Positions 1 to 60,914 of a stretch of DNA of 60,914 bases are shown piece by piece. Position 1 is the first letter of the stretch; every line of letters starts with the position of its first letter. The stretch spans positions 1 to 60,914 of the forward strand of contig JAFUTR010000009.1 in NCBI GenBank assembly GCA_017477845.1, read 5' to 3'. The notes below the pieces were generated by a model. That model made no database searches and was not told where the DNA came from. It worked only from the letters and a program-made list of their open reading frames with translations. The stretch is from Bacilli bacterium. GTDB taxonomy: Bacteria; Bacillota_I; Bacilli_A; RF39; UBA660. The translations under genes were made by a program, and so were the position numbers.

Positions 1-117
1 GCCCTGAAATACTAACTTGAACACATATATTGTATTTTTTTTAGAAAAATTACTTCTTTTTGTTTCATTTAGTCCTTCAATTTTAAATAATATGAAAAGA
101 TTAAATGCATGTTGCAC

Positions 118-3100
118 TTAATTTTTCATTTCACCTTTTTTTATTCTTTCTAAATCTACTTTAATTTCGAGTCCATTTAAATCTAATACTTCACCAGAAT
201 TATCTTTTTCTATTATGTCTATTGCTAGTGTTTCATTTTTAATCATGTCAGTAAAATCTTTTATTGATTCTTTAAATTCATTATTTTTCTCATAATAAAT
301 CTTGATTCTATCAACAATGTCAAAATCTTTATTTTTTCTCATTTGTTGAACTTTACTTATTAATTCTCTAGCTAGTCCTTCATTTAGTAATTCTTTAGTA
401 AGTGTAGTATCAAGTATTATAAAGTTTTTACCTTCGTTGGCAGCATTAAATCCCTCTTTAGAATTAATTCTTATATCGACCATTTCTTCTGTTAAAGTAT
501 AATCTTTATCAAGAGTAATAATTATTTCTTTTCCATTTGAAAGTGATAATATTTCTTCTTCTTTTAAATTATTCAATTTTTCTGTTAATTCTTTAATATT
601 TTTTCCAAATATTGGTCCACATACTTTAAAGTTAGGTTTAACTGTGAATGTCATATATTCATTTAAGTCTTTAACATATTTGATATTTTTAACATTTAAT
701 TCTTCATATATTAAATCTTCTAAATCTTTAATAGTGTTTTTAACTTTATAGTCAAGTACTACTTCTTTTATTGGTTGTCTTACTTTTATTTTAGCTTCTT
801 CTCTTGCATTTCTTCCAAGTGAAATTAAGTCTCTTACAAGATCCATCTTAGTTTCTATTTTTTCATTAACCATTTTCTTATCATATTTTGGATAATCTTG
901 TAGGTGAACTGATTCTTCACCAGTTAAATTTGTGTATATTTCTTCACTTGTAAATGGAACCATTGGCGCAATTAATTTACAAATTCCAGTTAAAACATCA
1001 TATGTAGTTTGGTAAACTGCTTTTTTACTGTTATCTAGTTTGCTTCCCCAGAATCTTCTTCTATTTCTTCTAATGTACCAGTTTGATAAATCTTCATTTA
1101 CAAAGTTACTTACTAGTTTAACTGCTTTATTTGGATCATATACATCCATTGAGTTAGTTACCTCTTTTACTAATTTGTTATATTTTGAAAGTAACCATTT
1201 GTCGATATCTTCTAAGTCATTATATTCTACCCTAAATTTTCTTGGATCGACTTTGTCGGTATTAGCATACATTTGGAAGAAAGTATAAGTATTTTTTAAA
1301 GTATTAAAGAATTTTGATTGTACTTCTTTTATTCCTTCTTCATCAAATTTTAGTGGTGTCCAAACAGGACTTGCTGATAACATATACCATCTTGTTGGAT
1401 CTGCTCCATATGTTTCAATACAGTTAAATGGTGATACAGAGTTTCCTTTTGATTTATGCATCTTTTGTCCAAATTTATCAAGTATCAAGTCGTTTACAAG
1501 AACATTCTTGTAAGGAGATTTTCCTGTTACAAATACTGATATTACAATTAATGAGTAGAACCATCCACGAGTTTGGTCAATTCCTTCACAAATAAAGTCT
1601 GCTGGGAATTGAGATTCAAATAATTCTTTATTTTCAAATGGATAATGGTATTGTGCAAAAGGCATACTTCCTGAATCAAACCAACAGTCCATAACTTCTT
1701 TTACACGAGTCATATTTTTTCCACATTTAGGACATTTAATATGAATTTCATCAACATATGGTCTATGAAGTTCTATGCTTTCATCGATTTTTTCCACAGC
1801 TTTTGTTACTAATTCTTCACGTGAACCAATCATTTCATCATGGCCACACTCACATCTCCATAATGGTATTGGTGTTCCCCAATATCTATTTCTTGAAATT
1901 GCCCAGTCATTTAAGTTTTCAAGCCAATTTCCAAAACGTTTTTCTCCAACATAATCAGGAAACCAATTAACTTTCTTATTTTCCTTAATTATTTTGTCCT
2001 TTAGTTCAGTTACTTTTATATAAATACTTGGCTTTGAATAGTAGACAAGAGGTGTGTGGCATCGCCAACAATGTGGATAATTGTGTTCCATCTTTTGCTT
2101 TTTAAATAGTTTATCCTCACTAGATAAGTATTTTATAATATCTAGTTCTAATTCTTTTTCAACAACTAGTCTTCCCTTCCAAGGCCCTTCTGTAAAGCAT
2201 CCATTCTCATCAACTGGATTTAAAACTGGTAGATCATATTTTAATCCCACTTCATAGTCATCTTGTCCAAAAGCTGGAGCTATGTGAACAATACCAGTTC
2301 CATCTTCCATAGTGACATAATCTGCACAAGTTATGAAAAATCCTTTTTTGTTTACTTTAAGAATTGGTAAAAACTGTTCATACTCTTTGTATTCCAATTC
2401 TTTTCCAAGATACTCTTCTACTACTTCAAACTCATCACCTAAAACTTTTTTAGCAAGTTTTTCAGCAACAATAAAGTTATATCCTTTTGACAAACATTTT
2501 ACATATTTTTCATTTGGATTTACACATGCTGCTACATTTGATAAAAGAGTCCACGGAGTAGTTGTCCATACTAGTAAATAAGTGTTTTCCTCATTTTTCA
2601 TTTTAAATGGAACAGTAACTGTATTTACACTTACCATCTCATATCCTTGTGCTACTTCGTGAGATGCTAGACCTGTTCCACATCTTGGACAATATGGAAG
2701 TATTTTTAATCCATCGTAAATAAGCCCTTCATCGAAGAATTTCTTTAAAATCCACCATTCTGTTTCAATATAAGAATTCTGATATGTAATATATGGATTT
2801 TCAATATCGATAAATTGCCCCATAAGTGATGTAAATTCTTTAAATGAAGCTTCATTTTTCCAAACGCTTTCACGGCACTTTTCATTAAATTCTTTTATAC
2901 CATATTTTTCTATATCATTTTTTCCTTGAAACCCTAGTTCTTTTTCAACTTGTACTTCAACAGGTAGTCCATGAGTATCCCATCCTACTTTTCTTAATAC
3001 TTTAGATCCTTGCATAGTTTTATATTTACAAAATACATCTTTTAAGAGTTTTGCAAGCATGTGATGAATTCCTGGCATTCCATTTGCAGTAGCAGGACCA

Positions 3101-3231
3101 TCATAGAAAACGAAATTTTTAGCACCATTTCTATTTTCAATAGTTCTTTCTAAAATATTCATTTTTTCCCAGTTTTTAGTTATATTTTTTTCTACTTCTA
3201 TATTTTTACCACTCTGTAATTCTTTAAACAT
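118..3231 (-). CDS. ileS: isoleucine--tRNA ligase
   Basis: 1037-aa ORF. HIGH-type motif PGIHHMLAK and KMSKS-type motif KMHKSKGN. Cys-knuckles CPRCG, CWRCH, CPKCG. Ile-specifier T-box leader upstream. Confidence 0.97.
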   Translation of the reverse strand: MFKELQSGKNIEVEKNITKNWEKMNILERTIENRNGAKNFVFYDGPATANGMPGIHHMLAKLLKDVFCKYKTMQGSKVLRKVGWDTHGLPVEVQVEKELGFQGKNDIEKYGIKEFNEKCRESVWKNEASFKEFTSLMGQFIDIENPYITYQNSYIETEWWILKKFFDEGLIYDGLKILPYCPRCGTGLASHEVAQGYEMVSVNTVTVPFKMKNEENTYLLVWTTTPWTLLSNVAACVNPNEKYVKCLSKGYNFIVAEKLAKKVLGDEFEVVEEYLGKELEYKEYEQFLPILKVNKKGFFITCADYVTMEDGTGIVHIAPAFGQDDYEVGLKYDLPVLNPVDENGCFTEGPWKGRLVVEKELELDIIKYLSSEDKLFKKQKMEHNYPHCWRCHTPLVYYSKPSIYIKVTELKDKIIKENKKVNWFPDYVGEKRFGNWLENLNDWAISRNRYWGTPIPLWRCECGHDEMIGSREELVTKAVEKIDESIELHRPYVDEIHIKCPKCGKNMTRVKEVMDCWFDSGSMPFAQYHYPFENKELFESQFPADFICEGIDQTRGWFYSLIVISVFVTGKSPYKNVLVNDLILDKFGQKMHKSKGNSVSPFNCIETYGADPTRWYMLSASPVWTPLKFDEEGIKEVQSKFFNTLKNTYTFFQMYANTDKVDPRKFRVEYNDLEDIDKWLLSKYNKLVKEVTNSMDVYDPNKAVKLVSNFVNEDLSNWYIRRNRRRFWGSKLDNSKKAVYQTTYDVLTGICKLIAPMVPFTSEEIYTNLTGEESVHLQDYPKYDKKMVNEKIETKMDLVRDLISLGRNAREEAKIKVRQPIKEVVLDYKVKNTIKDLEDLIYEELNVKNIKYVKDLNEYMTFTVKPNFKVCGPIFGKNIKELTEKLNNLKEEEILSLSNGKEIIITLDKDYTLTEEMVDIRINSKEGFNAANEGKNFIILDTTLTKELLNEGLARELISKVQQMRKNKDFDIVDRIKIYYEKNNEFKESIKDFTDMIKNETLAIDIIEKDNSGEVLDLNGLEIKVDLERIKKGEMKN

Positions 3232-3240
3232 TTTATCACC

Positions 3241-3420
3241 TTACCTATATAGTACTTTTTTTATTACTTTTGAATAGTTGAAATTGTTTTTAACATATTT
3301 CTTTACATTTGATTTTTTATTTTTTACAATTTTAACATTTTTGTTACTTACATAGTTTTTAGGACAAGCAAGTTTGTATCCTAAAATAGTACTTCCATAA
3401 TAATTAAATCCTTTTATCAT
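3241..3420 (-). CDS. small lysine-rich ORF (59 aa) between the T-box terminator and ileS
   Basis: Hand-translated (below the ORF-track cutoff): MIKGFNYYGSTILGYKLACPKNYVSNKNVKIVKNKKSNVKKYVKNNFNYSKVIKKVLYR. AGGAGG lies 5 nt upstream of the ATG. The stop is 9 nt before the ileS ATG. No recognisable family. Confidence 0.35.
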   Translation of the reverse strand: MIKGFNYYGSTILGYKLACPKNYVSNKNVKIVKNKKSNVKKYVKNNFNYSKVIKKVLYR

Positions 3421-3431
3421 AAAAACCTCCT

Positions 3432-3655
3432 AAAAAAAACACGTGTATATACGAAAGGACGAATATACCGTGTTACCACCTTACTTCATAGAATAATCTA
3501 TGCACTTAAAACTATAACGCGTTACCGTTTTTATCTTATCAATAAAAAGCATCAGAAGTGATCTTAATTAAACATTACCTATAAGCTTTCACCATATGCT
3601 TACTCTCTTTTAAGGAATTATTCTAACTACGTCTTCATCAATTGCTTTCAATATA
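3432..3655 (-). promoter_or_regulatory. T-box leader, Ile specifier (AUC)
   Basis: Minus strand reads GCAAUUGAUGAAGACGUAGU (stem I base), AGAGAGU, GGUGAAAG and a specifier-loop GAUCAC with AUC at 3560-3562. The T-box core GGUGGUAACACGG follows, then a terminator hairpin (GUAUAU/AUAUAC arms) and U8. Confidence 0.85.
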
Positions 3656-3661
3656 AATGAA

Positions 3662-3690
3662 ATTATATTACAAAATGAACCTTCTTGCAA
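3662..3690 (-). promoter_or_regulatory. sigma-A-type promoter of the ileS leader
   Basis: Minus strand: TTGCAA (3690-3685), 17-nt spacer, TATAAT (3667-3662). Confidence 0.6.
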
Positions 3691-3692
3691 GA

Positions 3693-4172
3693 TTATTTAT
3701 TATTTTTTAATACTTTTAAGTATTCGTCCATATTCATTTGATGAATTAGAGGGTCATATTCTTGCATCTTAAGAAATGTTTTTATAAATTTTTCATTTTC
3801 CTTACAATTATTAAATAAAACTGTGGCAATAGCATTACTTATTTTTCCGTAATCTTTGGTAAAATTTAAAACATAACTATCTTCGTCTTTCCTTAAAGAA
3901 ATGGTACTACCATAAGAATCAAACAAAATATCTTCATTAACTTTTTTGAAAGATGATTCATATAGTTCTTCAAACAATGAATATATTATATTATTATCAT
4001 CTTTATTAATTCTAAAATCATCCTCAAACATTAATGTTTTGGGATTATTATTAACTAAACTTGTTATAAAATCTCCTCTTTCATTTAATCCTAATAACAA
4101 GTGTTTATCTTCTTTTTCTATATCATATGAATAAAAATCTCTTTTACCTATTTTTTCTCTTGTTACTTTCAT
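3693..4172 (-). CDS. hypothetical protein (159 aa)
   Basis: Intact ORF, co-directional and 9 nt downstream of the 255-aa ORF. No motif recognised. Confidence 0.5.
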   Translation of the reverse strand: MKVTREKIGKRDFYSYDIEKEDKHLLLGLNERGDFITSLVNNNPKTLMFEDDFRINKDDNNIIYSLFEELYESSFKKVNEDILFDSYGSTISLRKDEDSYVLNFTKDYGKISNAIATVLFNNCKENEKFIKTFLKMQEYDPLIHQMNMDEYLKVLKNNK

Positions 4173-4181
4173 AAAAACTCC

Positions 4182-4949
4182 TTAATTAACTCTTTCAACC
4201 TGTTTAAAATTATAATTATTTTTATTTATTTCAAATATGTATTTATATGTTGGTAGTATATCTTTATCAATAGTTGATAAGTCATTTGATAGTATTTTAT
4301 CATCTTTTGTTATTCCTTGATGATAATTAAATAATAAAGCACCATTTTCATCGTTACTATAATCTATATACATCACCTTTACATAGATATTTAAGCTATT
4401 TCCAATTTTACTTGTTTTAACATATTCTTCTCTAATACCACCATTTTTATAATCATATTCGCTACACTTGTTAGTCTTAATATGATATGTAGATGTTTTT
4501 TCATCATATTTAATAGAAATATTATTGTTTTCATATGTTTTATCAACAAACTTAATATTATCTCCAAATATTTCTTTTATTTTAGAGTATATCTCTACTT
4601 TATTTATTTCTTTTTCAATATTACATTTTATTTTTGTTTTATCTTTAATTAAGTTAATAACAGCTATATATAAGTAGAATTCATTTGAAAAATTATCATT
4701 ATTATAATAAATATTAAAGAACTCACTACCAAAATTATCTTGTAATAATTCATAATTAACTTTTTCATAGAGATATTTAAAGTCTTCTTTTATATCTTCT
4801 TCCTTGATTGCATCTTTTTCAATATATTTATATTCAATACCATCTATATCTTCAAGAGATGATTTTCTTCTTGAAAATAATGTAAAACCTATTACAATAA
4901 CTCCCAATACTATCAAAGCTTTTGCAAGTCCTCTTACCATTTCACCCAT
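4182..4949 (-). CDS. hypothetical membrane-anchored protein (255 aa)
   Basis: N-terminal hydrophobic helix LAKALIVLGVIVIGFTLF followed by a polar domain. No family recognised. Confidence 0.55.
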   Translation of the reverse strand: MGEMVRGLAKALIVLGVIVIGFTLFSRRKSSLEDIDGIEYKYIEKDAIKEEDIKEDFKYLYEKVNYELLQDNFGSEFFNIYYNNDNFSNEFYLYIAVINLIKDKTKIKCNIEKEINKVEIYSKIKEIFGDNIKFVDKTYENNNISIKYDEKTSTYHIKTNKCSEYDYKNGGIREEYVKTSKIGNSLNIYVKVMYIDYSNDENGALLFNYHQGITKDDKILSNDLSTIDKDILPTYKYIFEINKNNYNFKQVERVN

Positions 4950-5002
4950 ATTATCACCAAAAATATTATAATCTCAATTTAAAAAAAAAGAAAGACTATC
5001 TG

Positions 5003-5608
5003 CTAGTCTTCAAGTATTTTTCTTATCTTATCATATAAATATGGTTTTAATTTATCAATTGGCAATGGTTTTTCTTGAGTTATTGAGCTAAATACAACTG
5101 ATGAAGTCATTTCAATAATTAAGAAAAGAGTTAATTCTGGATTTTTAATATTTATATTACTTTCTTTGATCCCTTTTTTGAATGTTTCTAATACTCCTAC
5201 TTTGGAGTTATCAATAAGACTTGATACTCTTTCTCCAAATACTCCCCATGATAAATCTTTTTTTATAAACTCTAGTGTTGTTTTATCTTCTTTTAATTCA
5301 TCAATTACATAGTCAATCACATTTATTAATTTTTCTTTAAAATCATTTATTTTTTTCCCTTCAACATTTTTTAAGGCACTTTCAAATAATTCACGTGATT
5401 TTTCTGTTGTTAAATATTCTTGAATATCATATTTGTCTTTAAAATATAAATAAAAAGTTCCTTTCCCTACTCCTGCTTTATCAGCTATTTCTTGAATAGA
5501 TGTGTTGTTAACTCCTTTATTTGTGAATAATTCAAAAGCAGCAGACAATAACTTGTTTTTCTTGTTCTTTTTGTTTTCAATTATTTTTTTCTTAACTATT
5601 TGAGTCAT
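5003..5608 (-). CDS. TetR/AcrR family transcriptional regulator
   Basis: N-terminal HTH signature LLSAAFELFTNKGVNNTSIQEIADKAGVGKGTFYLYFKDK. Likely start is MTQIV (GGAGTG RBS 6 nt upstream) rather than the ORF-track start at 5632. Divergent from the MMPL gene. Confidence 0.85.
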   Translation of the reverse strand: MTQIVKKKIIENKKNKKNKLLSAAFELFTNKGVNNTSIQEIADKAGVGKGTFYLYFKDKYDIQEYLTTEKSRELFESALKNVEGKKINDFKEKLINVIDYVIDELKEDKTTLEFIKKDLSWGVFGERVSSLIDNSKVGVLETFKKGIKESNINIKNPELTLFLIIEMTSSVVFSSITQEKPLPIDKLKPYLYDKIRKILED

Positions 5609-5646
5609 ATAAATCACTCCTACTTCATACATTTTATAATGAAATA

Positions 5647-5692
5647 TGACTAAAAGTCAATTATTTTTAGTTTTAATATTGACTTTTGGTCA
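5647..5692. promoter_or_regulatory. two palindromic candidate TetR operators
   Basis: TGACTAAAAGTCA (5647-5659) and TGACTTTTGGTCA (5680-5692). Each is TGAC-N5-GTCA. They lie in the divergent TetR/MMPL intergenic region. Confidence 0.55.
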
Positions 5693-5739
5693 TTTTTGCA
5701 CTAAGATACTTTATGTTTGCTAAATGAAAGGAGTAATAT

Positions 5740-7815
5740 ATGAAGATTGGTAAATTTGTTTGTAAGAATAAATGGCTTATTGTAATAGTTTCTGTTCTTT
5801 TGCTAATACCTTCTATAATAGGATATTTTAAGACAAAAGTTAACTATGATATCTTGGTATATCTACCTAGTGACATAGAAACATTAAAAGGAGAAAATAT
5901 TCTTACTGAGGATTTTCATATGGGTGCATTTTCAATTACAATTGTTGAAAATATGGCCGATTATGATTTGTTAAAATTAGAAAATAAGTTTAGGAGTATT
6001 AAAGGAGTTAGTGAAGTTATTAGTATTGATGATATCATTGGTACATCTATTCCTGTTGAAATTCTTCCTAGTGGATTAAGGGATAAAGTTGCTAAGGATA
6101 ACACTAAACTTGTTTTAATAACTTTTGAAAATTCAACAAGTGATGATATTACACTAAACGCTGTTTCAGAAATGCGAAATATAGCTGATTCAAGTGTTAA
6201 AATTGGTGGAATGAGTGCAATGGTTTTGGATACTAAAGAGTTATTCAATAGTCAAATGCTTCTTTATATAGTTGTTGCAGTTATTTGCTGTATTGTAGTT
6301 CTTATGATTTCTCTTGATTCTTATATAGTCCCTATTCTACTTTTATTAAATATAGGATTTGCAATTATTTATAATATGGGAAGTAATATTTTCTTTGGAG
6401 AGATTTGTTACATAACAAAGGCAATTGCTGCTGTACTTCAGTTGGGAGTTACTACTGATTTTTCTATTTTCTTATATCATAAGTATGAAGCAGCTAAAGA
6501 AAAAGAGGAAAATAACGATAAAGCAATGAGTGTGGCAATACACGATACACTGGTATCTGTTTTAGGAAGTTCATTAACTACTATTGCAGGATTTCTTGCT
6601 CTTTGTACAATGCAACTAACTCTTGGAGTTGATATTGGTCTTGTTATGGCAAAAGGAGTTCTATTTGGACTTTTATGTGTAATAATTCTTTTCCCAGCAT
6701 TACTACTTGTATTTGATAAATTAATTGAAAAAACAAGACACAAAAATATTTTACCTGAATTTAAATTAATTAAAAATTTTGTAACAAAACATTACAAAAC
6801 TATATTTGTTATATTCCTAATATTGCTTGTTCCAGCATTTCTTGCACAAAGAAAAACGCCAGTTTACTATAAGCTAGATACATCAATACCAGAAGACTAT
6901 GGATACTCTATTGCAACTCGTGAATTAAAAGAGAAATATAATATGATATCTCAGTTAATGATATTAGTACCTAGTGAAACAAGTGATCATAGTATTAATG
7001 AAATGTCATTAGAAATTATGGCACTTGATGGAATCGATGCTGTTTTATCTCCATCTATGATTTCAGAAATTGGTATTCCTGAGATGGTTATTCCAGAAAA
7101 ATTAAAAAATTCATTTAAAAATCTTGAATACACTTTAGTAATTGTAAGTTCAAAATATGATATTGCAACTGATGAGTTAAACGATCAGATTGGAAAGATT
7201 AATACAATTGTTGATAAATATAGTAAAAATGCGATAGTCGCTGGTGAAGGGCCACTTATGAAAGATTTAGTTAATACAACGGATACTGATTTTAAGAATG
7301 TTAATTATACTTCAATCGCTGTAATATTTTTAATAATGATGTTTACTTTAAAGTCTATATCTCTTCCAGTTTTATTAGTTACAGTTATTGAATTTGCAAT
7401 ATTTATAAATATGGGAGTTCCATATTTTACTGATACACCTATTCCGTTTATCGCATCTATTGTAATAGGTACTATACAACTAGGAGCTACTATTGACTAT
7501 GCAATATTAATGACTACTAAATATCTAGAGGAAAGAAAAAATGGTGTTTCAAAAAAAGAGGCAATTAAAGCTGCGCTTGATTCATCAATTACTTCTATTG
7601 TTGTAAGTGGAATGTGTTTCTTTGGAGCAACATTTGGAGTTGGTGTCGTTTCAACAATAGATATGATTGGTTCTTTATGCACACTTATGGCAAGAGGTGC
7701 AGTAATAAGTATGATAGTTGTAATATTTGTACTTCCAAGTGTATTAATAATATTTGATAAATTGATTATAAAAACTACATTAGGATTTAAGAAAGGAATG
7801 ATTAAATATGAATAA
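5740..7815 (+). CDS. MMPL-family (RND superfamily) membrane transporter
   Basis: 691 aa with two blocks of multiple TM helices separated by soluble loops, typical MMPL architecture. Good RBS (AAAGGAG). Confidence 0.75.
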   Translation: MKIGKFVCKNKWLIVIVSVLLLIPSIIGYFKTKVNYDILVYLPSDIETLKGENILTEDFHMGAFSITIVENMADYDLLKLENKFRSIKGVSEVISIDDIIGTSIPVEILPSGLRDKVAKDNTKLVLITFENSTSDDITLNAVSEMRNIADSSVKIGGMSAMVLDTKELFNSQMLLYIVVAVICCIVVLMISLDSYIVPILLLLNIGFAIIYNMGSNIFFGEICYITKAIAAVLQLGVTTDFSIFLYHKYEAAKEKEENNDKAMSVAIHDTLVSVLGSSLTTIAGFLALCTMQLTLGVDIGLVMAKGVLFGLLCVIILFPALLLVFDKLIEKTRHKNILPEFKLIKNFVTKHYKTIFVIFLILLVPAFLAQRKTPVYYKLDTSIPEDYGYSIATRELKEKYNMISQLMILVPSETSDHSINEMSLEIMALDGIDAVLSPSMISEIGIPEMVIPEKLKNSFKNLEYTLVIVSSKYDIATDELNDQIGKINTIVDKYSKNAIVAGEGPLMKDLVNTTDTDFKNVNYTSIAVIFLIMMFTLKSISLPVLLVTVIEFAIFINMGVPYFTDTPIPFIASIVIGTIQLGATIDYAILMTTKYLEERKNGVSKKEAIKAALDSSITSIVVSGMCFFGATFGVGVVSTIDMIGSLCTLMARGAVISMIVVIFVLPSVLIIFDKLIIKTTLGFKKGMIKYE

Positions 7816-9613
7816 AATAGTTAATAAAATAATGTCTTTAGGAGTTATTGCAGGATTACTTTTAGAGGTAGTTCCAATATATGCTTTATCAAAAGATGAA
7901 ACAATCTATGCAAAGCTTGATAATAATGGTCAAGTCAGTAAAGTTATAATTTCAGAGCATCTTGAGGATACTAACGATGGAGAAACAGAAGATAAAACAA
8001 GACTTAGTAATATTAAAAATATTAATGGCGATGAAGAGTACATTTTAAAAGATGGAAAAATAATTTGGAAAACAAAAGGTATGGATATCTACTATCAAGG
8101 AACTACTGAAGAAGAATTACCTATTAATTTAGATGTTAAATACTATTTAAATAATGAAGAAATGAGTATTTCTGATATGTTAGGTAAAAGTGGAACTGTT
8201 AAAATGGTTTTGAAGTTTTCTAACAATGAAAAGCACTATATGATTGTAAATGGTAAAAATGAGTTATTATATACTCCATTTGTTGTTGCCACTACTACAA
8301 TATTATCTAACACTACAAATAAAAATATTAAAGTTACTAATGGTAGAGTTGTTAAAAATGGAACTAGTAGTGTTGTAGTAGCACTTACTACTCCAGGTTT
8401 ATATGAAAGTATGCATATCGATAAGTTAAAAGGTATGGATACATGTGAAATAACATATGAGACTAGTAATTTTGAATTAAGTTCAATTTACTCAGTTGCA
8501 ACATCTAAACTAATTGATAGTACTGATTTTGATGTGTTTGATAAAATTGATTCTCTATATGGATCTATTAATACTCTTGTAAGTTCTAGTAATAAAATTA
8601 AAAATGGAAGCAGCGAGCTTCTAAATGGCGCAAGTAAGTTAAAAGATGGCGTTAGTAAATTAAAAGACGGAATATCTTCTTCTTATTTAGGAAGTAAACA
8701 AATAAGAGATAGTTTACAATCATCAATTAATATGCTTCAAAATGATTCTAGTGAAGCAATTGATTCTACTACCCTATCTTATATTAAAAATGAAGCTGTA
8801 AATGGTGCAAAAGAAGTTATTTCTTCAAAGTTTACTGATGAGTATAAGGCACAAATCGCAGCACTTGCTTTAAGTTCTCTAAGTCAAAATGAAACTTATC
8901 AAAAGTTAAAAGGTGGAATTAAAAAATTAGAAGAAGCTGGAGTAACAAAGGAATTAGTAAGTAGTTGCTCGGTTAATCAAGTAGATGAAGCTCTACAACA
9001 AACATGTATGAATTATGCAAATTATATAAAAGAGTATTCTACATATTTACAGATGATTACTTTAATGGAAGAAACTGCAAAACAAACTGCAGTTAGTACT
9101 GCAATTAATGTTTCAGGTACAGTAGCCGAGCAAACTGCAAGTATGGTTTCAGAAAGCGTTGCTGTAAAAGTTGCTGAAAGTGCTAAAGAAAAAGCAAAGA
9201 GTGAAACAACTAAATCATTAAATACTCTACTTCAGGCTATAAGTGAATTAACAAGCGGACTTAATCAATTAAATTTAGGAGCTGTTGAATTAGATAATGG
9301 AACTCTAGCATTAAAAGATGGTATTTCTTCATTAGATTCTGGTATTTCACAATTCAATAATGAAGGTATTAGTAAGATTTCTAATGTTGTTAATGGTGAT
9401 GTTAAATCATTAGAAGAAAGAGTTAAGGCTTTAGTTAAACTAAGTGATGAATACAATACATTTGATGATAAAGCTGATAATACTAAAGGTGAATCTAAGA
9501 TAATTATGGTTATTGATGCAGTTAAAGCTCCTTCTAAAGATGTAATTGTAAATGATAAAATTATCGAAGAGGAAAAAAGTCTTTGGGATAAAATTAAAGG
9601 ATTATTTAAATAA
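7808..9613 (+). CDS. secreted/anchored protein with xxxLxxG heptad repeats (YhgE/Pip N-terminal-like)
   Basis: Signal/anchor helix, then repeats LLNGASKLKDGVSKLKDGISS and LNLGAVELDNGTLALKDGISSLDSGISQ. Overlaps the MMPL stop by 8 nt (coupled). Confidence 0.5.
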   Translation: MNKIVNKIMSLGVIAGLLLEVVPIYALSKDETIYAKLDNNGQVSKVIISEHLEDTNDGETEDKTRLSNIKNINGDEEYILKDGKIIWKTKGMDIYYQGTTEEELPINLDVKYYLNNEEMSISDMLGKSGTVKMVLKFSNNEKHYMIVNGKNELLYTPFVVATTTILSNTTNKNIKVTNGRVVKNGTSSVVVALTTPGLYESMHIDKLKGMDTCEITYETSNFELSSIYSVATSKLIDSTDFDVFDKIDSLYGSINTLVSSSNKIKNGSSELLNGASKLKDGVSKLKDGISSSYLGSKQIRDSLQSSINMLQNDSSEAIDSTTLSYIKNEAVNGAKEVISSKFTDEYKAQIAALALSSLSQNETYQKLKGGIKKLEEAGVTKELVSSCSVNQVDEALQQTCMNYANYIKEYSTYLQMITLMEETAKQTAVSTAINVSGTVAEQTASMVSESVAVKVAESAKEKAKSETTKSLNTLLQAISELTSGLNQLNLGAVELDNGTLALKDGISSLDSGISQFNNEGISKISNVVNGDVKSLEERVKALVKLSDEYNTFDDKADNTKGESKIIMVIDAVKAPSKDVIVNDKIIEEEKSLWDKIKGLFK

Positions 9614-9646
9614 AAAATACGTCTTCTTTCGAAGATGTATTTTTTT
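9614..9646. terminator. bidirectional intrinsic terminator
   Basis: AAAAAATACGTCTTC-TTTC-GAAGATGTATTTTTTT lies between convergent genes. Confidence 0.7.
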
Positions 9647-10001
9647 ATTGTTTAATCATTTCAGAATAACTTGGTGAGTAAATATCTTGAGCAGTTAGGC
9701 TTAATTTATCATCTTTTACTTCGAATTTATATTCTTTTGCTGATTCCCAAGATTCTAATTTAATTGTAACTATATCATCTTTAATTTCATATGTTCCAGT
9801 ACTATTAATTCCAAATTCATTTGAATATTCTACATCACCATTACTTTTGAAATTAAATGTAGTTTCCATTTGCATATCTCTTGACTCTCCATCAGTTAGT
9901 CCTTTCCACTCTCCAACTAATGCATTATCTTTTCCTCCACATCCAACTAGTAAGAATAAAGATAAAAAAACTGTTACAATTAATAAATATTTCTTTTTCA
10001 T
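9645..10001 (-). CDS. small lipoprotein (118 aa)
   Basis: Signal peptide ending in the lipobox LVGC. Confidence 0.7.
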   Translation of the reverse strand: MKKKYLLIVTVFLSLFLLVGCGGKDNALVGEWKGLTDGESRDMQMETTFNFKSNGDVEYSNEFGINSTGTYEIKDDIVTIKLESWESAKEYKFEVKDDKLSLTAQDIYSPSYSEMIKQ

Positions 10002-10045
10002 AAGTCCTCCTTTATTTTCATTTTATAACATTAATTTATTAAAGT

Positions 10046-10876
10046 CTATTTTTTTGCATCATAATCGTCTAAAAAACTTTTATATACTCCATCTTTTTTA
10101 GTTCCTAATATGCAATTTAGATTAACGTTATCTGCTGCTTTAAATATATTATTATCAACATTATTATTTACTTCTTTCATCTGTTTAATAAAAGCTTTAA
10201 TTTCTTTTCTTTTGCTTAGTGATTCATCTTTGAATGATTTTTCTGTATATTTACATGCACAATTCAAGAAAGTAAGGTTATTAAAGTTCTTCCAACTAAT
10301 TATTGATGCTTCTTTTACTAGATAAAGTGGTCTTATAAGTTCTAATCCTTCAAAATTCTCACTGTGCAGTTTAGGCATCATTGTTTTAAATTCTGAACCA
10401 TAAAACATTGATAAAAGAGTTGTTTCTATAACATCATCAAAGTGATGTCCTAATGCAATTTTATTACATCCTAATTCTTTTGCCTTATTATAAAGATACC
10501 CTCTTCTCATTCTAGCACACATATAACACATTGTTTTAATATCAAATGTTCCGGCTGCTTCAAAAATATTACTTTCAAACATTTCTATAGGGATATTTAA
10601 TGTTTTCGCATTTTCTATAATTAACTCTTCATTTTTCTTACTGTATCCAGGATTCATAACAACATATTTAGCATCAAAATGAACTTTTCCATGTTTTTTT
10701 AACTCTTGTATACATTTTGCTAGTAAAAAAGAATCTTTTCCACCTGAGATGCAGACCATTACTTTATCATTTTCATTAATTAATTGATAATCAATTACTC
10801 CTTTTACAAATTTGCTCCAAATATCTTTACGATATTTTTTTATTATACTTTTTTCGATTTCTTGATATCTTTCCAT
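10046..10876 (-). CDS. PP-loop ATPase, TtcA-like tRNA thiolation enzyme
   Basis: SGGKDS PP-loop (CISGGKDS) plus Cys motifs CYMCARMRRG and CACK. Confidence 0.7.
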   Translation of the reverse strand: MERYQEIEKSIIKKYRKDIWSKFVKGVIDYQLINENDKVMVCISGGKDSFLLAKCIQELKKHGKVHFDAKYVVMNPGYSKKNEELIIENAKTLNIPIEMFESNIFEAAGTFDIKTMCYMCARMRRGYLYNKAKELGCNKIALGHHFDDVIETTLLSMFYGSEFKTMMPKLHSENFEGLELIRPLYLVKEASIISWKNFNNLTFLNCACKYTEKSFKDESLSKRKEIKAFIKQMKEVNNNVDNNIFKAADNVNLNCILGTKKDGVYKSFLDDYDAKK

Positions 10877-10886
10877 AAATACCCCA

Positions 10887-13058
10887 CTATCTTAATCTTA
10901 AAGAATTGAAAACCACTATTAAGCTGCTTAGTGTCATAAAGATACTTCCATACATTGGAGAAAATGATATTCCAACTCCTTTTAATAATCCAAGTGCAAT
11001 TGGGATCATCAAAATATTATAGAAGAATGCCCAAAATAAGTTTTCCTTAATTATTTTAACTGTTTTTTTACTTATTTCAATAAGTTTTATTATTTTTTTC
11101 AAATCATTATTTACAAGTATTACGCTAGAAGTGTCTATTGCAATATCTGTTCCACTTTTTACACTTACTCCGATATCTGATGCTTCAAGACTTGGAGCAT
11201 CATTAATACCGTCACCAACCATTAAAACTCGTGAATTTTTCATTTCTTTTTTTACAATTTTTTCTTTTTCTTTTGGTAAAACACTAGAAATAACATTATC
11301 AATTCCAAGTGATGCTGCTACATGATTTGCAACATTTTTATTGTCTCCAGTTAACATAATAACTTTTTTATTTTGTCTTCTTAATTCTTTAATTACAACT
11401 TTTGCTTCTTTTCTTATTATATCTTTAACTCCTATCAATGCAGTTACTTTTTTATCAATAATTACATAGATAACACTGTTTAAATTGTTTGATAATTCTT
11501 CTTCATCTTTTTGATATTCATTTTTAATATTTACAATATCAAATAGTTTATTATTTCCAACATATACTTCTTTATCACTAATTATTCCAAATAGACCTAT
11601 TCCATCTAGTGACTTAAATTCATCTACTAAATAGTTAGTCTTTATTTCTTTAAATGCTCCTGCAATTGGATGAGATGAAAGTTTTTCAAGTGATGTAACT
11701 ACTTTTAATATTTCATCATCAGTTTCTTTTGAGTAATTATATATCTTTGATATTTTTAGAGTTCCATATGTAAGAGTTCCTGTTTTGTCAAATATTACAG
11801 TATCTATTTTACTAGCATTTTCAAGTATTTCGCTTGATTTTACAAGGATTCCATTTTTGGCACATTTTCCTTCACTTACAACAATAGCAAGTGGTGTTGC
11901 AAGGCCTAAAGCACATGGACATGCGACTGTTAGGACTGTTACAAATGTTATAACAGCACTATTTATTGGTGATATAAAAATATTAATTAATAACGAAACT
12001 AAGGCAACTATAAATATAAATGGTACAAAGTATGAACTTGCTATATCTGCAAGACGCGCAATAGGAGCTTTCGTTCCGCTTGCTTCAACTACTAATCTAA
12101 CTATTTCAGAAATAGTTGAATCTTTACCAATTCTTTCTGCTTTATAGAGTACATATCCATCTATATTTATACTTCCTGCTACTACTTTAGAATTAACTTC
12201 TTTTTTAGATGGTGTACTCTCACCTGTTATAAAACTTTCATCAACGTGAGTACTTCCTTTTATAATTATCCCATCTACTGCAAATTTTTGACCTTTTTTG
12301 CAAACTAAAATATCATCTTTTTTTACTTCGTCAATTCCAACCTCTCTTATCTCATCACCTAACTTTAAATAAGCTTTTTCTGGTGTTATTTGTACCAATT
12401 CTTTTATGGCTTCTTTTGTTTTTTCTTTTGAATTTTTATCTATTACTCTTCCAAGTTTAATAAAGTAAATAATCATTGCACATGAATCAAAATATAAATA
12501 TTTTACTAAATCATTATTGTCATTTATTATAAGAATCATATTAATTGTGCTATAAATGAAGCTTGATAATACTCCAACTGATACTAGTGAATCCATATTA
12601 GGCATTCTATAATAAATATTCTTTAAGCCATTTTTTAATATATCTCTTCCATAAATTAAAAATAAAACTGTTATTATAAAAAGTGATACTGAATAATTAA
12701 TTGGATACTTATTCATATCTAAAAATGAAATAGTTTTAAGTCTAAGCATATGCCCCATTGATAAATACATCAAAATAATTAAAAGGATAAGATAAATAAT
12801 CAATAAATATTTATTTTTATTCTTGTTTTCTTCATCATCTATTTTAAATTCTCCTAAGCTTTTAAATCCTTTTTCACTTACAAAAGAATTTAAATCATCG
12901 ATAGTTAATTTTTTCTCATCGTACTCTATACTTGCTTCAGCCATTACTAAGTTTACAGTTGCACATTTAATACCATCTTTTTTATTTAAATGTTTCTCTA
13001 GCCCACTTGAACAAGCACTGCAACTCATTCCATCTATCTTTAAATTTATTTTTTTCAT
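10887..13058 (-). CDS. copA: copper-translocating P1B-type ATPase
   Basis: HMA domain GMSCSACSS, CPC motif ACPCALGLATP, DKTGTLT phosphorylation site, GDGINDAP hinge. Confidence 0.93.
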   Translation of the reverse strand: MKKINLKIDGMSCSACSSGLEKHLNKKDGIKCATVNLVMAEASIEYDEKKLTIDDLNSFVSEKGFKSLGEFKIDDEENKNKNKYLLIIYLILLIILMYLSMGHMLRLKTISFLDMNKYPINYSVSLFIITVLFLIYGRDILKNGLKNIYYRMPNMDSLVSVGVLSSFIYSTINMILIINDNNDLVKYLYFDSCAMIIYFIKLGRVIDKNSKEKTKEAIKELVQITPEKAYLKLGDEIREVGIDEVKKDDILVCKKGQKFAVDGIIIKGSTHVDESFITGESTPSKKEVNSKVVAGSINIDGYVLYKAERIGKDSTISEIVRLVVEASGTKAPIARLADIASSYFVPFIFIVALVSLLINIFISPINSAVITFVTVLTVACPCALGLATPLAIVVSEGKCAKNGILVKSSEILENASKIDTVIFDKTGTLTYGTLKISKIYNYSKETDDEILKVVTSLEKLSSHPIAGAFKEIKTNYLVDEFKSLDGIGLFGIISDKEVYVGNNKLFDIVNIKNEYQKDEEELSNNLNSVIYVIIDKKVTALIGVKDIIRKEAKVVIKELRRQNKKVIMLTGDNKNVANHVAASLGIDNVISSVLPKEKEKIVKKEMKNSRVLMVGDGINDAPSLEASDIGVSVKSGTDIAIDTSSVILVNNDLKKIIKLIEISKKTVKIIKENLFWAFFYNILMIPIALGLLKGVGISFSPMYGSIFMTLSSLIVVFNSLRLR

Positions 13059-13065
13059 AATTCTC

Positions 13066-13902
13066 CTATTGTTTTATTATTATTTCTTTTCCATCTGAAT
13101 AAACATTTATCTTTCCATTTCTTGTTAGATAATATTTTATTTTATTATTTTTTAGTATATCAATTGTTTCATCACTTTCTTTTTCTTTGTTACTGCATGT
13201 TATAACTGCATAGCTTGGTTTAGTTATATTTACTAAGTTTTCAAATTGTTTTAGATAGTTTCCATGATATGGTACTTTTAAAAAATTATATGTGTTGTGA
13301 TATTCATCTAGGTAGTCTTTAATTCTATTATTTTCAGCATCTCCCATAAATAAGAAACTAGTATCATTATAAATAAGCGATGTTATAAGTGATGAATTAT
13401 TACTTTCATTAGAGTCATATATCTTATTTGGACCATTAACGGTTATTTTCATTTCTCTTAAATCTATTTCATAATCATTAGAAACTGTTATAGGAGTTAT
13501 ATTTTTATTATTTAATGCTTCTATATAATTATTATAATATGTGCTATCTTTGGGACTATTACTTTGTAAAACATTATCTACTTCAATATTGTTAATTATA
13601 TGTGATGCACTTCCTACATGATCTTTATCAAAATGAGTTATTATTAAATAATCAAGTCTCTTTATATTATTGTTTTTAAAATAGCTAAGAATATCGTCTT
13701 TAAGACTTTCTTCTCCAGTATCAATCATTATGTATTTATCATCTTTTGATACTAGAATTGCATCTGCTTTTCCTGCATCAAAAAAATATATTTTTAAAGC
13801 ATATTCTTTTTTATTTTTTAAATAAAAATATCCTATTATTAATAATAATATTAGTAATAATATAGAAATTATTATTATCAAACTTTCTTTTTCTATTTTC
13901 AT
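13066..13902 (-). CDS. membrane-anchored MBL-fold hydrolase (ComEC C-terminal-domain-like)
   Basis: N-terminal TM helix. Metallo-beta-lactamase motif ITHFDKDHVG and downstream VPYHG. Confidence 0.65.
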   Translation of the reverse strand: MKIEKESLIIIISILLLILLLIIGYFYLKNKKEYALKIYFFDAGKADAILVSKDDKYIMIDTGEESLKDDILSYFKNNNIKRLDYLIITHFDKDHVGSASHIINNIEVDNVLQSNSPKDSTYYNNYIEALNNKNITPITVSNDYEIDLREMKITVNGPNKIYDSNESNNSSLITSLIYNDTSFLFMGDAENNRIKDYLDEYHNTYNFLKVPYHGNYLKQFENLVNITKPSYAVITCSNKEKESDETIDILKNNKIKYYLTRNGKINVYSDGKEIIIKQ

Positions 13903-13940
13903 TTTTGCCTCCTTTTTAATTATAACATAAAAGGAAAAAA

Positions 13941-13959
13941 TCCTAGATTAATTCTAGGA
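13941..13959 (-). terminator. intrinsic terminator after the 132-aa ORF
   Basis: Minus strand: TCCTAGAATTAATCTAGGA followed by TTTTTTCC, immediately after the stop codon. Confidence 0.7.
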
Positions 13960-14358
13960 CTAATTAGCAAGTTTATATTCTATTTTATTATTGAAAAGAT
14001 CTGTGTAATCATCCATTATAGAAAGAGTGTTCATGTTCCCTACTTTTTCTACATAATTAAATGAATAATCATTTTTTATATCATCTTTGTATTTTACAAA
14101 ATACCATTTTTCATAAGAGGAATCAGTAATAACTGGCATTTTTTTAAATCCAAAGTATTCATATAATATATCAAAAACTATTTTTTTTATTATTGAGTCT
14201 TTTTTTAAATCATCAATAAACTCTTCAAATGTACAATCTATATCAAATATTTCTTTAAATTTTTCTTTCATGTTTACTGTTAATACAATTGAAATGAATT
14301 TATTTTTTACTGAAGGATACAAGTATAATCCTTTTAATACTTTATCAAAATTATTCAT
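13960..14358 (-). CDS. hypothetical protein (132 aa), second gene of the WYL-linked module
   Basis: ATG lies 2 nt after the stop of the 190-aa ORF, with AAAGGAAG RBS inside the upstream coding end. No family recognised. Confidence 0.55.
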   Translation of the reverse strand: MNNFDKVLKGLYLYPSVKNKFISIVLTVNMKEKFKEIFDIDCTFEEFIDDLKKDSIIKKIVFDILYEYFGFKKMPVITDSSYEKWYFVKYKDDIKNDYSFNYVEKVGNMNTLSIMDDYTDLFNNKIEYKLAN

Positions 14359-14360
14359 AG

Positions 14361-14933
14361 TTATGCTATCTTCCTTTCTATTTTCTTTACGAAATTATAA
14401 ACATATTTTTTTATTCCATTTTTTATGATGTATATTCCATTGTTATCTTTATCTAAATCATCTACTCTTGTATGAAATATGATATCGTTATCTATGGTTT
14501 TATAAGTCTCATTATTTAAACTTTTTATTTGTTTATTAGATTTATTCTTGTTTTCCATCTCTTCAATATATCTATTTAAATCTAATAAAGCTTCTTCATA
14601 TTTGCTATCCATATCATAATAAGAATTATCGCTATTCTCATAATCATAAAATTCTATATGATTTCTACTTATTGAAAGACTTCTTTTTCTTGTAATAATT
14701 AGATGTGAAATTCTAAAATTGCAATCTTTAAATATAGCTTTTAAATCATCAATTTTGTATGATAATAATTTATCTTTATAATATTTAAAGAAATTATTTA
14801 CCATATTGTTATCTGATAGTATTTCTCCATCTTTTACTTCAAGCATTCTTTCATCGGTATAAAAGTTTCCCCCAAAATAGTTATTTAATTTGTAAGTGTT
14901 TTTTACTTCCATGTAATAATCAATCTTTTTCAT
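14361..14933 (-). CDS. hypothetical protein (190 aa), first gene of the WYL-linked module
   Basis: TAGGAGGA RBS. No TM helix or known motif. Confidence 0.55.
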   Translation of the reverse strand: MKKIDYYMEVKNTYKLNNYFGGNFYTDERMLEVKDGEILSDNNMVNNFFKYYKDKLLSYKIDDLKAIFKDCNFRISHLIITRKRSLSISRNHIEFYDYENSDNSYYDMDSKYEEALLDLNRYIEEMENKNKSNKQIKSLNNETYKTIDNDIIFHTRVDDLDKDNNGIYIIKNGIKKYVYNFVKKIERKIA

Positions 14934-14991
14934 AATATCCTCCTATCATTTAAAAACCATTATACTTATTTTATTTTTATAAACAATATAA

Positions 14992-15006
14992 CTGGTCACA
15001 GAATGT
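14992..15006. promoter_or_regulatory. candidate operator copy 1 (TGGTCACAGAATGTA)
   Basis: 14/15 identical to 16299-16313. Lies between the WYL-gene terminator and the 190-aa ORF. Confidence 0.45.
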
Positions 15007-15067
15007 AAGTTGACAAAATTTTGACAAAAAATCGCAAAAAAAACATTACTCAAAATTAGTAATGCTT

Positions 15068-16051
15068 TTATGTGTTTTTTAAATAATTTTTTATTATTTT
15101 TTCGATTTCTCTTTTAAGTGAAATAGGACTAATTACTTTTACCATGTCTAAATTTCTAAGTACATATCTTTTAAAACCTTCCATGTCTTTATTTACTTTT
15201 AGGCTAAAATGGTCTTTATCAACAAATCTAATTGTGGATGTTTCTCCAAATAAATCTATTACATTATCCAAAAGTTTCATATCACATATAACTTCTATTA
15301 TTTCACCAGTTGATCCAAACATTGATACAGTTGATTTGACAAAATCATCAACATCTTTTGAAGTTATTTTATCATTAACTTTTTCTTTAGTAATATTAAT
15401 GTTTTTCATTCTATCAATTCTATATGTATATAGATTTTTCTTTCCATCTTTTAGTCCTACTACATACATCTCTTGTAACTGATATACAATTGCGTATGGA
15501 GATATTGTTCTTTCTCCAGTGTTCACATTCTTTAGAAGTGGATTTAATTCATATTTATAATAGTCAAATTTTATTTTCTTTTTGTTATATATTGCTTCTG
15601 TAATATCTTCAATATTTTTAACTATTTCTATATTTTTTGACTTATTGCTATCTGAGTATACCCTGTAATCTTTAAGTTTTTCATTTTCATAAACATTTTG
15701 CATATTTTTACATTTACTAATAATTTCTTTTGAAATTGATTCAGGAATAAAAGTTGAATAAGAAAAAGTATCTATAATGGCTCTTAATTCTCCACTTTCA
15801 AAATCCATATCAGGATTTTTCAAAAGATAATATCCTGTTCTATTATCATTCCATGTTTCAATATCATAATCTAATTTTTCTTTTAATAAATTAATATTTC
15901 TTCTAATAGTTCTTGGATCAATTTCTACATCATACAGTTCTTTAACATAATTTTTAATATCACTTATTTTTAATAAATGATCCACATTTGAATATTTTTT
16001 TAATACATTTAAAATATATAAAATGTTACCATTTTGTTCATAAAGTTCCAT
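15068..16051 (-). CDS. WYL-domain transcriptional regulator (HTH-WYL-C-terminal extension)
   Basis: N-terminal winged-HTH-like region, central WYL-type block ISPYAIVYQLQEMYVVGLKDGKKNLYTYRIDRM, and a C-terminal domain. Confidence 0.7.
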   Translation of the reverse strand: MELYEQNGNILYILNVLKKYSNVDHLLKISDIKNYVKELYDVEIDPRTIRRNINLLKEKLDYDIETWNDNRTGYYLLKNPDMDFESGELRAIIDTFSYSTFIPESISKEIISKCKNMQNVYENEKLKDYRVYSDSNKSKNIEIVKNIEDITEAIYNKKKIKFDYYKYELNPLLKNVNTGERTISPYAIVYQLQEMYVVGLKDGKKNLYTYRIDRMKNINITKEKVNDKITSKDVDDFVKSTVSMFGSTGEIIEVICDMKLLDNVIDLFGETSTIRFVDKDHFSLKVNKDMEGFKRYVLRNLDMVKVISPISLKREIEKIIKNYLKNT

Positions 16052-16059
16052 ATAAACTC

Positions 16060-16236
16060 CTACTCATATAAAAAATCAAATTTACTTCTTTTTACTCTTT
16101 TGAAATACTTTTTTAAACTTGTAATAAAATCAATTGCTTTTAAATAATCAGTACTATTTAATTCACTTAAATCAACAGATGTATTCTTTTTTCTTTTTGT
16201 AACCATCAATATTTCCTCATAACTTTTTAATATCAT
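16060..16236 (-). CDS. small hypothetical protein (58 aa) upstream of the WYL regulator
   Basis: AAGGAGG RBS 8 nt before the ATG of MILKSYEE. That start is preferred over the ORF-track start at 16305. The stop is 8 nt before the WYL gene ATG. Confidence 0.45.
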   Translation of the reverse strand: MILKSYEEILMVTKRKKNTSVDLSELNSTDYLKAIDFITSLKKYFKRVKRSKFDFLYE

Positions 16237-16298
16237 AATATAATCCTCCTTAATGATAAAAGTATTATAAATAATTAAAAAAAGAGAAACAATTCTAT

Positions 16299-16313
16299 TG
16301 GTCACACAATGTA
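16299..16313. promoter_or_regulatory. candidate operator copy 2 (TGGTCACACAATGTA)
   Basis: On the minus strand it directly follows an extended -10 (TGTTATAAT) upstream of the 58-aa/WYL operon. Confidence 0.45.
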
Positions 16314-16406
16314 TTATAACACATTAATAGTTCTAGTAAAATACTAGAACTTACATTATTTTACATTAATATTAATTCAAAGAAAAATAGGAAGAAAAAT
16401 TTCTTC

Positions 16407-19400
16407 CTATTGTAATAAAGATCCTTTAACTACATTAGAGTTACTAGACTTTGTTGCAATTATATAATCGATATTTGTTGTAGTGCTAGAGTAATTAACT
16501 GTTATTAATGCACTAGAGTCTGTTGCTGCATTATTAAATGCACCAGTATATGTTGTCGGATTACTATATATAGAAAGAGTTGCTTTTGCTTTTTTAGAAT
16601 ATGTAAACATATTAGTAATACTTGCATCATACACCTTTAATGTACCAATGCTATTAAACGTTGTAGCATTAGATCCTGCATAATAAAACATTTGATTCAT
16701 TGTTGTTACTTTTGATGTGTCCCAATTACTTAAATCTCCGATGTTCCATGTTGAAGCACTTCGCCCTGCATCTTGAAACATAGATGTCATATTTGTTACG
16801 TTTGATGTGTCCCAATTGCTTAAATTTCCAATACTCCATGTTGTGCTACTATATCCTGTAAGAGTGAACATACCATACATATTTGTTACACTTGATGTGT
16901 CCCAATTACTTAAATCTCCTATACTCCATGTTGAAGCACTTCGCCCTGCAGAAGAAAACATATTTTCCATACTTGTTACACTTGATGTGTCCCAATCACT
17001 TAAATCTAAAATAAATGTTGAAGCACTATAGCCTGCATCAACAAACATTTGATTCATTGCTGTTACACTTGAGGTATCCCAATTACTTAAATCTCCGATG
17101 TTCCATGTTGAAGCACTATAACCTGCTCTATTAAACATATTATCCATTGTTATTACACTTGAGGTATCCCAATTACCTATATCTAAATTGAATGTTGTGG
17201 AGTTATAGCCTGCAGATGAAAACATAGATGACATATCTGTTACATTTGATGTATCCCAATTACTTAAATCTCCTATACTCCATGTTGTGGCACTATAGCC
17301 TGCTTGTCTAAACATAGTTTCCATATTTGTTACCCTCGAGGTGTTCCAACTGCTTAAATCTAAACCAAATGTTGAAATGCTATAACCTGCTCGAAAAAAC
17401 ATAGATGACATATTTGTTACATTTGATGTGTTCCAATTACTTATATTTCCTATATTCCATGTTGTGGCACTATAACCTGCAGCATTAAGCATAGATTGCA
17501 TATTTGTTACATTTGATACATCCCATGAACTTAAATCTAAATAAAATGTTGAAGCTTTATATCCTGCTAAAGAAAACATAGATTCCATTGTTGTTACACT
17601 TGATGTGTCCCAATTACTTAAATCTCCGATGCTCCATGATGTGGCACTATAGCCTGCTCGATTAAACATACCATACATATTTGTTACACTTGATGTGTCC
17701 CAATTACTTAAATTTCCTATACTCCATGTTGTGGCACTTCGTCCTGCCTCAGAAAACATACTATGCATATATTTTACATTTGAGGTATCCCAATTACTTA
17801 TATTTCCTATACTCCATGTTGTAGCACTATAGCCTGCATCAGAAAACATAGCATGCATAATTGTAACACTTGAAGTATCCCAATTACTTATATTTCCGAT
17901 ACTCCATGTTGTAGCACTATAGCCTGCGCCAGAAAACATATTTTCCATTGTTGTTACACTTGATGTGTCCCAATTACTTAAATCTCCGATGCTCCATGAT
18001 GTGGCACTATAGCCTGCTCGATTAAACATACCATACATATTTGTTACACTTGATGTGTCCCAATCACTTAAATCTATATTAAATGTTGTCGCACTTCGTC
18101 CTGCATTATAAAACATAACAGGCATATTTGTTACACTTGATGTGTCCCAATTACTTAAATTTCCTATACCCCATGTTGTGGCACTTCGTCCTGCAGAAGT
18201 AAACATTTGATTCATTGTTGTTACACTTGATGTGTCCCAATCACTTAAATCTAAATTAAATGTTGTGGCATTATAACCTGCATAAGAAAACATAGATTCC
18301 ATATTTGTTACACTTGAGGTGTTCCAAGTATTTATATCTAAATTAAATGTTTGGGATTTGTACCCTGCATAAGAAAACATAAATGCCATATTTGTTACAT
18401 TTGATGTATCCCAATCACTTAAATCTCCAATACTCCATGTTGTTGCACTGTACCCTGTATTATTAAACATTTTTTGCATATCTTTGACTTTTGATGTATT
18501 AAAATTATTTAATCCAGTTATATTAAATGAAGCTGCATTATATCCAGTATTATAAAACATATATTTCATATTTCCTACTAATGATGTAATATAATTCGAT
18601 AAATCTATTGTAGTTACATTTTTAAAATTGGAAAACGCATAGCTACTATTTGGATTTGCTATTACTCCTCCATCTTGTCCTATATATAATTCATATTTTC
18701 CGTTTGAATCATCATCTTTATACCATGCCATTACACTTCCATTTTGTGTCTCTGATACATCCCACGAATCTATTGCATTACTTGGTACTGTTTTATTATT
18801 TACAGTAGTTATTGATTCAAAAATATCTCTTGATATTGCCTTTCCAAAAGTTGAACCAATTCCACCGTTATGTTTCATAAGTGTGTTTGTAGTTACTGGT
18901 AAATCTACCACATATGGATTTGTCATAGATCCATCACCAGTGATATATTCTATTCCTTCTATTAATGATATTACTGGTCTTATACTATTAGTAATATGGG
19001 ATGTACTAATAATACCACCTGATAAAATTGTATTAAAGAATAGTGAGGAATCGTTATAATTAGGTGATATAGTATAATAAGTATTTGTATTTTTTCTTAC
19101 ATTATTGTTATTTAACAGGTTCATTTCTGGTGCTGATATTAGTCCTACTTTATAAGTAAGCTTAGCACTATTATTGGATGCACTAAATTTATCAGTTATA
19201 TTTGTACAAATTAAATCACCTGTCGGTATATTTTCTTTAAATATTAAATTATTACTAATAGTTGTTGATCCTCCGTTTGGATTCCAGTTTTCTCCAACTG
19301 TTGTTACTGTTCTATCATTACAATATATTGTATCATCAATATATGTATTATATCCTGCAAGTAGCTTATCTTGATACCATTCGTCTATTTTTCCTTTTAT

Positions 19401-21158
19401 TGTTGAATCGTACTTATTAACATCACTTGCATATAAAGCATCATATAATATATTATTTGTATTTGTTAAATCTGTATTTGCATATTTTCCTCCCGTTATT
19501 GTTACCGAATATGGATATGTACTTGTTGCATAAAATACATAATTATAATCTTTACAAACTCCACTTAGGTTATAACATGTATAATGACTTTTTGATAAAG
19601 ACTGATATCCACAGCTACTTATTTTACTATTTCCAGTAAAACAATTAGATGTACTTGTGTTAGACCAGTCATACACATATTGTAATGCTCCTTCTTCATT
19701 ATTATTTCCTACTAACTTATAATTATCATTATATGACTCTATTCCATATCCATATTTATACATAGGTCTATATGTAAAATTAGTTACTGTTGTTGCTGTT
19801 ACATATCCTATTGCATCTACTTTACTTGTTGTTCTAGTATCACTACATGTATTAGCACCTGTTCCAGAGTTATATGTATAGTATCCTGGAAGACATACAA
19901 ATTTATTTGTCATACTTGAATATTTGTTATACCAGTCTTTTTTATTTACTTCTTCAACATTTCCAGTAAGAGTAAATGTACCATCTCCATTATCAGTTAT
20001 TCCACTTCCAAATAAATATTTATATGATTTATCATTTATTCCACTTCCATTAGAAAGAGATGCACTATACATTATTGGATTGGTTCCACTTGTGTCTATT
20101 CCTGATATATAATATATCGATGTAGCACTGTAAGATGAATTTGTACTTCCTACAGTATATTTTCCTACCCACGATGAAGGGTAATTCATTATTGTATTAC
20201 CTACTACTCCATTAACTAAGCTATAATGACCATTTAAATCTGTAATATAACTATCACTATAGTAGTAATTACCATGAGTAGTTAAAGTACTGCTATTTAA
20301 GGTAGTACTTGTAAGCATAGTTATACTTTTACTCTGAGTTTGTGAAGAAATTAAATATTTATTATTGTGCATATATCCTACACCACTTATTGTACTATCA
20401 TTAAATTTACTTGTTCCTAGGGCATCTCTATATGTTGATTGATATACATAAGCGCTTGTGCCGCTAGATTGGCTATCAACCTTATATAAAGTTGTACATG
20501 TTCCTGTTGCAGTAGTTTTTTTACATGTATAAGGATATTCAGCTGCAATAGTTCCTATTTGAGTCTCAGCATTACTACTTGTTACATTTACTTGGGTTGG
20601 ATTTGTTAATGTATATGTTGTCGTTGTTCCTGATACACTTGTTGTATATTGATTACTGTAATAATAGTTTCCTGATAAACTTGTAGTTGATGTATAAAGG
20701 AATGAGGAAATATGATTTGGTCTTGTGTCACTACAATCGTATGTGACTACTCCAGCGTTTTCTTCTATTGTTGGTTCTCCGTTATATAAAAGTCTTACTC
20801 CTCCTGTGTCAGTGGTTCTTATCATCTGCCAACACATTCCTGCAAATACTACATTAAATTTATCTCTTATTTCATTTCCTGCTGTGTCGTCTGCTGCATA
20901 CCAATAATAAATATCTTCTGTTGAAAGTGATGCGTTAATCGAATCTTGATGACTTCCCGTGTATTTTTTTGCATATACTCCTTTATCACCTGCTGTTTTT
21001 AAAACGTTATATAAAGTTGGAATACCTGGTATTAAAACATCGCTATTAATGTTTAAAGTAGTAGATAAAGCAGAATAACCAATGCTTATGAAAGGAATAA
21101 ATATCATTAGTAAAACAAGCATCATTTTTTTATATTTTCTTTTTGTGCTTTTATTCAT
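16407..21158 (-). CDS. giant surface protein with BspA/DUF285-type leucine-rich repeats
   Basis: 1583 aa. N-terminal signal/anchor, ~850-aa Thr/Ser/Tyr/Asn-rich region, then ~23 copies of a 30-aa repeat (DLSNWDTSSVTNMxxMFxxAGYSATTWSIG). Confidence 0.85.
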   Translation of the reverse strand: MNKSTKRKYKKMMLVLLMIFIPFISIGYSALSTTLNINSDVLIPGIPTLYNVLKTAGDKGVYAKKYTGSHQDSINASLSTEDIYYWYAADDTAGNEIRDKFNVVFAGMCWQMIRTTDTGGVRLLYNGEPTIEENAGVVTYDCSDTRPNHISSFLYTSTTSLSGNYYYSNQYTTSVSGTTTTYTLTNPTQVNVTSSNAETQIGTIAAEYPYTCKKTTATGTCTTLYKVDSQSSGTSAYVYQSTYRDALGTSKFNDSTISGVGYMHNNKYLISSQTQSKSITMLTSTTLNSSTLTTHGNYYYSDSYITDLNGHYSLVNGVVGNTIMNYPSSWVGKYTVGSTNSSYSATSIYYISGIDTSGTNPIMYSASLSNGSGINDKSYKYLFGSGITDNGDGTFTLTGNVEEVNKKDWYNKYSSMTNKFVCLPGYYTYNSGTGANTCSDTRTTSKVDAIGYVTATTVTNFTYRPMYKYGYGIESYNDNYKLVGNNNEEGALQYVYDWSNTSTSNCFTGNSKISSCGYQSLSKSHYTCYNLSGVCKDYNYVFYATSTYPYSVTITGGKYANTDLTNTNNILYDALYASDVNKYDSTIKGKIDEWYQDKLLAGYNTYIDDTIYCNDRTVTTVGENWNPNGGSTTISNNLIFKENIPTGDLICTNITDKFSASNNSAKLTYKVGLISAPEMNLLNNNNVRKNTNTYYTISPNYNDSSLFFNTILSGGIISTSHITNSIRPVISLIEGIEYITGDGSMTNPYVVDLPVTTNTLMKHNGGIGSTFGKAISRDIFESITTVNNKTVPSNAIDSWDVSETQNGSVMAWYKDDDSNGKYELYIGQDGGVIANPNSSYAFSNFKNVTTIDLSNYITSLVGNMKYMFYNTGYNAASFNITGLNNFNTSKVKDMQKMFNNTGYSATTWSIGDLSDWDTSNVTNMAFMFSYAGYKSQTFNLDINTWNTSSVTNMESMFSYAGYNATTFNLDLSDWDTSSVTTMNQMFTSAGRSATTWGIGNLSNWDTSSVTNMPVMFYNAGRSATTFNIDLSDWDTSSVTNMYGMFNRAGYSATSWSIGDLSNWDTSSVTTMENMFSGAGYSATTWSIGNISNWDTSSVTIMHAMFSDAGYSATTWSIGNISNWDTSNVKYMHSMFSEAGRSATTWSIGNLSNWDTSSVTNMYGMFNRAGYSATSWSIGDLSNWDTSSVTTMESMFSLAGYKASTFYLDLSSWDVSNVTNMQSMLNAAGYSATTWNIGNISNWNTSNVTNMSSMFFRAGYSISTFGLDLSSWNTSRVTNMETMFRQAGYSATTWSIGDLSNWDTSNVTDMSSMFSSAGYNSTTFNLDIGNWDTSSVITMDNMFNRAGYSASTWNIGDLSNWDTSSVTAMNQMFVDAGYSASTFILDLSDWDTSSVTSMENMFSSAGRSASTWSIGDLSNWDTSSVTNMYGMFTLTGYSSTTWSIGNLSNWDTSNVTNMTSMFQDAGRSASTWNIGDLSNWDTSKVTTMNQMFYYAGSNATTFNSIGTLKVYDASITNMFTYSKKAKATLSIYSNPTTYTGAFNNAATDSSALITVNYSSTTTNIDYIIATKSSNSNVVKGSLLQ
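16560..18610 (-). repeat. ~23 tandem 90-bp coding repeats inside the surface-protein gene
   Basis: Period 90 bp. A segment of about 115 bp is identical at 17586-17700 and 17946-18060 (offset 360 bp, i.e. 4 units). Confidence 0.9.
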
Positions 21159-21253
21159 AAATACTTCCTTCTATCATTAGATTATTTTATAATATAATAA
21201 TACCATTAAATAGGCATTTTATACAATAAAATAATTGTGAAAAAAAGAACAGA

Positions 21254-23803
21254 TTATTCTGTTCTTAAAGCTTCTACTGGATCTTTTTTACTTGCTACAT
21301 GTGCAGGTATTAATCCGCCTATTATTGTTAATGTCATACTTACTATTATTAGTAATAAAGCATGTAATGGATTAAGCTGTGCTACGTTTTTAAGTTCAGT
21401 AAGACTATATAGAATAGCATTTATAGGTATTGTTAAAAGTACTGCTATAAATATTCCTATTAATCCTGAAGTTATTCCAATTATGAATGTTTCTGCATTA
21501 AATACACGAGTAATATCTTTTTTTCTTGCTCCTAATGCTCTTAATATACCTATCTCTTTAGTTCTTTCAAGAACTGAAATATAAGTAATTATTCCAATCA
21601 TTATAGATGAAACAACTAATGAAATGGATGAGAAGCCAACTAAAACATAAGTTATAGCATCCATAATCGATCCTGAAAGAGATACAAGTGTTTCTGATAA
21701 ATCTGTATATGTAACTCCTCCAGTACTTGATTTTATTTTACTATCTTCTACTACAAACTCTGCTCCATCAAAGTTTATATTACCATTTAATAAATTATCT
21801 TTATATACTAGATTTACTAATATTGGTGATACTTCTTGAATAGTATTATCAACATTTCTAAGTAGTGTGTCATCATTATCTTTTATGTTTTCAACAAGAT
21901 AATTTAAATAACTTTTAGCATGTGTTTCTAAGTTTGATACAATTCCTTCGTTATATTTATCAAGATATTCAACTATTTCATTTTTAGCATCAAAATCTCT
22001 TGAGTAAATACTAATAGCAAATGGAGTCGCATCTCCTCCTATTACTTGTAAAATATACTGTTTAGTATCTCTTCCTTCTTTAGTTGTTAAATCTATTTTT
22101 TCTCCAGTCAATACATTGTAATCAACTGCTTCTTGTAATTTTACAATTCCAGAATTTTTATTTTCATTTAATACAAAATCTACTAAGTCTTCTGTGTAAG
22201 CAATTCCTGCTCCTTGTTGATAAAGTTTACTTTCTTCTTTAGCTCTTATAATACCAACTACTTTTAAAGTAACTGCTTTATCACTATCATATAATGCATC
22301 AAAATTAATATTTACTGTGTAGATATTTCCAAGTGAGACATAAAAGTCTTCATTTAATATAAGTTTAAATTCTCTTCCAATAATATCATCAAACGATATT
22401 TTCTTTTGTGTTGCATCAAGGCCTAAATAACTTACTAATTTTTTATCTACTTTATTACTATTATCTACAATAAGAACTAATTCTTCTTTTGACTGTGGAA
22501 GACGTCCTTTTAGTACGTCATAGTTTTTTTCAACTACTCCATCTTTGTCTTTATCAAGTTTTGCTGGCATCGCTTCAAAGTATGTTTGCATAGATGTGAT
22601 ACTAGTACTTGATAGGGAAAGTGATGTTGGGATCACTACAGTTCTTCCTTCAACTTTTCCTAAAACATTCATCGATAATAAACGTGTATAGGAAAGCCCT
22701 AGTACATTATCTTTATTTAAATTATTTATATAGTTTAAATACTCTTCAGAAAATTCATTATTATGAGTTAATTGTTCTAAAATTGAATCTCTTGGAAAGA
22801 TATATTCTTCACTTGTAAACTTATTTTCATCATTTTTATTTCTTAGTGAAAGAATACTATCTTCAGTTACACTCATTGCTTCTTTAGAAATTAATATAGG
22901 AAGGGACGATAATGTCTCTGTTTCAAATTTATCAATTTGTTTATCAAATCCATTAGAAAGTGATAAAACAAGCGCTATTCCAATTATTCCAATACTTGAT
23001 GCAAAAGCAGTTAAAATTGTTCTTCCTTTTTTAGTTTTTATATTATTAAATGATAGTTTTAATGCTGTAGAAAAACTCATTGCTGTTTTTTTGATAGTAT
23101 ATTTAGATTCATTTTTTTCTTTATCATTAATTGGATTTGTGTCTTCTATTACTTCACCATCTTTAAATTCGACAATTCTATTGGCATAAGTATAAGCTAG
23201 TTCACTATTATGAGTTACCATAATAACTAATTTGTCTTTTGCTATTTCTTTTATTAACTCCATTATTTGAACTGACGTTACTGAGTCTAGTGCACCAGTT
23301 GGTTCATCAGCAAGAATTATATCAGGATCATTTACAAGAGCTCTAGCAATTGCTACTCTTTGCATTTGCCCACCTGATAATTGATTTGGTCTTTTATGAG
23401 CATGCTCAGATAATCCAACTTTATTTAAAACTTCTAATGCTTTCTTTTTCCTTTTTTTGGCATTTACTCCACTTAAAGTCATACCAAGTTCAACGTTTTC
23501 TAGAATTGATAAATGAGTAATTAAGTTATAATTTTGGAATACAAAACCTATGCAGTTATTTCTATATGCATCCCAGTCACTATTTTTAAACTTTTTTGTG
23601 GACTTATCATTTATGATTAAGTCTCCACTGTCATATCTATCAAGTCCACCAATAATATTTAACATTGTTGTTTTTCCTGAACCACTAGGTCCTAAAATTG
23701 CAACAAATTCATTTTTTCTGAATTTTAGACTTATATTTTTTAAAGCTTGTTGAGTGAACTCACCTGTTGTATAACTTTTATTTATTTTTTTTAATTCTAA
23801 CAT
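21254..23803 (-). CDS. fused ABC transporter ATPase/permease (MacB/FtsX type)
   Basis: Walker A GPSGSGKTT, signature LSGGQMQRVAIARAL, Walker B IILADEPTGALD. Followed by a TM helix, a large extracytoplasmic domain and a C-terminal FtsX-like 3-TM bundle. Confidence 0.88.
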   Translation of the reverse strand: MLELKKINKSYTTGEFTQQALKNISLKFRKNEFVAILGPSGSGKTTMLNIIGGLDRYDSGDLIINDKSTKKFKNSDWDAYRNNCIGFVFQNYNLITHLSILENVELGMTLSGVNAKKRKKKALEVLNKVGLSEHAHKRPNQLSGGQMQRVAIARALVNDPDIILADEPTGALDSVTSVQIMELIKEIAKDKLVIMVTHNSELAYTYANRIVEFKDGEVIEDTNPINDKEKNESKYTIKKTAMSFSTALKLSFNNIKTKKGRTILTAFASSIGIIGIALVLSLSNGFDKQIDKFETETLSSLPILISKEAMSVTEDSILSLRNKNDENKFTSEEYIFPRDSILEQLTHNNEFSEEYLNYINNLNKDNVLGLSYTRLLSMNVLGKVEGRTVVIPTSLSLSSTSITSMQTYFEAMPAKLDKDKDGVVEKNYDVLKGRLPQSKEELVLIVDNSNKVDKKLVSYLGLDATQKKISFDDIIGREFKLILNEDFYVSLGNIYTVNINFDALYDSDKAVTLKVVGIIRAKEESKLYQQGAGIAYTEDLVDFVLNENKNSGIVKLQEAVDYNVLTGEKIDLTTKEGRDTKQYILQVIGGDATPFAISIYSRDFDAKNEIVEYLDKYNEGIVSNLETHAKSYLNYLVENIKDNDDTLLRNVDNTIQEVSPILVNLVYKDNLLNGNINFDGAEFVVEDSKIKSSTGGVTYTDLSETLVSLSGSIMDAITYVLVGFSSISLVVSSIMIGIITYISVLERTKEIGILRALGARKKDITRVFNAETFIIGITSGLIGIFIAVLLTIPINAILYSLTELKNVAQLNPLHALLLIIVSMTLTIIGGLIPAHVASKKDPVEALRTE

Positions 23804-23888
23804 AGGTCACCTCATAAATTTCTTCACTTTAACATTATATACTATTATTATTGTTCATTCAATTAAAATTATTTTATTTTAAAAAGAA

Positions 23889-23913
23889 AAGTGTGATTTT
23901 TTAGATCACACTT
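23889..23913 (-). terminator. intrinsic terminator after the WG-repeat gene
   Basis: Minus strand: AAGTGTGAT-CTAAAAA-ATCACACTT followed by a T-rich run. Confidence 0.65.
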
Positions 23914-23918
23914 ATATT

Positions 23919-25385
23919 TTATTCATTTATTGTAATTTTTTTACCTTTTATATCCATATAATAACTTGTTTTTTCATTACTTATTCCAACATATCCATCA
24001 TCGGATAAAGGGGAATTTATAAACATTCCTTCAGGAAAAGTTATAATAATTCTTCCATTAACATCCATAATTGCCCAGTTTTGACTATTTCCATTTGTTT
24101 TTACTAAGATATGTCCTGTTTTAGATATTTGGTTTTGTCCTTCATAGATACCTAATTCGTAGTCATCACTATGATATCTTCCAAGTTTTGTATATGCCCT
24201 TGGTTCAAACATATATTTTCCAGTTTCTTTGCTAAGTATTGTAAAATATCCTGTTTCAAAATATAGAAGTGCATATCCGTTTTTAAACTCAGGTATGTTA
24301 TTTACACCTTCATCTTTTAGATCTATTACTTTAGTTCCGCTTCCATCATAGAAAGCATCACGAACAAATACCAGTCCATCGCTATATTGTCCTAAATCTG
24401 CCCATTTACCATCTGTTGATACTAATGTTTTATTTCCTTTTTTATCAAGTAAGTAAACACTTTCAGAATTAATATCTCGATATACTATATAACTATCTCT
24501 ATATTCTCCAAATACTACATCAAATCTTGTATCTAGATAGAACTTAGTTTTAGTTTCCGTATTGTATATTGAATATCCACTTGTTTCTTTATCTCTTAAC
24601 ATGAACATTCCTTCATTGTAATATCTTATATCTGTAACATTTTCATCTGGTTCTAAATTATATGATTTATTATTAATATCATATATACCTTGTTTATAAA
24701 CGGTTCCTTTATATGATTCATCCTTTGTAGTTACTATAACAAATCCTTCTCCAGCATATTCAATTTTATCAATTGTTCCTTCTTTTTTAAATACTACTTC
24801 ACCTTTTGTATCATAAATGTTATCTAGTATTTGTGAATATCCTTGTTTAAATACAGGTTCATGTTCATAATAAACATAGTCAATTTTTTTGATTACTTTT
24901 CCTTTGTCATTTAATAAATAGTAGTAATCTTTATCATCGTTAAATGATTTTGCCCATCCAAATCCACCATTTATTTGATATAAATATCCATAGAATTCTT
25001 TTGGAGCTTCTTTTGGTGGTTCAATTTCTACTAGTTCATCTTCATGTTTCTTTATTTCTTCTTTTACTTCTTTTTCTATTTTTTCTGCTTCTTCTTTAAT
25101 TTTATCAGCTAAACTCTTTTCTTTATTATCATCTTTAAATACAAAAAACCATAGTAAGAATCCAAGAAGTGCAAGTAATATAATAATTATTATTGTTATT
25201 ATTAATCCTTTATGAGATTTCTTTTTATAATATGTGTTTTCAATATTCTCTTCTTGTACTGTTTCTTCTTCAATACTTTTTTCTTTATTAGCATCTAATT
25301 CTTCTATCTTTGCACCACACTTAGTACAAAATAAAGTGCCTTTCTCTAATTCATTTCCACATGATGTACAAAACTTCTTTGCCAC
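23919..25385 (-). CDS. zinc-ribbon / TM / WG-repeat (KWG-like) protein
   Basis: CTSCGNEL...CTKCGAKI zinc ribbon, one TM helix, Lys/Glu-rich linker, then repeated beta-propeller-like units (GFGWAK, EGMFML, DGLVFV, NGYALL). Probable GTG start at 25385, 8 nt after AGGAG. Confidence 0.65.
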   Translation of the reverse strand: MAKKFCTSCGNELEKGTLFCTKCGAKIEELDANKEKSIEEETVQEENIENTYYKKKSHKGLIITIIIIILLALLGFLLWFFVFKDDNKEKSLADKIKEEAEKIEKEVKEEIKKHEDELVEIEPPKEAPKEFYGYLYQINGGFGWAKSFNDDKDYYYLLNDKGKVIKKIDYVYYEHEPVFKQGYSQILDNIYDTKGEVVFKKEGTIDKIEYAGEGFVIVTTKDESYKGTVYKQGIYDINNKSYNLEPDENVTDIRYYNEGMFMLRDKETSGYSIYNTETKTKFYLDTRFDVVFGEYRDSYIVYRDINSESVYLLDKKGNKTLVSTDGKWADLGQYSDGLVFVRDAFYDGSGTKVIDLKDEGVNNIPEFKNGYALLYFETGYFTILSKETGKYMFEPRAYTKLGRYHSDDYELGIYEGQNQISKTGHILVKTNGNSQNWAIMDVNGRIIITFPEGMFINSPLSDDGYVGISNEKTSYYMDIKGKKITINE

Positions 25386-25477
25386 TTTACCAACTCCTAA
25401 CAATAATTAAATAATTTCATTTTAAATTATAACACTTAAACGATAAAATAGTAAATTATTTTATATATTTTTTATTT

Positions 25478-25666
25478 CTATAATTCTTCATATAAAATCA
25501 TAGAAGAAAAACAATAAATTTGTTCTTCAGAAAACATAGAAATTGATACTTGATACTTTATATCTATTATTTTTATATTCTCTTTAGAGGATAAAAAGAT
25601 ATTTATATCATCTTCTAAATCTTGTTCATGTGATTCATCAAATAATTTAACTTTCACTTCTATCAC
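25478..25666 (-). CDS. Cse60-family sporulation protein
   Basis: 62 aa. KVKLFDESHEQDLEDDINIFL ... DIKYQVS ... QIYCFSSMILYE matches my recollection of B. subtilis Cse60/YteV. Confidence 0.55.
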   Translation of the reverse strand: MIEVKVKLFDESHEQDLEDDINIFLSSKENIKIIDIKYQVSISMFSEEQIYCFSSMILYEEL

Positions 25667-25708
25667 CTAATATTAAAATAACACTTTTATTTGTCAAAAA
25701 AAGAAGAA

Positions 25709-27100
25709 TTATTTGATTCTTCTTAAAATATCGCGAGCTGAAATTAAACCAGTTGCAGCTGCTGTAACAATATTACCTGCTTTTCCTGACCCATCTCCAA
25801 TAAAGTAAATATTATGTCCTTCTATTTTCATATTATTATCAGTAGTTATTTCATTACTAAAGAATTTTATTTCTGGTCCATATAGTAGTGTTTCATCGTT
25901 ATTTACTCCAGGTATTATTTTATCTAGTCTTTCAAGTCCTTCAATTATATTTGTTATTATTCTATGAGGAAGAACTAGTGCTAAGTCTCCTGCTACACAA
26001 TCTTTTAGTGTCGGTTCAATAAATCCCTTTTCAATTCTATGCCATTCACTTCTTCTTCCTTGTTTTAAATCTTTTAAAGATTGAATAATTGGTTTTCCTG
26101 ATCCTAATACGTTAGCAATTCTTGCAATTGACTCTCCATATAATCTTGTGTTTGTAACTGGATGAGTTAAACTAACTTTAGAAATAAAGGCAAAGTTACT
26201 ATTATCTGATTTTATATCTTTTAATGAGTGCCCATTAACACAGATATATCCTTCATAATTTTCTTTTGTAACATACCCTCCTGGATTAGTACAAAATGTT
26301 CTTATTTCATCTCCATAAGTATCTGTTTTTATAAAAATAGTTGGATCATATATCACATTTGTAATTTCCTCTAATATTTCTCTTCTTGTTTCTACTCTTA
26401 CTCCTATTTCAATACTTTGTGATACGTAAGGAATATTATATTTATCTGCTAATTCTTGTACCCATTTTGCTCCTGTTCTTCCAGGTGCTACTACTACGTA
26501 TTTCCCTTTAATAGTTTTTATTTCTTTTCCATCTTTATAGTTTATTATATATTTCTTCTTTTCTTCTAGTATATCTAATACATCAGCATGTTCTAATATT
26601 TTTACACCTTTATCTTCTAGATACTTTGTTATATCAGAAATATATTTTGGTAAGTGATCACTTCCAAGATGCTTTTGTTTTATTATTAATAAACTTGCTC
26701 CAGTTTTTGCAACTTTCTCTTTTATCTTATTTGCTTCATCCATATTAGTTGGATAAACTTTACTATCCATATTAAATTTATTAAATATTTTTTCAGTATC
26801 ATCAATTATATCAAAAGCTTCTTTTCTTCCAAGATATTTAAATAAATCTGATTTTCCTAGTTTTGGAACAAAGTTAAGTTTTCCATCTGAGAATGTTCCT
26901 GCTCCTCCATATCCTGATAATATTCCACAAGGTTTACAATTTTTACATTCTGTCTTGTACTTGTTCATTGGACATATTCTTTTATCCGCTCTTAGGCCTC
27001 TATCTAGTATTGCTATTTTTAAGTCTTTATTATTTTCAATTAGTTCGTAGGCAGTAAAGAGTCCAGCTGGTCCTGCTCCTACTATTAACACATCATACAT
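25709..27100 (-). CDS. FAD/NAD(P)-binding oxidoreductase (COG2509-like)
   Basis: N-terminal dinucleotide fold DVLIVGAGPAGL and C-terminal GDGSGKAGNI. Confidence 0.7.
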   Translation of the reverse strand: MYDVLIVGAGPAGLFTAYELIENNKDLKIAILDRGLRADKRICPMNKYKTECKNCKPCGILSGYGGAGTFSDGKLNFVPKLGKSDLFKYLGRKEAFDIIDDTEKIFNKFNMDSKVYPTNMDEANKIKEKVAKTGASLLIIKQKHLGSDHLPKYISDITKYLEDKGVKILEHADVLDILEEKKKYIINYKDGKEIKTIKGKYVVVAPGRTGAKWVQELADKYNIPYVSQSIEIGVRVETRREILEEITNVIYDPTIFIKTDTYGDEIRTFCTNPGGYVTKENYEGYICVNGHSLKDIKSDNSNFAFISKVSLTHPVTNTRLYGESIARIANVLGSGKPIIQSLKDLKQGRRSEWHRIEKGFIEPTLKDCVAGDLALVLPHRIITNIIEGLERLDKIIPGVNNDETLLYGPEIKFFSNEITTDNNMKIEGHNIYFIGDGSGKAGNIVTAAATGLISARDILRRIK

Positions 27101-27112
27101 AAATACCTCTTT

Positions 27113-29524
27113 CTATTTTACAACAATGTTTACAATTTTTCCTTGAATAACTATTATTTTAACTACTTCTTTTCCTTCTATATGTTTTTTGACATTTTCT
27201 TCATTTAGTGCTTTTTCTTTTAATACACTTTCTTCATCATTTATGTTTATTTTTATCGTTGCACGTACTTTTCCATTTACTTGAACTGCTATATCTTTTT
27301 CTTGTTCAATTGTTTTTTTCTCATCATATTCTGGCCAAGTTGATTCACAAATAGGACTATATCCAATACTTTCATTTAATTCTTCAGTGATATGAGGAGC
27401 AATTGGATTTAATAATGTTAGTAATAAATGATAATCTTCTTTAGTAATATGCTCTTTTTCATCCATTGCATTTGTAAGAATCATTAACTGAGATACTGCT
27501 GTGTTAAATCCTAAGTTCAATAAGTCTCTTTGTACTTTTAAAATACTCTTGTTGATTACTGGTTCCAATTCTTTTGTGAAATTCTTTCCATCAATTACTT
27601 TATCTTTTAGTCTAATTACTTTATCAAGAAATCTTCTACATCCTCTTAAAGAATCAGTACTCCATGGTGCATCTTGTGTATAATCACCCATAAACATTTC
27701 ATATACTCTTAAAGTATCTGCGCCAAATTCGTTTACAATATCATCAGGATTAATTACGTTACCTTTTGATTTACTCATTTTTTGGTTATCACTTCCAAGA
27801 ACCATTCCATGACTAACTCTTTTATAAATCATTTCTTTGTTTGGAACTAAACCAATATTATATAAAAATTGTACCCAGAATCTTGCATATAGTAAGTGCC
27901 TTGCAGTGTGTTCCATTCCTCCATTGTACCAGTCAACTTTCCTCCAGTATTTCATAGCATCCATAGAAGCAAACTCTTTGTCGTTTCTTGCATCCATAAA
28001 TCTTAAGAAATACCAACTAGAACCTGCCCAGTTTGGCATTGTATCTGTTTCACGTTTTGCATCTCGTCCACACTGCGGACATTTTGTATTAATCCATTCT
28101 GAAATTTTTGCTAGTGGGCTTTCTCCATTATCAGTTGGTTCATATTCTGCTACATCAGGAAGTAATAGTGGTAAATCTTCCTCATTCATTGGAACCCAAC
28201 CACACTTTTCACAATAGATCATTGGTATTGGTTCTCCCCAGAATCTTTGACGTGAGAAAATCCAATCTCTCATTTTGTAATTGTTAACTCTTCTTGCTAT
28301 TTTCTTATCTTCAAGCATTTTAGTTATTGCTTCTTTAGCTTCTTCTACAGTTAAACCTGAAAACTCTTCTGAATTAATTAATTTACAACCATTTCCTAAA
28401 TAGTCATGTTTTTCAAAAGCCTTCTCATTTATATTTCCACCTTCAATAACTTCTATCATAGGAATATTATGAACTTTAGCATATTCATAGTCTCTTTGAT
28501 CATGTGCTGGAACTGCCATTACTGCTCCTGTTCCATAGTCACCTAATACGAAGTCTCCTAAAAATATAGGAACTTCTTTATGATTAATTGGGTTTATTGC
28601 TTTGATTCCTTCAACTAATACTCCTGTTTTTCCTTTATTAAGTTCTGTTCTATCCATTGCAGATTTTTTCTTAGTTTCATTAATATAAGCTTCTACTTCT
28701 TTTTTATTTTTTACTCTTGGCATTAATTCTTTAATTAATTTACCATCTGGTGCAATAACGAAAAAAGTAATACCAAAAACCGTTTCAATGCATGTTGTAA
28801 ATATAGAGAATTTTCCTCCTCCTTTTATTTCAACGTCCATCTCAACTCCACTTGATTTACCAATCCAGTTGATTTGTCCTAGTTTTACACGATCTGCAAA
28901 ATCGGTGTCATCTAATCCTTTTAATAAGTCTTCAGCGTAACTAGCCATTCTTAGCATCCATTGTGACTTTTCTTTTTGGACTACTTCTGTTCCACAACGT
29001 TCACAAACTCCTCCTGCAGCATCCTCATTCGATAAAACTGTTTTGCATTTTGGGCACCAGTTTACTGGAATAGTATCTTTATAGGCCATTCCATTTTTAT
29101 AAAATTGTAAGAATTGCCATTGTGTCCATTTATAGTATTCTGGATCAGTTGTTGAAAATTCTCTATCCCAATCAAATGAGAAACCAAGAGATTTCATTTG
29201 CCCTTTGAATGTTTCAATATTTTTCTTAACTGCCTCCTTTGGATGGATATGATTTTTTATGGCATACTCTTCAGCAGGAGCTCCAAACGCATCCCATCCC
29301 ATTGGAAATAAAACATTATATCCTTGTAAACGTTTCATTCTAGCAATTGCATCATGTGCTGTATAACTTCTTACATGTCCAACATGAAGTCCTGCTCCAG
29401 ATGGATATGGAAACTCTACTAAAACATAAAAAGGATCTTTTTTACTATCGTTATATGCTTTAAAAGTTTTATTTTCATCCCAATATTTTTGCCATTTTTT
29501 ATCTATTTCAATTGTATTATTCAT
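27113..29524 (-). CDS. leuS: leucine--tRNA ligase
   Basis: 803 aa. HIGH region PYPSGAGLHVGHVRSY, KMSKSKGN, and a CPKC...CERCG zinc motif. Confidence 0.97.
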   Translation of the reverse strand: MNNTIEIDKKWQKYWDENKTFKAYNDSKKDPFYVLVEFPYPSGAGLHVGHVRSYTAHDAIARMKRLQGYNVLFPMGWDAFGAPAEEYAIKNHIHPKEAVKKNIETFKGQMKSLGFSFDWDREFSTTDPEYYKWTQWQFLQFYKNGMAYKDTIPVNWCPKCKTVLSNEDAAGGVCERCGTEVVQKEKSQWMLRMASYAEDLLKGLDDTDFADRVKLGQINWIGKSSGVEMDVEIKGGGKFSIFTTCIETVFGITFFVIAPDGKLIKELMPRVKNKKEVEAYINETKKKSAMDRTELNKGKTGVLVEGIKAINPINHKEVPIFLGDFVLGDYGTGAVMAVPAHDQRDYEYAKVHNIPMIEVIEGGNINEKAFEKHDYLGNGCKLINSEEFSGLTVEEAKEAITKMLEDKKIARRVNNYKMRDWIFSRQRFWGEPIPMIYCEKCGWVPMNEEDLPLLLPDVAEYEPTDNGESPLAKISEWINTKCPQCGRDAKRETDTMPNWAGSSWYFLRFMDARNDKEFASMDAMKYWRKVDWYNGGMEHTARHLLYARFWVQFLYNIGLVPNKEMIYKRVSHGMVLGSDNQKMSKSKGNVINPDDIVNEFGADTLRVYEMFMGDYTQDAPWSTDSLRGCRRFLDKVIRLKDKVIDGKNFTKELEPVINKSILKVQRDLLNLGFNTAVSQLMILTNAMDEKEHITKEDYHLLLTLLNPIAPHITEELNESIGYSPICESTWPEYDEKKTIEQEKDIAVQVNGKVRATIKININDEESVLKEKALNEENVKKHIEGKEVVKIIVIQGKIVNIVVK

Positions 29525-29903
29525 TTTTTATCAATCCTTTCTTTTTAAAATAATTTCCTAAAAATTTTAAACTTATCAAATATAATGGAATAATCAAGAT
29601 AGATGCAACAAGTATTTCTAATACTACATTATTCTTTATTAATAGTATCGATAAAATTGATAATATTCCAATATCTAATCCTAGAATTATTCCTATTATT
29701 TTTAAAAGTGCTCGTAAGTTTATTTTTTCTAAATCGACATTATACTTTTTAATAAAGTATTTCACCTCACTAGGCAGGGCTTCATAATCACTTATTTTTT
29801 CTTTCTTTTTGTTTTTGAAATGACCATTTTTGTCAAACCTTTGAACTGATACAAAAAAATATATTAAATACACAATAAAAATTGTTATAATTACTTCTAT
29901 CAT
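29517..29903 (-). CDS. small membrane protein (128 aa) between the T-box leader and leuS
   Basis: GAGGAGGG RBS directly after the T-box terminator. Three predicted TM helices. 8-nt overlap (ATGAATAA) with the leuS start. Confidence 0.6.
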   Translation of the reverse strand: MIEVIITIFIVYLIYFFVSVQRFDKNGHFKNKKKEKISDYEALPSEVKYFIKKYNVDLEKINLRALLKIIGIILGLDIGILSILSILLIKNNVVLEILVASILIIPLYLISLKFLGNYFKKKGLIKNE

Positions 29904-29909
29904 TTTCCC

Positions 29910-30115
29910 TCCTCAAAATAAAAAATATCCATCCATATAAGGACGAATATTTCGCGGTACCACCTTAATTTAGAGCAAATAAGCTCTACACTTTAATCTT
30001 TTAACGCAAGAATTACGTTTCGCACTTTTAAAAGACAAGTTCATAAAAATCTATTACTGATTTACACCATCCATCAGTTCTCTTTGAAATATTTTTTTAT
30101 TACTACTTCTTCTTG
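29910..30115 (-). promoter_or_regulatory. T-box leader, Leu-type specifier
   Basis: Minus strand: GCAAGAAGAAGUAGUA (stem I), AAAGAGAAC, GGAUGGUGUAAAUC, and a candidate specifier CUU in GAACUUGUC. The canonical T-box AAUUAAGGUGGUACCGCG follows, then an 11-bp terminator stem (AAUAUUCGUCC/GGAUGGAUAUU) and a U-run. Confidence 0.88.
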
Positions 30116-30136
30116 CAAATCACAATGAATATTATA

Positions 30137-32551
30137 TTAAAATTCTTCTATGTAATCAAGCAAATTTTGAAATAATTTAACAAATGATTTATCAAGATTT
30201 TGTCTTTTTAGTTTTCTTATTTTTATTTTTTTATCTCTTGTAGATTCATTACTAAATAATATCTCTGCTATTTTTTCTTTTAATTTTGTTTCTATTTGTA
30301 AATCACTTAGTATTTCATCTATATCTTCATTTATTACCCTTACAGCATCTATTTCAATATCTTTACCTTTACAGTTAATTGTTAATTGTCCAACTGTTCC
30401 AACATTTTCTATTTCTACAATAAAGTCATTATTGTCAATATATTTTTTACTTACTTGTATTTCAGTTGAATCAAAGTACACAATTACATCTTCTGCGAAT
30501 TTTGTGTTTCTAAATCTTATTTTATAATTTCTCTTATCAGGAACAATTCCTGTTTTTCCTTCAACTGATCTAATAATAAGTGTATAGTTATTTGGTAAAT
30601 AGTTGTAATCTATTTCTGTTATAAGATAATATCCTTCTTTATAAAGTCCACTTATTCCATCATCTTCATACATCCTGTAAGTATTATTTTGTCCAGGGAA
30701 TACATGTATTTCTATATCTGTAGGATTAGATGTATTATTGACATTACTTTTATTTGAAAGTGGAATGATACTTCCTTTCTTTGCAAATATTGGATAATCT
30801 TCTTCTTTATAGAAAGAAACATATTTTTTCTTTCCAACGTATTTTTTCCCTGTTGTAAATTCATACCATATCCCATCAGGCAAGTAAAATTTATGTATTG
30901 TTCTATTTAGTACTGGATTTTTCTTGGTAATTATTGGAGATACTAGAAGTTCACTTCCAAAAAAGTATTCAATTTTAAATAAATCATTATAGTAAACATC
31001 TGGTTCGTAGTAGTAAAGTGGTTGGAATATCATTGATCCAGTTTTATGATATTTGTATGCCTCAGTATATAAATATGAAGTTAATCTATGTCTTAATTTT
31101 AAATATCTTGATACTATTTGGAATGTTTTTGTATCCCACTTCCAAGGTTCTCTTTTATAGTATTTCCCACCTGAAGAGTGAAATCTTAGAATTGGTGAAA
31201 ACGCTCCTAATTCAACTGATCTAATATATAATTCAGGATCTTCAATACCATCATCATATCCTCCTATATCATGACTCCACCAACATGATCCTATATTAGA
31301 TGCCGATAAGTCAAAGAATGGGGTCTGTCTAAAGTTCTCCCAACTTACTTTTGATTCACCTGCATATAAAACTGGGTATAAGTGAGCTGCTTTTAAGGAG
31401 TTTCTTGCAAGTATCATTCCTCTTTTGGCAGGATTTTTATTTGTATTCATAAATATATAATAATTTAACACCCATAATTTATGTATATTTTTAATATCTT
31501 TATAATCATTCCAAAAGAAATCTACTCCAATATTTTCAAGAGGATTTAATCCATATTTTAATACTGCATCAAGCATAACTGGGTTTAATGGATCTATTGA
31601 TATTAATCCTTCCTTATCATAGTTTAAGAATGTTTTAACATCTTGATAATGTTCTTCATGTGGATAGAATCCATCTTCTGTATTGATTTGTACTCCAACA
31701 CGAATTCCTTTCATATGTAGTTCATTTATTAATTCTTTAGGATCTTTTATTAAATTTTTATTGAAAGAAAATCCTGTTTCAATATTTGTTCTTGTTCCTG
31801 CTTCTGTAATATGCCAGTCTTTATCAAATAGGAATACCGAAATAGGAATTTCATTTTTTTCAAATTTACTTACTAATTCTATGACTTCATCAGATGTATA
31901 TGGAAGGCTTCTACTCCACCAGTTACCAAGTGCATATCTTGGAATTAATGTAGGAAGTCCTGTTAAATTGAAGTAGTCTTGTACACAAAGACCAAAGTCT
32001 TTATCATATAAGAATACATAAATGTCTTTATTACCTCTAATTGGCTCTTCCAAGCTTCCAGTTTCACTTATTCTATAGTTTTCACTATCATCAAATGATA
32101 CTACTCCATCATCTGAATAAAGTCCTCTATTTATTACTTCTTTTCCATCTTTTATTTCACTACTTATATTTGATCCATAGTAGTTTCTTACTTCAGGATG
32201 TCCATAGTACCATGTAAAATTCTTATTTTTTAATTCAATTTTTAAGTTTTTAGTAGGGCTTAAGTTTGATGCTTTAAAATCACTTTCTTTAGAATATGAA
32301 AGTTTAAAATAAGTCGTTTCTATCTCTAAAAATTCATTATTTTCTCTTTTTTCAAATTTAGGCACACTAAAATTTCTGTTTGAAACAAGTTCAGTTTTTA
32401 AATCATTAAAGATAAATGATGGGCTATATTCTAGTCTTACTAATCTTTCTGAAAGAATTGTAATTCTAAATTTTTGTCCTTGTATTATGGCTTCTTCTTT
32501 TGCCTTTAAATTATCTGGATTAATTCTAAATCCATTTCCAAAGTCGTACAT
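30137..32551 (-). CDS. glycoside hydrolase family 31 (alpha-glucosidase/xylosidase-like)
   Basis: 804 aa. GH31-like catalytic-region motifs VDFFWNDY and WWSHDIGGY. Confidence 0.75.
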   Translation of the reverse strand: MYDFGNGFRINPDNLKAKEEAIIQGQKFRITILSERLVRLEYSPSFIFNDLKTELVSNRNFSVPKFEKRENNEFLEIETTYFKLSYSKESDFKASNLSPTKNLKIELKNKNFTWYYGHPEVRNYYGSNISSEIKDGKEVINRGLYSDDGVVSFDDSENYRISETGSLEEPIRGNKDIYVFLYDKDFGLCVQDYFNLTGLPTLIPRYALGNWWSRSLPYTSDEVIELVSKFEKNEIPISVFLFDKDWHITEAGTRTNIETGFSFNKNLIKDPKELINELHMKGIRVGVQINTEDGFYPHEEHYQDVKTFLNYDKEGLISIDPLNPVMLDAVLKYGLNPLENIGVDFFWNDYKDIKNIHKLWVLNYYIFMNTNKNPAKRGMILARNSLKAAHLYPVLYAGESKVSWENFRQTPFFDLSASNIGSCWWSHDIGGYDDGIEDPELYIRSVELGAFSPILRFHSSGGKYYKREPWKWDTKTFQIVSRYLKLRHRLTSYLYTEAYKYHKTGSMIFQPLYYYEPDVYYNDLFKIEYFFGSELLVSPIITKKNPVLNRTIHKFYLPDGIWYEFTTGKKYVGKKKYVSFYKEEDYPIFAKKGSIIPLSNKSNVNNTSNPTDIEIHVFPGQNNTYRMYEDDGISGLYKEGYYLITEIDYNYLPNNYTLIIRSVEGKTGIVPDKRNYKIRFRNTKFAEDVIVYFDSTEIQVSKKYIDNNDFIVEIENVGTVGQLTINCKGKDIEIDAVRVINEDIDEILSDLQIETKLKEKIAEILFSNESTRDKKIKIRKLKRQNLDKSFVKLFQNLLDYIEEF

Positions 32552-32669
32552 TTTATCACCCTTTATTCTACATTATAAATATATCATATTTTTTTTTATT
32601 ATAATAGTAATTTTTATATTTATTTTGTTAATTCTATTTTAAATGTTATAATAGCAATTGGTGATTTTT

Positions 32670-33608
32670 ATGTCTTCATTTAAATATAGTGATTCTAATA
32701 AAAGATATTATACACTTGATTATTATTATAAAAGGAAATATGGGTGCAAAATTGCAAAAATTAGCTTAAATTTAGGGCTTACATGTCCAAACAAAGATGG
32801 AACTTTAGGAATTGGTGGATGTATTTACTGTTCAAAACTTGGAAGTGGTGAATTTGCAGGAAACCCTCTTCTTCCTTTGAAAGAACAATTTGAAAGCGTT
32901 AAAAACTTTATGATTAAAAAGTGGCCAAATTGCAAGTTTATCGCGTATTTTCAAGCTAATACAAACACATATGCTCCTTTATCTTTCTTAAAAGAAAAGT
33001 ATGAAGAAGTTTTAAAGTATGAAAATGTAGTTGGTATAAATATATCAACAAGACCTGATTCAATTAGTGATGAATGTTTTGACTATTTAGAAGAACTTAA
33101 TAAGAAAACTGATTTAGTTGTAGAACTTGGTCTTCAAACAATTCATGATAAAACTGCAAAATTAATTAATAGATGTTCTCTTTTAAAATGTTTTGATAAT
33201 TGTGTCAAGGAATTGAATAAAAGAAATATTAAAGTACTTGTTCATATTATTAATGGTCTTCCATATGAAACTAAAGAAATGATGATTGATACAGTTAAAT
33301 ATTTAAGTAATATGAATATCTGGGGAATAAAGATACATATGCTTCATATTTTAAAAGATACTGCGCTTGAAAAAATGTATTATAAAGAGAAATTTCATGT
33401 TTTAACTCGTGAAGAATATGTTGATATTGTTTGTTGTGAGCTAGAATATTTAAGGGAAGATATCGTTGTTAATAGAATTACTGGAGACCCTAAAATTGAT
33501 GATTTAGTTGAACCTTTTTGGTTAACTAAGAAATTCTGCGTATTAAATGAAATAGATAAAGAGATGAAGAAACGAGATTCTTATCAAGGAAAAAAAATGA
33601 GAAATTAA
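32670..33608 (+). CDS. TIGR01212-family radical SAM protein
   Basis: CPNKDGTLGIGGCIYCS cluster motif near the N-terminus. Likely start is the ATG at 32670 (GGTGAT RBS). Extended -10 TGTTATAAT upstream. Confidence 0.8.
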   Translation: MSSFKYSDSNKRYYTLDYYYKRKYGCKIAKISLNLGLTCPNKDGTLGIGGCIYCSKLGSGEFAGNPLLPLKEQFESVKNFMIKKWPNCKFIAYFQANTNTYAPLSFLKEKYEEVLKYENVVGINISTRPDSISDECFDYLEELNKKTDLVVELGLQTIHDKTAKLINRCSLLKCFDNCVKELNKRNIKVLVHIINGLPYETKEMMIDTVKYLSNMNIWGIKIHMLHILKDTALEKMYYKEKFHVLTREEYVDIVCCELEYLREDIVVNRITGDPKIDDLVEPFWLTKKFCVLNEIDKEMKKRDSYQGKKMRN

Positions 33609-33616
33609 TCTCATTT

Positions 33617-35770
33617 TTATTTTATATTTTTATAATAATTATTACTGATAATCATATCACTTAAGGTAATTTTGTCCTTTGTATATTCTGTATTTTTTTG
33701 ATATTCTTCTTTTGATAAATCAAGTCCACTATTACCACTATAAACTTCACCATCATACCAAGTATAATCACTAAATAATTCTATGTTTTTATGCTCATCA
33801 CTAAAAATATCTCTTCCAACATAATTATCTGGATTATACTTTATTCCTAATAAGTTTAACATTGTTGGGACAATATCAATATCATTAACAAAAATATCTT
33901 CAAAATCTTTGTGCTCAAGTTGTGAATTATATATTACAAATGGAATGTGTTTTACTTTATGAGCTTGATCAATCTCTTTAAAAAGAGCTAAATCTTCATC
34001 TGTGTAGTTATAAGCATAAGAATGATGATCTGTGTAAAGAACGATTACAGTATCATCTAATTTTCCATCTTGCTCTAATCTATCTAATAATATTTTTAAA
34101 AAGTTATCTGTCCTTTTTGCTAGTGAAGAAAAACATTCTTTTTGATTCATTTCTTTACTACAATATTTATTATCTACATAAGGTCCATGAGCCGAAATTG
34201 TAACAAATAATGACATAAATTTGCCATCATCTGGTGCTAATTTTTCATATAGTAAATCATTAGATGCAAATTGAGAATCATCATATCCTTCTTTTTTAAT
34301 ATTTTTCATATCATATAAGAAATAACTATCAGTAAATCCAATACTTTTATGTAGTTTATCTCTATTGTAAAATGACCCACGATTTTCATGAAAAGATGCT
34401 GTTTTATATCCTTCTTTGTTAAGTGTTTCAGGCAATGAATTGCTATAATAATTAGTATTTATATTATTATAATACTTTTTTGAATGAAATAAACCTGTCA
34501 TTGATGTATATTCTGTGGCAATAGTAAGTACTGCTCCACTAGATTGGTTATATCTATTTGGAAAGTTCCATCCTTCTTTCATCATTTTGCATAAAGTAGG
34601 CATAGTTTCTTCATTTACTACAACATAGTCAATGCTTTCCATCATTACCATTATTACATTTTTATCTTTAAAAATACCGGTATACATATTATCTTCTAAA
34701 GTTGTATGATATTTTTCAACTAATGATTCTATTTCGTCTATACTTCCATATGTATTAAACATATCATTAATATATAAATAAACATCTCTAATTGAATACT
34801 CATATAAACCTAGTACACTTAAACTTTTCTTTGGGCTTATAAAATTGTCATAATAATACTTTTCATGATATATTGAATCCCAAACATTATCTTCATAGTT
34901 TTCAAAAAGAGAAATTCCATAATTGATTCCTAGAATACATATTAATAATGATATAATTAATTTTTTAATAGAAAACTTACTTTCTATTTTTCTTAAAGAC
35001 ATATAATTAATAATTGCTAATATTATTTCAATTAGTATAAAGAGTACAAACTTAATACTTATATATTCATAAATAAAATTAATAAAGGCAAACCCTTCCT
35101 TAGTATTATTTAATTCATATATTGAAAGTGCATCAGATTTTATTTTTAAAAAGAAAAAATTTGCTATGAACAACGCTATCCATAATATATAAAAAACTAT
35201 GGCAGTTATTTTTCCACTTTTTTTGGGTAAATAATATATTAATGATAAAAATAGTAATGTAAAAAAGAAGGTAATTATATTTGTTTTTAAATTATATACT
35301 GTTGTGAAGTTATCAATGCTACAAAAACTTTTTCTTATTACAAAGTCTAAAGAAAAGAATAGAATAAATCCACTTATAAAGAATATTAATTTATCTATAA
35401 TTTGCTTATTATTTTTTAAATAATCTTTCAAATTATCTTTATTAAAAGTTATGATATTATATTTTTTATTAATATCAGTAATTTTATTATTCTTTATTTT
35501 ATATAAAAAGGCTGGAAGAAATAAACCTAGTAAATTCCCAAGACCAGTATATTTCAATATAAACCCAGTTGTTATATCATGTTTCCATATCCAAACTTGA
35601 TAAATAATAAAAACAATTAAGATCATTACTATATTTAAAATAATTGATGCTTTTAAATAATATAAGATTAATTCTTTTATTTCTATTTTTTCTTCTAATA
35701 AATATTTTTTAAATATGTGTAGTAAAGTTATTAAAATTGCTGGAAATATTATACATATCAATAGTTTCAT
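33617..35770 (-). CDS. LTA synthase-family (sulfatase-domain) membrane protein
   Basis: Long N-terminal multi-TM region plus a C-terminal sulfatase-like domain (VIMVMMESID, TISAHGPY, LYTDHHSY). The ATG at 35770 is preferred over the GTG at 35779. Confidence 0.8.
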   Translation of the reverse strand: MKLLICIIFPAILITLLHIFKKYLLEEKIEIKELILYYLKASIILNIVMILIVFIIYQVWIWKHDITTGFILKYTGLGNLLGLFLPAFLYKIKNNKITDINKKYNIITFNKDNLKDYLKNNKQIIDKLIFFISGFILFFSLDFVIRKSFCSIDNFTTVYNLKTNIITFFFTLLFLSLIYYLPKKSGKITAIVFYILWIALFIANFFFLKIKSDALSIYELNNTKEGFAFINFIYEYISIKFVLFILIEIILAIINYMSLRKIESKFSIKKLIISLLICILGINYGISLFENYEDNVWDSIYHEKYYYDNFISPKKSLSVLGLYEYSIRDVYLYINDMFNTYGSIDEIESLVEKYHTTLEDNMYTGIFKDKNVIMVMMESIDYVVVNEETMPTLCKMMKEGWNFPNRYNQSSGAVLTIATEYTSMTGLFHSKKYYNNINTNYYSNSLPETLNKEGYKTASFHENRGSFYNRDKLHKSIGFTDSYFLYDMKNIKKEGYDDSQFASNDLLYEKLAPDDGKFMSLFVTISAHGPYVDNKYCSKEMNQKECFSSLAKRTDNFLKILLDRLEQDGKLDDTVIVLYTDHHSYAYNYTDEDLALFKEIDQAHKVKHIPFVIYNSQLEHKDFEDIFVNDIDIVPTMLNLLGIKYNPDNYVGRDIFSDEHKNIELFSDYTWYDGEVYSGNSGLDLSKEEYQKNTEYTKDKITLSDMIISNNYYKNIK

Positions 35771-35842
35771 TTTTATCACCTATTCTTTTATATATCACAT
35801 TTCACACAATTAATCAAAAAAAGATGTAAATTTTACATCTTT

Positions 35843-36220
35843 TTACTTTTCTACTTCTTTTTTCCAAAGTCCATGTTTATTACAGTATGCATAAAGTGTC
35901 ATATTTGGAGTATATTTGCATTTTAATTTTGGTAGTTCTCCTGGTTTAAAATACTTTGTTATTTCTTCTTTATCTGTTATAGCACTAATCCACTCAATAA
36001 AATGATCTTCTTCCATTACATGATTTACAGTGATTATTATTTCATCACCATTTATTTCATATGTTGGAACGTGTTTTTCCACTGCTCCATCAGTTGAATT
36101 TGCTTTTACTATTTTCATTTCTTCGTCACAACAGATGATTCCACATTTGCAATTACAATCTTCCAAAACTCTTACAATTGCTTTACAATGATTACATTTT
36201 CTAATTATTAATTCTTTCAT
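35843..36220 (-). CDS. desulfoferrodoxin (superoxide reductase)
   Basis: N-terminal desulforedoxin-like CNHC...CC and neelaredoxin-type EKHVP...H...CNKHGLW ligands. Confidence 0.85.
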   Translation of the reverse strand: MKELIIRKCNHCKAIVRVLEDCNCKCGIICCDEEMKIVKANSTDGAVEKHVPTYEINGDEIIITVNHVMEEDHFIEWISAITDKEEITKYFKPGELPKLKCKYTPNMTLYAYCNKHGLWKKEVEK

Positions 36221-36289
36221 ATTCTCCTCTTTCTTATCTTCAATATAACCTTTTTCTTAAATATTTACAAGAAAAAAATAGGATTTTTC

Positions 36290-36760
36290 CTATTTCTTAT
36301 GTTTAATCTTTTTAATTAATGATTTACTACTTTTTTCTTTTTTTTCTTCTCCAGATATTTTAAAAATACCTTTTTTAGAATCTACTATTTCTTTTGCGCA
36401 TCTCAATTTATATTTAAGCAATTCATATTTTTCTTTATACTTTTCAATTGTTAAGTCATGAGTATTTGCATAATTATTCATCTCAAATATTATTCTTGAG
36501 CAATAATTAACTGAATCTGTCCAAGACATATTTTTTACTTCTTCATTATCTATTATATAGTCTAATCTCTTAAAAAAATTAACAGCTTCTTTTCCATTAA
36601 ATTCAACATAGTCTTTAGGTTTGTTATCATTCTTTTCTGATGCAATTTTTGCAATTGTTTCAATTACTTCAACTGGTATTTCACTAACTTCACAACTATT
36701 TAATAAGTATTTTAAATCTCTTTTTTGAACTTTTACTATTTCATCTTTTATAGTTTTCAT
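36290..36760 (-). CDS. hypothetical protein (156 aa) coupled to the alarmone synthetase gene
   Basis: AAAGGAG RBS overlaps the end of the upstream gene (13-nt gap). Lys-rich C-terminal tail. No family recognised. Confidence 0.55.
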   Translation of the reverse strand: MKTIKDEIVKVQKRDLKYLLNSCEVSEIPVEVIETIAKIASEKNDNKPKDYVEFNGKEAVNFFKRLDYIIDNEEVKNMSWTDSVNYCSRIIFEMNNYANTHDLTIEKYKEKYELLKYKLRCAKEIVDSKKGIFKISGEEKKEKSSKSLIKKIKHKK

Positions 36761-36773
36761 TTATTACTCCTTT

Positions 36774-37400
36774 CTATACAAATTTTTTTTCTTTGTATTT
36801 GCTCATTATTTTATTCATGTTATACATTCTGTTATCTAATTCTTTTACTTCCAAAGAACAATTATATATTTCTTCTGCAACCTCTTCAGGTATTTCTCCA
36901 TCAAATTTATATTGTATTTTATGATCTAGACTTGCCCAAAAATCCATTGCCATTGTTCTTATTTGTATTTCTGCTTCAATATATTCTACTCTTCCATTTA
37001 AATGAATTGGTACTAAAATATTTAAATGGTAACTAGAATATCCTGAAGTTTTAGGATTCTTTATAAAATCTTCCTCTGATTTAATTTTAAATAATTTTGA
37101 ATTTTTAATTATTTTTACTATATCATAAACATCAGATAAAAAAGAACAAACAATTCTTACTCCTACCATATCATGAACATGTAAAATAAGATTATCCCTG
37201 TTAACTTCATAGCCTTTTCTTTTTAATTTTCTTATAGCACTTTCTCTTGATTTTATTCTTGTTTTTATATGTTCAACTGGGTTTATTTTATTATTAAATT
37301 CATATTCTTTTATTAAAATATTTAATTCTGTTGTAAGTGTTTGTAATGCAAAATCATATTTAATCATTAAGTCAGATAATTCGTCCTTATAATTACCCAT
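36774..37400 (-). CDS. small alarmone synthetase (RelQ/RelP-type GTP pyrophosphokinase)
   Basis: 208 aa. Collinear with my recollection of B. subtilis YjbM: MVGVRIVC, SGYSSYHL, EIQIRTMAMDFWASLDHKIQYK. Confidence 0.85.
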   Translation of the reverse strand: MGNYKDELSDLMIKYDFALQTLTTELNILIKEYEFNNKINPVEHIKTRIKSRESAIRKLKRKGYEVNRDNLILHVHDMVGVRIVCSFLSDVYDIVKIIKNSKLFKIKSEEDFIKNPKTSGYSSYHLNILVPIHLNGRVEYIEAEIQIRTMAMDFWASLDHKIQYKFDGEIPEEVAEEIYNCSLEVKELDNRMYNMNKIMSKYKEKKFV

Positions 37401-37490
37401 AATATCCCCTCTTTACAAGTTTGCTATTATATCATATTTTAATTAAAAAATCAAGGAAAGAAAAATAAAAATCACTATACTAAGTGACTT

Positions 37491-37610
37491 CTATTCCTCT
37501 TCTTCATATTTTCTACTATTTCTTCTTTTTATAATTCCAAATGTTATAATTGATAAAACTGCTACTAAAGCTGCTCCAACACTTGCAATTAACGTTTTCT
37601 TTTTATTCAT
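37491..37610 (-). CDS. 39-aa single-TM peptide
   Basis: Hand-translated: MNKKKTLIASVGAALVAVLSIITFGIIKRRNSRKYEEEE. GGAGGT RBS 5 nt upstream. Hairpin plus T-run directly after the stop. Confidence 0.45.
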   Translation of the reverse strand: MNKKKTLIASVGAALVAVLSIITFGIIKRRNSRKYEEEE

Positions 37611-37713
37611 TTAATACCTCCATAATAATATTAATATTTCACTTTTATTTTAATATTATTATTAGTTTAAGACAATAATTAAATGATTATTATTTACATA
37701 AAAATGTAAAATA

Positions 37714-38256
37714 TTATTTCTTTTCAAGAATTAAATCTAATAGTTCAACATTTTTACTTTTATATTTTTCTCTTCTATAATTTCCTTTTGTTACTGTTGC
37801 ATTTTTGATTTCATTATCAACATTAATTTTTATTTTATCTCCCTTTTGAAAAATTGTATTTTTTGGGACTAAATAAATTGTGTCTTCTTTTGCACGAGCT
37901 ATTCTTACTACTACATATGTTTCTTTATTTGAATTTAAAGTAGTACTTTTTTTTGTTGTTTTCTTTTTATTTGTATTTTTTAAAGTCTTTGTTGCAGTAG
38001 TTTTTGATGATGCTACTTTAACTGTTTTTTTTGTTTCAGGGACATTTTCATAAAGGCTTTCTTCAATTAAATATTCATCATCTTCTTTGTAATTATCATA
38101 TTCTTCATCATCGTCATCATCATATATTATTCTTTTCTTTGTAGTAGTTGCATTTTTTTCTGCTATTTTATAAATAATTCCAATTAAAATAGTCCATACA
38201 ATCGTTATTAATAAAATTAATGCAATACATATTAGTAACTTATCATTCTCACCCAT
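37714..38256 (-). CDS. hypothetical membrane-anchored protein (180 aa)
   Basis: N-terminal TM helix, acidic D/E/Y stretch, Thr/Lys-rich linker, small C-terminal domain. GAGGGTGAG RBS. Confidence 0.55.
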   Translation of the reverse strand: MGENDKLLICIALILLITIVWTILIGIIYKIAEKNATTTKKRIIYDDDDDEEYDNYKEDDEYLIEESLYENVPETKKTVKVASSKTTATKTLKNTNKKKTTKKSTTLNSNKETYVVVRIARAKEDTIYLVPKNTIFQKGDKIKINVDNEIKNATVTKGNYRREKYKSKNVELLDLILEKK

Positions 38257-38366
38257 AAACTCACCCTCATTTCACATTTATGGCTGTATTATAACATACT
38301 TTACAGTAAAATAAAAGTTTTTTCTTTAAAATGAGATATCAATTGTGTGAAAAAAAAATTAATTAA

Positions 38367-38511
38367 TTGACTTTAGCAAAAATTCATATTATGATTAATA
38401 TGCATGATGATAAAACATTGTGCGTTTCACTCTTACGGTTTTATAATGTGAGAGTGTATTCAACCAAAACCCCCTGAAGAGAGTGAACTATTAATATTCA
38501 CTCTCATTTTT
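38367..38511 (+). promoter_or_regulatory. orphan promoter + attenuator-like stem-loops + intrinsic terminator (candidate sRNA or stranded leader)
   Basis: TTGACT (38367-72), 17 nt, TATGAT (38390-95). Four mutually complementary segments: TTTCACTCT 38425-33, GAGAGTG 38450-56, GAGAGTGAA 38479-87, TTCACTCTC 38497-505. A T-run follows. No plus-strand gene follows before the element boundary. Confidence 0.4.
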
Positions 38512-38558
38512 GTTATTATATAAGGGTTTGCGGAGGTTTTAAAATTTTAAAAAGTCGT

Positions 38559-38579
38559 TTAGGTAGCAATTAGGTAGCA
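38559..38579 (+). repeat. attL-like direct repeat TTAGGTAGCAATTAGGTAGCA
   Basis: 20/21 identical to 51703-51723. Consists of two tandem TTAGGTAGCA units. The integrase gene starts about 75 bp away. Confidence 0.7.
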
Positions 38580-38654
38580 TTTTTCTTAATTTTTTATAAA
38601 TTATTGCATAAAAAAACAATGGAACTGATTTATTTTCAGCTCCATTGTTTCATT

Positions 38655-39890
38655 TTATAGACTTAAATCAAAATCATCTTTGTCATTATCATAATCATAT
38701 TCATTATCATAAGTTATATCATCTTCTATAATAGTATTAATATCATCATCTATTTCTTCTACTTTAATTTCCTCTTTCTTTTTATCATTTAGATTATCAA
38801 TAATACCAATTATATTATTTAACTTATTTTGAAACATATGAGAATAAGTATTTAATGTTTCATCAATTTTAGAATGACCAAGATATTTAGCGACAAGTGT
38901 TATATCAGCACCATTATTAATTAATAAACTAGCACAACTATGGCGAAAGTCATGAATCCTTATTTGTTTAACTCCTGCTAATACACAATTATTATTTTTT
39001 CTTCTTCTAATTACATCATCAGCAAGAGGAAACTCTCGACCAAAAACAAACCAATCATTAGAATAATTAGTATATTTCATTTGCTCGTTTTTGAGCCTTT
39101 TTAAGTCATCTACCAAGTCTTTTGTTAAAGGTAGTATTCTATTACTAGAGGTTGTCTTTGGACTTGATATGATATATTTAATACCATTTACATTATCAGA
39201 TAAACCTTTATTAATGTTAATGGTATTTTTTTCTAAATCTATATCATTCCAATTTAATGCTCTAGCTTCACCTTTACGAAGACCACAATAGTATAATGTT
39301 TCAAAAAATGTTTTATAAGTTAAATCTTTTTCTACGGAAATAAACTTATTAAATTCTTCAAATGTCCAAAATTGCATTTCTTTTTTTCTTTCATTTGGAT
39401 TAGTAAAGTTTGTCATTTTAGGATAAATTTGATTAAAATTAATTCCATACCATTTTGTTCCAAAATTCATAATTGTTTTTAAAAATTTATAAATATAATT
39501 TCTTGTTCTAGTTGATAACTTATATTTTAATATTTCTTTTCGCCATGCCTCATAATGTTGAAGATTAAATTCATTAACTTTAATATCATCAAGTAGTTTC
39601 ATATATCTCATTCTATCTAAATATGTATTAATAGTTGTTTGTTTAACTTTATCTTTTTGATAGTCATAAAATGCTAAATATAATTCTTTAAATGTCATAT
39701 CTTTACCTGAACGATATTTATCAAGTTCTAGGAAAAATAATCTTTCAGCTTCTTGAGCCTCTTTTTTTGTAAAGAACTTTTTAGATTTATATTGTTTCTT
39801 TTTTCCATTTAAATCATTATATCGGTCATAGAATATCCATTTACGACCATCTTTTGTCCATTCTTTTTGTCTTAATAATATAACAGCCAT
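38655..39890 (-). CDS. int: tyrosine recombinase/integrase
   Basis: C-terminal catalytic signature GLRKGEARAL, HDFRHSCASLLI, GHSKIDETLNTYSH. Probable start is MAVILL at 39890. Unusual acidic D/Y-rich C-terminal tail. Confidence 0.9.
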   Translation of the reverse strand: MAVILLRQKEWTKDGRKWIFYDRYNDLNGKKKQYKSKKFFTKKEAQEAERLFFLELDKYRSGKDMTFKELYLAFYDYQKDKVKQTTINTYLDRMRYMKLLDDIKVNEFNLQHYEAWRKEILKYKLSTRTRNYIYKFLKTIMNFGTKWYGINFNQIYPKMTNFTNPNERKKEMQFWTFEEFNKFISVEKDLTYKTFFETLYYCGLRKGEARALNWNDIDLEKNTININKGLSDNVNGIKYIISSPKTTSSNRILPLTKDLVDDLKRLKNEQMKYTNYSNDWFVFGREFPLADDVIRRRKNNNCVLAGVKQIRIHDFRHSCASLLINNGADITLVAKYLGHSKIDETLNTYSHMFQNKLNNIIGIIDNLNDKKKEEIKVEEIDDDINTIIEDDITYDNEYDYDNDKDDFDLSL

Positions 39891-39906
39891 ATTTATCACA
39901 TCCTTT

Positions 39907-41331
39907 CTATAATTCTCTATCATAATAATCTTTATCGTAATCATCATAGTCACGATAAACAATTTTATCGGCTAAATCTTCATAATCATCATAAGTTTCA
40001 TATTCATCAACTTCACGATGAAGAAGTTTATTAATAGCATTACACATCTTTTCAAATCGTAATTTCCATATTTCTATTTCTTCGTGTAATTTAGATTTTA
40101 AATATTGAATATTATTATTTAAAACATCAACTAATTCGTTTAATCTACCAATTTCCTTTTTTTGTTCTTTAATTTGTTTTTTCTGTTCAATAATTAAATT
40201 ATCTCTTTTAACAAGTTCTTCATTATTACGAAAGATAGTGTTTTCTTCTTGAAGTTTATCAATTTCTTTATTCAAAGTATTTATTTCAGTTTGTTGTAGT
40301 ATATTTTGTTGTTCTAAATTTTTAGAATAATCAATCATTTTTTCTACATCATCTTTACTATAACCAACTAAATTTTTCTTTGGATTAAGTATTTCTTTAT
40401 CTACCACATTATTCGCAGTTTTAAGGGCTAATTTTGCATCTTTAATAATAGATAAGGTATTTTCTTTTTCTAATCTTAACTCCTCTAATTCAGCCTTTTT
40501 TTCTTCAATATCATATTCTAATTTTGTTTGATGAGCGATATGAGCACCATTCTTACCTCGATCTAATTTAAAACCTTTATTAGTAATAAATTTATTAAAT
40601 GAATCTTGCATTTTGGCAAAGGATAATTGACCACCTTTGTCTTTCCAAAATTGGTCATTATTTAAAAAATTTCCTTTGACTTTTTCATAAACAATTTTTC
40701 CATTTTCATCTCGAAGTAGTTTAGGAACATATTTAATTTTTCCATCTTTGGTATAACCTTGTTCTTTAATTAGATTTCCATCATTATCTTTCATATAGCA
40801 TTTTCTTTTAACCTCATTTACGATAGGCATAAAATATGCTTGAAGATGTGGTGTATCTTCATCATAATGTATTTGAGCGAGAAGTATATTTTTTTCTCCA
40901 ACAAAATCTTTCAAATATTCCATACAACAATCAAAATAATAACTAACTGCATTTGGTATATCATCAGTAGATTTAATATCAGGTATTTTTACTATTTGAC
41001 CTTTCTTTTTTCCTGTCTTATAAGTTCTACCACTATCGACAAATTTCATTCCTAATCTTTCAAAAAATTCAGGACCACTTGTGAAAGTAATACCATTTAA
41101 TACATTAGTCCCTGATTTATTTAGATATTCAATGTTTCTTCTTTCCAAAGTTTTTTTAACTTCTTGATATAAATTTCTTTCACTTATCGAAACATAATCG
41201 ACATTGAATTTTGTTCTTTCATTATCATAATTACCTGAGCCTTTTCGCTTAGTCATTTCTATTCCAATATTATATAAATCTTTTTGCTTTAACTTAGTTG
41301 TTAATGTTAAAACTTGGTATCCATCATACAT
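39907..41331 (-). CDS. mob: MobV-family (Mob/Pre) relaxase
   Basis: HxDExxPH motif (IHYDEDTPHLQAYFMPIV) about 150 aa from the N-terminus. Long coiled-coil C-terminal half. Strong AAGGAGG RBS. Confidence 0.85.
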   Translation of the reverse strand: MYDGYQVLTLTTKLKQKDLYNIGIEMTKRKGSGNYDNERTKFNVDYVSISERNLYQEVKKTLERRNIEYLNKSGTNVLNGITFTSGPEFFERLGMKFVDSGRTYKTGKKKGQIVKIPDIKSTDDIPNAVSYYFDCCMEYLKDFVGEKNILLAQIHYDEDTPHLQAYFMPIVNEVKRKCYMKDNDGNLIKEQGYTKDGKIKYVPKLLRDENGKIVYEKVKGNFLNNDQFWKDKGGQLSFAKMQDSFNKFITNKGFKLDRGKNGAHIAHQTKLEYDIEEKKAELEELRLEKENTLSIIKDAKLALKTANNVVDKEILNPKKNLVGYSKDDVEKMIDYSKNLEQQNILQQTEINTLNKEIDKLQEENTIFRNNEELVKRDNLIIEQKKQIKEQKKEIGRLNELVDVLNNNIQYLKSKLHEEIEIWKLRFEKMCNAINKLLHREVDEYETYDDYEDLADKIVYRDYDDYDKDYYDREL

Positions 41332-41365
41332 TTAAACCTCCTTTTCTTAAAATTTTACAAATTTC

Positions 41366-41530
41366 AGGTCATTGATGACCTATCTCACTAGGGCATAGCC
41401 CATTCGTGAGTTTAGGGAGTTCCCTAAAAACCCCTTTGGCTTGCAATCAGTATAAACCTAAACACAATTTAGGATTTATCCTTTATGCAAGATTAAATAA
41501 TAACTATTCACCGAATACTTATTATTTAAT
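41366..41530. promoter_or_regulatory. cluster of inverted repeats upstream of mob (candidate oriT / origin region)
   Basis: AGGTCAT-TG-ATGACCT (41366-81), CTCAC..GGGC-ATA-GCCC..GTGAG (41385-41410), TTTAGGGA-GT-TCCCTAAA (41411-28), TTAAATAATAA/TTATTATTTAA (about 41492-41529). Locally G+C-richer than the surroundings. Confidence 0.45.
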
Positions 41531-41675
41531 GAATTATTAAAAGTGATTAATAATCATTTTAATAATTGTAAAAATATTCACTATCGCCACTTTCATTTTT
41601 CTTACGAAAAACAAAACGTGCCTCGTTCATTTTTTACTAAAACTTTTTCAAAAAAAGTTTCCAAAAATAGAGTGA

Positions 41676-42632
41676 TTATTCATCATAATCACTCATCGGT
41701 TCTTCATAATGAGCTTGATAAATTCTTTCAGTTCTTGTTCTTTTTAATGTGATTTTTAATCCCTCTTTTTCTAAATTTGTCATATTATTTTTTAACATTT
41801 TTCCAAATACTGACGGAGTAATTTGTAAATTTAATTTACTTGTTATCTCTGATACAGTAAAGACAAAATCCTTTTGTTTGATTGCATAATTTAGAAAAGT
41901 TAGAATATTATAATTTAAATCATCACATTCAAGTTCTGATACTTGAAAGTTTAAATTATCATCTCGTTTTAATATCAAATCTATTCCTTCATAATCTCGA
42001 CTTTCATATTTAAAGATAATTTTATTCTTAATATTTGAATCGACTTTTAATGCAATAATTCCATCAACCGAACCATCTATAGCAGTTGATCCTAGTGATG
42101 TATTATTCTTATTTAAATGATGAATTAATAAAATAGTGAAGTTATATCTTTTACATAATTCTCTAAATTCAGGAATAACATGTTGTCCAATATCTTGATA
42201 ATTATTAAGGTCATATCCACTATTAGTATCAATACCACTAAACATATCAATTATTACAAGTCGTCCTTTATAATTGATTGAAAAGTCTTGAAAATCTAAT
42301 TGTAAATCCATTAAATTTAATTTTCTTTCATTAATTTCTTGTTCTTTTAAAAAGAAATTATTATCATTAAACTCTAATTTCATTGTTTCAATTCTATTTA
42401 GTATTTGTGTAGAATCCATTTCTGTGCTAATATAGAGTACAGGAGATGAATTAGTTTCAAATCCTAAAAAATTATTGCCTGTTGCAACAGCATTGGCAAG
42501 TTGAAGGGCTAACAACGACTTGCCAACTTTCGGTCTAGCAACTAGGCAATATATTCCATTAGATTTCATAAGTTTATCGACTATGAAGTCTTTTTTTGTT
42601 TGACTTTTTCTCATATCACTAATGGTTTTCAA
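41676..42632 (-). CDS. RecA-like P-loop ATPase (AAA_25/RepA-DnaB-C-like)
   Basis: Walker A ARPKVGKS and Walker B-like LVIIDMF. TTG start 6 nt after AGGAGG. Confidence 0.7.
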   Translation of the reverse strand: MKTISDMRKSQTKKDFIVDKLMKSNGIYCLVARPKVGKSLLALQLANAVATGNNFLGFETNSSPVLYISTEMDSTQILNRIETMKLEFNDNNFFLKEQEINERKLNLMDLQLDFQDFSINYKGRLVIIDMFSGIDTNSGYDLNNYQDIGQHVIPEFRELCKRYNFTILLIHHLNKNNTSLGSTAIDGSVDGIIALKVDSNIKNKIIFKYESRDYEGIDLILKRDDNLNFQVSELECDDLNYNILTFLNYAIKQKDFVFTVSEITSKLNLQITPSVFGKMLKNNMTNLEKEGLKITLKRTRTERIYQAHYEEPMSDYDE

Positions 42633-42650
42633 TTTTATCCTCCTTTCTTT

Positions 42651-42890
42651 TTAAATTGATAATTCTTTTGCCATTTTTTGTAAGTATCCTATATTGATTT
42701 TTAAATAACTTACCACCTCGTTCATTGGTAAGTATTTTGTAGGAATAGAATAACCTTTTGAAATAAGTTCATCTTTTATTTTAGATTTGATTTTTAGAAC
42801 AGAACTTTTACTTAATCCTGTTAATTTCATCAAATCACTTACATCACACCATTGTTTTGATATAAGTTCAAGCGTTTCCTTTGCATTCAT
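42651..42890 (-). CDS. small HTH protein, putative excisionase/recombination directionality factor
   Basis: 79 aa. HTH-like DVSDLMKLTGLSKSSVLKIK. Placed at the head of the rep-mob-int gene string. Confidence 0.45.
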   Translation of the reverse strand: MNAKETLELISKQWCDVSDLMKLTGLSKSSVLKIKSKIKDELISKGYSIPTKYLPMNEVVSYLKINIGYLQKMAKELSI

Positions 42891-43175
42891 TTTGCCTCCT
42901 TTCTGTGTTCTAATAAGATGGTTTTAGCGTCACCAACAACTCCCTTTTAGGATGTATATATAGTTTTTAGCCATATATGTAACGAGGATATTAGTTAATT
43001 CACAACTCCCGTGCCAATAGGGTGAACAATTTGTGCCTTGCATTTATTTAACGAGTCGGAAAATATCGGCGAGGGCCAACTCTATGAAGTTGTCAAAGAA
43101 CGACTTTGAACTAAGAGCAATTATTTTCATCACCTCCAATCGAATTGCTCTCTAAAAAATAAGTTGGATAACATT

Positions 43176-43205
43176 TGTAAATGCAACTTATAAGTTTAAT
43201 TTACA
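43176..43205. promoter_or_regulatory. 30-bp near-perfect palindrome (candidate repressor operator)
   Basis: TGTAAATgcAACTTATAAGTTtaATTTACA. Lies in the divergent region between the xis-like gene and the XRE gene. Confidence 0.5.
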
Positions 43206-43254
43206 TCAAATTATTTTGTTTGTCAACTAAAAAGTTGAATTCTTTGTAAAAAAC

Positions 43255-43283
43255 TTGCAAAAAAGTCTAAATTAGTGTATAAT
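43255..43283 (+). promoter_or_regulatory. promoter of the XRE gene
   Basis: TTGCAA (43255-60), 17 nt, TATAAT (43278-83) with upstream TG. Confidence 0.6.
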
Positions 43284-43306
43284 CAATTTTGAAAGGAGTG
43301 AATAAG

Positions 43307-43810
43307 ATGAATGAAACAGTAGGTGAAATAATAGCAAAAGCTCGTGAAGAAAAAGGAATTTCTAAAAGGGAACTTGCTCGTATTGCTGATATAAGTGATA
43401 CAGAACTTTCTCGTATTGAATCTGGTGAGAGAGAATTTCCTAATCCTAAAACATTAAGAAAGATAAGTCAGCATATAGGAGTTAATTTTAATGATTTAAT
43501 GTATGCTGCTGGACTTGGTTTTAGTGTTTCACCCCTTAATCCATTTTTAATTGATTATTATTCTGGACTTAAAGGTGAAAAATTAGATGAGGCATTAATT
43601 AATACTCTTGGTAGTATTGATAATTGGAAAGAATTAGTTGACTCACTTAAAACAAAAATGGATAATGGAAGTTTATCAGATAGTGAAAAAGAAGTTATCG
43701 GTCAAACGATTGAAGATACTGAATATCAAATTAATACTGCAAATGAAATTGTAAAACTAATACATAGTGCAAAAACGAAAGAGAGGATAGAAAATGGTAA
43801 GAAAGGATAA
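43307..43810 (+). CDS. XRE-family HTH regulator
   Basis: HTH_3 signature IIAKAREEKGISKRELARIADISDTELSRIESGER. The ATG at 43307 follows AGGAG. Confidence 0.8.
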   Translation: MNETVGEIIAKAREEKGISKRELARIADISDTELSRIESGEREFPNPKTLRKISQHIGVNFNDLMYAAGLGFSVSPLNPFLIDYYSGLKGEKLDEALINTLGSIDNWKELVDSLKTKMDNGSLSDSEKEVIGQTIEDTEYQINTANEIVKLIHSAKTKERIENGKKG

Positions 43811-44237
43811 ATATATTAATTTAGCGATTATTGTTTCTAATATAGTGATGTTAATAGATGTAATACTTATATTTATTTTAAATAATAATGTTGTTTATTC
43901 ATTATATTGGTTATTAATTTTAATGATAATGCTTGCAAATACTTTCTTTATAGGTAAATGGACAAGAGATGGTAATAATGTAGAAAAAAAACAATCAAAA
44001 ATAATTCATAGATCTGTCGATGATGCTTTAATGATTGCAACAGGCATTTATTATTTATCGGCATTGGCATTTATGTTTATTAAAGAAATTAAACCTGAAT
44101 ATTCACAGAATATTTACTTTATAATTGCATTATATATACTAACAATAATTTATGAAGAACTTATATACTTACAAGTATATGGTGCAAAAAAAGAAACAAG
44201 AAAATTAATAGAAAAGACTTATAAAAAGAAAAAATGA
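43794..44237 (+). CDS. 4-TM membrane protein
   Basis: Overlaps the XRE gene end by 17 nt. Four hydrophobic helices. Confidence 0.55.
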   Translation: MVRKDKYINLAIIVSNIVMLIDVILIFILNNNVVYSLYWLLILMIMLANTFFIGKWTRDGNNVEKKQSKIIHRSVDDALMIATGIYYLSALAFMFIKEIKPEYSQNIYFIIALYILTIIYEELIYLQVYGAKKETRKLIEKTYKKKK

Positions 44238-44482
44238 CGGCAATGACAGGAAAAATCAGGTGGTACCCACCAAAAAAATGCTGTCATGCTGTCATTAATA
44301 TAATTTAAATCATTTAATGGTTCTGATTAATAAAGTTATTAAAATCTTTATTGCAGAGCTATTTTTTATATTTTAAATACTGAATATTGCTTTTTGTAAA
44401 AAAACTGTGCTATAATTATTTTGGAAATCGTAGGAATATTTTTGAAAACTTCCTACACTTTCCAAAGAAAGAAGGTATGTAT

Positions 44483-45025
44483 ATGATAATGACTTATAGT
44501 GATGCTTATAAAAAATATAAGAATGATTATGGCATAAATAAAGCCATGATGAATAATGAATTATTTAAAGTAGCAAAAGGTATGTATTCTGATAAAAAGA
44601 ATATTGATTTAATTGCAGTATATTCTAAAAAATATCCTAATGCTATTATTACACTTGATTCGGCTTTTTATTATTATAAATTGACCGATAATATTCCAAC
44701 AAAAGTAAATATGGCTATTGCAAGACATGCAAGACCAATTAAAGATGATGATATTATTGTTTCTTATATTGATGATGAAATAGTGGATTATGGTAAGACA
44801 GAAGTTTTAGTTGATGATGAAAAAGTTAATATATATGATAAAGAACGATTGTTAGTTGAATTGATTAGAAAGAAAAATCAAATGCCTTTTGATTATTATA
44901 AAGAATTAATATCTAATTATCGAAAAATTTCTGATGAATTGGATATGGCTAAAATCGAGAAATATATGGCATTATTTAAAAATGAGGTTAATATAGGTAA
45001 CAGTTTATTAAGAGAGGTATTTTAA
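44483..45025 (+). CDS. AbiEi-family type IV antitoxin
   Basis: N-terminal AbiEi_4-like segment TYSDAYKKY...ELFKVAKGMYSD. 1-nt TAATG overlap with the AbiEii gene. Start chosen 7 nt after GAAGG; the ORF-track start at 44387 is less likely. Confidence 0.6.
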   Translation: MIMTYSDAYKKYKNDYGINKAMMNNELFKVAKGMYSDKKNIDLIAVYSKKYPNAIITLDSAFYYYKLTDNIPTKVNMAIARHARPIKDDDIIVSYIDDEIVDYGKTEVLVDDEKVNIYDKERLLVELIRKKNQMPFDYYKELISNYRKISDELDMAKIEKYMALFKNEVNIGNSLLREVF

Positions 45026-45852
45026 TGAATATAGATGAATTAATTACTAAATATCGTGAAGAAGGATATCCTCTTGCTGATGCGAGATCTTCTGCATGCC
45101 ACGATATTATTTTATCTAAAATTTTTAAGAGTAAATTTAAAGAACACATAACTATTAAAGGTGGTGTAGTTATGCACAATATATCTAATTCAATGCGTAG
45201 AGCAACGCAAGATTTAGATATGGATTTTATTAAATATTCCTTAAAAGATGATTCTATTAAACAGTTTATAAGTAAATTAGATAAGGTTGACGATGGTATT
45301 AAAGTTGAAATTTTAGGAAATATTGAAGAATTAAAACATCAAGATTATTCTGGAAAAAGAGTTTTTATAAAAATATCTGATAATTATGGAAATTCACTAG
45401 AAAATAAAATTGATTTAGGTGTTCAAAAAGAGTTTGATATTGAACAAGACGAATACTACTTTAATTTAAATTCAATTGATGGTAGTATTTGCTTGTTGAT
45501 AAACTCAAAAGAGCAAATATTCACAGAGAAATTAAAATCATTATTAAAATTAGGCTTTAGATCTGGACGACATAAAGATTTATTTGATTTTTATTATTTA
45601 ATAAATGATGCTAAATTAGATAAACACAAATTACTTAAATGTATTGATGTTTTAATCTTTCAAGATGATAAAATGAGAGAGAATAGTATTAGTGATATTT
45701 ATTCAAGACTTGATGGTGTATTTTCGTCAAGAGTTTATAGAAGTAATTTAAATAACCCTAAAAATAATTGGTTAGATATTAGAATTGATGATGCAATAGA
45801 ATCTGTACTTAATTATGTAAATGAATTATCAGAAGAATTTGTTGCAATTTAA
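45025..45852 (+). CDS. AbiEii/AbiGii-family nucleotidyltransferase toxin
   Basis: 275 aa. Size, gene order and IKGGVVM...TQDLDMDF (NTase G-x-D-x-D-like) fit the AbiEii family. Confidence 0.6.
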   Translation: MNIDELITKYREEGYPLADARSSACHDIILSKIFKSKFKEHITIKGGVVMHNISNSMRRATQDLDMDFIKYSLKDDSIKQFISKLDKVDDGIKVEILGNIEELKHQDYSGKRVFIKISDNYGNSLENKIDLGVQKEFDIEQDEYYFNLNSIDGSICLLINSKEQIFTEKLKSLLKLGFRSGRHKDLFDFYYLINDAKLDKHKLLKCIDVLIFQDDKMRENSISDIYSRLDGVFSSRVYRSNLNNPKNNWLDIRIDDAIESVLNYVNELSEEFVAI

Positions 45853-45879
45853 AAAGAAATAGTATGAAACTTGCACATA

Positions 45880-46332
45880 CTATTTTTTATTTATAAATTT
45901 ATCCTTACTTCTACCTAACACCCAATCAATAGAATAATTACTAATTTTGCATAACTCTATTAATAAAGGACTTAATATTAAATACTTATTATTTTCATAA
46001 TTACTAATAGCTGATGAAGTAGTATTAAATTTACTTGCTAATTCTCTCATTGTTATATTTAAAGAATCTCTTATTTCCTTTAAATTAATAGATACTTGTT
46101 CTCTATTTAATTCTTTATTTGATTTAATATGTAATCTTTTATCGTTTAAACCTACAATATAATCAATATTAACCTCAAAGAATTCGGCTAATTCATATAA
46201 TCTTTTAGTTGCTATCGATAATTTCTCATTTTCCCATTCAGAATAAACTGATGGAGCAACGCCAATAATGTTAGCAACATCTTTCTTTAATAAATTTCTT
46301 TCATCCCTTAATTTTTCTAATCTCAAATTCAT
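45880..46332 (-). CDS. double-HTH XRE-family regulator
   Basis: Two HTH_3-like units: LRDERNLLKKDVANIIGVAPSVYSEWEN and IRDSLNITMRELASKFNTTSSAISNYEN. Confidence 0.75.
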   Translation of the reverse strand: MNLRLEKLRDERNLLKKDVANIIGVAPSVYSEWENEKLSIATKRLYELAEFFEVNIDYIVGLNDKRLHIKSNKELNREQVSINLKEIRDSLNITMRELASKFNTTSSAISNYENNKYLILSPLLIELCKISNYSIDWVLGRSKDKFINKK

Positions 46333-46449
46333 AATAACTCCCATATCTATAAGTTATTATGATATTAAATTCGGTTAATTTTAGCGTTTTTTCGTCATAT
46401 TTGAGCAAAGTGTGATATAATTGTATATAGAGTTGAGGTGAAAAATAGT

Positions 46450-46686
46450 ATGAAAAATGAAATTACAAAAGAAAAATATGAAGCAAATATTCATTTAAAT
46501 ACCTTATATGATGTATTAAGTGCATTAAGAGCTAATGGTATTAAACAATTCTATCCTGATGATATTAATGATGAAATTGATAGGATAATATCAAGAATAA
46601 ATAGCTATATTTATCACGGTCACAATGGATATGATGTTATTGCTGAAAAATGGTATTCTGAATTTACTTTTAAGAAAAACGATTAA
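46450..46686 (+). CDS. hypothetical protein (78 aa)
   Basis: GAGGTG RBS. Extended -10 TGATATAAT upstream. No family recognised. Confidence 0.45.
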   Translation: MKNEITKEKYEANIHLNTLYDVLSALRANGIKQFYPDDINDEIDRIISRINSYIYHGHNGYDVIAEKWYSEFTFKKND

Positions 46687-46817
46687 CTGTAAAAAATGTA
46701 AATTTGCTTTATATTTTTTGGTGGATTAAATTGATTATATATTTTATATATGGTACTATATTGTTGAGAAAAATAATTTCAGTGAAGTATTGGTAATTTT
46801 TTTTAAATGAGGTAAAT

Positions 46818-47651
46818 ATGATTGAAAGAATAATGAATTCAACAGAAGAAAATGTTGATGAGATAATTAAAACAATAATTAATGAATTAGACAATAAAGC
46901 AAATAAAGTTGAAAGATTAGGATTTTTAGATTCAATTAGTTCAAATCCGGTATATAAGGGATTTATTCCTCTTAATACAAGGATTAAGTATTCTAATTTT
47001 GGTGTTGAAGATTATAGTATGAAAACGACGGATTTTATATACGAATTTATTAAAAATATTAAAAAATATAATCTAACGAATAAAGGACAAATAATTCATT
47101 TTTTGGAATACTATATTAATACTTATTTTGGTTTACCTGGTGGTATCAGTAGAGAAACTTTATTCAATGACATTGCTTGGAATACAACTACAACAGATGA
47201 TGAATATTTTGCTGCTTTAGAGAAAAATGAAATTGGTATGTTAAAGAATAAACGAGCTGCACAATGTACTGAACGAAGTGCTGTGGCTCAACAAATATTA
47301 AGTGTATTAGGTTTTGAAACATTTTATTGTATGGGTTGTGTTGATTTAGGCAATAATCATCAAGAACCACATTGTTTCAATATTATTAAAAGAAAAAATG
47401 ATTATGCTTTGGTTGATTATAGTTGCCCAATTACAGAGTATAATGAAGATAATAGTGTTAGAGCATATTATCCTTTTATTGCAACACTATCCAATGATGA
47501 GTTTACTGATTTTTTGAATAACGGTGTAATTAAAAGTTTTACAAATTATAGTTATGAAATAAAAAATGGAAAAAGTGTAAGAATTGATGATGATAGTAGT
47601 AGGTCTTATGTGGTAGGACAATATGAAATAAAAAAAGAAAATCAAAAATAA
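46818..47651 (+). CDS. hypothetical protein with a transglutaminase/papain-like Cys-His-Asp arrangement
   Basis: RAAQCTERSAVAQQILSVLGFETFYCMGCV...HQEPHCFNIIKRKNDYALVDYS reproduces the G-x-C...H...D spacing of transglutaminase-like cysteine peptidases. No signal peptide. Confidence 0.45.
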   Translation: MIERIMNSTEENVDEIIKTIINELDNKANKVERLGFLDSISSNPVYKGFIPLNTRIKYSNFGVEDYSMKTTDFIYEFIKNIKKYNLTNKGQIIHFLEYYINTYFGLPGGISRETLFNDIAWNTTTTDDEYFAALEKNEIGMLKNKRAAQCTERSAVAQQILSVLGFETFYCMGCVDLGNNHQEPHCFNIIKRKNDYALVDYSCPITEYNEDNSVRAYYPFIATLSNDEFTDFLNNGVIKSFTNYSYEIKNGKSVRIDDDSSRSYVVGQYEIKKENQK

Positions 47652-47735
47652 TCTACTAAATTAATAAAAAAATGATAAAAAATGCGTAAATTTTTATGTA
47701 AATTTAGTATAGTTTTAAAATGTAAAAAAAAATTA

Positions 47736-47744
47736 TGGTATAAT
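47736..47744 (+). promoter_or_regulatory. extended -10 promoter element of the effector cassette
   Basis: TGGTATAAT lies about 25 nt upstream of the GGAAGGAG RBS of the first cassette gene. The -35 is weak. Confidence 0.45.
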
Positions 47745-47769
47745 TGATAATAGGAAGGAGAATTTTGAA

Positions 47770-48060
47770 ATGGGACGAGTTCATGTAGAAGAAGCAGCTT
47801 TAGTCAATCTAAAAAATGACTTTGGAACTGTTGGAGAAAGTTATAAAGCTAATTATACTAAACTAACTAATTTAATTAGTGAAATTACTTCTGGACATAT
47901 CCAAGGTGATCCTGCAAATGAATTATTGCAAAAATATGAAGAAAAGAAAGAAGCTTTTGAAAAGGTGTATGAAATGATTAATTCAACACAGGAATATGTA
48001 AACGGAAGAACAGAACAATTTGTTAATGATGTTGATTCATTAATGAAAAATATGAAATAG
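47770..48060 (+). CDS. WXG100/Lap-like small helical protein (96 aa)
   Basis: Size and helix-turn-helix layout fit. A central IQGDPA occupies the position of W-x-G. First gene of the coupled cassette. Confidence 0.45.
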   Translation: MGRVHVEEAALVNLKNDFGTVGESYKANYTKLTNLISEITSGHIQGDPANELLQKYEEKKEAFEKVYEMINSTQEYVNGRTEQFVNDVDSLMKNMK

Positions 48061-48069
48061 GAGGAAAAT

Positions 48070-48342
48070 ATGAATTTAACGATTTTACCAGACGCAGCTT
48101 TAGATGATGCAAAGAGTATTGACTCTATTGTTCAAGAAATAAGTAATAGTTTGGAGATATTGGATAAAGCAATTAAAAACAATATTCCTGAACATTTAGA
48201 AACAGAGTGGTCTGTTAAGTTATTAGAAAATTGGAATGAATACTATAGTGGAAATATTAAAAATGCAATGGCTGCAATGAATTTAAGTGCTTCTAACTTA
48301 AAAAGTGCTGTTGATATGGCTGTAAATTATAGTAAAATGTAA
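48070..48342 (+). CDS. second small helical T7SS-accessory-like protein (90 aa)
   Basis: 90 aa, predicted all-helical. TAGGAGG RBS 9 nt after the upstream stop. Confidence 0.4.
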   Translation: MNLTILPDAALDDAKSIDSIVQEISNSLEILDKAIKNNIPEHLETEWSVKLLENWNEYYSGNIKNAMAAMNLSASNLKSAVDMAVNYSKM

Positions 48343-48356
48343 AAATGGAGGATCAT

Positions 48357-48740
48357 ATGATTGATGAGTCATTATTATCAGTTGGTTCTTGTGTAAAAAT
48401 TGCAAATAACTCTAAAATGATTATGATAGCTGGTTATTTGCCTTATGATAATCAAAAAAAAATAATGTATGATTATATCGGTATATATCTTCCGATTGGT
48501 ATAAGAAAACCTAGACAAAAAATAGAAGTAAATAAAGACTATATTTGCTTTAAAAATAGTGATATTAAAAAGATTATTTTTATTGGTTATTCGGATAAAA
48601 AATCGGATTTTTATTGTAAATATTTATTAAATATTAAAAATAAAATTAGAAATATGAATACAGAGTTATCTGATGAAGTAGTAAAAAATATTTTGAAAGA
48701 TTCTTTACCTGATATAAAAAATATAAAAAGTGAGGTATAA
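48357..48740 (+). CDS. DUF4176-like protein, paralog 1
   Basis: LLSVGSCVKI...MYDYIGIYLPIGI...DIKKIIFIGYSD. Carries an extra C-terminal ~45 aa. Confidence 0.6.
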   Translation: MIDESLLSVGSCVKIANNSKMIMIAGYLPYDNQKKIMYDYIGIYLPIGIRKPRQKIEVNKDYICFKNSDIKKIIFIGYSDKKSDFYCKYLLNIKNKIRNMNTELSDEVVKNILKDSLPDIKNIKSEV

Positions 48741-48744
48741 ATAA

Positions 48745-49002
48745 ATGAATAATAAGATTTTGCCGATTGGTAGCATTATTAAAATGAGTAATAGTGATTT
48801 GTATTTAATGATTTATGGATATGCTAATAGCAAGAAAAACATAGATGGTGAATACTATGATTATTTTTGTTGTATTTACCCTGCTGGAATTAATGGTAAA
48901 GATTCAATATTAGTAAAAAAAGAAAAAATAGAAAAAATAATTTTTATAGGATATCAAGATTCAAAGTTTGAAAATTTTGTTGAACTTTTGGAACAGCAAT
49001 AA
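48745..49002 (+). CDS. DUF4176-like protein, paralog 2
   Basis: ILPIGSIIKM...YYDYFCCIYPAGI...KIEKIIFIGYQD. Confidence 0.65.
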   Translation: MNNKILPIGSIIKMSNSDLYLMIYGYANSKKNIDGEYYDYFCCIYPAGINGKDSILVKKEKIEKIIFIGYQDSKFENFVELLEQQ

Positions 49003-49016
49003 TGGATGGTGATTTA

Positions 49017-49265
49017 ATGAAAAAAACTCTACTACCTATTGGAACAGTTATAAAAGTATATAATAATGATAATAAATATATTGTTTTGGGAACATTCTGT
49101 AAGGTAGATAATAAAATGTTTACTTATTATGGCTGCATATATCCATATGGTTTAATACTCGATGATAGTGATGAAAGTAAAAAAATAAAAAAATATGATA
49201 TATATATAGATCAAAATGATATTGAGAAAATTATTTTTTTAGGAAATGTAAATAGTGAGGTATAG
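49017..49265 (+). CDS. DUF4176-like protein, paralog 3
   Basis: LLPIGTVIKV...FTYYGCIYPYGL...DIEKIIFLGN. Confidence 0.6.
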   Translation: MKKTLLPIGTVIKVYNNDNKYIVLGTFCKVDNKMFTYYGCIYPYGLILDDSDESKKIKKYDIYIDQNDIEKIIFLGNVNSEV

Positions 49266-49267
49266 TT

Positions 49268-49714
49268 ATGGCATATTCTCAAAGGTATTATGCTGCAGTG
49301 CAGGAAATTGATAATTTAAAAAAGCATTTAGCAGATTTGGATTCTGATTATGCAACATTGCACGAGTGCAAACAAAAATTAGCTTCTTGTAGTGTCCTTT
49401 TTGGTGATGTATCAACTCAATGTGATGATATAAATAGAGCATTTAATAGAGGAACAATAGAAGGAAGATATGATGCTTGTGGAATAGATTTTAAAACTAA
49501 AAAAGATGTTTTTGAATATTTAGAGATTATTGGTTCTTCAACAAACAAGTTTAACTCATCTTGTAATGATGTTAAAACACAAATAGACGAATTCGGTGCA
49601 TCATTAGATGGCTATTGCAAAGATATAGCGAATGAAGCACAAGTTGTTTCAGATAAGATAAATAGCTTGATGTCCCAATTAGTATATTTAATGGAGCCAG
49701 AACCACCTAAATAA
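49268..49714 (+). CDS. helical Cys-rich protein (148 aa), possible effector partner/targeting subunit
   Basis: Coiled-coil-like N-terminus and 7 Cys. 2-nt gap from the upstream gene and 22 nt before the toxin candidate. Confidence 0.4.
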   Translation: MAYSQRYYAAVQEIDNLKKHLADLDSDYATLHECKQKLASCSVLFGDVSTQCDDINRAFNRGTIEGRYDACGIDFKTKKDVFEYLEIIGSSTNKFNSSCNDVKTQIDEFGASLDGYCKDIANEAQVVSDKINSLMSQLVYLMEPEPPK

Positions 49715-49736
49715 TATAGTATATATGGAGAGTTAT

Positions 49737-51035
49737 ATGAGTGATGTATTTAGTAGTAATATTAGCCCTTCCGAAATGGCTGAAATGAATATGGAAGATG
49801 CCAAACAAATTGATGTTGCTTTGGGAGTTATAATTAATGAGATGCCAAGTCGGATTGCTTTTGCAAAAAATATGCTTGATGATGTTGCAACAAGCATTAA
49901 GTCATTAAAAACATTAAATCTAGGTTTTAATATAAATGGTGAAGTTGAAAATTTAGCTAAAGATTTTGATACCTTTTCACAAGAAGTTATAAATAATGCA
50001 AGTTATTATGAATTAAATATTGTAAAAATAATAGATATATTTGATAGACAAAATAGTTTAGATGGTTCATCAACTATTGATAATAATTATTTTAAGAGTT
50101 TACCATTTCTTGGTGCAATGCTATTAACTGTATTAAAGTATGCTACTAATACTAGACGAGGTGATTTAGCTCCACAAATTGCAGTTGATGTTTCAGGCAA
50201 TTGGATGGATAGGGATTTTAATGAAGCTATTGGTGCAGTTGCATATAATGCAACTGAATGGCTTCCTTGGAGCTCTTTAGGAAAAAATGGTGTTGCTGTT
50301 GCAGCATTAATAACAGTTGAATCTTTATATGATTATTTAAAATTAGGAAATAAGGATCCTAGAAATGTAAGAATTAATTTAATAAATGCAGCAGGTGATG
50401 GTGTTAAACTTCTTGGTGGAAATTTGATAGCAGATTATGTGGCAGTTGATGCTGGTACAGCAGTATCAACATGGGTAGCGACTAAATTGGCAGGTTTTGG
50501 TGGTGCAAAAGTAGCTGGAGGATTAGCTGGTGGAGCGGTAGGAGTTGGTATTGTTGTATTGGGTGAAGTGACAATCGATTTAGTTGTATCACCATTGGTT
50601 GATGAAATAACAGGTGAATCATTTGTTTATATGACATCAATTCAAAAAAATGGTGGAGAAAGGCGATTATATTCAAATTATGTAAATCAAATTCAACATA
50701 GTTATATTAGTCCACTTGGTAGAACAACATCTCTTTATGGTATAACTGTTTCTCCTGAATATTGTCACGAAATGGCACAAATCGATCCTGTAGGAACATT
50801 ATTAGGATTAGATGAATATGGGTATAGTGAAACTTCATATAGCACAACACAATTAGAAAGTTATATATCTGATTTAAAAGCAATTCCAAAAGATAGTCCT
50901 AATTTTCAAGAACAAGTTGATCAATTAACTGCAAATGCGCTGATTGGTGATGGTTCAGGATATGGAACAGATTATATTAGAGATTTATTATATGATTTAG
51001 ATTTTGATCCATATAGTTATGCTATTAATAATTGA
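49737..51035 (+). CDS. candidate secreted membrane-active toxin with a glycine-zipper region
   Basis: ~115-aa helical N-terminal domain (contains TLNLG). Hydrophobic Gly/Ala-rich core LAGFGGAKVAGGLAGGAVGVGIVVLG (nt ~50388-50594) with a GxxxGxxxG pattern. Polar C-terminal ~140 aa. Confidence 0.5.
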   Translation: MSDVFSSNISPSEMAEMNMEDAKQIDVALGVIINEMPSRIAFAKNMLDDVATSIKSLKTLNLGFNINGEVENLAKDFDTFSQEVINNASYYELNIVKIIDIFDRQNSLDGSSTIDNNYFKSLPFLGAMLLTVLKYATNTRRGDLAPQIAVDVSGNWMDRDFNEAIGAVAYNATEWLPWSSLGKNGVAVAALITVESLYDYLKLGNKDPRNVRINLINAAGDGVKLLGGNLIADYVAVDAGTAVSTWVATKLAGFGGAKVAGGLAGGAVGVGIVVLGEVTIDLVVSPLVDEITGESFVYMTSIQKNGGERRLYSNYVNQIQHSYISPLGRTTSLYGITVSPEYCHEMAQIDPVGTLLGLDEYGYSETSYSTTQLESYISDLKAIPKDSPNFQEQVDQLTANALIGDGSGYGTDYIRDLLYDLDFDPYSYAINN

Positions 51036-51048
51036 TAAAGGAGAATGT

Positions 51049-51381
51049 ATGAATTTAGATGGTAAAAATGATGATTATTTTGAAATAAAAAAAATAAGCA
51101 TTGAAGAATTTGATAAACAAGCGAAAAAAGAAAAAGCTGGTGTATTAAGGCGTAGTATAGCAGTTGCTGTAATGAGTGTTGCTACTTCTGCAATACTTGG
51201 AACAAGTGGCTACAATCCATTTTTAGCATTTGCTCAACTATACACTCTACCAATAGCTATGGTAGTTATTTCGGATATAAAAATATTATCAAAATTGAAG
51301 CAAAAAAGAATGCAAATTATGAATGAATCAAGATATGATAATATGGAATCTGAAAATATTAATAGAGGTAAAAAATTATGA
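51049..51381 (+). CDS. 2-TM membrane protein, candidate immunity protein
   Basis: AAAGGAGAA RBS. TM segments SIAVAVMSVATSAILGT and FLAFAQLYTLPIAMVVISDI. Lies immediately downstream of the toxin candidate. Confidence 0.45.
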   Translation: MNLDGKNDDYFEIKKISIEEFDKQAKKEKAGVLRRSIAVAVMSVATSAILGTSGYNPFLAFAQLYTLPIAMVVISDIKILSKLKQKRMQIMNESRYDNMESENINRGKKL

Positions 51382-51656
51382 TAGAAATTGGTGATGAATT
51401 TGATTTTAAGGGTGAAATTGGTATAGTATGTTTTAAAGGAAATTATTACAATCAGGATTATATATGTATTGCTTTTGAAAAAGAAGGGAAATTTGGCATT
51501 TACAAAGTTAAATATGAAGAAGATAAATATTTAGTAGCTGAAGAAAAAGATAAGGAAAAATGTGCATATGTTTTATCTGAATTTGTGACAGATGATATTA
51601 TCGAACATGGTGAAATAGATAAATTAGTAGAATTATTAAAGAAAAATGATGAATAG
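51378..51656 (+). CDS. hypothetical small acidic protein (92 aa)
   Basis: ATGA overlap with the upstream gene. Last gene before attR. Confidence 0.45.
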   Translation: MIEIGDEFDFKGEIGIVCFKGNYYNQDYICIAFEKEGKFGIYKVKYEEDKYLVAEEKDKEKCAYVLSEFVTDDIIEHGEIDKLVELLKKNDE

Positions 51657-51702
51657 TATTTATATTTAAATGAATATAATTGAATATTTGACTATAATCA
51701 AA

Positions 51703-51723
51703 TTAGGTAGCATTTAGGTAGCA
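51703..51723 (+). repeat. attR-like direct repeat TTAGGTAGCATTTAGGTAGCA
   Basis: 20/21 identical to 38559-38579. Confidence 0.7.
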
Positions 51724-51838
51724 AAATTTTAAAACTATAAAGTGAGAATATGATTTTATTTAAATTTTAGTAATTTAAAATGATAATAAAATAGACTTTT
51801 TATAAAAAAATGATATAAAAAAATGGCTCACTGAAAAG

Positions 51839-51878
51839 CCCCCTGAAGACACTGTCGTGAGACAGTGTCATTTTTTTT
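51839..51878 (+). terminator. intrinsic terminator preceded by CCCCCTGAAGA
   Basis: GACACTGTC-GTGA-GACAGTGTC followed by A and T8. Shares an 11-nt 5' motif with the terminator at 38470-38511. Confidence 0.7.
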
Positions 51879-51933
51879 ATTTTTGATGTGTTTTATTAAA
51901 AAAAAGAGACATACTACTAATAAGGAGGAAAAT

Positions 51934-52125
51934 ATGACACAAAAAGAACTATTATATGTAGAAGATGCTGTTAATCATGAAAAAGATATTATTGCCATTG
52001 TAAATGATACAATTAACAATCTTGAAGATATAAAATTAGTTAAATTTTTAAAAAAAGAGTTAAATAATCATATGGCATATAAGAATGAGCTATTAAAATT
52101 ATTGGAGGAGATGTCAAATGAATGA
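51934..52125 (+). CDS. small helical protein (63 aa) upstream of the CotF-like gene
   Basis: AAGGAGGA RBS before MTQKELLYVED. Overlaps the next gene by 8 nt. Confidence 0.5.
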   Translation: MTQKELLYVEDAVNHEKDIIAIVNDTINNLEDIKLVKFLKKELNNHMAYKNELLKLLEEMSNE

Positions 52126-52366
52126 TAGATTATTGTTGGAAAACTATTTATTAGTTTTAAAAAGTACTGTAGAAGTATATGTACATGGAACACTTGAAAG
52201 TAGTAATAAAAATGTAAGAGAAACATTAAAAGCTGGGCTTGATGAAACTATGAAACATCAAGCAAATACATATGACTTAATGGCTCAAAATGGATGGTAT
52301 GTAATTAGTAATGTAAAAGCTAATGAAATAAATAAAACACTAAATAAAGTTAATAAAAATAATTAG
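52118..52366 (+). CDS. CotF-family spore coat protein
   Basis: LLLENYLLVLKSTVEVYVHGTLESSNKNVRETLKAGLDETMKHQANTYDLMAQNGWY fits the Coat_F pattern. Confidence 0.6.
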   Translation: MNDRLLLENYLLVLKSTVEVYVHGTLESSNKNVRETLKAGLDETMKHQANTYDLMAQNGWYVISNVKANEINKTLNKVNKNN

Positions 52367-52402
52367 AACATTATTAAGTGGTATGATAAAAGTAGACAAG
52401 TA

Positions 52403-52435
52403 AAAAAGAACTGTCTACTTTTTCTATTTTTAATA
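52403..52435 (+). terminator. intrinsic terminator
   Basis: GTAGACAG-like arms (GTAGACAAGTAAAAAAGAACTGTCTAC) followed by TTTTT. Confidence 0.6.
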
Positions 52436-52836
52436 TTTAATAAAGAAAATGTACATATGAGGTAGAATAAAATTAATAATACGAGAACACCAGAAGAAAA
52501 AGAAAAAATTGTTAATAAATATTATAATTTAGTATATGATAGATGGAAAATACTTAGATATGGATTAGCATCTAGGAAAGGAGCAATAAGTTCATATTAT
52601 GATGAATTAAATCAAGTTTTAAGCAAAATAAAAAAGAAAAAATTGAATCTCCAATCATTCTTCATAATGACGTTCCAAATCTAATTAAATTATTAAACCC
52701 CAATTCAATATAAAATCGAATCATAGTTTTAATGGTTTTAAAGAATTCTTTTTTGTAAAATTTTATAATTATTATTTTTTAATATGGAAACTTTATATTA
52801 TTTGTGATAACATTTTATTGTAGAGGTGGTTTCAAA

Positions 52837-53592
52837 ATGGCTCAGAACAGATTTATAAATAATGATGATCAATTTTATAATCAAAACAATCAATATAATG
52901 GTCAAAATAATAATCCTTATTATGATCAAAATCAGTACTACAATATGAATAATCAATATAATAATAAGAATAACCAATATTATAATCAAAATCCTTATTA
53001 TAATCAAAATAATAATTTTTTAGCTGATTCTAAAAGTAGTAAGAAAAAATTTAATTTTAAATTTGACAAGAAAGTTCTTATTGGAGTTTTAATAGCTTTA
53101 GTAGTAATAGTTGCAGTCATACTTTTTATTGTATTAGGTGGATCTAAAGCAGAAGAAAAAAAGCCTGAAAATACAAACACTGAAGATAGAATTATTGGTG
53201 ATAGTACTTATGGATATATAACTGTTCCTAGTGATTGGTTGAAATTTGAAGATATTGAAAATGTTAGAGGAATTCAATATACTGATAGAAATGGAGATTA
53301 CATTATAACTATGGACGCTGAAAAGACAAGCACAATAACCGCTCAAAATTGGTATAATGCAATGATAGATAGATTTAAGAAAAATGGAGTAATAAATATA
53401 AGTAGCGAAAATGTAAATGTTGATAAATATAATGCTTTTCAAGTATATGGGTTCCATGAAGAAAGTAAAGTTTGGCTTTCAGTATGGTGTTTTGAAACAG
53501 AAGATGGAATAACGCATTATATTGGTATTGAAGGTCCTGATTATAATAATGAATATTTTAATTTAATATATACTTTTAAAAATACAAAATAA
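52837..53592 (+). CDS. membrane protein with an N-terminal Q/N/Y-rich low-complexity domain
   Basis: GAGGTGG RBS. About 60 aa of NQYNGQNNNPYYDQNQYYNMNNQYNNKNNQYYNQNPYYNQNNN, one TM helix (VLIGVLIALVVIVAVILFIVLGG), and an extracytoplasmic ~140-aa domain. Confidence 0.65.
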   Translation: MAQNRFINNDDQFYNQNNQYNGQNNNPYYDQNQYYNMNNQYNNKNNQYYNQNPYYNQNNNFLADSKSSKKKFNFKFDKKVLIGVLIALVVIVAVILFIVLGGSKAEEKKPENTNTEDRIIGDSTYGYITVPSDWLKFEDIENVRGIQYTDRNGDYIITMDAEKTSTITAQNWYNAMIDRFKKNGVINISSENVNVDKYNAFQVYGFHEESKVWLSVWCFETEDGITHYIGIEGPDYNNEYFNLIYTFKNTK

Positions 53593-53618
53593 AACAATTG
53601 AATTAGTCAATTGTTTTT

Positions 53619-53984
53619 TTATCTTAATTTTTTATCAATTAATTCAACCATTCTTTTAGGGTCTTCCATAATTTTTTCGTATAAATCAGAATGTTTTCTT
53701 AATTCTTTGATAAGAGTTATTTCTTCATTTGCCATAAGTATTCCATAAGTTTCGTTTTTTTCACTTACTACATAATCATCAGTTCCTATTAGATAGTCCA
53801 AATCAACTTTGAAATAATTAGCAATATCAATTAATGTTTCAATTGAAGCCATTCTTGTTCCCTTTTCATAATTACACACACTTACTTTAGTTACATTTAG
53901 AATGTCTCCTAATTGTTGTTGGGTTAAGTTAGATTCTTTCCTCAATGTTTTCAATCTTTTTCCAAATAAAGTCATAATTTTCAC
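53619..53984 (-). CDS. XRE-family HTH regulator
   Basis: LKTLRKESNLTQQQLGDILNVTKVSVCNYEKG. Confidence 0.8.
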   Translation of the reverse strand: MKIMTLFGKRLKTLRKESNLTQQQLGDILNVTKVSVCNYEKGTRMASIETLIDIANYFKVDLDYLIGTDDYVVSEKNETYGILMANEEITLIKELRKHSDLYEKIMEDPKRMVELIDKKLR

Positions 53985-54036
53985 CTCAAATTAAGACCAT
54001 TATATTGAAATGCATAATTGATTTGTATGAAGTTAA

Positions 54037-54408
54037 CTATTCGGTAACTTGTGTTTTTTCTTGTTGTTCAAGTTCATCTTTTTCTTTATTATTTTTAGAA
54101 GATAAAAAAGTTACCCTTTCTGCTATTACATCCATATAATACTTTTTTTCATTGTCTTGTTCAACTAATCTACTTTGTACTCTTCCTTTTATTCCAACTA
54201 TGTCTCCTTTTTTACAAAATTCAACAGTTGATTTTGCAACAGCATCCCAAAGTGTGCAGTTTATAAAATCACTTTCATATTCTCCATCCATGTTTTTAAA
54301 ACTTCTAGGTATCGCAACTGTAATGTGTGAATATTTCTTATTTTTATCTGTTTCTTGAATTTCCGGATCTTTTGTAAGTCTTCCTACTAAGATGATTTGA
54401 TTTAGCAT
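54037..54408 (-). CDS. ssb: single-stranded DNA-binding protein (short, no acidic-tip motif)
   Basis: OB-fold signature MLNQIILVGRLTKDPE...DFINCTLWDAVA...KGDIVGIKGRVQSR. AGGAGG RBS before the ATG at 54408. The C-terminus ends QEKTQVTE rather than D-(I/L)-P-F. Confidence 0.8.
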   Translation of the reverse strand: MLNQIILVGRLTKDPEIQETDKNKKYSHITVAIPRSFKNMDGEYESDFINCTLWDAVAKSTVEFCKKGDIVGIKGRVQSRLVEQDNEKKYYMDVIAERVTFLSSKNNKEKDELEQQEKTQVTE

Positions 54409-54599
54409 GTTCTTCCTCCTTTCGCTTAAGTAATTTAGCATATATTTGAGGAATGAACAAATCGCCAATTCTATGATTTCTTTTGGTTATTATATTGATT
54501 TTTTTAAATTCTATTATAGATTTTTATTATTCATTATATTTTTATCGTTTAATTTATTAAAAGTGCATAAATTATTTTTTTTTAAAAAAAACCTAAAAT

Positions 54600-54803
54600 T
54601 TACATTTTAGGTCCCATTTTTTCTTCAAAGAAGTCTTTACTATCATCATAGTTTAAAGGCATTCCAGCTTTAACATTTTCTAGTTCGTCCATGTCTAATT
54701 CATCATTGTTTTTAACTTCCTTTTTTAGTGCTTCTAATTCTTCCTTAGTCATGTTATCTAACCCTGCTGTTATTTTTTCTAGTTCTTCTTCATTTAGTTC
54801 CAT
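54600..54803 (-). CDS. 67-aa highly acidic peptide co-transcribed with the suf operon
   Basis: AAAGGAG RBS 7 nt upstream and 15 nt after the sufB stop. The terminator hairpin overlaps its stop codon. Confidence 0.5.
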   Translation of the reverse strand: MELNEEELEKITAGLDNMTKEELEALKKEVKNNDELDMDELENVKAGMPLNYDDSKDFFEEKMGPKM

Positions 54804-54818
54804 TTTTTTCTCCTTTCT

Positions 54819-56126
54819 TTACAACATTCTTTTCAATAATTGATTTAATTCAACAGCATATTCCATAGGTAATTCTTCTCTAAATTTCTCGATAAATCCA
54901 AGAATTATTAGTTCTGTTGCTTTTTCTTCATCTATACCTCTAGACATCATATAGAATAAATTATCTTCATTTATTCTTGATACTGTTGCTTCATGTTCAA
55001 GATTACTTTTTGAAGTTCTGCAGACATTAGTAGGATATGCGTCACTTTTTGAGTCTTTATCAAGTATTAATGAGTCACATTTTACAATTGACTTACTGTT
55101 AATTGCACTTTCTTTAATATCAACTTTTCCTCTATATGTAGCATTTCCACCAAGTCTTGCAATACTTTTAGAAATAATTGTACTACTTGTATTTTTACCA
55201 ATATGAATCATTCTAGCACCACTATCTTGATTTTGTTCATGAGTTGCAACACTTATTGTTATACAAGTTCCAGTAGAATTATCTCCTTTTAATATACATG
55301 CTGGATACTTCATTGTAACTTTACTTCCAATATTTCCATCAATCCATTCCATTGTACCATTTTCGTCTACTAAAGCTCGTTTTGTAACTAAATTATACAC
55401 ATTTGGTGCCCAATTTTGTACTGTTGAATATCTACAAGTACTATTTTTTCCAACATATATTTCTACAACAGCGGCATGTAAACTTGAGTCGCTATAAGTC
55501 GGTGCAGTACATCCTTCTACATAATGTAAATGACTATTATCATCTACAATTATAAGAGTTCTTTCAAATTGTCCCATTCCACGAGAATTGATTCTAAAGT
55601 AGCTTTGAAGAGGTCTATCTAGAGTTGTATTTGGTGGAATATAGATGAAACTTCCTCCTGAAAATACAGCGCTATTTAAAGCTGCTAATTTATTATCACT
55701 ATTACTTACTATTTTTGAAAAATACTTTTTTACTAAATCTGGATACTGTTTCATTGCCATTTCAATTGAAGTAAATATTACTTTTTTTTCAACAAGTTCT
55801 TCTATCATATTATGATATATTACTTCACTTTCATATTGAACTCCAATTCCATCCATATATTTTTCACTATCTATTACTCCAAGAGATGCAAATTCACATT
55901 TGATATTATTATCTATTTTATCCCAATTTGAATTTAGTCCTTTTTCTAGACTTTTGTAGTATATTACTTTATCAAAATCTAAATCTATTTTAGGCCCAAA
56001 ATCCGGCATATTAAGTTTTTTAAACATTTCATAGCTTTTTAATCTAAAATCTAATACCCATTGTTCCTCATGTTTTGTCTTTGATATTTTTCTAATATTA
56101 TTTTCATTAAGTCCTACTATTTCCAT
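54819..56126 (-). CDS. sufB: Fe-S cluster assembly protein SufB
   Basis: FERTLIIVDDNSHLHYVEGCTAP and a conserved C-terminal region. The start at 56126 (MEIV, GAAGGA 8 nt upstream) is preferred to 56135. Confidence 0.9.
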   Translation of the reverse strand: MEIVGLNENNIRKISKTKHEEQWVLDFRLKSYEMFKKLNMPDFGPKIDLDFDKVIYYKSLEKGLNSNWDKIDNNIKCEFASLGVIDSEKYMDGIGVQYESEVIYHNMIEELVEKKVIFTSIEMAMKQYPDLVKKYFSKIVSNSDNKLAALNSAVFSGGSFIYIPPNTTLDRPLQSYFRINSRGMGQFERTLIIVDDNSHLHYVEGCTAPTYSDSSLHAAVVEIYVGKNSTCRYSTVQNWAPNVYNLVTKRALVDENGTMEWIDGNIGSKVTMKYPACILKGDNSTGTCITISVATHEQNQDSGARMIHIGKNTSSTIISKSIARLGGNATYRGKVDIKESAINSKSIVKCDSLILDKDSKSDAYPTNVCRTSKSNLEHEATVSRINEDNLFYMMSRGIDEEKATELIILGFIEKFREELPMEYAVELNQLLKRML

Positions 56127-56145
56127 AAAGAACATCCTTCTTTCT

Positions 56146-56568
56146 TTAATCGTCTTCGTCGATTATCTTTTTAATTGCTCCCATTGGAAGAAGTGCACAT
56201 TTCTTTCTGCTAGGTTGTTTATATACTTCATTATAAATGTTTAACTCTCCTAATACTTCTTCATTATATGGAAGTTCATTAATCATTCTTTCAAAATTAT
56301 CAATGATTAATTCTGCTTCCTCAACTGATTTTCCTTTTAGTTCTTTTGTCATTACACTTGATGCTGATGTACAAATTGCACAAGCATCTCCATCGAATTT
56401 TACATCTTCTATTTTTCCATCTATTACTTTTGCTGCAACTGTAATATTATCTACGCATGATTCATTTCTTGAGTTAACTTTTTCATATGCCTCATCATTT
56501 GGTAACCCTTTGTTTGCTGGGTTTTGATAGTTATCTAATATTATGTCTCTTTTTAATTTTACATCCAT
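56146..56568 (-). CDS. sufU: SufU/IscU-type Fe-S scaffold/sulfur-transfer protein
   Basis: Three conserved Cys contexts: ESCVD, GDACAICTSS, KKCALLP. Confidence 0.85.
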   Translation of the reverse strand: MDVKLKRDIILDNYQNPANKGLPNDEAYEKVNSRNESCVDNITVAAKVIDGKIEDVKFDGDACAICTSASSVMTKELKGKSVEEAELIIDNFERMINELPYNEEVLGELNIYNEVYKQPSRKKCALLPMGAIKKIIDEDD

Positions 56569-56587
56569 ATTTATCCCTTTCTTCTTT

Positions 56588-57784
56588 CTATACTATTGTA
56601 TCAAGAATCTTATCTTGATTTTTTAATGCCTCTATTAGTACATCTATTTCTTCTTTAGTGTTATAAAAGTATAAGCTTACACGACATGTGTTAGTACTGC
56701 AAATAACTTCTTGTAACATTTTTGCACAGTGATTACCTGCTCTAATACATATTTTGTATGTATTTAAGTATATTGCAACATCTTGACTAAAATATTCTCC
56801 TACATTAAATAGTAGTACTCCTGATTCAAAATTTTCATTATATAGTTTAATATTTGGTACTTCTTTAATTCTATTTATTAGATATTTTTTTAATTTTATT
56901 TCATAGTTATGAATATTATCTAGTCCAATATTTTCTAAGTAATCTATTGCAGCACCTAATCCTATAACTCCCGCTATGTTTCTTGTTCCTGCTTCTAATC
57001 TATGTGGAAGTTCTTTTAATGAATATTCTCCATCACTAGAGAAAGCTATATTCATTCCTCCACCATATTCAAGTGGTATTAATTTTTCTAATAAATCTTT
57101 TTTCCCATATAATACTCCCACTCCGGTTGGTCCAAGCATTTTATGAGCAGAAAAACCCAAAAAGTCTATATTATTTTCTTTAACATCTACTTTCATATGA
57201 CCAATACTTTGAGTAGCATCAAGAACAAAAATTATATTGTTTTCTTTGCATAGATTTCCTATTTCTTTTATTGGTCTTACATCTCCTATTGCATTTGTAA
57301 TATGTGCTAGTGAGATTACTTTTGTTTTATCTGTTATTATATTTTTTAACTCTTCTATTTTAAGACTATTATCATCAGCTAAATTTGCATATTTAATTTT
57401 AAAACCTATTTTTTTAGATAAAGTTACCCAAGGAAGAATATTTGATGCATGTTCTCCTTTTGTTAGAATAACTTCATCATCTTCTTTAAGGTAATATGCC
57501 ATATATCCAAAAACTATCATATTAAAAGCTTCAGTTGATCCTTTAGTAAATATTATCTCTTTGCTTGAATCTGCATTTATAAATTTTTTTACTTTATCCC
57601 TTACACCTTCATACTTCTCATCAACTTTTAGACTAATGTCATAGTCTCCTCTATGCGCGTTTGCCGTATACTTTGTGTAGTACTCAACTATCGCATTAAC
57701 TACGCTTCTTGGTTTTTGAGTTGTAGCAGCATTATCGAAATAAATAATGTTATCATTAAATATCTCAAAATCTTCTTTATTCAA
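56588..57784 (-). CDS. sufS: cysteine desulfurase SufS
   Basis: PLP-lysine motif SAHKMLGPTGVGVLYG and catalytic-Cys motif RAGNHCA. Confidence 0.92.
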   Translation of the reverse strand: MNKEDFEIFNDNIIYFDNAATTQKPRSVVNAIVEYYTKYTANAHRGDYDISLKVDEKYEGVRDKVKKFINADSSKEIIFTKGSTEAFNMIVFGYMAYYLKEDDEVILTKGEHASNILPWVTLSKKIGFKIKYANLADDNSLKIEELKNIITDKTKVISLAHITNAIGDVRPIKEIGNLCKENNIIFVLDATQSIGHMKVDVKENNIDFLGFSAHKMLGPTGVGVLYGKKDLLEKLIPLEYGGGMNIAFSSDGEYSLKELPHRLEAGTRNIAGVIGLGAAIDYLENIGLDNIHNYEIKLKKYLINRIKEVPNIKLYNENFESGVLLFNVGEYFSQDVAIYLNTYKICIRAGNHCAKMLQEVICSTNTCRVSLYFYNTKEEIDVLIEALKNQDKILDTIV

Positions 57785-57797
57785 TATATCACCTCCA

Positions 57798-58511
57798 TTA
57801 TTTATTAATTGTTTCTATAATTGAAGAGAATATATCTCTTTCTTTTTCTTGTAATTCCATTCCATTTAATAAGAATGATTTTATTAGTAAATCGTCACAC
57901 TCATTACTTGTTAGTCCTCTTGACATCATATAGAATTTTGTATCTTCATCAAAAGTTCCAATATATGCTGAGTGACTTGCATTTATATCATTATTATCTA
58001 CAATTAGGTTTGGTAAAATATTACTTTTCCCATTTCTTAAGTTAATAATCTTATTATCTTGTTTTAAGTCTACTCTTTCCGCATCTTTTTCTATTATTCC
58101 ATCAATTACAAATTTAAATTCATTATCAAAGATATTAATACAATGATTTCTTATTTTACTAGTTGTATCATCACTTTTATGATTTATTATTTGTTTATAT
58201 ATGTTATCTTTATAATTGATAATACTTGTTGTATATTTAACTATTGAATTTTTATCATTTAGTACTATTTCAATTTCATCACTTGAATCAATTGCTAATT
58301 TATTTATAGTTACTTCACAATTATCATCTATTATATATTTTATCTTATTTTTGGTATTATTTGTTTTAATAAATCCTTTTAGACAGGTACCATTTACAAC
58401 ATGTATCGAAATATATCTTTCAGTATTTGAAAGATCAACCGTCATTTCTGTGTCATTTATAACAAAAATATCATTATCTTCTATACTGTTATCTATTACT
58501 AATTTATTCAT
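57798..58511 (-). CDS. sufD: short SufD-like Fe-S assembly protein
   Basis: Position between sufC and sufS. C-terminal SufBD-like block INASHSAYIGTFDEDTKFYMMSRGL. Start MNKL overlaps the sufC stop by 8 nt. Confidence 0.75.
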   Translation of the reverse strand: MNKLVIDNSIEDNDIFVINDTEMTVDLSNTERYISIHVVNGTCLKGFIKTNNTKNKIKYIIDDNCEVTINKLAIDSSDEIEIVLNDKNSIVKYTTSIINYKDNIYKQIINHKSDDTTSKIRNHCINIFDNEFKFVIDGIIEKDAERVDLKQDNKIINLRNGKSNILPNLIVDNNDINASHSAYIGTFDEDTKFYMMSRGLTSNECDDLLIKSFLLNGMELQEKERDIFSSIIETINK

Positions 58512-59262
58512 TTTCTTTTTCACTACCCATAACAGATGTATCAGAATATCCACTTTTTTCTATTTCAAATGCTAAATTGTAGTCTCCTGTCTTAACTATT
58601 TTCCCACATACCATCATATGTACAAATTGTGGTTTAATATATTCTAGTATTCTCGGATAATGAGTAATTATTAAAACTGATGTTTTCTTATGGCTTTCTA
58701 GATATTTATTAATTGCTTCACAAACTTTTTTTAAACTATCAATATCAAGTCCTGAATCAAGTTCATCAAGAATTATAAACTCTGGTTCTAAAAGTGAAAG
58801 TTGTAATACTTCATTTTTCTTTCTTTCTCCTCCACTTGCCCCTACATTTACAGCACGATGAATCATTTCTTCACTGAAATCTAATTCTTTAACTTTTTCT
58901 TTTATTTCCTTTACAAATTCAAAAAGTCCAATAGCATTTTCTCTTCTTTCGTTAATTGCTGTTTTTAAAAACTCGCTGTTTTGAACTCCTTCTATACTAA
59001 TCGGATTTTGAAAAGCAACAAATATACCTTTTCTTGCTATTTCATCTGTTTTTAATCCTAATATTGATTCTTTTTTAAATATAATGTCTCCACTTACGAC
59101 TTCATAATTTTTATTTCCTAATATAACTTTAGAAAGAGTCGATTTTCCTGTTCCATTAGGGCCCATTATGGCATGTATTTCTCCTTCTTTTATATCTAAA
59201 TTAAAATCATTTAATATATTTTTATCTTTAACTTTAACAAAGAGTTTCTTTATACTTAGCAT
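58504..59262 (-). CDS. sufC: Fe-S cluster assembly ATPase SufC
   Basis: Walker A GPNGTGKST, signature SGGERKK, Walker B FIILDELDSGLD. Confidence 0.93.
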   Translation of the reverse strand: MLSIKKLFVKVKDKNILNDFNLDIKEGEIHAIMGPNGTGKSTLSKVILGNKNYEVVSGDIIFKKESILGLKTDEIARKGIFVAFQNPISIEGVQNSEFLKTAINERRENAIGLFEFVKEIKEKVKELDFSEEMIHRAVNVGASGGERKKNEVLQLSLLEPEFIILDELDSGLDIDSLKKVCEAINKYLESHKKTSVLIITHYPRILEYIKPQFVHMMVCGKIVKTGDYNLAFEIEKSGYSDTSVMGSEKENE

Positions 59263-59437
59263 TTTTTCACCTCTAACTGTTAATTATTATAACATATTTT
59301 CAAATATTTTTTATTAATAAGTGAATAAAAATAATGATTTGTCTTCAATATATTATTGATATTTGAGTATTCACGAAAAAGAAAGTTTAACTTTCTTTTT
59401 TCTATGATAAAATATATTTGAAAGAGAGATGATTTTT

Positions 59438-59827
59438 ATGGATTGTTTATTTTGTAAAATTGTTAATGGAGAGATTCCAAGTAAAACTATTTACGAAGAT
59501 GATTTAATTAAAGTATTTTTAGATATTAATCCTACTACTAATGGGGATATGCTTATTGTACCTAAAAAGCATTATGAAAATATAATGGATATTGATGATA
59601 AATTAATTCCTCATATTCATAATATTGCTAAAGAAATGTTTATTATGTTAAAGCAGAAACTTTCGGTTGATGGATTAACTCTTGTTCAAAATAATGAACA
59701 TGGGCAAGAAATTAAACATTATCACTTACATGTTACTCCAAGATATACTAATGATGAAATAATGCAAAGTAGCAATAAAAAAATATTAGTTAGCGTTGAG
59801 GATGTTTTTGAACAAATTAAAAATTAG
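59438..59827 (+). CDS. HIT-family nucleotide hydrolase
   Basis: CLFCKI...histidine triad HYHLHVTP. Confidence 0.88.
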   Translation: MDCLFCKIVNGEIPSKTIYEDDLIKVFLDINPTTNGDMLIVPKKHYENIMDIDDKLIPHIHNIAKEMFIMLKQKLSVDGLTLVQNNEHGQEIKHYHLHVTPRYTNDEIMQSSNKKILVSVEDVFEQIKN

Positions 59828-59846
59828 AGATTACTCTCTAATTTTT

Positions 59847-60689
59847 TCATAAGTAAATTGTCTTATTATTAGTCTTTCTTCTATTTAAATTAAACTTATT
59901 ATTTATATTTGATGATCTTTCAAGTATTTTTCTTGTAAAATCCGATATTTCTGTTTTGCTTGTTGGAAATTCGATATTTCTATCCATCATTTGTGAGCAT
60001 AATGCGACAAACTCAATCATATACATTTCTTTTTTGCTTTTAAATGATGCTTCATCTAATAGTCCATCATACATTTCAAAACTATTAGTGTCACTAACTA
60101 GTTTATTTAGTTTTTGGTAATATGAATCAAGTGCTATGTCATTTGCTATTATTCCAAAATTTTTATTTGGATCACTAACTGTTTGTGAAGACTCAAATTC
60201 TCCAGAGTACAAGTGTCTTATCGTATCTGATTGAATTAAATCAAGTGACATATATTTATGAAGATTCTTTTTTAATTCACATTCTGGTAATTCATTATTT
60301 AAATACCACATATATACTAAAAATTTATATTTATAATGTTCCTCAATAAATGCATCACCTTTAATATTAACATCAAAACCAAGCATTAAATTAGTTTTAT
60401 TATCAATATCAGTTTTTTGAACGAATAAAAGTAAAGTTAAGTAATCAAATGTCTTCTCATCTTCAAAGTCTATTTTAGATTTTAAATAGTCGATAACTGT
60501 TCTAATTTTATATTTTTTTAATAATTCTTGGATAGTTTTATTAGTATCATTTTTTATATTTTTAAATAAATCCATATATTCTTGTTCTGCTTCAGTATTA
60601 TCTTCGTATTCTTTTAATATTATATTACCTAGTATTCTTTCTTTTCTAATACTTCTTACTGCTCTATCTACTAATTCTTGAATTTCCAT
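59847..60689 (-). CDS. hypothetical protein (280 aa)
   Basis: Intact ORF. No motif recognised. Confidence 0.5.
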   Translation of the reverse strand: MEIQELVDRAVRSIRKERILGNIILKEYEDNTEAEQEYMDLFKNIKNDTNKTIQELLKKYKIRTVIDYLKSKIDFEDEKTFDYLTLLLFVQKTDIDNKTNLMLGFDVNIKGDAFIEEHYKYKFLVYMWYLNNELPECELKKNLHKYMSLDLIQSDTIRHLYSGEFESSQTVSDPNKNFGIIANDIALDSYYQKLNKLVSDTNSFEMYDGLLDEASFKSKKEMYMIEFVALCSQMMDRNIEFPTSKTEISDFTRKILERSSNINNKFNLNRRKTNNKTIYL

Positions 60690-60890
60690 TTTTACATCTC
60701 CAAAAGCCCTAAATGTTTACTATTTTATCACAGAAATGTTAAAAAGCAAGTAATATACTTGCTAATAAATTTAAATGTTAATTGAAAAGTTAAGTTGGAC
60801 ACTAAATTTATTAATGTTCCACTTAATCTTTCAAACATCACGTGTTATAATATGCTCTGATATATTGTCCACATGAAGGAGGAAATATAA

Positions 60891-60914
60891 ATGACAACTA
60901 TATCAAATTACAAA
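60891..60914 (+). CDS. 5' end of an unidentified gene (truncated by the window edge)
   Basis: AGGAGGAAATATAAATG with an extended -10 TGTTATAAT about 40 nt upstream. Only 8 codons are visible. Confidence 0.3.

Follow-up and report, generated by a model that had tools for sequence, protein, structure and literature searches.

The locus at positions 47770-51656 of the analyzed stretch of Bacilli bacterium DNA (the window; 60,914 nucleotides, 61 kb) raises the question of whether a T7SSb-type effector operon can be carried as mobile cargo, away from the machinery that would export its products. The original prediction described such a cassette inside an Int/MobV element. We consider this reading to have a probability of about two-thirds, with the necessary T7SSb presumably encoded elsewhere in the host; DUF4176 identity, a WXG100-like gene 1 and EssC linkage in three loci point to it. 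All nine plus-strand ORFs were found where they had been predicted. The gaps between successive genes are 9, 2, 4, -1, 2, 22, 13 and -4 nt, and this spacing (-4 to 22 nt) agrees with the gaps and overlaps claimed. The cassette and its signals are as follows.

47715-47744, plus strand: promoter-like site, extended -10 (TTAAAA-18-TG-TATAAT; consensus scan), 5' of gene 1
47770-48060, plus strand: gene 1, WXG100-like hairpin of helices, 96 aa, turn motif I-Q-G; putative targeting factor (profiles, AF2, Foldseek)
48070-48342, plus strand: gene 2, helical partner protein of 90 aa, T-x-W-S ... W conserved; putative second targeting factor
48345-48740, plus strand: gene 3, DUF4176 type A, 131 aa, extended at the C-terminus by helical sequence (Pfam PF13780, E=3.9e-15)
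48745-49002, plus strand: gene 4, DUF4176 type B, 85 aa (PF13780, E=1.2e-19)
49002-49265, plus strand: gene 5, DUF4176 type C, 87 aa (PF13780, E=3.2e-12)
49268-49714, plus strand: gene 6, helical protein of 148 aa that diverges fastest of all nine; putative toxin-specific partner
49737-51035, plus strand: gene 7, 432-aa putative membrane-active toxin (zipper pattern, divergence, AF2 model)
51049-51381, plus strand: gene 8, 110 aa, two hydrophobic segments; candidate membrane-located immunity protein (hydropathy, divergence)
51378-51656, plus strand: gene 9, 92-aa acidic soluble protein (pI 4.5); conserved accessory factor
51848-51869, plus strand: first strong intrinsic terminator 3' of the operon, overlapping the proposed right att region

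The cassette is thus bounded 5' by the promoter-like site and 3' by the terminator. Homology between the window and other cassette copies starts at about this site, and the window and one related locus, L001, agree there nearly base for base. The single extended -10 site claimed ahead of the operon is present; its function as the operon promoter is plausible but unproven, because such sites are not enriched in AT-rich DNA here. Since the nine-gene order was found again in at least nine further contigs with differing neighbors, the cassette is not a chance arrangement.

Three tandem DUF4176-like proteins had been predicted, and profile searches confirmed that genes 3-5 are true DUF4176 proteins of the small (C-lobe-only) subclass: all three cleared the Pfam cut-off, and the family profile matched the solved small DUF4176 protein 9DCS in the PDB with E=8e-11 (9DCR, E=0.19). 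Types A, B and C form an orthologous set retained in every locus. DUF4176 proteins serve as chaperones for T7SSb toxins, the proposed targets of the small members being the helices that depolarizing toxins insert into membranes (PMC12478183). In the TelA/TelB-Lap-Ltc systems of Streptococcus intermedius (LapA3/LapA4, LtcA and TelA), a WXG100-like targeting pair likewise lies upstream of a DUF4176 chaperone, which binds the toxin's non-globular hydrophobic/amphipathic region between the N- and C-terminal domains. However, Ltc proteins are large and two-lobed (200-250 aa), in contrast to the small proteins of the window.

The model of gene 1 is a hairpin with I44-Q-G46 in the turn, as expected from the predicted IQG at the WxG position of a ~90-aa helical protein. 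Gene 1 never attained the WXG100 cut-off, all sequence matches being sub-threshold (E=0.029 for Pfam WXG100 and E=0.016 for TIGR03930). For the gene-1 family, WXG100 was the top family, matched by 26 of 50 members (best E=1.7e-4). In the AF2 model (pLDDT 79.8), helices span residues 8-40 and 47-95. The fold search was headed by EsxA, EsxB and ESAT-6/CFP-10, and the top five PDB hits were Geobacillus EsxA, with Foldseek probabilities of 0.84-0.98 but weak E values (0.1-0.24). The predicted fold and the consistent sub-threshold matches together support a WXG100-like protein. Gene 2 always directly follows gene 1 and shows 46-51% identity in tier-2 and sister cassettes; profile searches gave no family match. 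Neither gene matched the Lap families DUF3130, DUF3958, DUF5082 and DUF5344 in Pfam, a difference from TelA/TelB-Lap-Ltc, and by inspection no FxxxD motif was evident in the aligned cassette sequences. None of the outcomes named beforehand as contradicting the original prediction was observed.

For gene 7, a start at 49737 is best, since it has a GGAG Shine-Dalgarno site and gives a length equal to that of the identical database protein P0001. The product comprises an N-terminal helical hairpin (residues ~11-104), a hydrophobic zipper (228-269) and a confident C-terminal domain (~340-432). In line with the predicted helical N-domain and glycine-zipper core, the AF2 model (pLDDT 54.8) has a low-confidence N-terminal two-helix hairpin, and residues 228-269 form an unbroken [GAS]xxx[GAS] small-residue chain. 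Judged from the sequence, there is no N-terminal signal peptide. Gene 7 gave no match in Pfam, NCBIfam, PADLOC, PHROG or the PDB, and no LXG or known trafficking domain was detected in Pfam, NCBIfam, a profile search of 1.84e9 proteins or the PDB. The non-LXG N-terminus, one of three oddities claimed for this locus, does hold at this level of analysis. The gene-7 family is tiny, with 9 clusters in 5.8 billion and 6 representatives in 1.84 billion. A zipper is by itself no proof of pore formation, and the toxicity and membrane target of gene 7 are putative.

The preceding gene 6 encodes the predicted helical Cys-rich protein, with 6 Cys residues, 4 of them invariant in the family alignment. It matched a YwqH-like family weakly (E=0.048) and had no relative in a PDB search. 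A remote homolog (159 aa) occupies the equivalent position in locus L175 (hhalign 83%, E=1e-5).

The nine genes differ in how fast they diverge among loci. Genes 1 and 2 of the window show 99% identity to those of L001, against just 54-84% for genes 3-9. The fastest divergence was found for genes 6, 7 and 8 (mean pairwise identity 42, 58 and 53%), whereas genes 1, 2 and 9 are conserved. Furthermore, genes 1-5 and 9 are retained in a sister cassette, L157, where positions 6-8 are taken by unrelated proteins. At the sequence level, this is a polymorphic-toxin pattern. It also bears on the possibility that the kit exports, by the same targeting and chaperone parts, a non-toxin complex such as a membrane or cell-surface assembly for adhesion or envelope remodeling. 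The gene-1/2 homologs of tier-2 cassettes are indeed followed by a large protein that resembles a surface protein in its long linker, rich in S, T and P, and its TM anchor at the C-terminus; gene 7 has no recognizable enzymatic toxin domain (Pfam and PDB searches), and gene 9 is too conserved for a classic immunity protein. However, the joint rapid divergence of genes 6-8 and their replacement in sister cassettes are typical of toxin-immunity arms races, the zipper resembles known depolarizing T7SS toxins, and the patchy, rare and mobile distribution suits a competition factor. We therefore consider a non-toxin complex unlikely. In keeping with the T7SS-type reading, related islands also code for proteins bearing a W-x-G motif and for an NlpC/P60 protein whose N-terminus is helical.

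Within the toxin reading, gene 8 is the best candidate for membrane-located immunity, because it diverges along with the toxin. Its best start is ATG 51049 (AAGGAG Shine-Dalgarno site), not TTG 51004, and hydropathy peaks at about 32-50 and 57-77 agree with the predicted 2-TM protein; L157 has a 2-TM protein at this position, too. Gene 9, acidic as predicted, is a poor candidate for specific immunity, because it is the most conserved component (76-88% identity across loci) and is also present in cassettes whose toxin differs. Its family comprises just 21 clusters, and a 33% identical homolog ends L157 (hhalign 98%).

The layout resembles the seven-gene TelE operon of Streptococcus gallolyticus (Gallo_0559-0565), in which two Laps, a DUF4176 protein, the LXG glycine-zipper toxin TelE, a 6-TM protein and two DUF5085 proteins, one of them the immunity protein TipE, form a single operon serving one toxin. 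The matching elements are the targeting pair, DUF4176, toxin, membrane protein and soluble proteins. TelE carries an LXG domain of ~200 residues and is encoded just 3' of the ess core locus; the cassette toxin, in contrast, lacks an LXG signal and is on a mobile element. The cassette also has three small DUF4176 genes instead of one, an additional 148-aa Cys-rich protein and a 2-TM instead of a 6-TM protein; it has no DUF5085, and its non-DUF4176 components lack any sequence similarity to the TelE operon. The zipper is shared with TelE and with EsxX. In the EsxX/TspA-type depolarizing toxins of Staphylococcus aureus, immunity is compartment specific (soluble ExiAB, polytopic ExiCD; TsaI/DUF443), membrane and small soluble proteins are encoded beside the toxin, and small DUF4176 genes typically accompany it. 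However, these toxins carry LXG domains and have no sequence relationship to the cassette, whose immunity roles are suggested by divergence patterns alone.

As claimed, the module lies inside an Int/MobV element, with the cassette as its last cargo; HTH genes are also present.

38470-51849, no strand: proposed integrative mobilizable element, ~13.4 kb (Pfam, end repeats)
38655-39962, minus strand: integrase (Pfam)
39907-41331, minus strand: MobV relaxase (Pfam), 24-35% identical to annotated MobV relaxases
41676-42632, minus strand: AAA_25/DnaB-like protein (Pfam)
45025-45852, plus strand: AbiEii (Pfam)
46818-47651, plus strand: 277-aa gene

The 11-bp direct repeat CCCCCTGAAGA occurs solely at 38470 and 51839 (0.15 expected), and the doublet TTAGGTAGCA-n-TTAGGTAGCA at 38559-38579 and 51703-51723. 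A search for an empty integration site found none. Among 50 ORFs scanned along the window, Pfam detected no FtsK/SpoIIIE (EssC), EsaA, EssB or YukD domain, as predicted, and the only ORFs above 1000 aa encode IleRS and a DUF285 repeat protein. The two other claimed oddities, remoteness from secretion genes and the mobile context, are nevertheless ordinary, since operons for LXG toxins often lie at a distance from the T7SS core and are carried by prophages, skin-type elements and plasmids (PMC8321402). In Bacillus subtilis, such operons are on prophage-like element 6, SPbeta, skin and plasmid pBS32, remote from the core (yukE) operon, but they lack WXG100-like genes, depend on the single core YukE and encode canonical LXG toxins with enzymatic C-termini.

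The original prediction had left the choice between a variant T7SS module and a T7SS-independent system. In the latter, an abortive-infection or addiction module serving the element would re-use T7SS-type parts, chaperones and partners holding a membrane-active protein inactive in the cytoplasm until it kills the cell when phages attack or the element is lost. In its favor, an AbiEii toxin gene and HTH regulators lie alongside, the L001 copy is surrounded by integrases and by HEPN and DUF4379 genes, no T7SS core gene was found in the flanks of the nine closest copies, and zipper toxins of the EsxX type are toxic when acting from the cytoplasm as well. However, there was no substantial PADLOC match, the cassette was not found in viral contigs, and half of the copies are in plain chromosomal contexts (e.g., murD/secG, a two-component system). 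Moreover, the only known setting to date for DUF4176 and WXG100-like pairs is T7SS export (PMC12478183, PMC10801868). Gene-1/gene-2 homologs adjoin genuine EssC, though in only 3 of 102 family loci, none of which bears this exact toxin. In L100, 4.3 kb separate the cassette headed by these genes from a true EssC downstream (TIGR03928, E=2e-291; 970 bits, cut-off 778), and in L172 a tier-2 island is followed by essC. L175, a sister cassette of the same layout directly 3' of essC, has the order essC, an 83-aa gene, gene-1 and gene-2 homologs, DUF4176 types A, B and C, the gene-6 homolog and a large gene. Because of this linkage, a T7SS-independent module has become quite improbable, and the T7SS-type module is supported.

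The kit could also be a genuine T7SS effector operon stranded in a host without a T7SS. The element is mobile, and the host comes from a low-GC lineage of gut Bacilli that is uncultured and represented by MAGs alone. All nine frames are intact, however, with Shine-Dalgarno sites and translational coupling preserved (the 'SEV-stop' ends of DUF4176 types A and C encode the next gene's Shine-Dalgarno site), and EssC occurs in family-bearing contigs whose GC range and habitats are the same. Idle cargo thus seems improbable as well.

According to the preferred reading, a T7SSb-type effector operon, genes 1 and 2 would form a putative pair of ~90-aa WXG100-like hairpins. Packing against the N-terminal hairpin of the toxin in the way Lap proteins bundle with LXG domains, they would present that hairpin to EssC. 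The three distinct DUF4176 chaperones would shield the zipper helices in the cytoplasm, keeping the toxin out of the producer's own membrane. Gene 6 may be a fast-evolving adaptor or cytoplasmic neutralizer specific for the toxin. Once exported, the zipper region of gene 7 would enter the membranes of competitor cells, with gene 8 providing membrane immunity and gene 9 acting as an accessory factor. The operon would rely on T7SSb genes at another site of the host genome and may spread among T7SSb-bearing hosts as cargo of the integrase/MobV element.

Nine genes, all on the plus strand, were found at 47770-51656 in an ORF listing over 46.5-53 kb, which confirmed the cassette described in the original prediction. 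With the best-supported starts (49737 for the 432-aa protein and ATG 51049 for the membrane protein), successive genes are separated by 9, 2, 4, -1, 2, 22, 13, and -4 nt; most are preceded by a Shine-Dalgarno site of their own. The G+C content of the window is ~26%. The main features are as follows.

47715-47744, promoter-like site with an extended -10, upstream of gene 1
47770-51656, plus strand, the cassette: gene 1 (96 aa, WXG100-like), gene 2 (90 aa, helical), genes 3, 4, and 5 (DUF4176 types A, B, and C), gene 6 (148 aa, Cys-rich), gene 7 (432 aa, toxin candidate), gene 8 (110 aa, two transmembrane [TM] segments), gene 9 (92 aa, acidic)
51848-51869, strong terminator, the first after the cassette

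The three paralogs proposed to be DUF4176-like are indeed DUF4176 proteins. Genes 3, 4, and 5 exceed the cut-off of Pfam PF13780 (56, 70, and 47 bits versus 25; E=4e-15, 1e-19, and 3e-12), and a profile from 15 DUF4176 sequences matched PDB 9DCS (E=8e-11), a small, C-lobe-only DUF4176 protein from S. intermedius, but the large LtcA structures 9DCR and 9MNO only with an E value of about 0.2. According to these matches, genes 3 to 5 fit the small, C-lobe-only subclass; their lengths are 131, 85, and 87 aa, the first being one residue over the subclass range of 70-130 aa. The paralogs form three orthologous sets (A, B, and C), the order of which is kept in every locus. Types A and C both end with the residues S-E-V (48729-48744 and 49254-49267), and the corresponding codons, AGT GAG GTA, are the Shine-Dalgarno site for the next gene. 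The conservation at the protein level therefore probably reflects translational coupling.

DUF4176 proteins act as chaperones for T7SSb toxins; genes for the large ones lie between lap genes (for small, WXG100-like targeting factors) and LXG toxin genes, while the small ones go with membrane-depolarising toxins, and their binding of membrane-inserting helices has been suggested but not demonstrated (PMC12478183). The operon logic of the cassette is that of the TelE seven-protein operon and of the TelA/TelB Lap-Ltc systems, except that a fixed triad of small DUF4176 genes stands where known systems usually have large Ltc genes. PADLOC and PHROGs gave only a DUF4176-like phrog, and on this basis the idea of a known defence system or a phage module was rejected.

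Gene 1 belongs to a family of 86 clusters. Its matches to WXG100 profiles were sub-threshold, both with Pfam PF06013 (E=0.029; 15.1 bits, cut-off 27.3) and with NCBIfam TIGR03930 (E=0.016; 15.4 bits, cut-off 44.85). When 50 family members were scanned singly, WXG100 was the most-matched Pfam family (26 members, near full length); the best match had E=1.7e-4, and none of the 50 was above the cut-off. AlphaFold2, with the family alignment as input, confidently predicted a two-helix hairpin (helices 8-40 and 47-95; pLDDT 79.8). The W-x-G turn motif is absent from gene 1, and in the model its turn position is occupied by I-Q-G, of which I44 and G46 are nearly invariant across the 50 members. The top five Foldseek matches in the PDB were all Geobacillus EsxA chains (probability 0.84-0.98), followed by B. 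anthracis EsxB, ESAT-6/CFP-10, and other Esx pairs. The E values were weak (0.1-3), as expected for a short hairpin. Gene 2 is present wherever gene 1 is; it had no meaningful match in Pfam, NCBIfam, PADLOC, or PHROGs, and neither gene matched the named Lap Pfam families. Thus, gene 1 is WXG100-like by its predicted fold and its consistent sub-threshold matches. We suggest that gene 1 works like a WXG100/Lap protein, to which family we do not assign it, and that genes 1 and 2 work like the upstream pair of small helical targeting factors. PDB sequence searches with genes 1, 2, 6, 7, and 9 revealed nothing significant.

The toxin candidate, gene 7, is rare: homologs were found in 9 clusters among 5.8 billion, and a profile search of 1.84 billion proteins returned six representatives, all of its own family, with no remote relative of either end of the protein. 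In species-representative genomes, plasmids, and viral contigs no relatives were detected, the genome scan being based on a single peptide pattern. There was no meaningful match in Pfam, NCBIfam (including LXG), PADLOC, or PHROGs. The N-terminus had been described as short and not obviously LXG, and this was borne out. LXG toxins carry an N-terminal domain of ~200 residues that is recognisable by profile; at E≤1, neither the window protein nor any of the 9 family members matched LXG (PF04740). The overall AlphaFold2 model is poor (pLDDT 54.8), with a low-confidence N-terminal hairpin of ~95 residues (11-55 and 70-104), a hydrophobic helical middle, and a confident C-terminal domain; due to the low model confidence, Foldseek was uninformative. 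Judged from its sequence, the N-terminus has no signal-peptide character. Residues 228-269 form an uninterrupted [GAS]xxx[GAS] chain with GGLAGGAVG inside, in agreement with the glycine-zipper core ascribed to this protein. This is the pattern, and the pattern only, of the glycine-zipper toxins TelE and EsxX; no search revealed homology to a characterised TelE/TspA/EsxX-type toxin.

The nine-gene order is identical in every contig of sufficient length. DNA homology among the copies extends from ~70 bp upstream of gene 1 to the end of gene 9; the promoter region is individual to each copy, and some have their own terminator. Gene-1 homologs with 40-53% identity head other cassettes, here called tier-2, in which a gene-2-like gene comes second and is followed by genes for a 124-134-aa helical protein, a large variable protein, and DUF4176. 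Tier-2 homologs are annotated as "hypothetical protein" only, and one tier-2 island also encodes proteins with a W-x-G motif and an NlpC/P60 protein whose N-terminus is helical.

Cassette loci on other contigs
L001, nine-gene cassette: in a mobile element different from that of the window, with two different integrases
L002, nine-gene cassette: next to a two-component system
L004, nine-gene cassette: next to an isochorismatase gene
L006, nine-gene cassette: flanked by murD and secG
L007, nine-gene cassette: downstream of secG
L157, complete sister cassette: genes 1 to 5 and a gene-9 homolog (hhalign 98%) kept
L100, tier-2: 1523-aa EssC 4.3 kb downstream of the cassette (TIGR03928 E=2e-291; 970 bits, cut-off 778)
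L172, tier-2: essC downstream of the island
L175, sister cassette: essC (60% identical to L100 essC), 83-aa gene, gene-1 homolog, gene-2 homolog, DUF4176 A, B, and C, a 159-aa remote homolog of gene 6 (hhalign 83%, E=1e-5), then a large gene truncated by the contig end

Comparison of the copies pointed to a variable part. Genes 1 and 2 of the window are 99% identical to those of L001, whereas genes 3 to 9 are 73, 80, 72, 64, 67, 54, and 84% identical; this fall in identity marks a recombination break downstream of gene 2. Divergence over all pairs is fastest in gene 6 (42% identity), gene 8 (53%), and gene 7 (58%), and genes 1, 2, 4, and 9 show 74-76% identity. In L157, positions 6 to 8 are taken by 152-, 431-, and 122-aa proteins without significant BLAST similarity to those of the window. 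Based on the fast divergence and this replacement, genes 6, 7, and 8 constitute the variable toxin core. The variation is at the level of whole genes, at positions 6 to 8, and not in the form of a shared N-domain. Probabilities of <3% were obtained in hhalign comparisons of N-termini across cassette types, among them the gene-7 N-terminus against those of the tier-2 large proteins, and likewise for the gene-7 N-terminus against gene 1, gene 2, and gene 6, for gene 6 against the tier-2 middle proteins, and for gene 9 against DUF4176. Genes 6, 8, and 9 had no meaningful match in Pfam, NCBIfam, PADLOC, or PHROGs. The two-TM gene 8 is likelier than gene 9 to encode the immunity protein, and we take gene 9 to be a conserved accessory factor.

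As predicted, no T7SS core genes were detected on the window, which is the whole 60.9-kb contig. However, the view that this absence is odd was not upheld: B. subtilis carries LXG operons on prophage-like element 6, SPbeta, skin, and plasmid pBS32, and every one of them requires the yukE operon, which is far away. Moreover, essC lies next to family cassettes in L100, L172, and L175, the G+C content of which (27-29%) is similar to that of the window. Judged by its profile match, the 1523-aa protein of L100 is a genuine EssC, and in L175 the window layout is repeated directly after essC. Such adjacency was seen in 3 of 102 family loci (46 of them ≥8 kb), none with the exact window toxin, which fits several effector cassettes per genome and a single core locus. 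We conclude that the gene family is genetically associated with the T7SSb core.

Several observations were made at these loci. An 83-aa gene directly follows essC in L100 (11793-12044) and L175 (5745-5996; 61% identical); as YukD/EsaB its position fits, yet it had no PDB or NCBIfam match, and this assignment remains a guess. The genes upstream in L172 were rejected as further T7SS core, one being a glycosyltransferase and a 1429-aa protein having no PDB match. The gene-2 homolog of L175 (6404-6700) contains one in-frame stop codon, which may stem from pseudogenisation, an assembly error, or recoding. The tier-2 large proteins (435-1013 aa; L091 11114-13756, L094 11104-13875, L097 11094-14135, L100 3446-4753) begin with a helical N-terminus, followed by a hydrophobic stretch rich in Gly and a long low-complexity region rich in S/T/P/N, and end in a single C-terminal TM segment and a charged tail. 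This design is odd for a secreted toxin and suggests surface-anchored, T7SS-linked proteins.

The cassette was proposed to be carried by an Int/MobV element. Indeed, upstream of it are a tyrosine integrase, a Mob_Pre/MobV relaxase, an AAA_25 protein, HTH genes, and AbiEii. Pfam identified Phage_integrase and Mob_Pre domains, and the relaxase is 24-35% identical to annotated MobV relaxases; no T4SS domains were found in the element ORFs. The window contains just two copies of the 11-mer CCCCCTGAAGA, at 38470 and 51839, against 0.15 expected when one mismatch is allowed. Both copies have a hairpin and a T-run behind them, and a 10-bp doublet, TTAGGTAGCA-n-TTAGGTAGCA, lies just inside both ends. 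Neither motif is present in the other cassette loci. These repeats delimit an island of ~13.4 kb with the cassette as the last cargo. We consider it an integrative mobilizable element (IME), the exact borders of which we infer. A search of SufB-anchored loci in 80 related genomes, uncultured gut/rumen Bacilli MAGs with 90-92% identical SufB, did not reveal an empty insertion site. These relatives share only SufB, SSB, and an HTH gene (53.6 kb), after which gene order diverges, and the left-flank genes are absent, which explains why no such site was found. Together with the data above, the core interpretation, a T7SSb-style effector cassette as mobile cargo, is supported.

Further features of the element, its flanks, and the window are as follows.

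38340-38515, left junction: resembles a small transcript, rich in hairpins and driven by a promoter, with a terminator at its end
51820-51880, right junction: repeats only the 3' part (hairpin, CCCCCTGAAGA, terminator), the stems differing in sequence
44387-45852, plus strand: AbiEii nucleotidyltransferase toxin gene (45025-45852), overlapped upstream by a 212-aa gene without Pfam match
46818-47651, plus strand: 277-aa gene without family match
51935-52366: two small genes
52804-53592, plus strand: 262-aa protein with an N-terminus extremely rich in N/Q/Y, a single TM segment, and a C-terminal domain without family match
3452-3650 and 29936-30125, minus strand: two full-length T-box leaders (112 bits each), upstream of IleRS and LeuRS
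16407-21158, minus strand: protein of 1583 aa containing at least nine DUF285 repeats (E=2.5e-137)

The structure of the junctions would be compatible with a small RNA gene whose 3' end served as the integration site; Rfam revealed only the two T-box leaders in the window and no family for the transcript-like region at the left junction. The 212-aa gene is presumably the AbiEi-type partner of AbiEii, and the pair looks like a type IV toxin-antitoxin/abortive-infection system, a further cargo of the element. The 277-aa gene accompanies the cassette in the different mobile element of L001 (7088-7921; 96% identical) and is missing from the chromosomal copies. By eye, its Cys...His...Asp pattern (QCTERS ... 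PHCFNI ... LVDYS) recalls cysteine peptidases of the transglutaminase-like or papain-like kind. The 262-aa gene and the two small genes are not found in otherwise syntenic relatives, and the variable region may therefore extend past the proposed right end. DUF285 repeats are typical of surface proteins in mycoplasma-like and low-GC Bacillota.

New features are the lack of an LXG signal and the short predicted N-terminal hairpin in the toxin candidate, and gene-1 and gene-2 families that lie beyond known Lap/WXG100 profiles. Also new are the small DUF4176 triad, the extra Cys-rich partner, and the block exchange of positions 6 to 8. We tentatively propose, with a probability of roughly 40%, that the cassette represents an undescribed, LXG-less class of T7SSb substrates in low-GC uncultured gut Bacilli. 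In this class, a lineage-specific I-x-G WXG100-like protein, its W-S partner, and the Cys-rich adaptor would recognise the short hairpin, and the fixed small DUF4176 triad would handle a membrane-inserting toxin; positions 6 to 8 would be swapped as a block among cassettes that are conserved in their other parts, and IMEs would move the whole kit. A more radical variant of this proposal, in which the kit functions without any T7SS, is less likely. All contacts between the cassette products are inferred, as are toxicity, its membrane target, and the choice of immunity protein.

What is known of T7SSb toxin export comes almost wholly from cultured streptococci, staphylococci, and bacilli, through their LXG domains and four Lap families. 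The cassette builds the same operon logic from parts unseen by current profiles, in a gut/rumen lineage known only from metagenomes. It offers a test case for the function of small DUF4176 proteins, for which shielding of membrane-inserting helices has been suggested but not shown, and for the minimal N-terminal signal accepted by EssC-type machines. It also indicates that surveys based on LXG/WXG100 profiles undercount T7SS effectors in uncultured Bacillota, and that complete effector kits, including their own targeting factors and chaperones, travel on small mobilizable islands.

Follow-up and report, generated by a model that had tools for sequence, protein, structure and literature searches.

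Only a few membrane-depolarising toxins of type VIIb secretion systems (T7SSb) have been studied, namely TspA, TelD, TelE and EsxX, and the class has been recognised only recently. The TelE operon also encodes two helical Lap proteins, a protein that binds the middle region of the toxin, a membrane protein and soluble neutralising proteins, and the stability and export of TelE need all partners of a seven-protein pre-secretion complex (PMC10434224; bioRxiv 10.64898/2026.03.12.711312). In the case of EsxX, a soluble protein sequesters the glycine zipper prior to export and membrane proteins guard the cell against incoming toxin (PMC12744356). A membrane-depolarising activity is presumed for TelD on the grounds that the proteins conferring immunity to TelD and to TspA fall into one family (PMC10765036). 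In Streptococcus intermedius GC1825, TelD is stabilised by the small DUF4176 protein MQE10_09270 (PDB 9DCS), and small DUF4176 proteins were speculated to shield membrane-inserting helices (PMC12478183).

The window, that is the whole stretch of 60,914 nucleotides that was analysed, contains a nine-gene operon (positions 47770-51656). The product of its seventh gene is most likely an antibacterial toxin that attacks membranes and is exported by a type VII secretion system. The whole account, in which a T7SSb-exported membrane-attacking toxin is combined with N-terminal targeting, DUF4176 chaperones and immunity conferred by g8 and possibly g9, was assigned a probability of about 0.6. The relevant features are compiled in Table 1.

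Table 1. Features of the nine-gene cassette, its candidate toxin and the surrounding element (positions in the window)
Feature	Positions	Strand	Basis or remark
Left end repeat of integrative mobilizable element	38559..38579		10-mer TTAGGTAGCA x2
Promoter-like site TTAAAA, 18 nt, TG-TATAAT	47715..47744	+	consensus scan; pattern match only
g1, 96-aa helical protein, weakly WXG100-like	47770..48060	+	WXG100 E 0.029
g2, 90-aa helical protein, partner of g1	48070..48342	+	without family match
g3, small DUF4176 protein, 131 aa, C-terminal helical extension	48345..48740	+	PF13780 E 3.9e-15
g4, small DUF4176 protein, 85 aa	48745..49002	+	PF13780 E 1.2e-19
g5, small DUF4176 protein, 87 aa	49002..49265	+	PF13780 E 3.2e-12
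g6, 148-aa helical protein, Lap-like	49268..49714	+	complex model
Candidate toxin gene	49737..51035	+	432 aa; 436 aa if start 49725
Toxin residues 6-114, helical targeting domain (putative)	49740..50066	+	predicted helices, complex interface
Toxin residues 116-295, hydrophobic small-residue-rich membrane region	50070..50609	+	predicted helices, hydropathy
Glycine-zipper core G265-x3-G269-x3-G273	50517..50543	+	invariant in nine A1 sequences
Toxin residues 335-436, compact helical C-terminal domain	50727..51032	+	model m1158fea175a2
g8, 2-TM hairpin protein, 110 aa, foremost immunity candidate	51049..51381	+	hydropathy, position
g9, 92-aa soluble protein	51378..51656	+	start overlaps g8 stop by 4 bp
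Right end repeat of integrative mobilizable element	51703..51723		TTAGGTAGCA x2
Terminator-like hairpin and T-run	51848..51869	+	downstream of cassette

The nine genes are arranged in the manner of one operon, since a promoter-like site is located upstream of g1, a terminator-like site follows at the 3' side and the largest intergenic gap comprises 22 nt. The promoter-like site shows 10 of 12 consensus matches and an extended -10 region. The nine genes were found in identical order in all seven related loci with full context, the flanks of which are unrelated, and this order is likewise kept in every related metagenome contig of sufficient length. According to mean pairwise identities, g1 is the best conserved gene of the cassette (78%) and g2 reaches 72%, the range for g1, g2, the DUF4176 genes and g9 being 62 to 78%. 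The fastest-diverging genes are g8 (42%), g6 (45%) and the toxin gene (53%), and such a fast divergence would be the pattern expected of an immunity protein, an adaptor and a toxin, respectively.

Among the genes located upstream of the toxin gene, g1 encodes a candidate targeting or co-secreted factor, the WXG100 match of which (15.1 bits; PF06013/TIGR03930) lies under the cut-off of 27.3. No Pfam or NCBIfam match was obtained for g2. Both proteins lack a W-x-G motif, and g2 contains the invariant residues W47 and W55. The canonical export motifs FxxxD or YxxxD/E were not found in g1, g2 and g6. The C-terminal arm of g1 carries the invariant residues F84 and D87, which are spaced i and i+3. 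The PF13780 scores of g3 to g5 (46.8-70.5 bits) are over the cut-off of 25, and a profile of these three DUF4176 paralogs matched 9DCS_A from PDB entry 9DCS with an E value of 1.4e-13. The g6 protein showed a weak YwqH-like match (E 0.048) and is the predicted main binding partner of the N-terminal domain of the toxin.

The open reading frame of the candidate toxin is real, and the coordinates given for it in the earlier note proved to be correct. The list of open reading frames contains a 436-aa frame at 49725-51035, whereas the stored gene call comprises 432 aa (P0001); the start at 49737 is favoured by this call and by a GGAGA ribosome-binding site located 5 nt upstream of the ATG. Residue numbers of the toxin are counted here from the ATG at 49725, so that those of the 432-aa form are obtained by subtracting 4. 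Neither a Pfam match at E <=1 nor a relevant NCBIfam match was detected for the protein. A profile search of 1.84 billion representatives yielded exclusively members of its own family and no LXG proteins, and a comparison of the profile with PDB sequences gave nothing below E 0.27. On the basis of these sequence searches, the toxin family is an orphan without a Pfam, LXG or solved-structure match, and it is most likely a previously undescribed protein family. The alignment A1 comprises nine sequences, with relatives that are 48-70% identical to the toxin of the window. With the exception of P0013, a 108-aa N-terminal fragment, all relatives are full-length and their divergence is even across four regions. 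The toxin family thus evolves as one unit, and there is no example of domain swapping between different N-termini. Neighbours of the toxin in a language model were LXG clusters (0.92) and a Gly-zipper_Omp cluster (0.91), which provide a lead only. A fold search with the full-length model returned generic helical-bundle or GPCR-like hits with Z <=6.8 that were disregarded.

The N-terminal part of the toxin contains predicted helices at residues 15-59 and 74-108. Pfam and NCBIfam searches revealed no LXG domain (PF04740) in this part or anywhere in the genome. The last N-terminal helix is followed by the partly conserved residues L112-D113-G114, of which G114 is invariant in A1 and L112 is present in six of nine sequences and replaced by S or F in the others; these residues are a possible counterpart of the canonical Leu-x-Gly motif. 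A complex prediction with g1, g2, g6 and toxin residues 1-125 resulted in a score of 0.80, compared with 0.14 for the best control; of 80 solved complexes 58 attain the mark applied to such scores, as do 2 of 110 mismatched pairs. Three runs shared at least 93% of the contacts, the pLDDT of the partners was at least 80, and the score dropped to 0.01 when g6 was replaced by an unrelated protein. In the model, g6 residues 20-123 pack on toxin residues 6-114 and form the main interface in a helical bundle, g1 contacts the N-terminus of the toxin with its residues 1-12 and 80-96, and the toxin contacts of g2 are restricted to residues 45-47 and 50. The N-terminal domain is therefore predicted by this model to bind g6 in the way LXG toxins bind Lap proteins, and the passing of the controls may in part stem from a likeness to LXG-Lap complexes whose structures are already solved.

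The membrane region was described in the earlier note as a hydrophobic Gly/Ala-rich core with consecutive GxxxG spacings and two shorter hydrophobic segments upstream, and each of these elements was recovered. The hydropathy of the core is strong, with residues 260-293 forming a single hydrophobic segment (Kyte-Doolittle values up to 2.05), and Gly accounts for 17.6% of residues 211-295 compared with a genome mean of 5.2%. GxxxG spacings begin at residues 265, 266 and 269, and a small-xxx-small ladder extends from residue 232 to 273. The topology and structure prediction proposed in that note yielded the hydrophobic helices, here at residues 126-140 and 184-206 (the two upstream ones), 212-254 and 261-295, but no reliable full-length fold, as the full-length AlphaFold model from which these low-confidence helices were taken is poor (pLDDT 44). 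Glycine zippers are common among ordinary membrane proteins. A hydrophobic GxxxGxxxG pattern is rare in the host genome, being present in only 6 of 1151 open reading frames of at least 150 aa, and G265, G269 and G273 are invariant in A1, which argues for more than a chance occurrence. In an alignment of 12 sequences, the most divergent relative, P0012, which was added later, carries a short deletion at the first zipper glycine. The candidate toxin accordingly shows a (G/A/S)xxxGxxxG motif within a hydrophobic helix, which is a trait of glycine-zipper T7SSb toxins.

For the C-terminal ~140 aa, in which the earlier note had recognised no motif and suspected an additional domain, no Pfam or NCBIfam match was found either, and about 100 aa of this part were indeed modelled confidently as a helical domain (pLDDT ~90). 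This domain remained without a fold match in a Foldseek search of the PDB (E >=1); the best VIA-wide hit was an archaeal virus coat protein with Z 5.0 over 79 aligned residues, and the Atlas fold search gave TM <=0.37. Positions of the C-terminal part that do not vary are occupied by G, T, I, N, L, Y, S, P, D, V and F. The confident fold of this part, the only one within the toxin, and a conservation like that of the rest of the protein lend some weight to an explanation in which the C-terminal ~100 aa represent a cytoplasm-acting toxin with g9 as immunity protein and g8 as accessory protein, and the hydrophobic region is a chaperone-bound translocation domain. A conserved soluble protein, g9, is in fact encoded downstream, and the hydrophobic or amphipathic middle domains of LXG proteins that are bound by DUF4176 proteins were proposed as possible translocation domains (PMC12478183). 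We nevertheless consider this explanation unlikely, because the C-terminal part lacks the invariant His, Cys, Glu, Lys or Arg residues expected of a nuclease, NADase, deaminase or ADP-ribosyltransferase, matched no enzyme in the fold searches and, unlike polymorphic toxin modules, did not occur in other architectures at E <=0.001 among the 1.84 billion representatives searched with the profile. Moreover, the chaperones belong to the small DUF4176 type that is tied to membrane-depolarising toxins (PMC12478183), and g9 is much better conserved than the toxin (67 vs 53%).

Under the preferred reading, in which the membrane region itself would attack the target cell, g8 is most likely the membrane-embedded immunity factor of the toxin. 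As stated in the earlier note, positions 51049-51381 code for 110 aa with two hydrophobic helices, located at residues ~36-53 and 59-77; they are separated by a conserved G-x-N-P-F turn and flanked by K/R-rich stretches. The gene has its own AGGAGA ribosome-binding site and lies directly downstream of the toxin gene in all loci. An immunity function in the membrane is plausible, but two transmembrane helices cannot be called the expected form of such a factor, since protection against the known glycine-zipper T7SS toxins relies on polytopic proteins with five to six transmembrane helices and/or on soluble DUF5085 proteins (PMC12744356, PMC10434224). The g9 gene (51378-51656), which was not mentioned in the earlier note, may be part of the immunity function. 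Pfam and NCBIfam searches assigned neither g8 nor g9 to a family, including DUF443, DUF5079/5080 and DUF5085. Searches with g9 yielded nothing below E 0.09 among PDB sequences and no lead in an Atlas feature search (scores <=0.81), and a relationship to DUF4176 was ruled out by an hhalign probability of 0.4% against the DUF4176 alignment. Orphan copies of g8 were found in 0 of 200 family genomes, all g8 homologs with a readable upstream context directly follow a toxin gene and immunity arrays are likewise absent; the search for orphan g9 genes gave borderline matches only (E around 1e-3). In general, the toxin and immunity reading of the earlier note agrees with all computed evidence and is supported by it, toxicity, depolarisation and protection being properties that we infer.

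With respect to the secretion machinery, the host genome encodes the type VIIb ATPase EssC on another contig (C44; TIGR03928, 1059 bits vs a cut-off of 778), accompanied by WXG100 genes and another DUF4176 gene. Of five related genomes that were checked, four contain EssC, among them each of the three that belong to the same genus. A 391-aa protein encoded at the EssC locus was considered as a relative of the toxin and rejected, being not similar (BLASTP E 0.9). For the families EssB/YukC, EsaA and YukD, the 96%-complete host genome gave no match in two cases and a sub-threshold match (21 bits) in the third, which points to an atypical or diverged secretion apparatus. In the lineage, LXG domains that can be recognised are very scarce, with 1 of 150 genomes over the cut-off. 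The three DUF4176 genes of the cassette, the presence of EssC in the genome and the predicted complex associate the candidate toxin with T7SSb, and its export by this system is putative.

The cassette is carried on an integrative mobilizable element of ~13 kb. An integrase, a Mob_Pre relaxase and an AAA_25 protein are encoded adjacent to the left end repeat, and the right repeat is located 47 nt past the last cassette gene. Beyond this repeat, the chromosomal flank of the left side recurs as its reverse complement. This location within an integrase and relaxase element, far from the EssC locus, and the lack of an LXG or WXG100 match over the cut-off could also be reconciled with a membrane protein of the element itself, acting for instance as a holin-like, entry-exclusion or transfer protein unrelated to type VII secretion, with the DUF4176 genes as coincidental neighbours. 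Such an origin is very improbable, as in two other loci (L014 and L008) the nine-gene unit is located between housekeeping genes and away from mobile-element genes, DUF4176 is a T7SSb-specific family (PMC12478183) and the complex prediction for the N-terminal domain passed its controls.

The toxin gene was not found in 200 genomes of the family or in 400 other genomes of the order, a pattern scan of 185,579 species genomes revealed no relative, and tblastn searches gave no match in plasmids and phages. Among the sequencing runs listed as carriers, none was an RNA run, and the only full carriers were gut-metagenome DNA runs from one study, which may be the source of the DNA analysed. The lineage consists of uncultured animal-gut bacteria with small genomes. 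The cassette is sporadic and mobile and was missing from these 400 genomes, as is typical of weapons used in competition, and the fast joint divergence of the toxin, g6 and g8 in comparison with the other cassette genes is better explained by antagonistic diversification than by a housekeeping function. Both observations speak against a membrane-inserting T7SS substrate other than an antibacterial toxin, such as a protein of the surface or membrane that stays associated with the producing cell, or a signal between cells, for which g8 and g9 would be assembly partners. Orphan immunity genes and immunity arrays are indeed lacking, the toxin evolves as a single unit without domain swapping, and a role in biofilm signalling was proposed for one T7SS toxin operon (bioRxiv 10.1101/2023.08.02.551746). 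All characterised T7SSb glycine-zipper substrates are, however, toxic (PMC10434224, PMC12744356), and a non-toxic substrate is judged improbable.

According to the preferred reading, the toxin would be the cargo of a self-contained nine-gene T7SSb effector operon on a mobilizable element. Residues ~6-114 would pack with g6 into a long helical bundle, the ends of which are touched by g1. This bundle would resemble the LXG-Lap stalk by means of which LXG toxins reach EssC, although the sequence of the N-terminal domain is not that of an LXG domain. In the producing cell, the three DUF4176 proteins may keep the helices of the toxin soluble and the toxin stable before export. After secretion, residues ~116-295, the last helix of which is long enough to span a membrane, would enter the membrane of a neighbouring bacterium, where the GxxxGxxxG zipper would drive the formation of oligomers and thereby of an ion channel or pore, leading to a collapse of the membrane potential. 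The 2-TM hairpin of g8 would act as the membrane-embedded immunity factor, and g9, which is translationally coupled, may either work together with g8 or neutralise the toxin in the cytoplasm. Secretion, membrane insertion, pore formation and chaperone binding are thus, like immunity, steps that we infer. The helical C-terminal domain of ~100 aa carries no assigned role in this mechanism. A more far-reaching and rather unlikely reading regards the cassette as a new class of self-sufficient mobile T7SSb weapons that would combine non-LXG targeting by means of a fast-evolving g6, shielding by one DUF4176 paralog per helix, a two-compartment immunity provided by g8 and g9, and a new C-terminal module, which would be involved, for example, in target recognition or channel gating.

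The compact and linked cassette is suited for testing two open ideas from 2025, namely that small DUF4176 proteins act as chaperones for those helices of pore-type toxins that insert into membranes, and that such toxins require separate cytoplasmic and membrane immunity. Its location on a mobile element suggests that complete sets of effector, chaperone and immunity genes can spread by horizontal transfer to any host in possession of the secretion machine. The cassette follows the same logic as the known depolarising toxins and consists of parts without detectable sequence relation to them; for the toxin, no relation to LXG (PF04740), TelE, EsxX, TspA or any other family was detected by family and profile searches.

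Among the known systems, TspA/TsaI of Staphylococcus aureus resembles the cassette as a T7SSb depolarising toxin encoded away from the core locus and adjoining a membrane immunity gene (PMC10765036), but TspA is described as an LXG toxin and TsaI is a polytopic DUF443 protein encoded in tandem arrays (PMC10765036). The order of helical targeting factors, DUF4176 gene and toxin gene is shared with TelA/LtcA and TelB/LtcB of S. intermedius B196 (PMC12478183), where the part of the toxin bound by the chaperone is a middle region of hydrophobic or amphipathic character (PMC12478183). The Ltc proteins are, however, large (200-250 aa), occur once per toxin and serve cytoplasm-acting toxins (PMC12478183), whereas the cassette encodes three small paralogs (85-131 aa). 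TelD provides a closer parallel, being a T7SSb toxin that is thought to be depolarising and whose stability needs a small DUF4176 protein, the sequence of which is matched by g3 to g5 (E 1.4e-13). It differs by a recognisable LXG domain, a single small DUF4176 protein and polytopic DUF443 immunity proteins (PMC12478183), whereas the cassette lacks LXG, has three tandem DUF4176 genes between the helical partners and the toxin, and encodes a 2-TM and a soluble protein downstream.

TelE of Streptococcus gallolyticus is, like the candidate toxin, a T7SSb protein with a glycine zipper, and it permeabilises membranes (PMC10434224; bioRxiv 10.64898/2026.03.12.711312). In TelE (514 aa), the LXG domain comprises residues 1-195 and the zipper (residues 458-480) lies near the C-terminus, whereas the zipper of the cassette toxin is central (residues 265-273) and followed by an additional ~140 aa. 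The partners of TelE, namely a 220-aa protein that binds its middle region, a protein with six transmembrane helices and DUF5085 proteins, were not found in the cassette. EsxX of S. aureus ST398, a glycine-zipper depolarising toxin with two-compartment protection (PMC12744356), shares with TelE the C-terminal position of the zipper. Its immunity proteins are the DUF5085 members ExiA and ExiB and the 6-TM proteins ExiC and ExiD (DUF5079 and DUF5080), whereas g8 and g9 belong to no known family; exiCD were moreover found as orphan immunity genes (PMC12744356), unlike g8. By analogy with the protection against EsxX, g8 and g9 could nevertheless play two such roles, one in the membrane and one in the cytoplasm.

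The 432-aa glycine-zipper protein is encoded by the seventh of nine closely spaced genes, and with a probability of roughly 0.6 it represents a membrane toxin that is exported by type VIIb secretion (T7SSb). The nine genes, hereafter the cassette g1 to g9, were found in identical order in all seven related metagenome contigs with full context (L007, L008, L014, L017, L026, L027 and L028), and the flanks of the cassette are unrelated between these loci. The constant gene set and order despite unrelated flanks indicate that the nine genes act as one module. The L026 copy is complete except for the third DUF4176 gene, of which a 56-aa ORF without a Pfam match is left (positions 5016-5186); judging by this copy, three DUF4176 chaperones may not be strictly required. 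The gene immediately ahead of the cassette (46818-47651) encodes a 277-aa protein that belongs to no known family. An equally long protein occurs at this place in L007 and L027 and is missing there from L008, L014, L017 and L026; the 277-aa protein may belong to the mobile element or constitute a tenth, optional component of the module.

Coordinates of the features of the window and of contig C44 of the same genome (locus L006), with the mean pairwise identity of the cassette genes over eight loci
Feature	Position	Strand	Description	Mean identity
Left element end	38559-38579	.	two copies of 10-mer TTAGGTAGCA	
Promoter-like site	47715-47744	+	ahead of cassette	
g1	47770-48060	+	96 aa; weakly WXG100-like (E 0.029)	78%
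g2	48070-48342	+	90 aa; helical	72%
g3, g4, g5	48345-49265	+	DUF4176 proteins of 131, 85 and 87 aa; E 1e-12 to 1e-19	62-71%
g6	49268-49714	+	148 aa; helical	45%
Toxin candidate	49737-51035	+	432 aa	53%
g8	51049-51381	+	110 aa, 2 TM; inside longer TTG frame	42%
g9	51378-51656	+	92 aa, soluble; 4-bp overlap of its start with g8 stop	67%
Right element end	51703-51723	.	two copies of 10-mer TTAGGTAGCA	
Terminator-like hairpin	51848-51869	+	beyond cassette	
T7SSb core locus	L006 7819-18251	-	EssC, WXG100-type genes, DUF4176	
EssC	L006 12621-17228	-	FHA domain; in T7SSb core locus	

The link to type VII secretion is provided by DUF4176, a T7SSb-specific chaperone family (PMC12478183). A profile of the g3-g5 paralogs matched the solved small DUF4176 protein 9DCS (E 1.4e-13), which was shown to stabilise the TelD toxin (PMC12478183). 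Secretion machinery is absent from the window; an EssC protein is encoded on another contig of the same 1.56-Mb genome (TIGR03928, 1059 bits, cut-off 778) and is followed on its 3' side by several WXG100 genes, a gene for an unknown protein of 391 aa and another DUF4176 gene, the fourth. Since searches of this genome did not detect EssB, EsaA or YukD family members, the secretion machine is either diverged or partly unassembled; the size and position of an 83-aa protein of the core locus suggest a YukD-like component. The locus also contains four WXG100-type genes and genes for unknown proteins of 528 and 308 aa. The 391-aa protein (L006 8929-10104) combines a hydrophobic, Gly-rich segment (residues 293-313) with a tail rich in Pro, Ala and Ser, its gene is followed by the small DUF4176 gene (L006 8583-8888), and it may be a second membrane-active effector.

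Full-length EssC was present in four of five related genomes: it occurred in each of the three congeneric genomes and in one of the two that represent other genera of the family. The LXG family PF04740 reached its cut-off in only one of 150 family genomes and had no match anywhere in the source genome, and most T7SS substrates of this lineage with small genomes seem to come from families that lack annotation. Searches of 200 genomes of the family and 400 of the order did not recover the toxin. The secretion machine is thus conserved in the lineage, and the effector cassette is sporadic and mobile.

The cassette forms the right-hand cargo of an element of about 13 kb that also encodes an integrase, a Mob_Pre relaxase, an AAA_25 protein and AbiEii. 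The 13-nt chromosomal flanks, read from the sequence, are mutual reverse complements, and the regions 38536-38579 and 51703-51736 are the ends of an integrative mobilizable element. L027 (positions 1-7623) shares the backbone of window positions 43289-51656, consisting of an HTH gene, a divergent double-HTH regulator, an ORF of about 80 aa, the 277-aa protein and the cassette; the AbiEi/AbiEii pair is replaced there by a Fic-domain gene. The element appears to exchange its defence cargo and to retain the effector cassette. This location bears on the alternative that the candidate is a membrane protein of the mobile element with no relation to T7SS, which is very improbable beside the DUF4176 genes of the same operon.

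The plus-strand ORF extends from 49725 to 51035 (436 aa), and residue numbers are counted from 49725. A GGAGA ribosome-binding site 5 nt ahead of the ATG at 49737 and the stored gene call P0001 of 432 aa make 49737, the start adopted in the earlier note, the likely one. The hydrophobic Gly-rich core with GxxxG spacings described there was confirmed: residues 260-293 form the single strongly hydrophobic stretch, a small-xxx-small ladder runs from residue 232 to 273 and includes GxxxG spacings that begin at 265, 266 and 269, and glycine accounts for 17.6% of residues 211-295 versus 5.2% in the genome. A hydrophobic GxxxGxxxG occurs in only 6 of 1151 long ORFs of the genome. G265, G269 and G273 are invariant in an alignment of nine family sequences (48-70% identity to the window toxin), and a 12-sequence alignment retained the same core, save that the most distant relative carries a short deletion. 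Nine homologs were detected among 5.8 billion clustered proteins and six representatives among 1.84 billion proteins by exhaustive profile search, all of them metagenomic and, according to contig labels and sequencing-run records, from animal-gut samples. No Pfam, NCBIfam or PDB sequence match was obtained, and the protein is on sequence grounds a member of an orphan family. The relatives are full-length, with the exception of one 108-aa N-terminal fragment, and they have diverged to a similar extent in the N-terminal region, both middle regions and the C-terminal region (mean identity 44-49%), which rules out a domain-swapping polymorphic toxin.

For the N-terminus, a complex was predicted from g1, g2, g6 and toxin residues 1-125, each supplied as an eight-locus alignment. 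The score was 0.80 versus 0.14 for the best control, a mark that 58 of 80 solved complexes and 2 of 110 mismatched pairs attained; these counts are approximate here owing to the custom alignments and four chains. Contacts agreed by at least 93% in three runs, the partners had pLDDT values of at least 80, and substitution of an unrelated protein for g6 reduced the score to 0.01. The predicted interface involves toxin residues 6-114, mostly against g6 residues 20-123, with both ends of g1 and few g2 residues at its margins. Likeness to solved bundles of LXG toxins with Lap proteins, their small helical partners, may contribute to the score; sequence similarity to these bundles was not detectable. 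The model supports an LXG-like export handle at the toxin N-terminus and g6 as its specific adaptor.

The structure prediction proposed earlier succeeded for one part of the protein: the full-length model was all-helical and of low confidence (pLDDT 44), but the C-terminal domain folded by itself gave a confident small helical bundle (pLDDT about 90 over residues 335-436). As noted before, this region lacks a recognisable motif, and a significant fold match was not found in PDB or ESM Atlas. A separate domain of this kind is relevant to the alternative that the hydrophobic region mediates translocation and the C-terminal domain is the actual toxin. His, Cys, Glu, Lys and Arg are missing among its invariant residues, which argues against an enzymatic toxin domain, and the alternative is considered unlikely. 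It is likewise rather doubtful that the protein is a membrane-inserting substrate without toxicity, as the zipper mechanism has precedents in TelE (PMC10434224) and EsxX (PMC12744356). For an exported membrane toxin, the Lap-like complex would hand the protein to EssC, and the three small DUF4176 proteins would hold its hydrophobic helices in solution, a role in keeping depolarising-toxin helices soluble that was put forward as speculation in PMC12478183. After export, the zipper helix would oligomerise in the target membrane and dissipate the membrane potential.

The identity values indicate that the toxin, the predicted adaptor g6 and g8 form a fast-evolving core; in the comparison of the window with L007, identity amounts to 99% for g1 and g2, versus 64% for g6, 67% for the toxin and 54% for g8. 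Such a pattern is as toxin-immunity diversification would give, which is not proof. Divergence correlations between genes (r 0.77-0.96) carry little information, because all cassette genes are linked. The two-TM neighbour recognised earlier was corroborated, since g8 contains two hydrophobic helices with a conserved G-x-N-P-F turn between them and K/R-rich flanks on either side. G54, P57 and P68 do not vary among 25 homologs, and g8 is a helical hairpin whose two ends probably lie in the cytoplasm. This makes g8 the foremost candidate for a membrane immunity factor. On the model of ExiAB and TipE, a possible function of g9 is cytoplasmic neutralisation of the toxin or joint action with g8; the overlapping start and stop codons (ATGA, 51378-51381) suggest translational coupling and a fixed g8:g9 stoichiometry.

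In its proposed mode of action the system resembles TelD, TelE, EsxX and TspA, although sequence comparisons did not place it in LXG or in any known immunity family. It differs from these four systems by the central position of the zipper, the additional C-terminal domain after it, the tandem of three small DUF4176 genes that separates the toxin from the helical partners, a candidate immunity protein with only two TM helices, and the location of the cassette on a mobilizable element.
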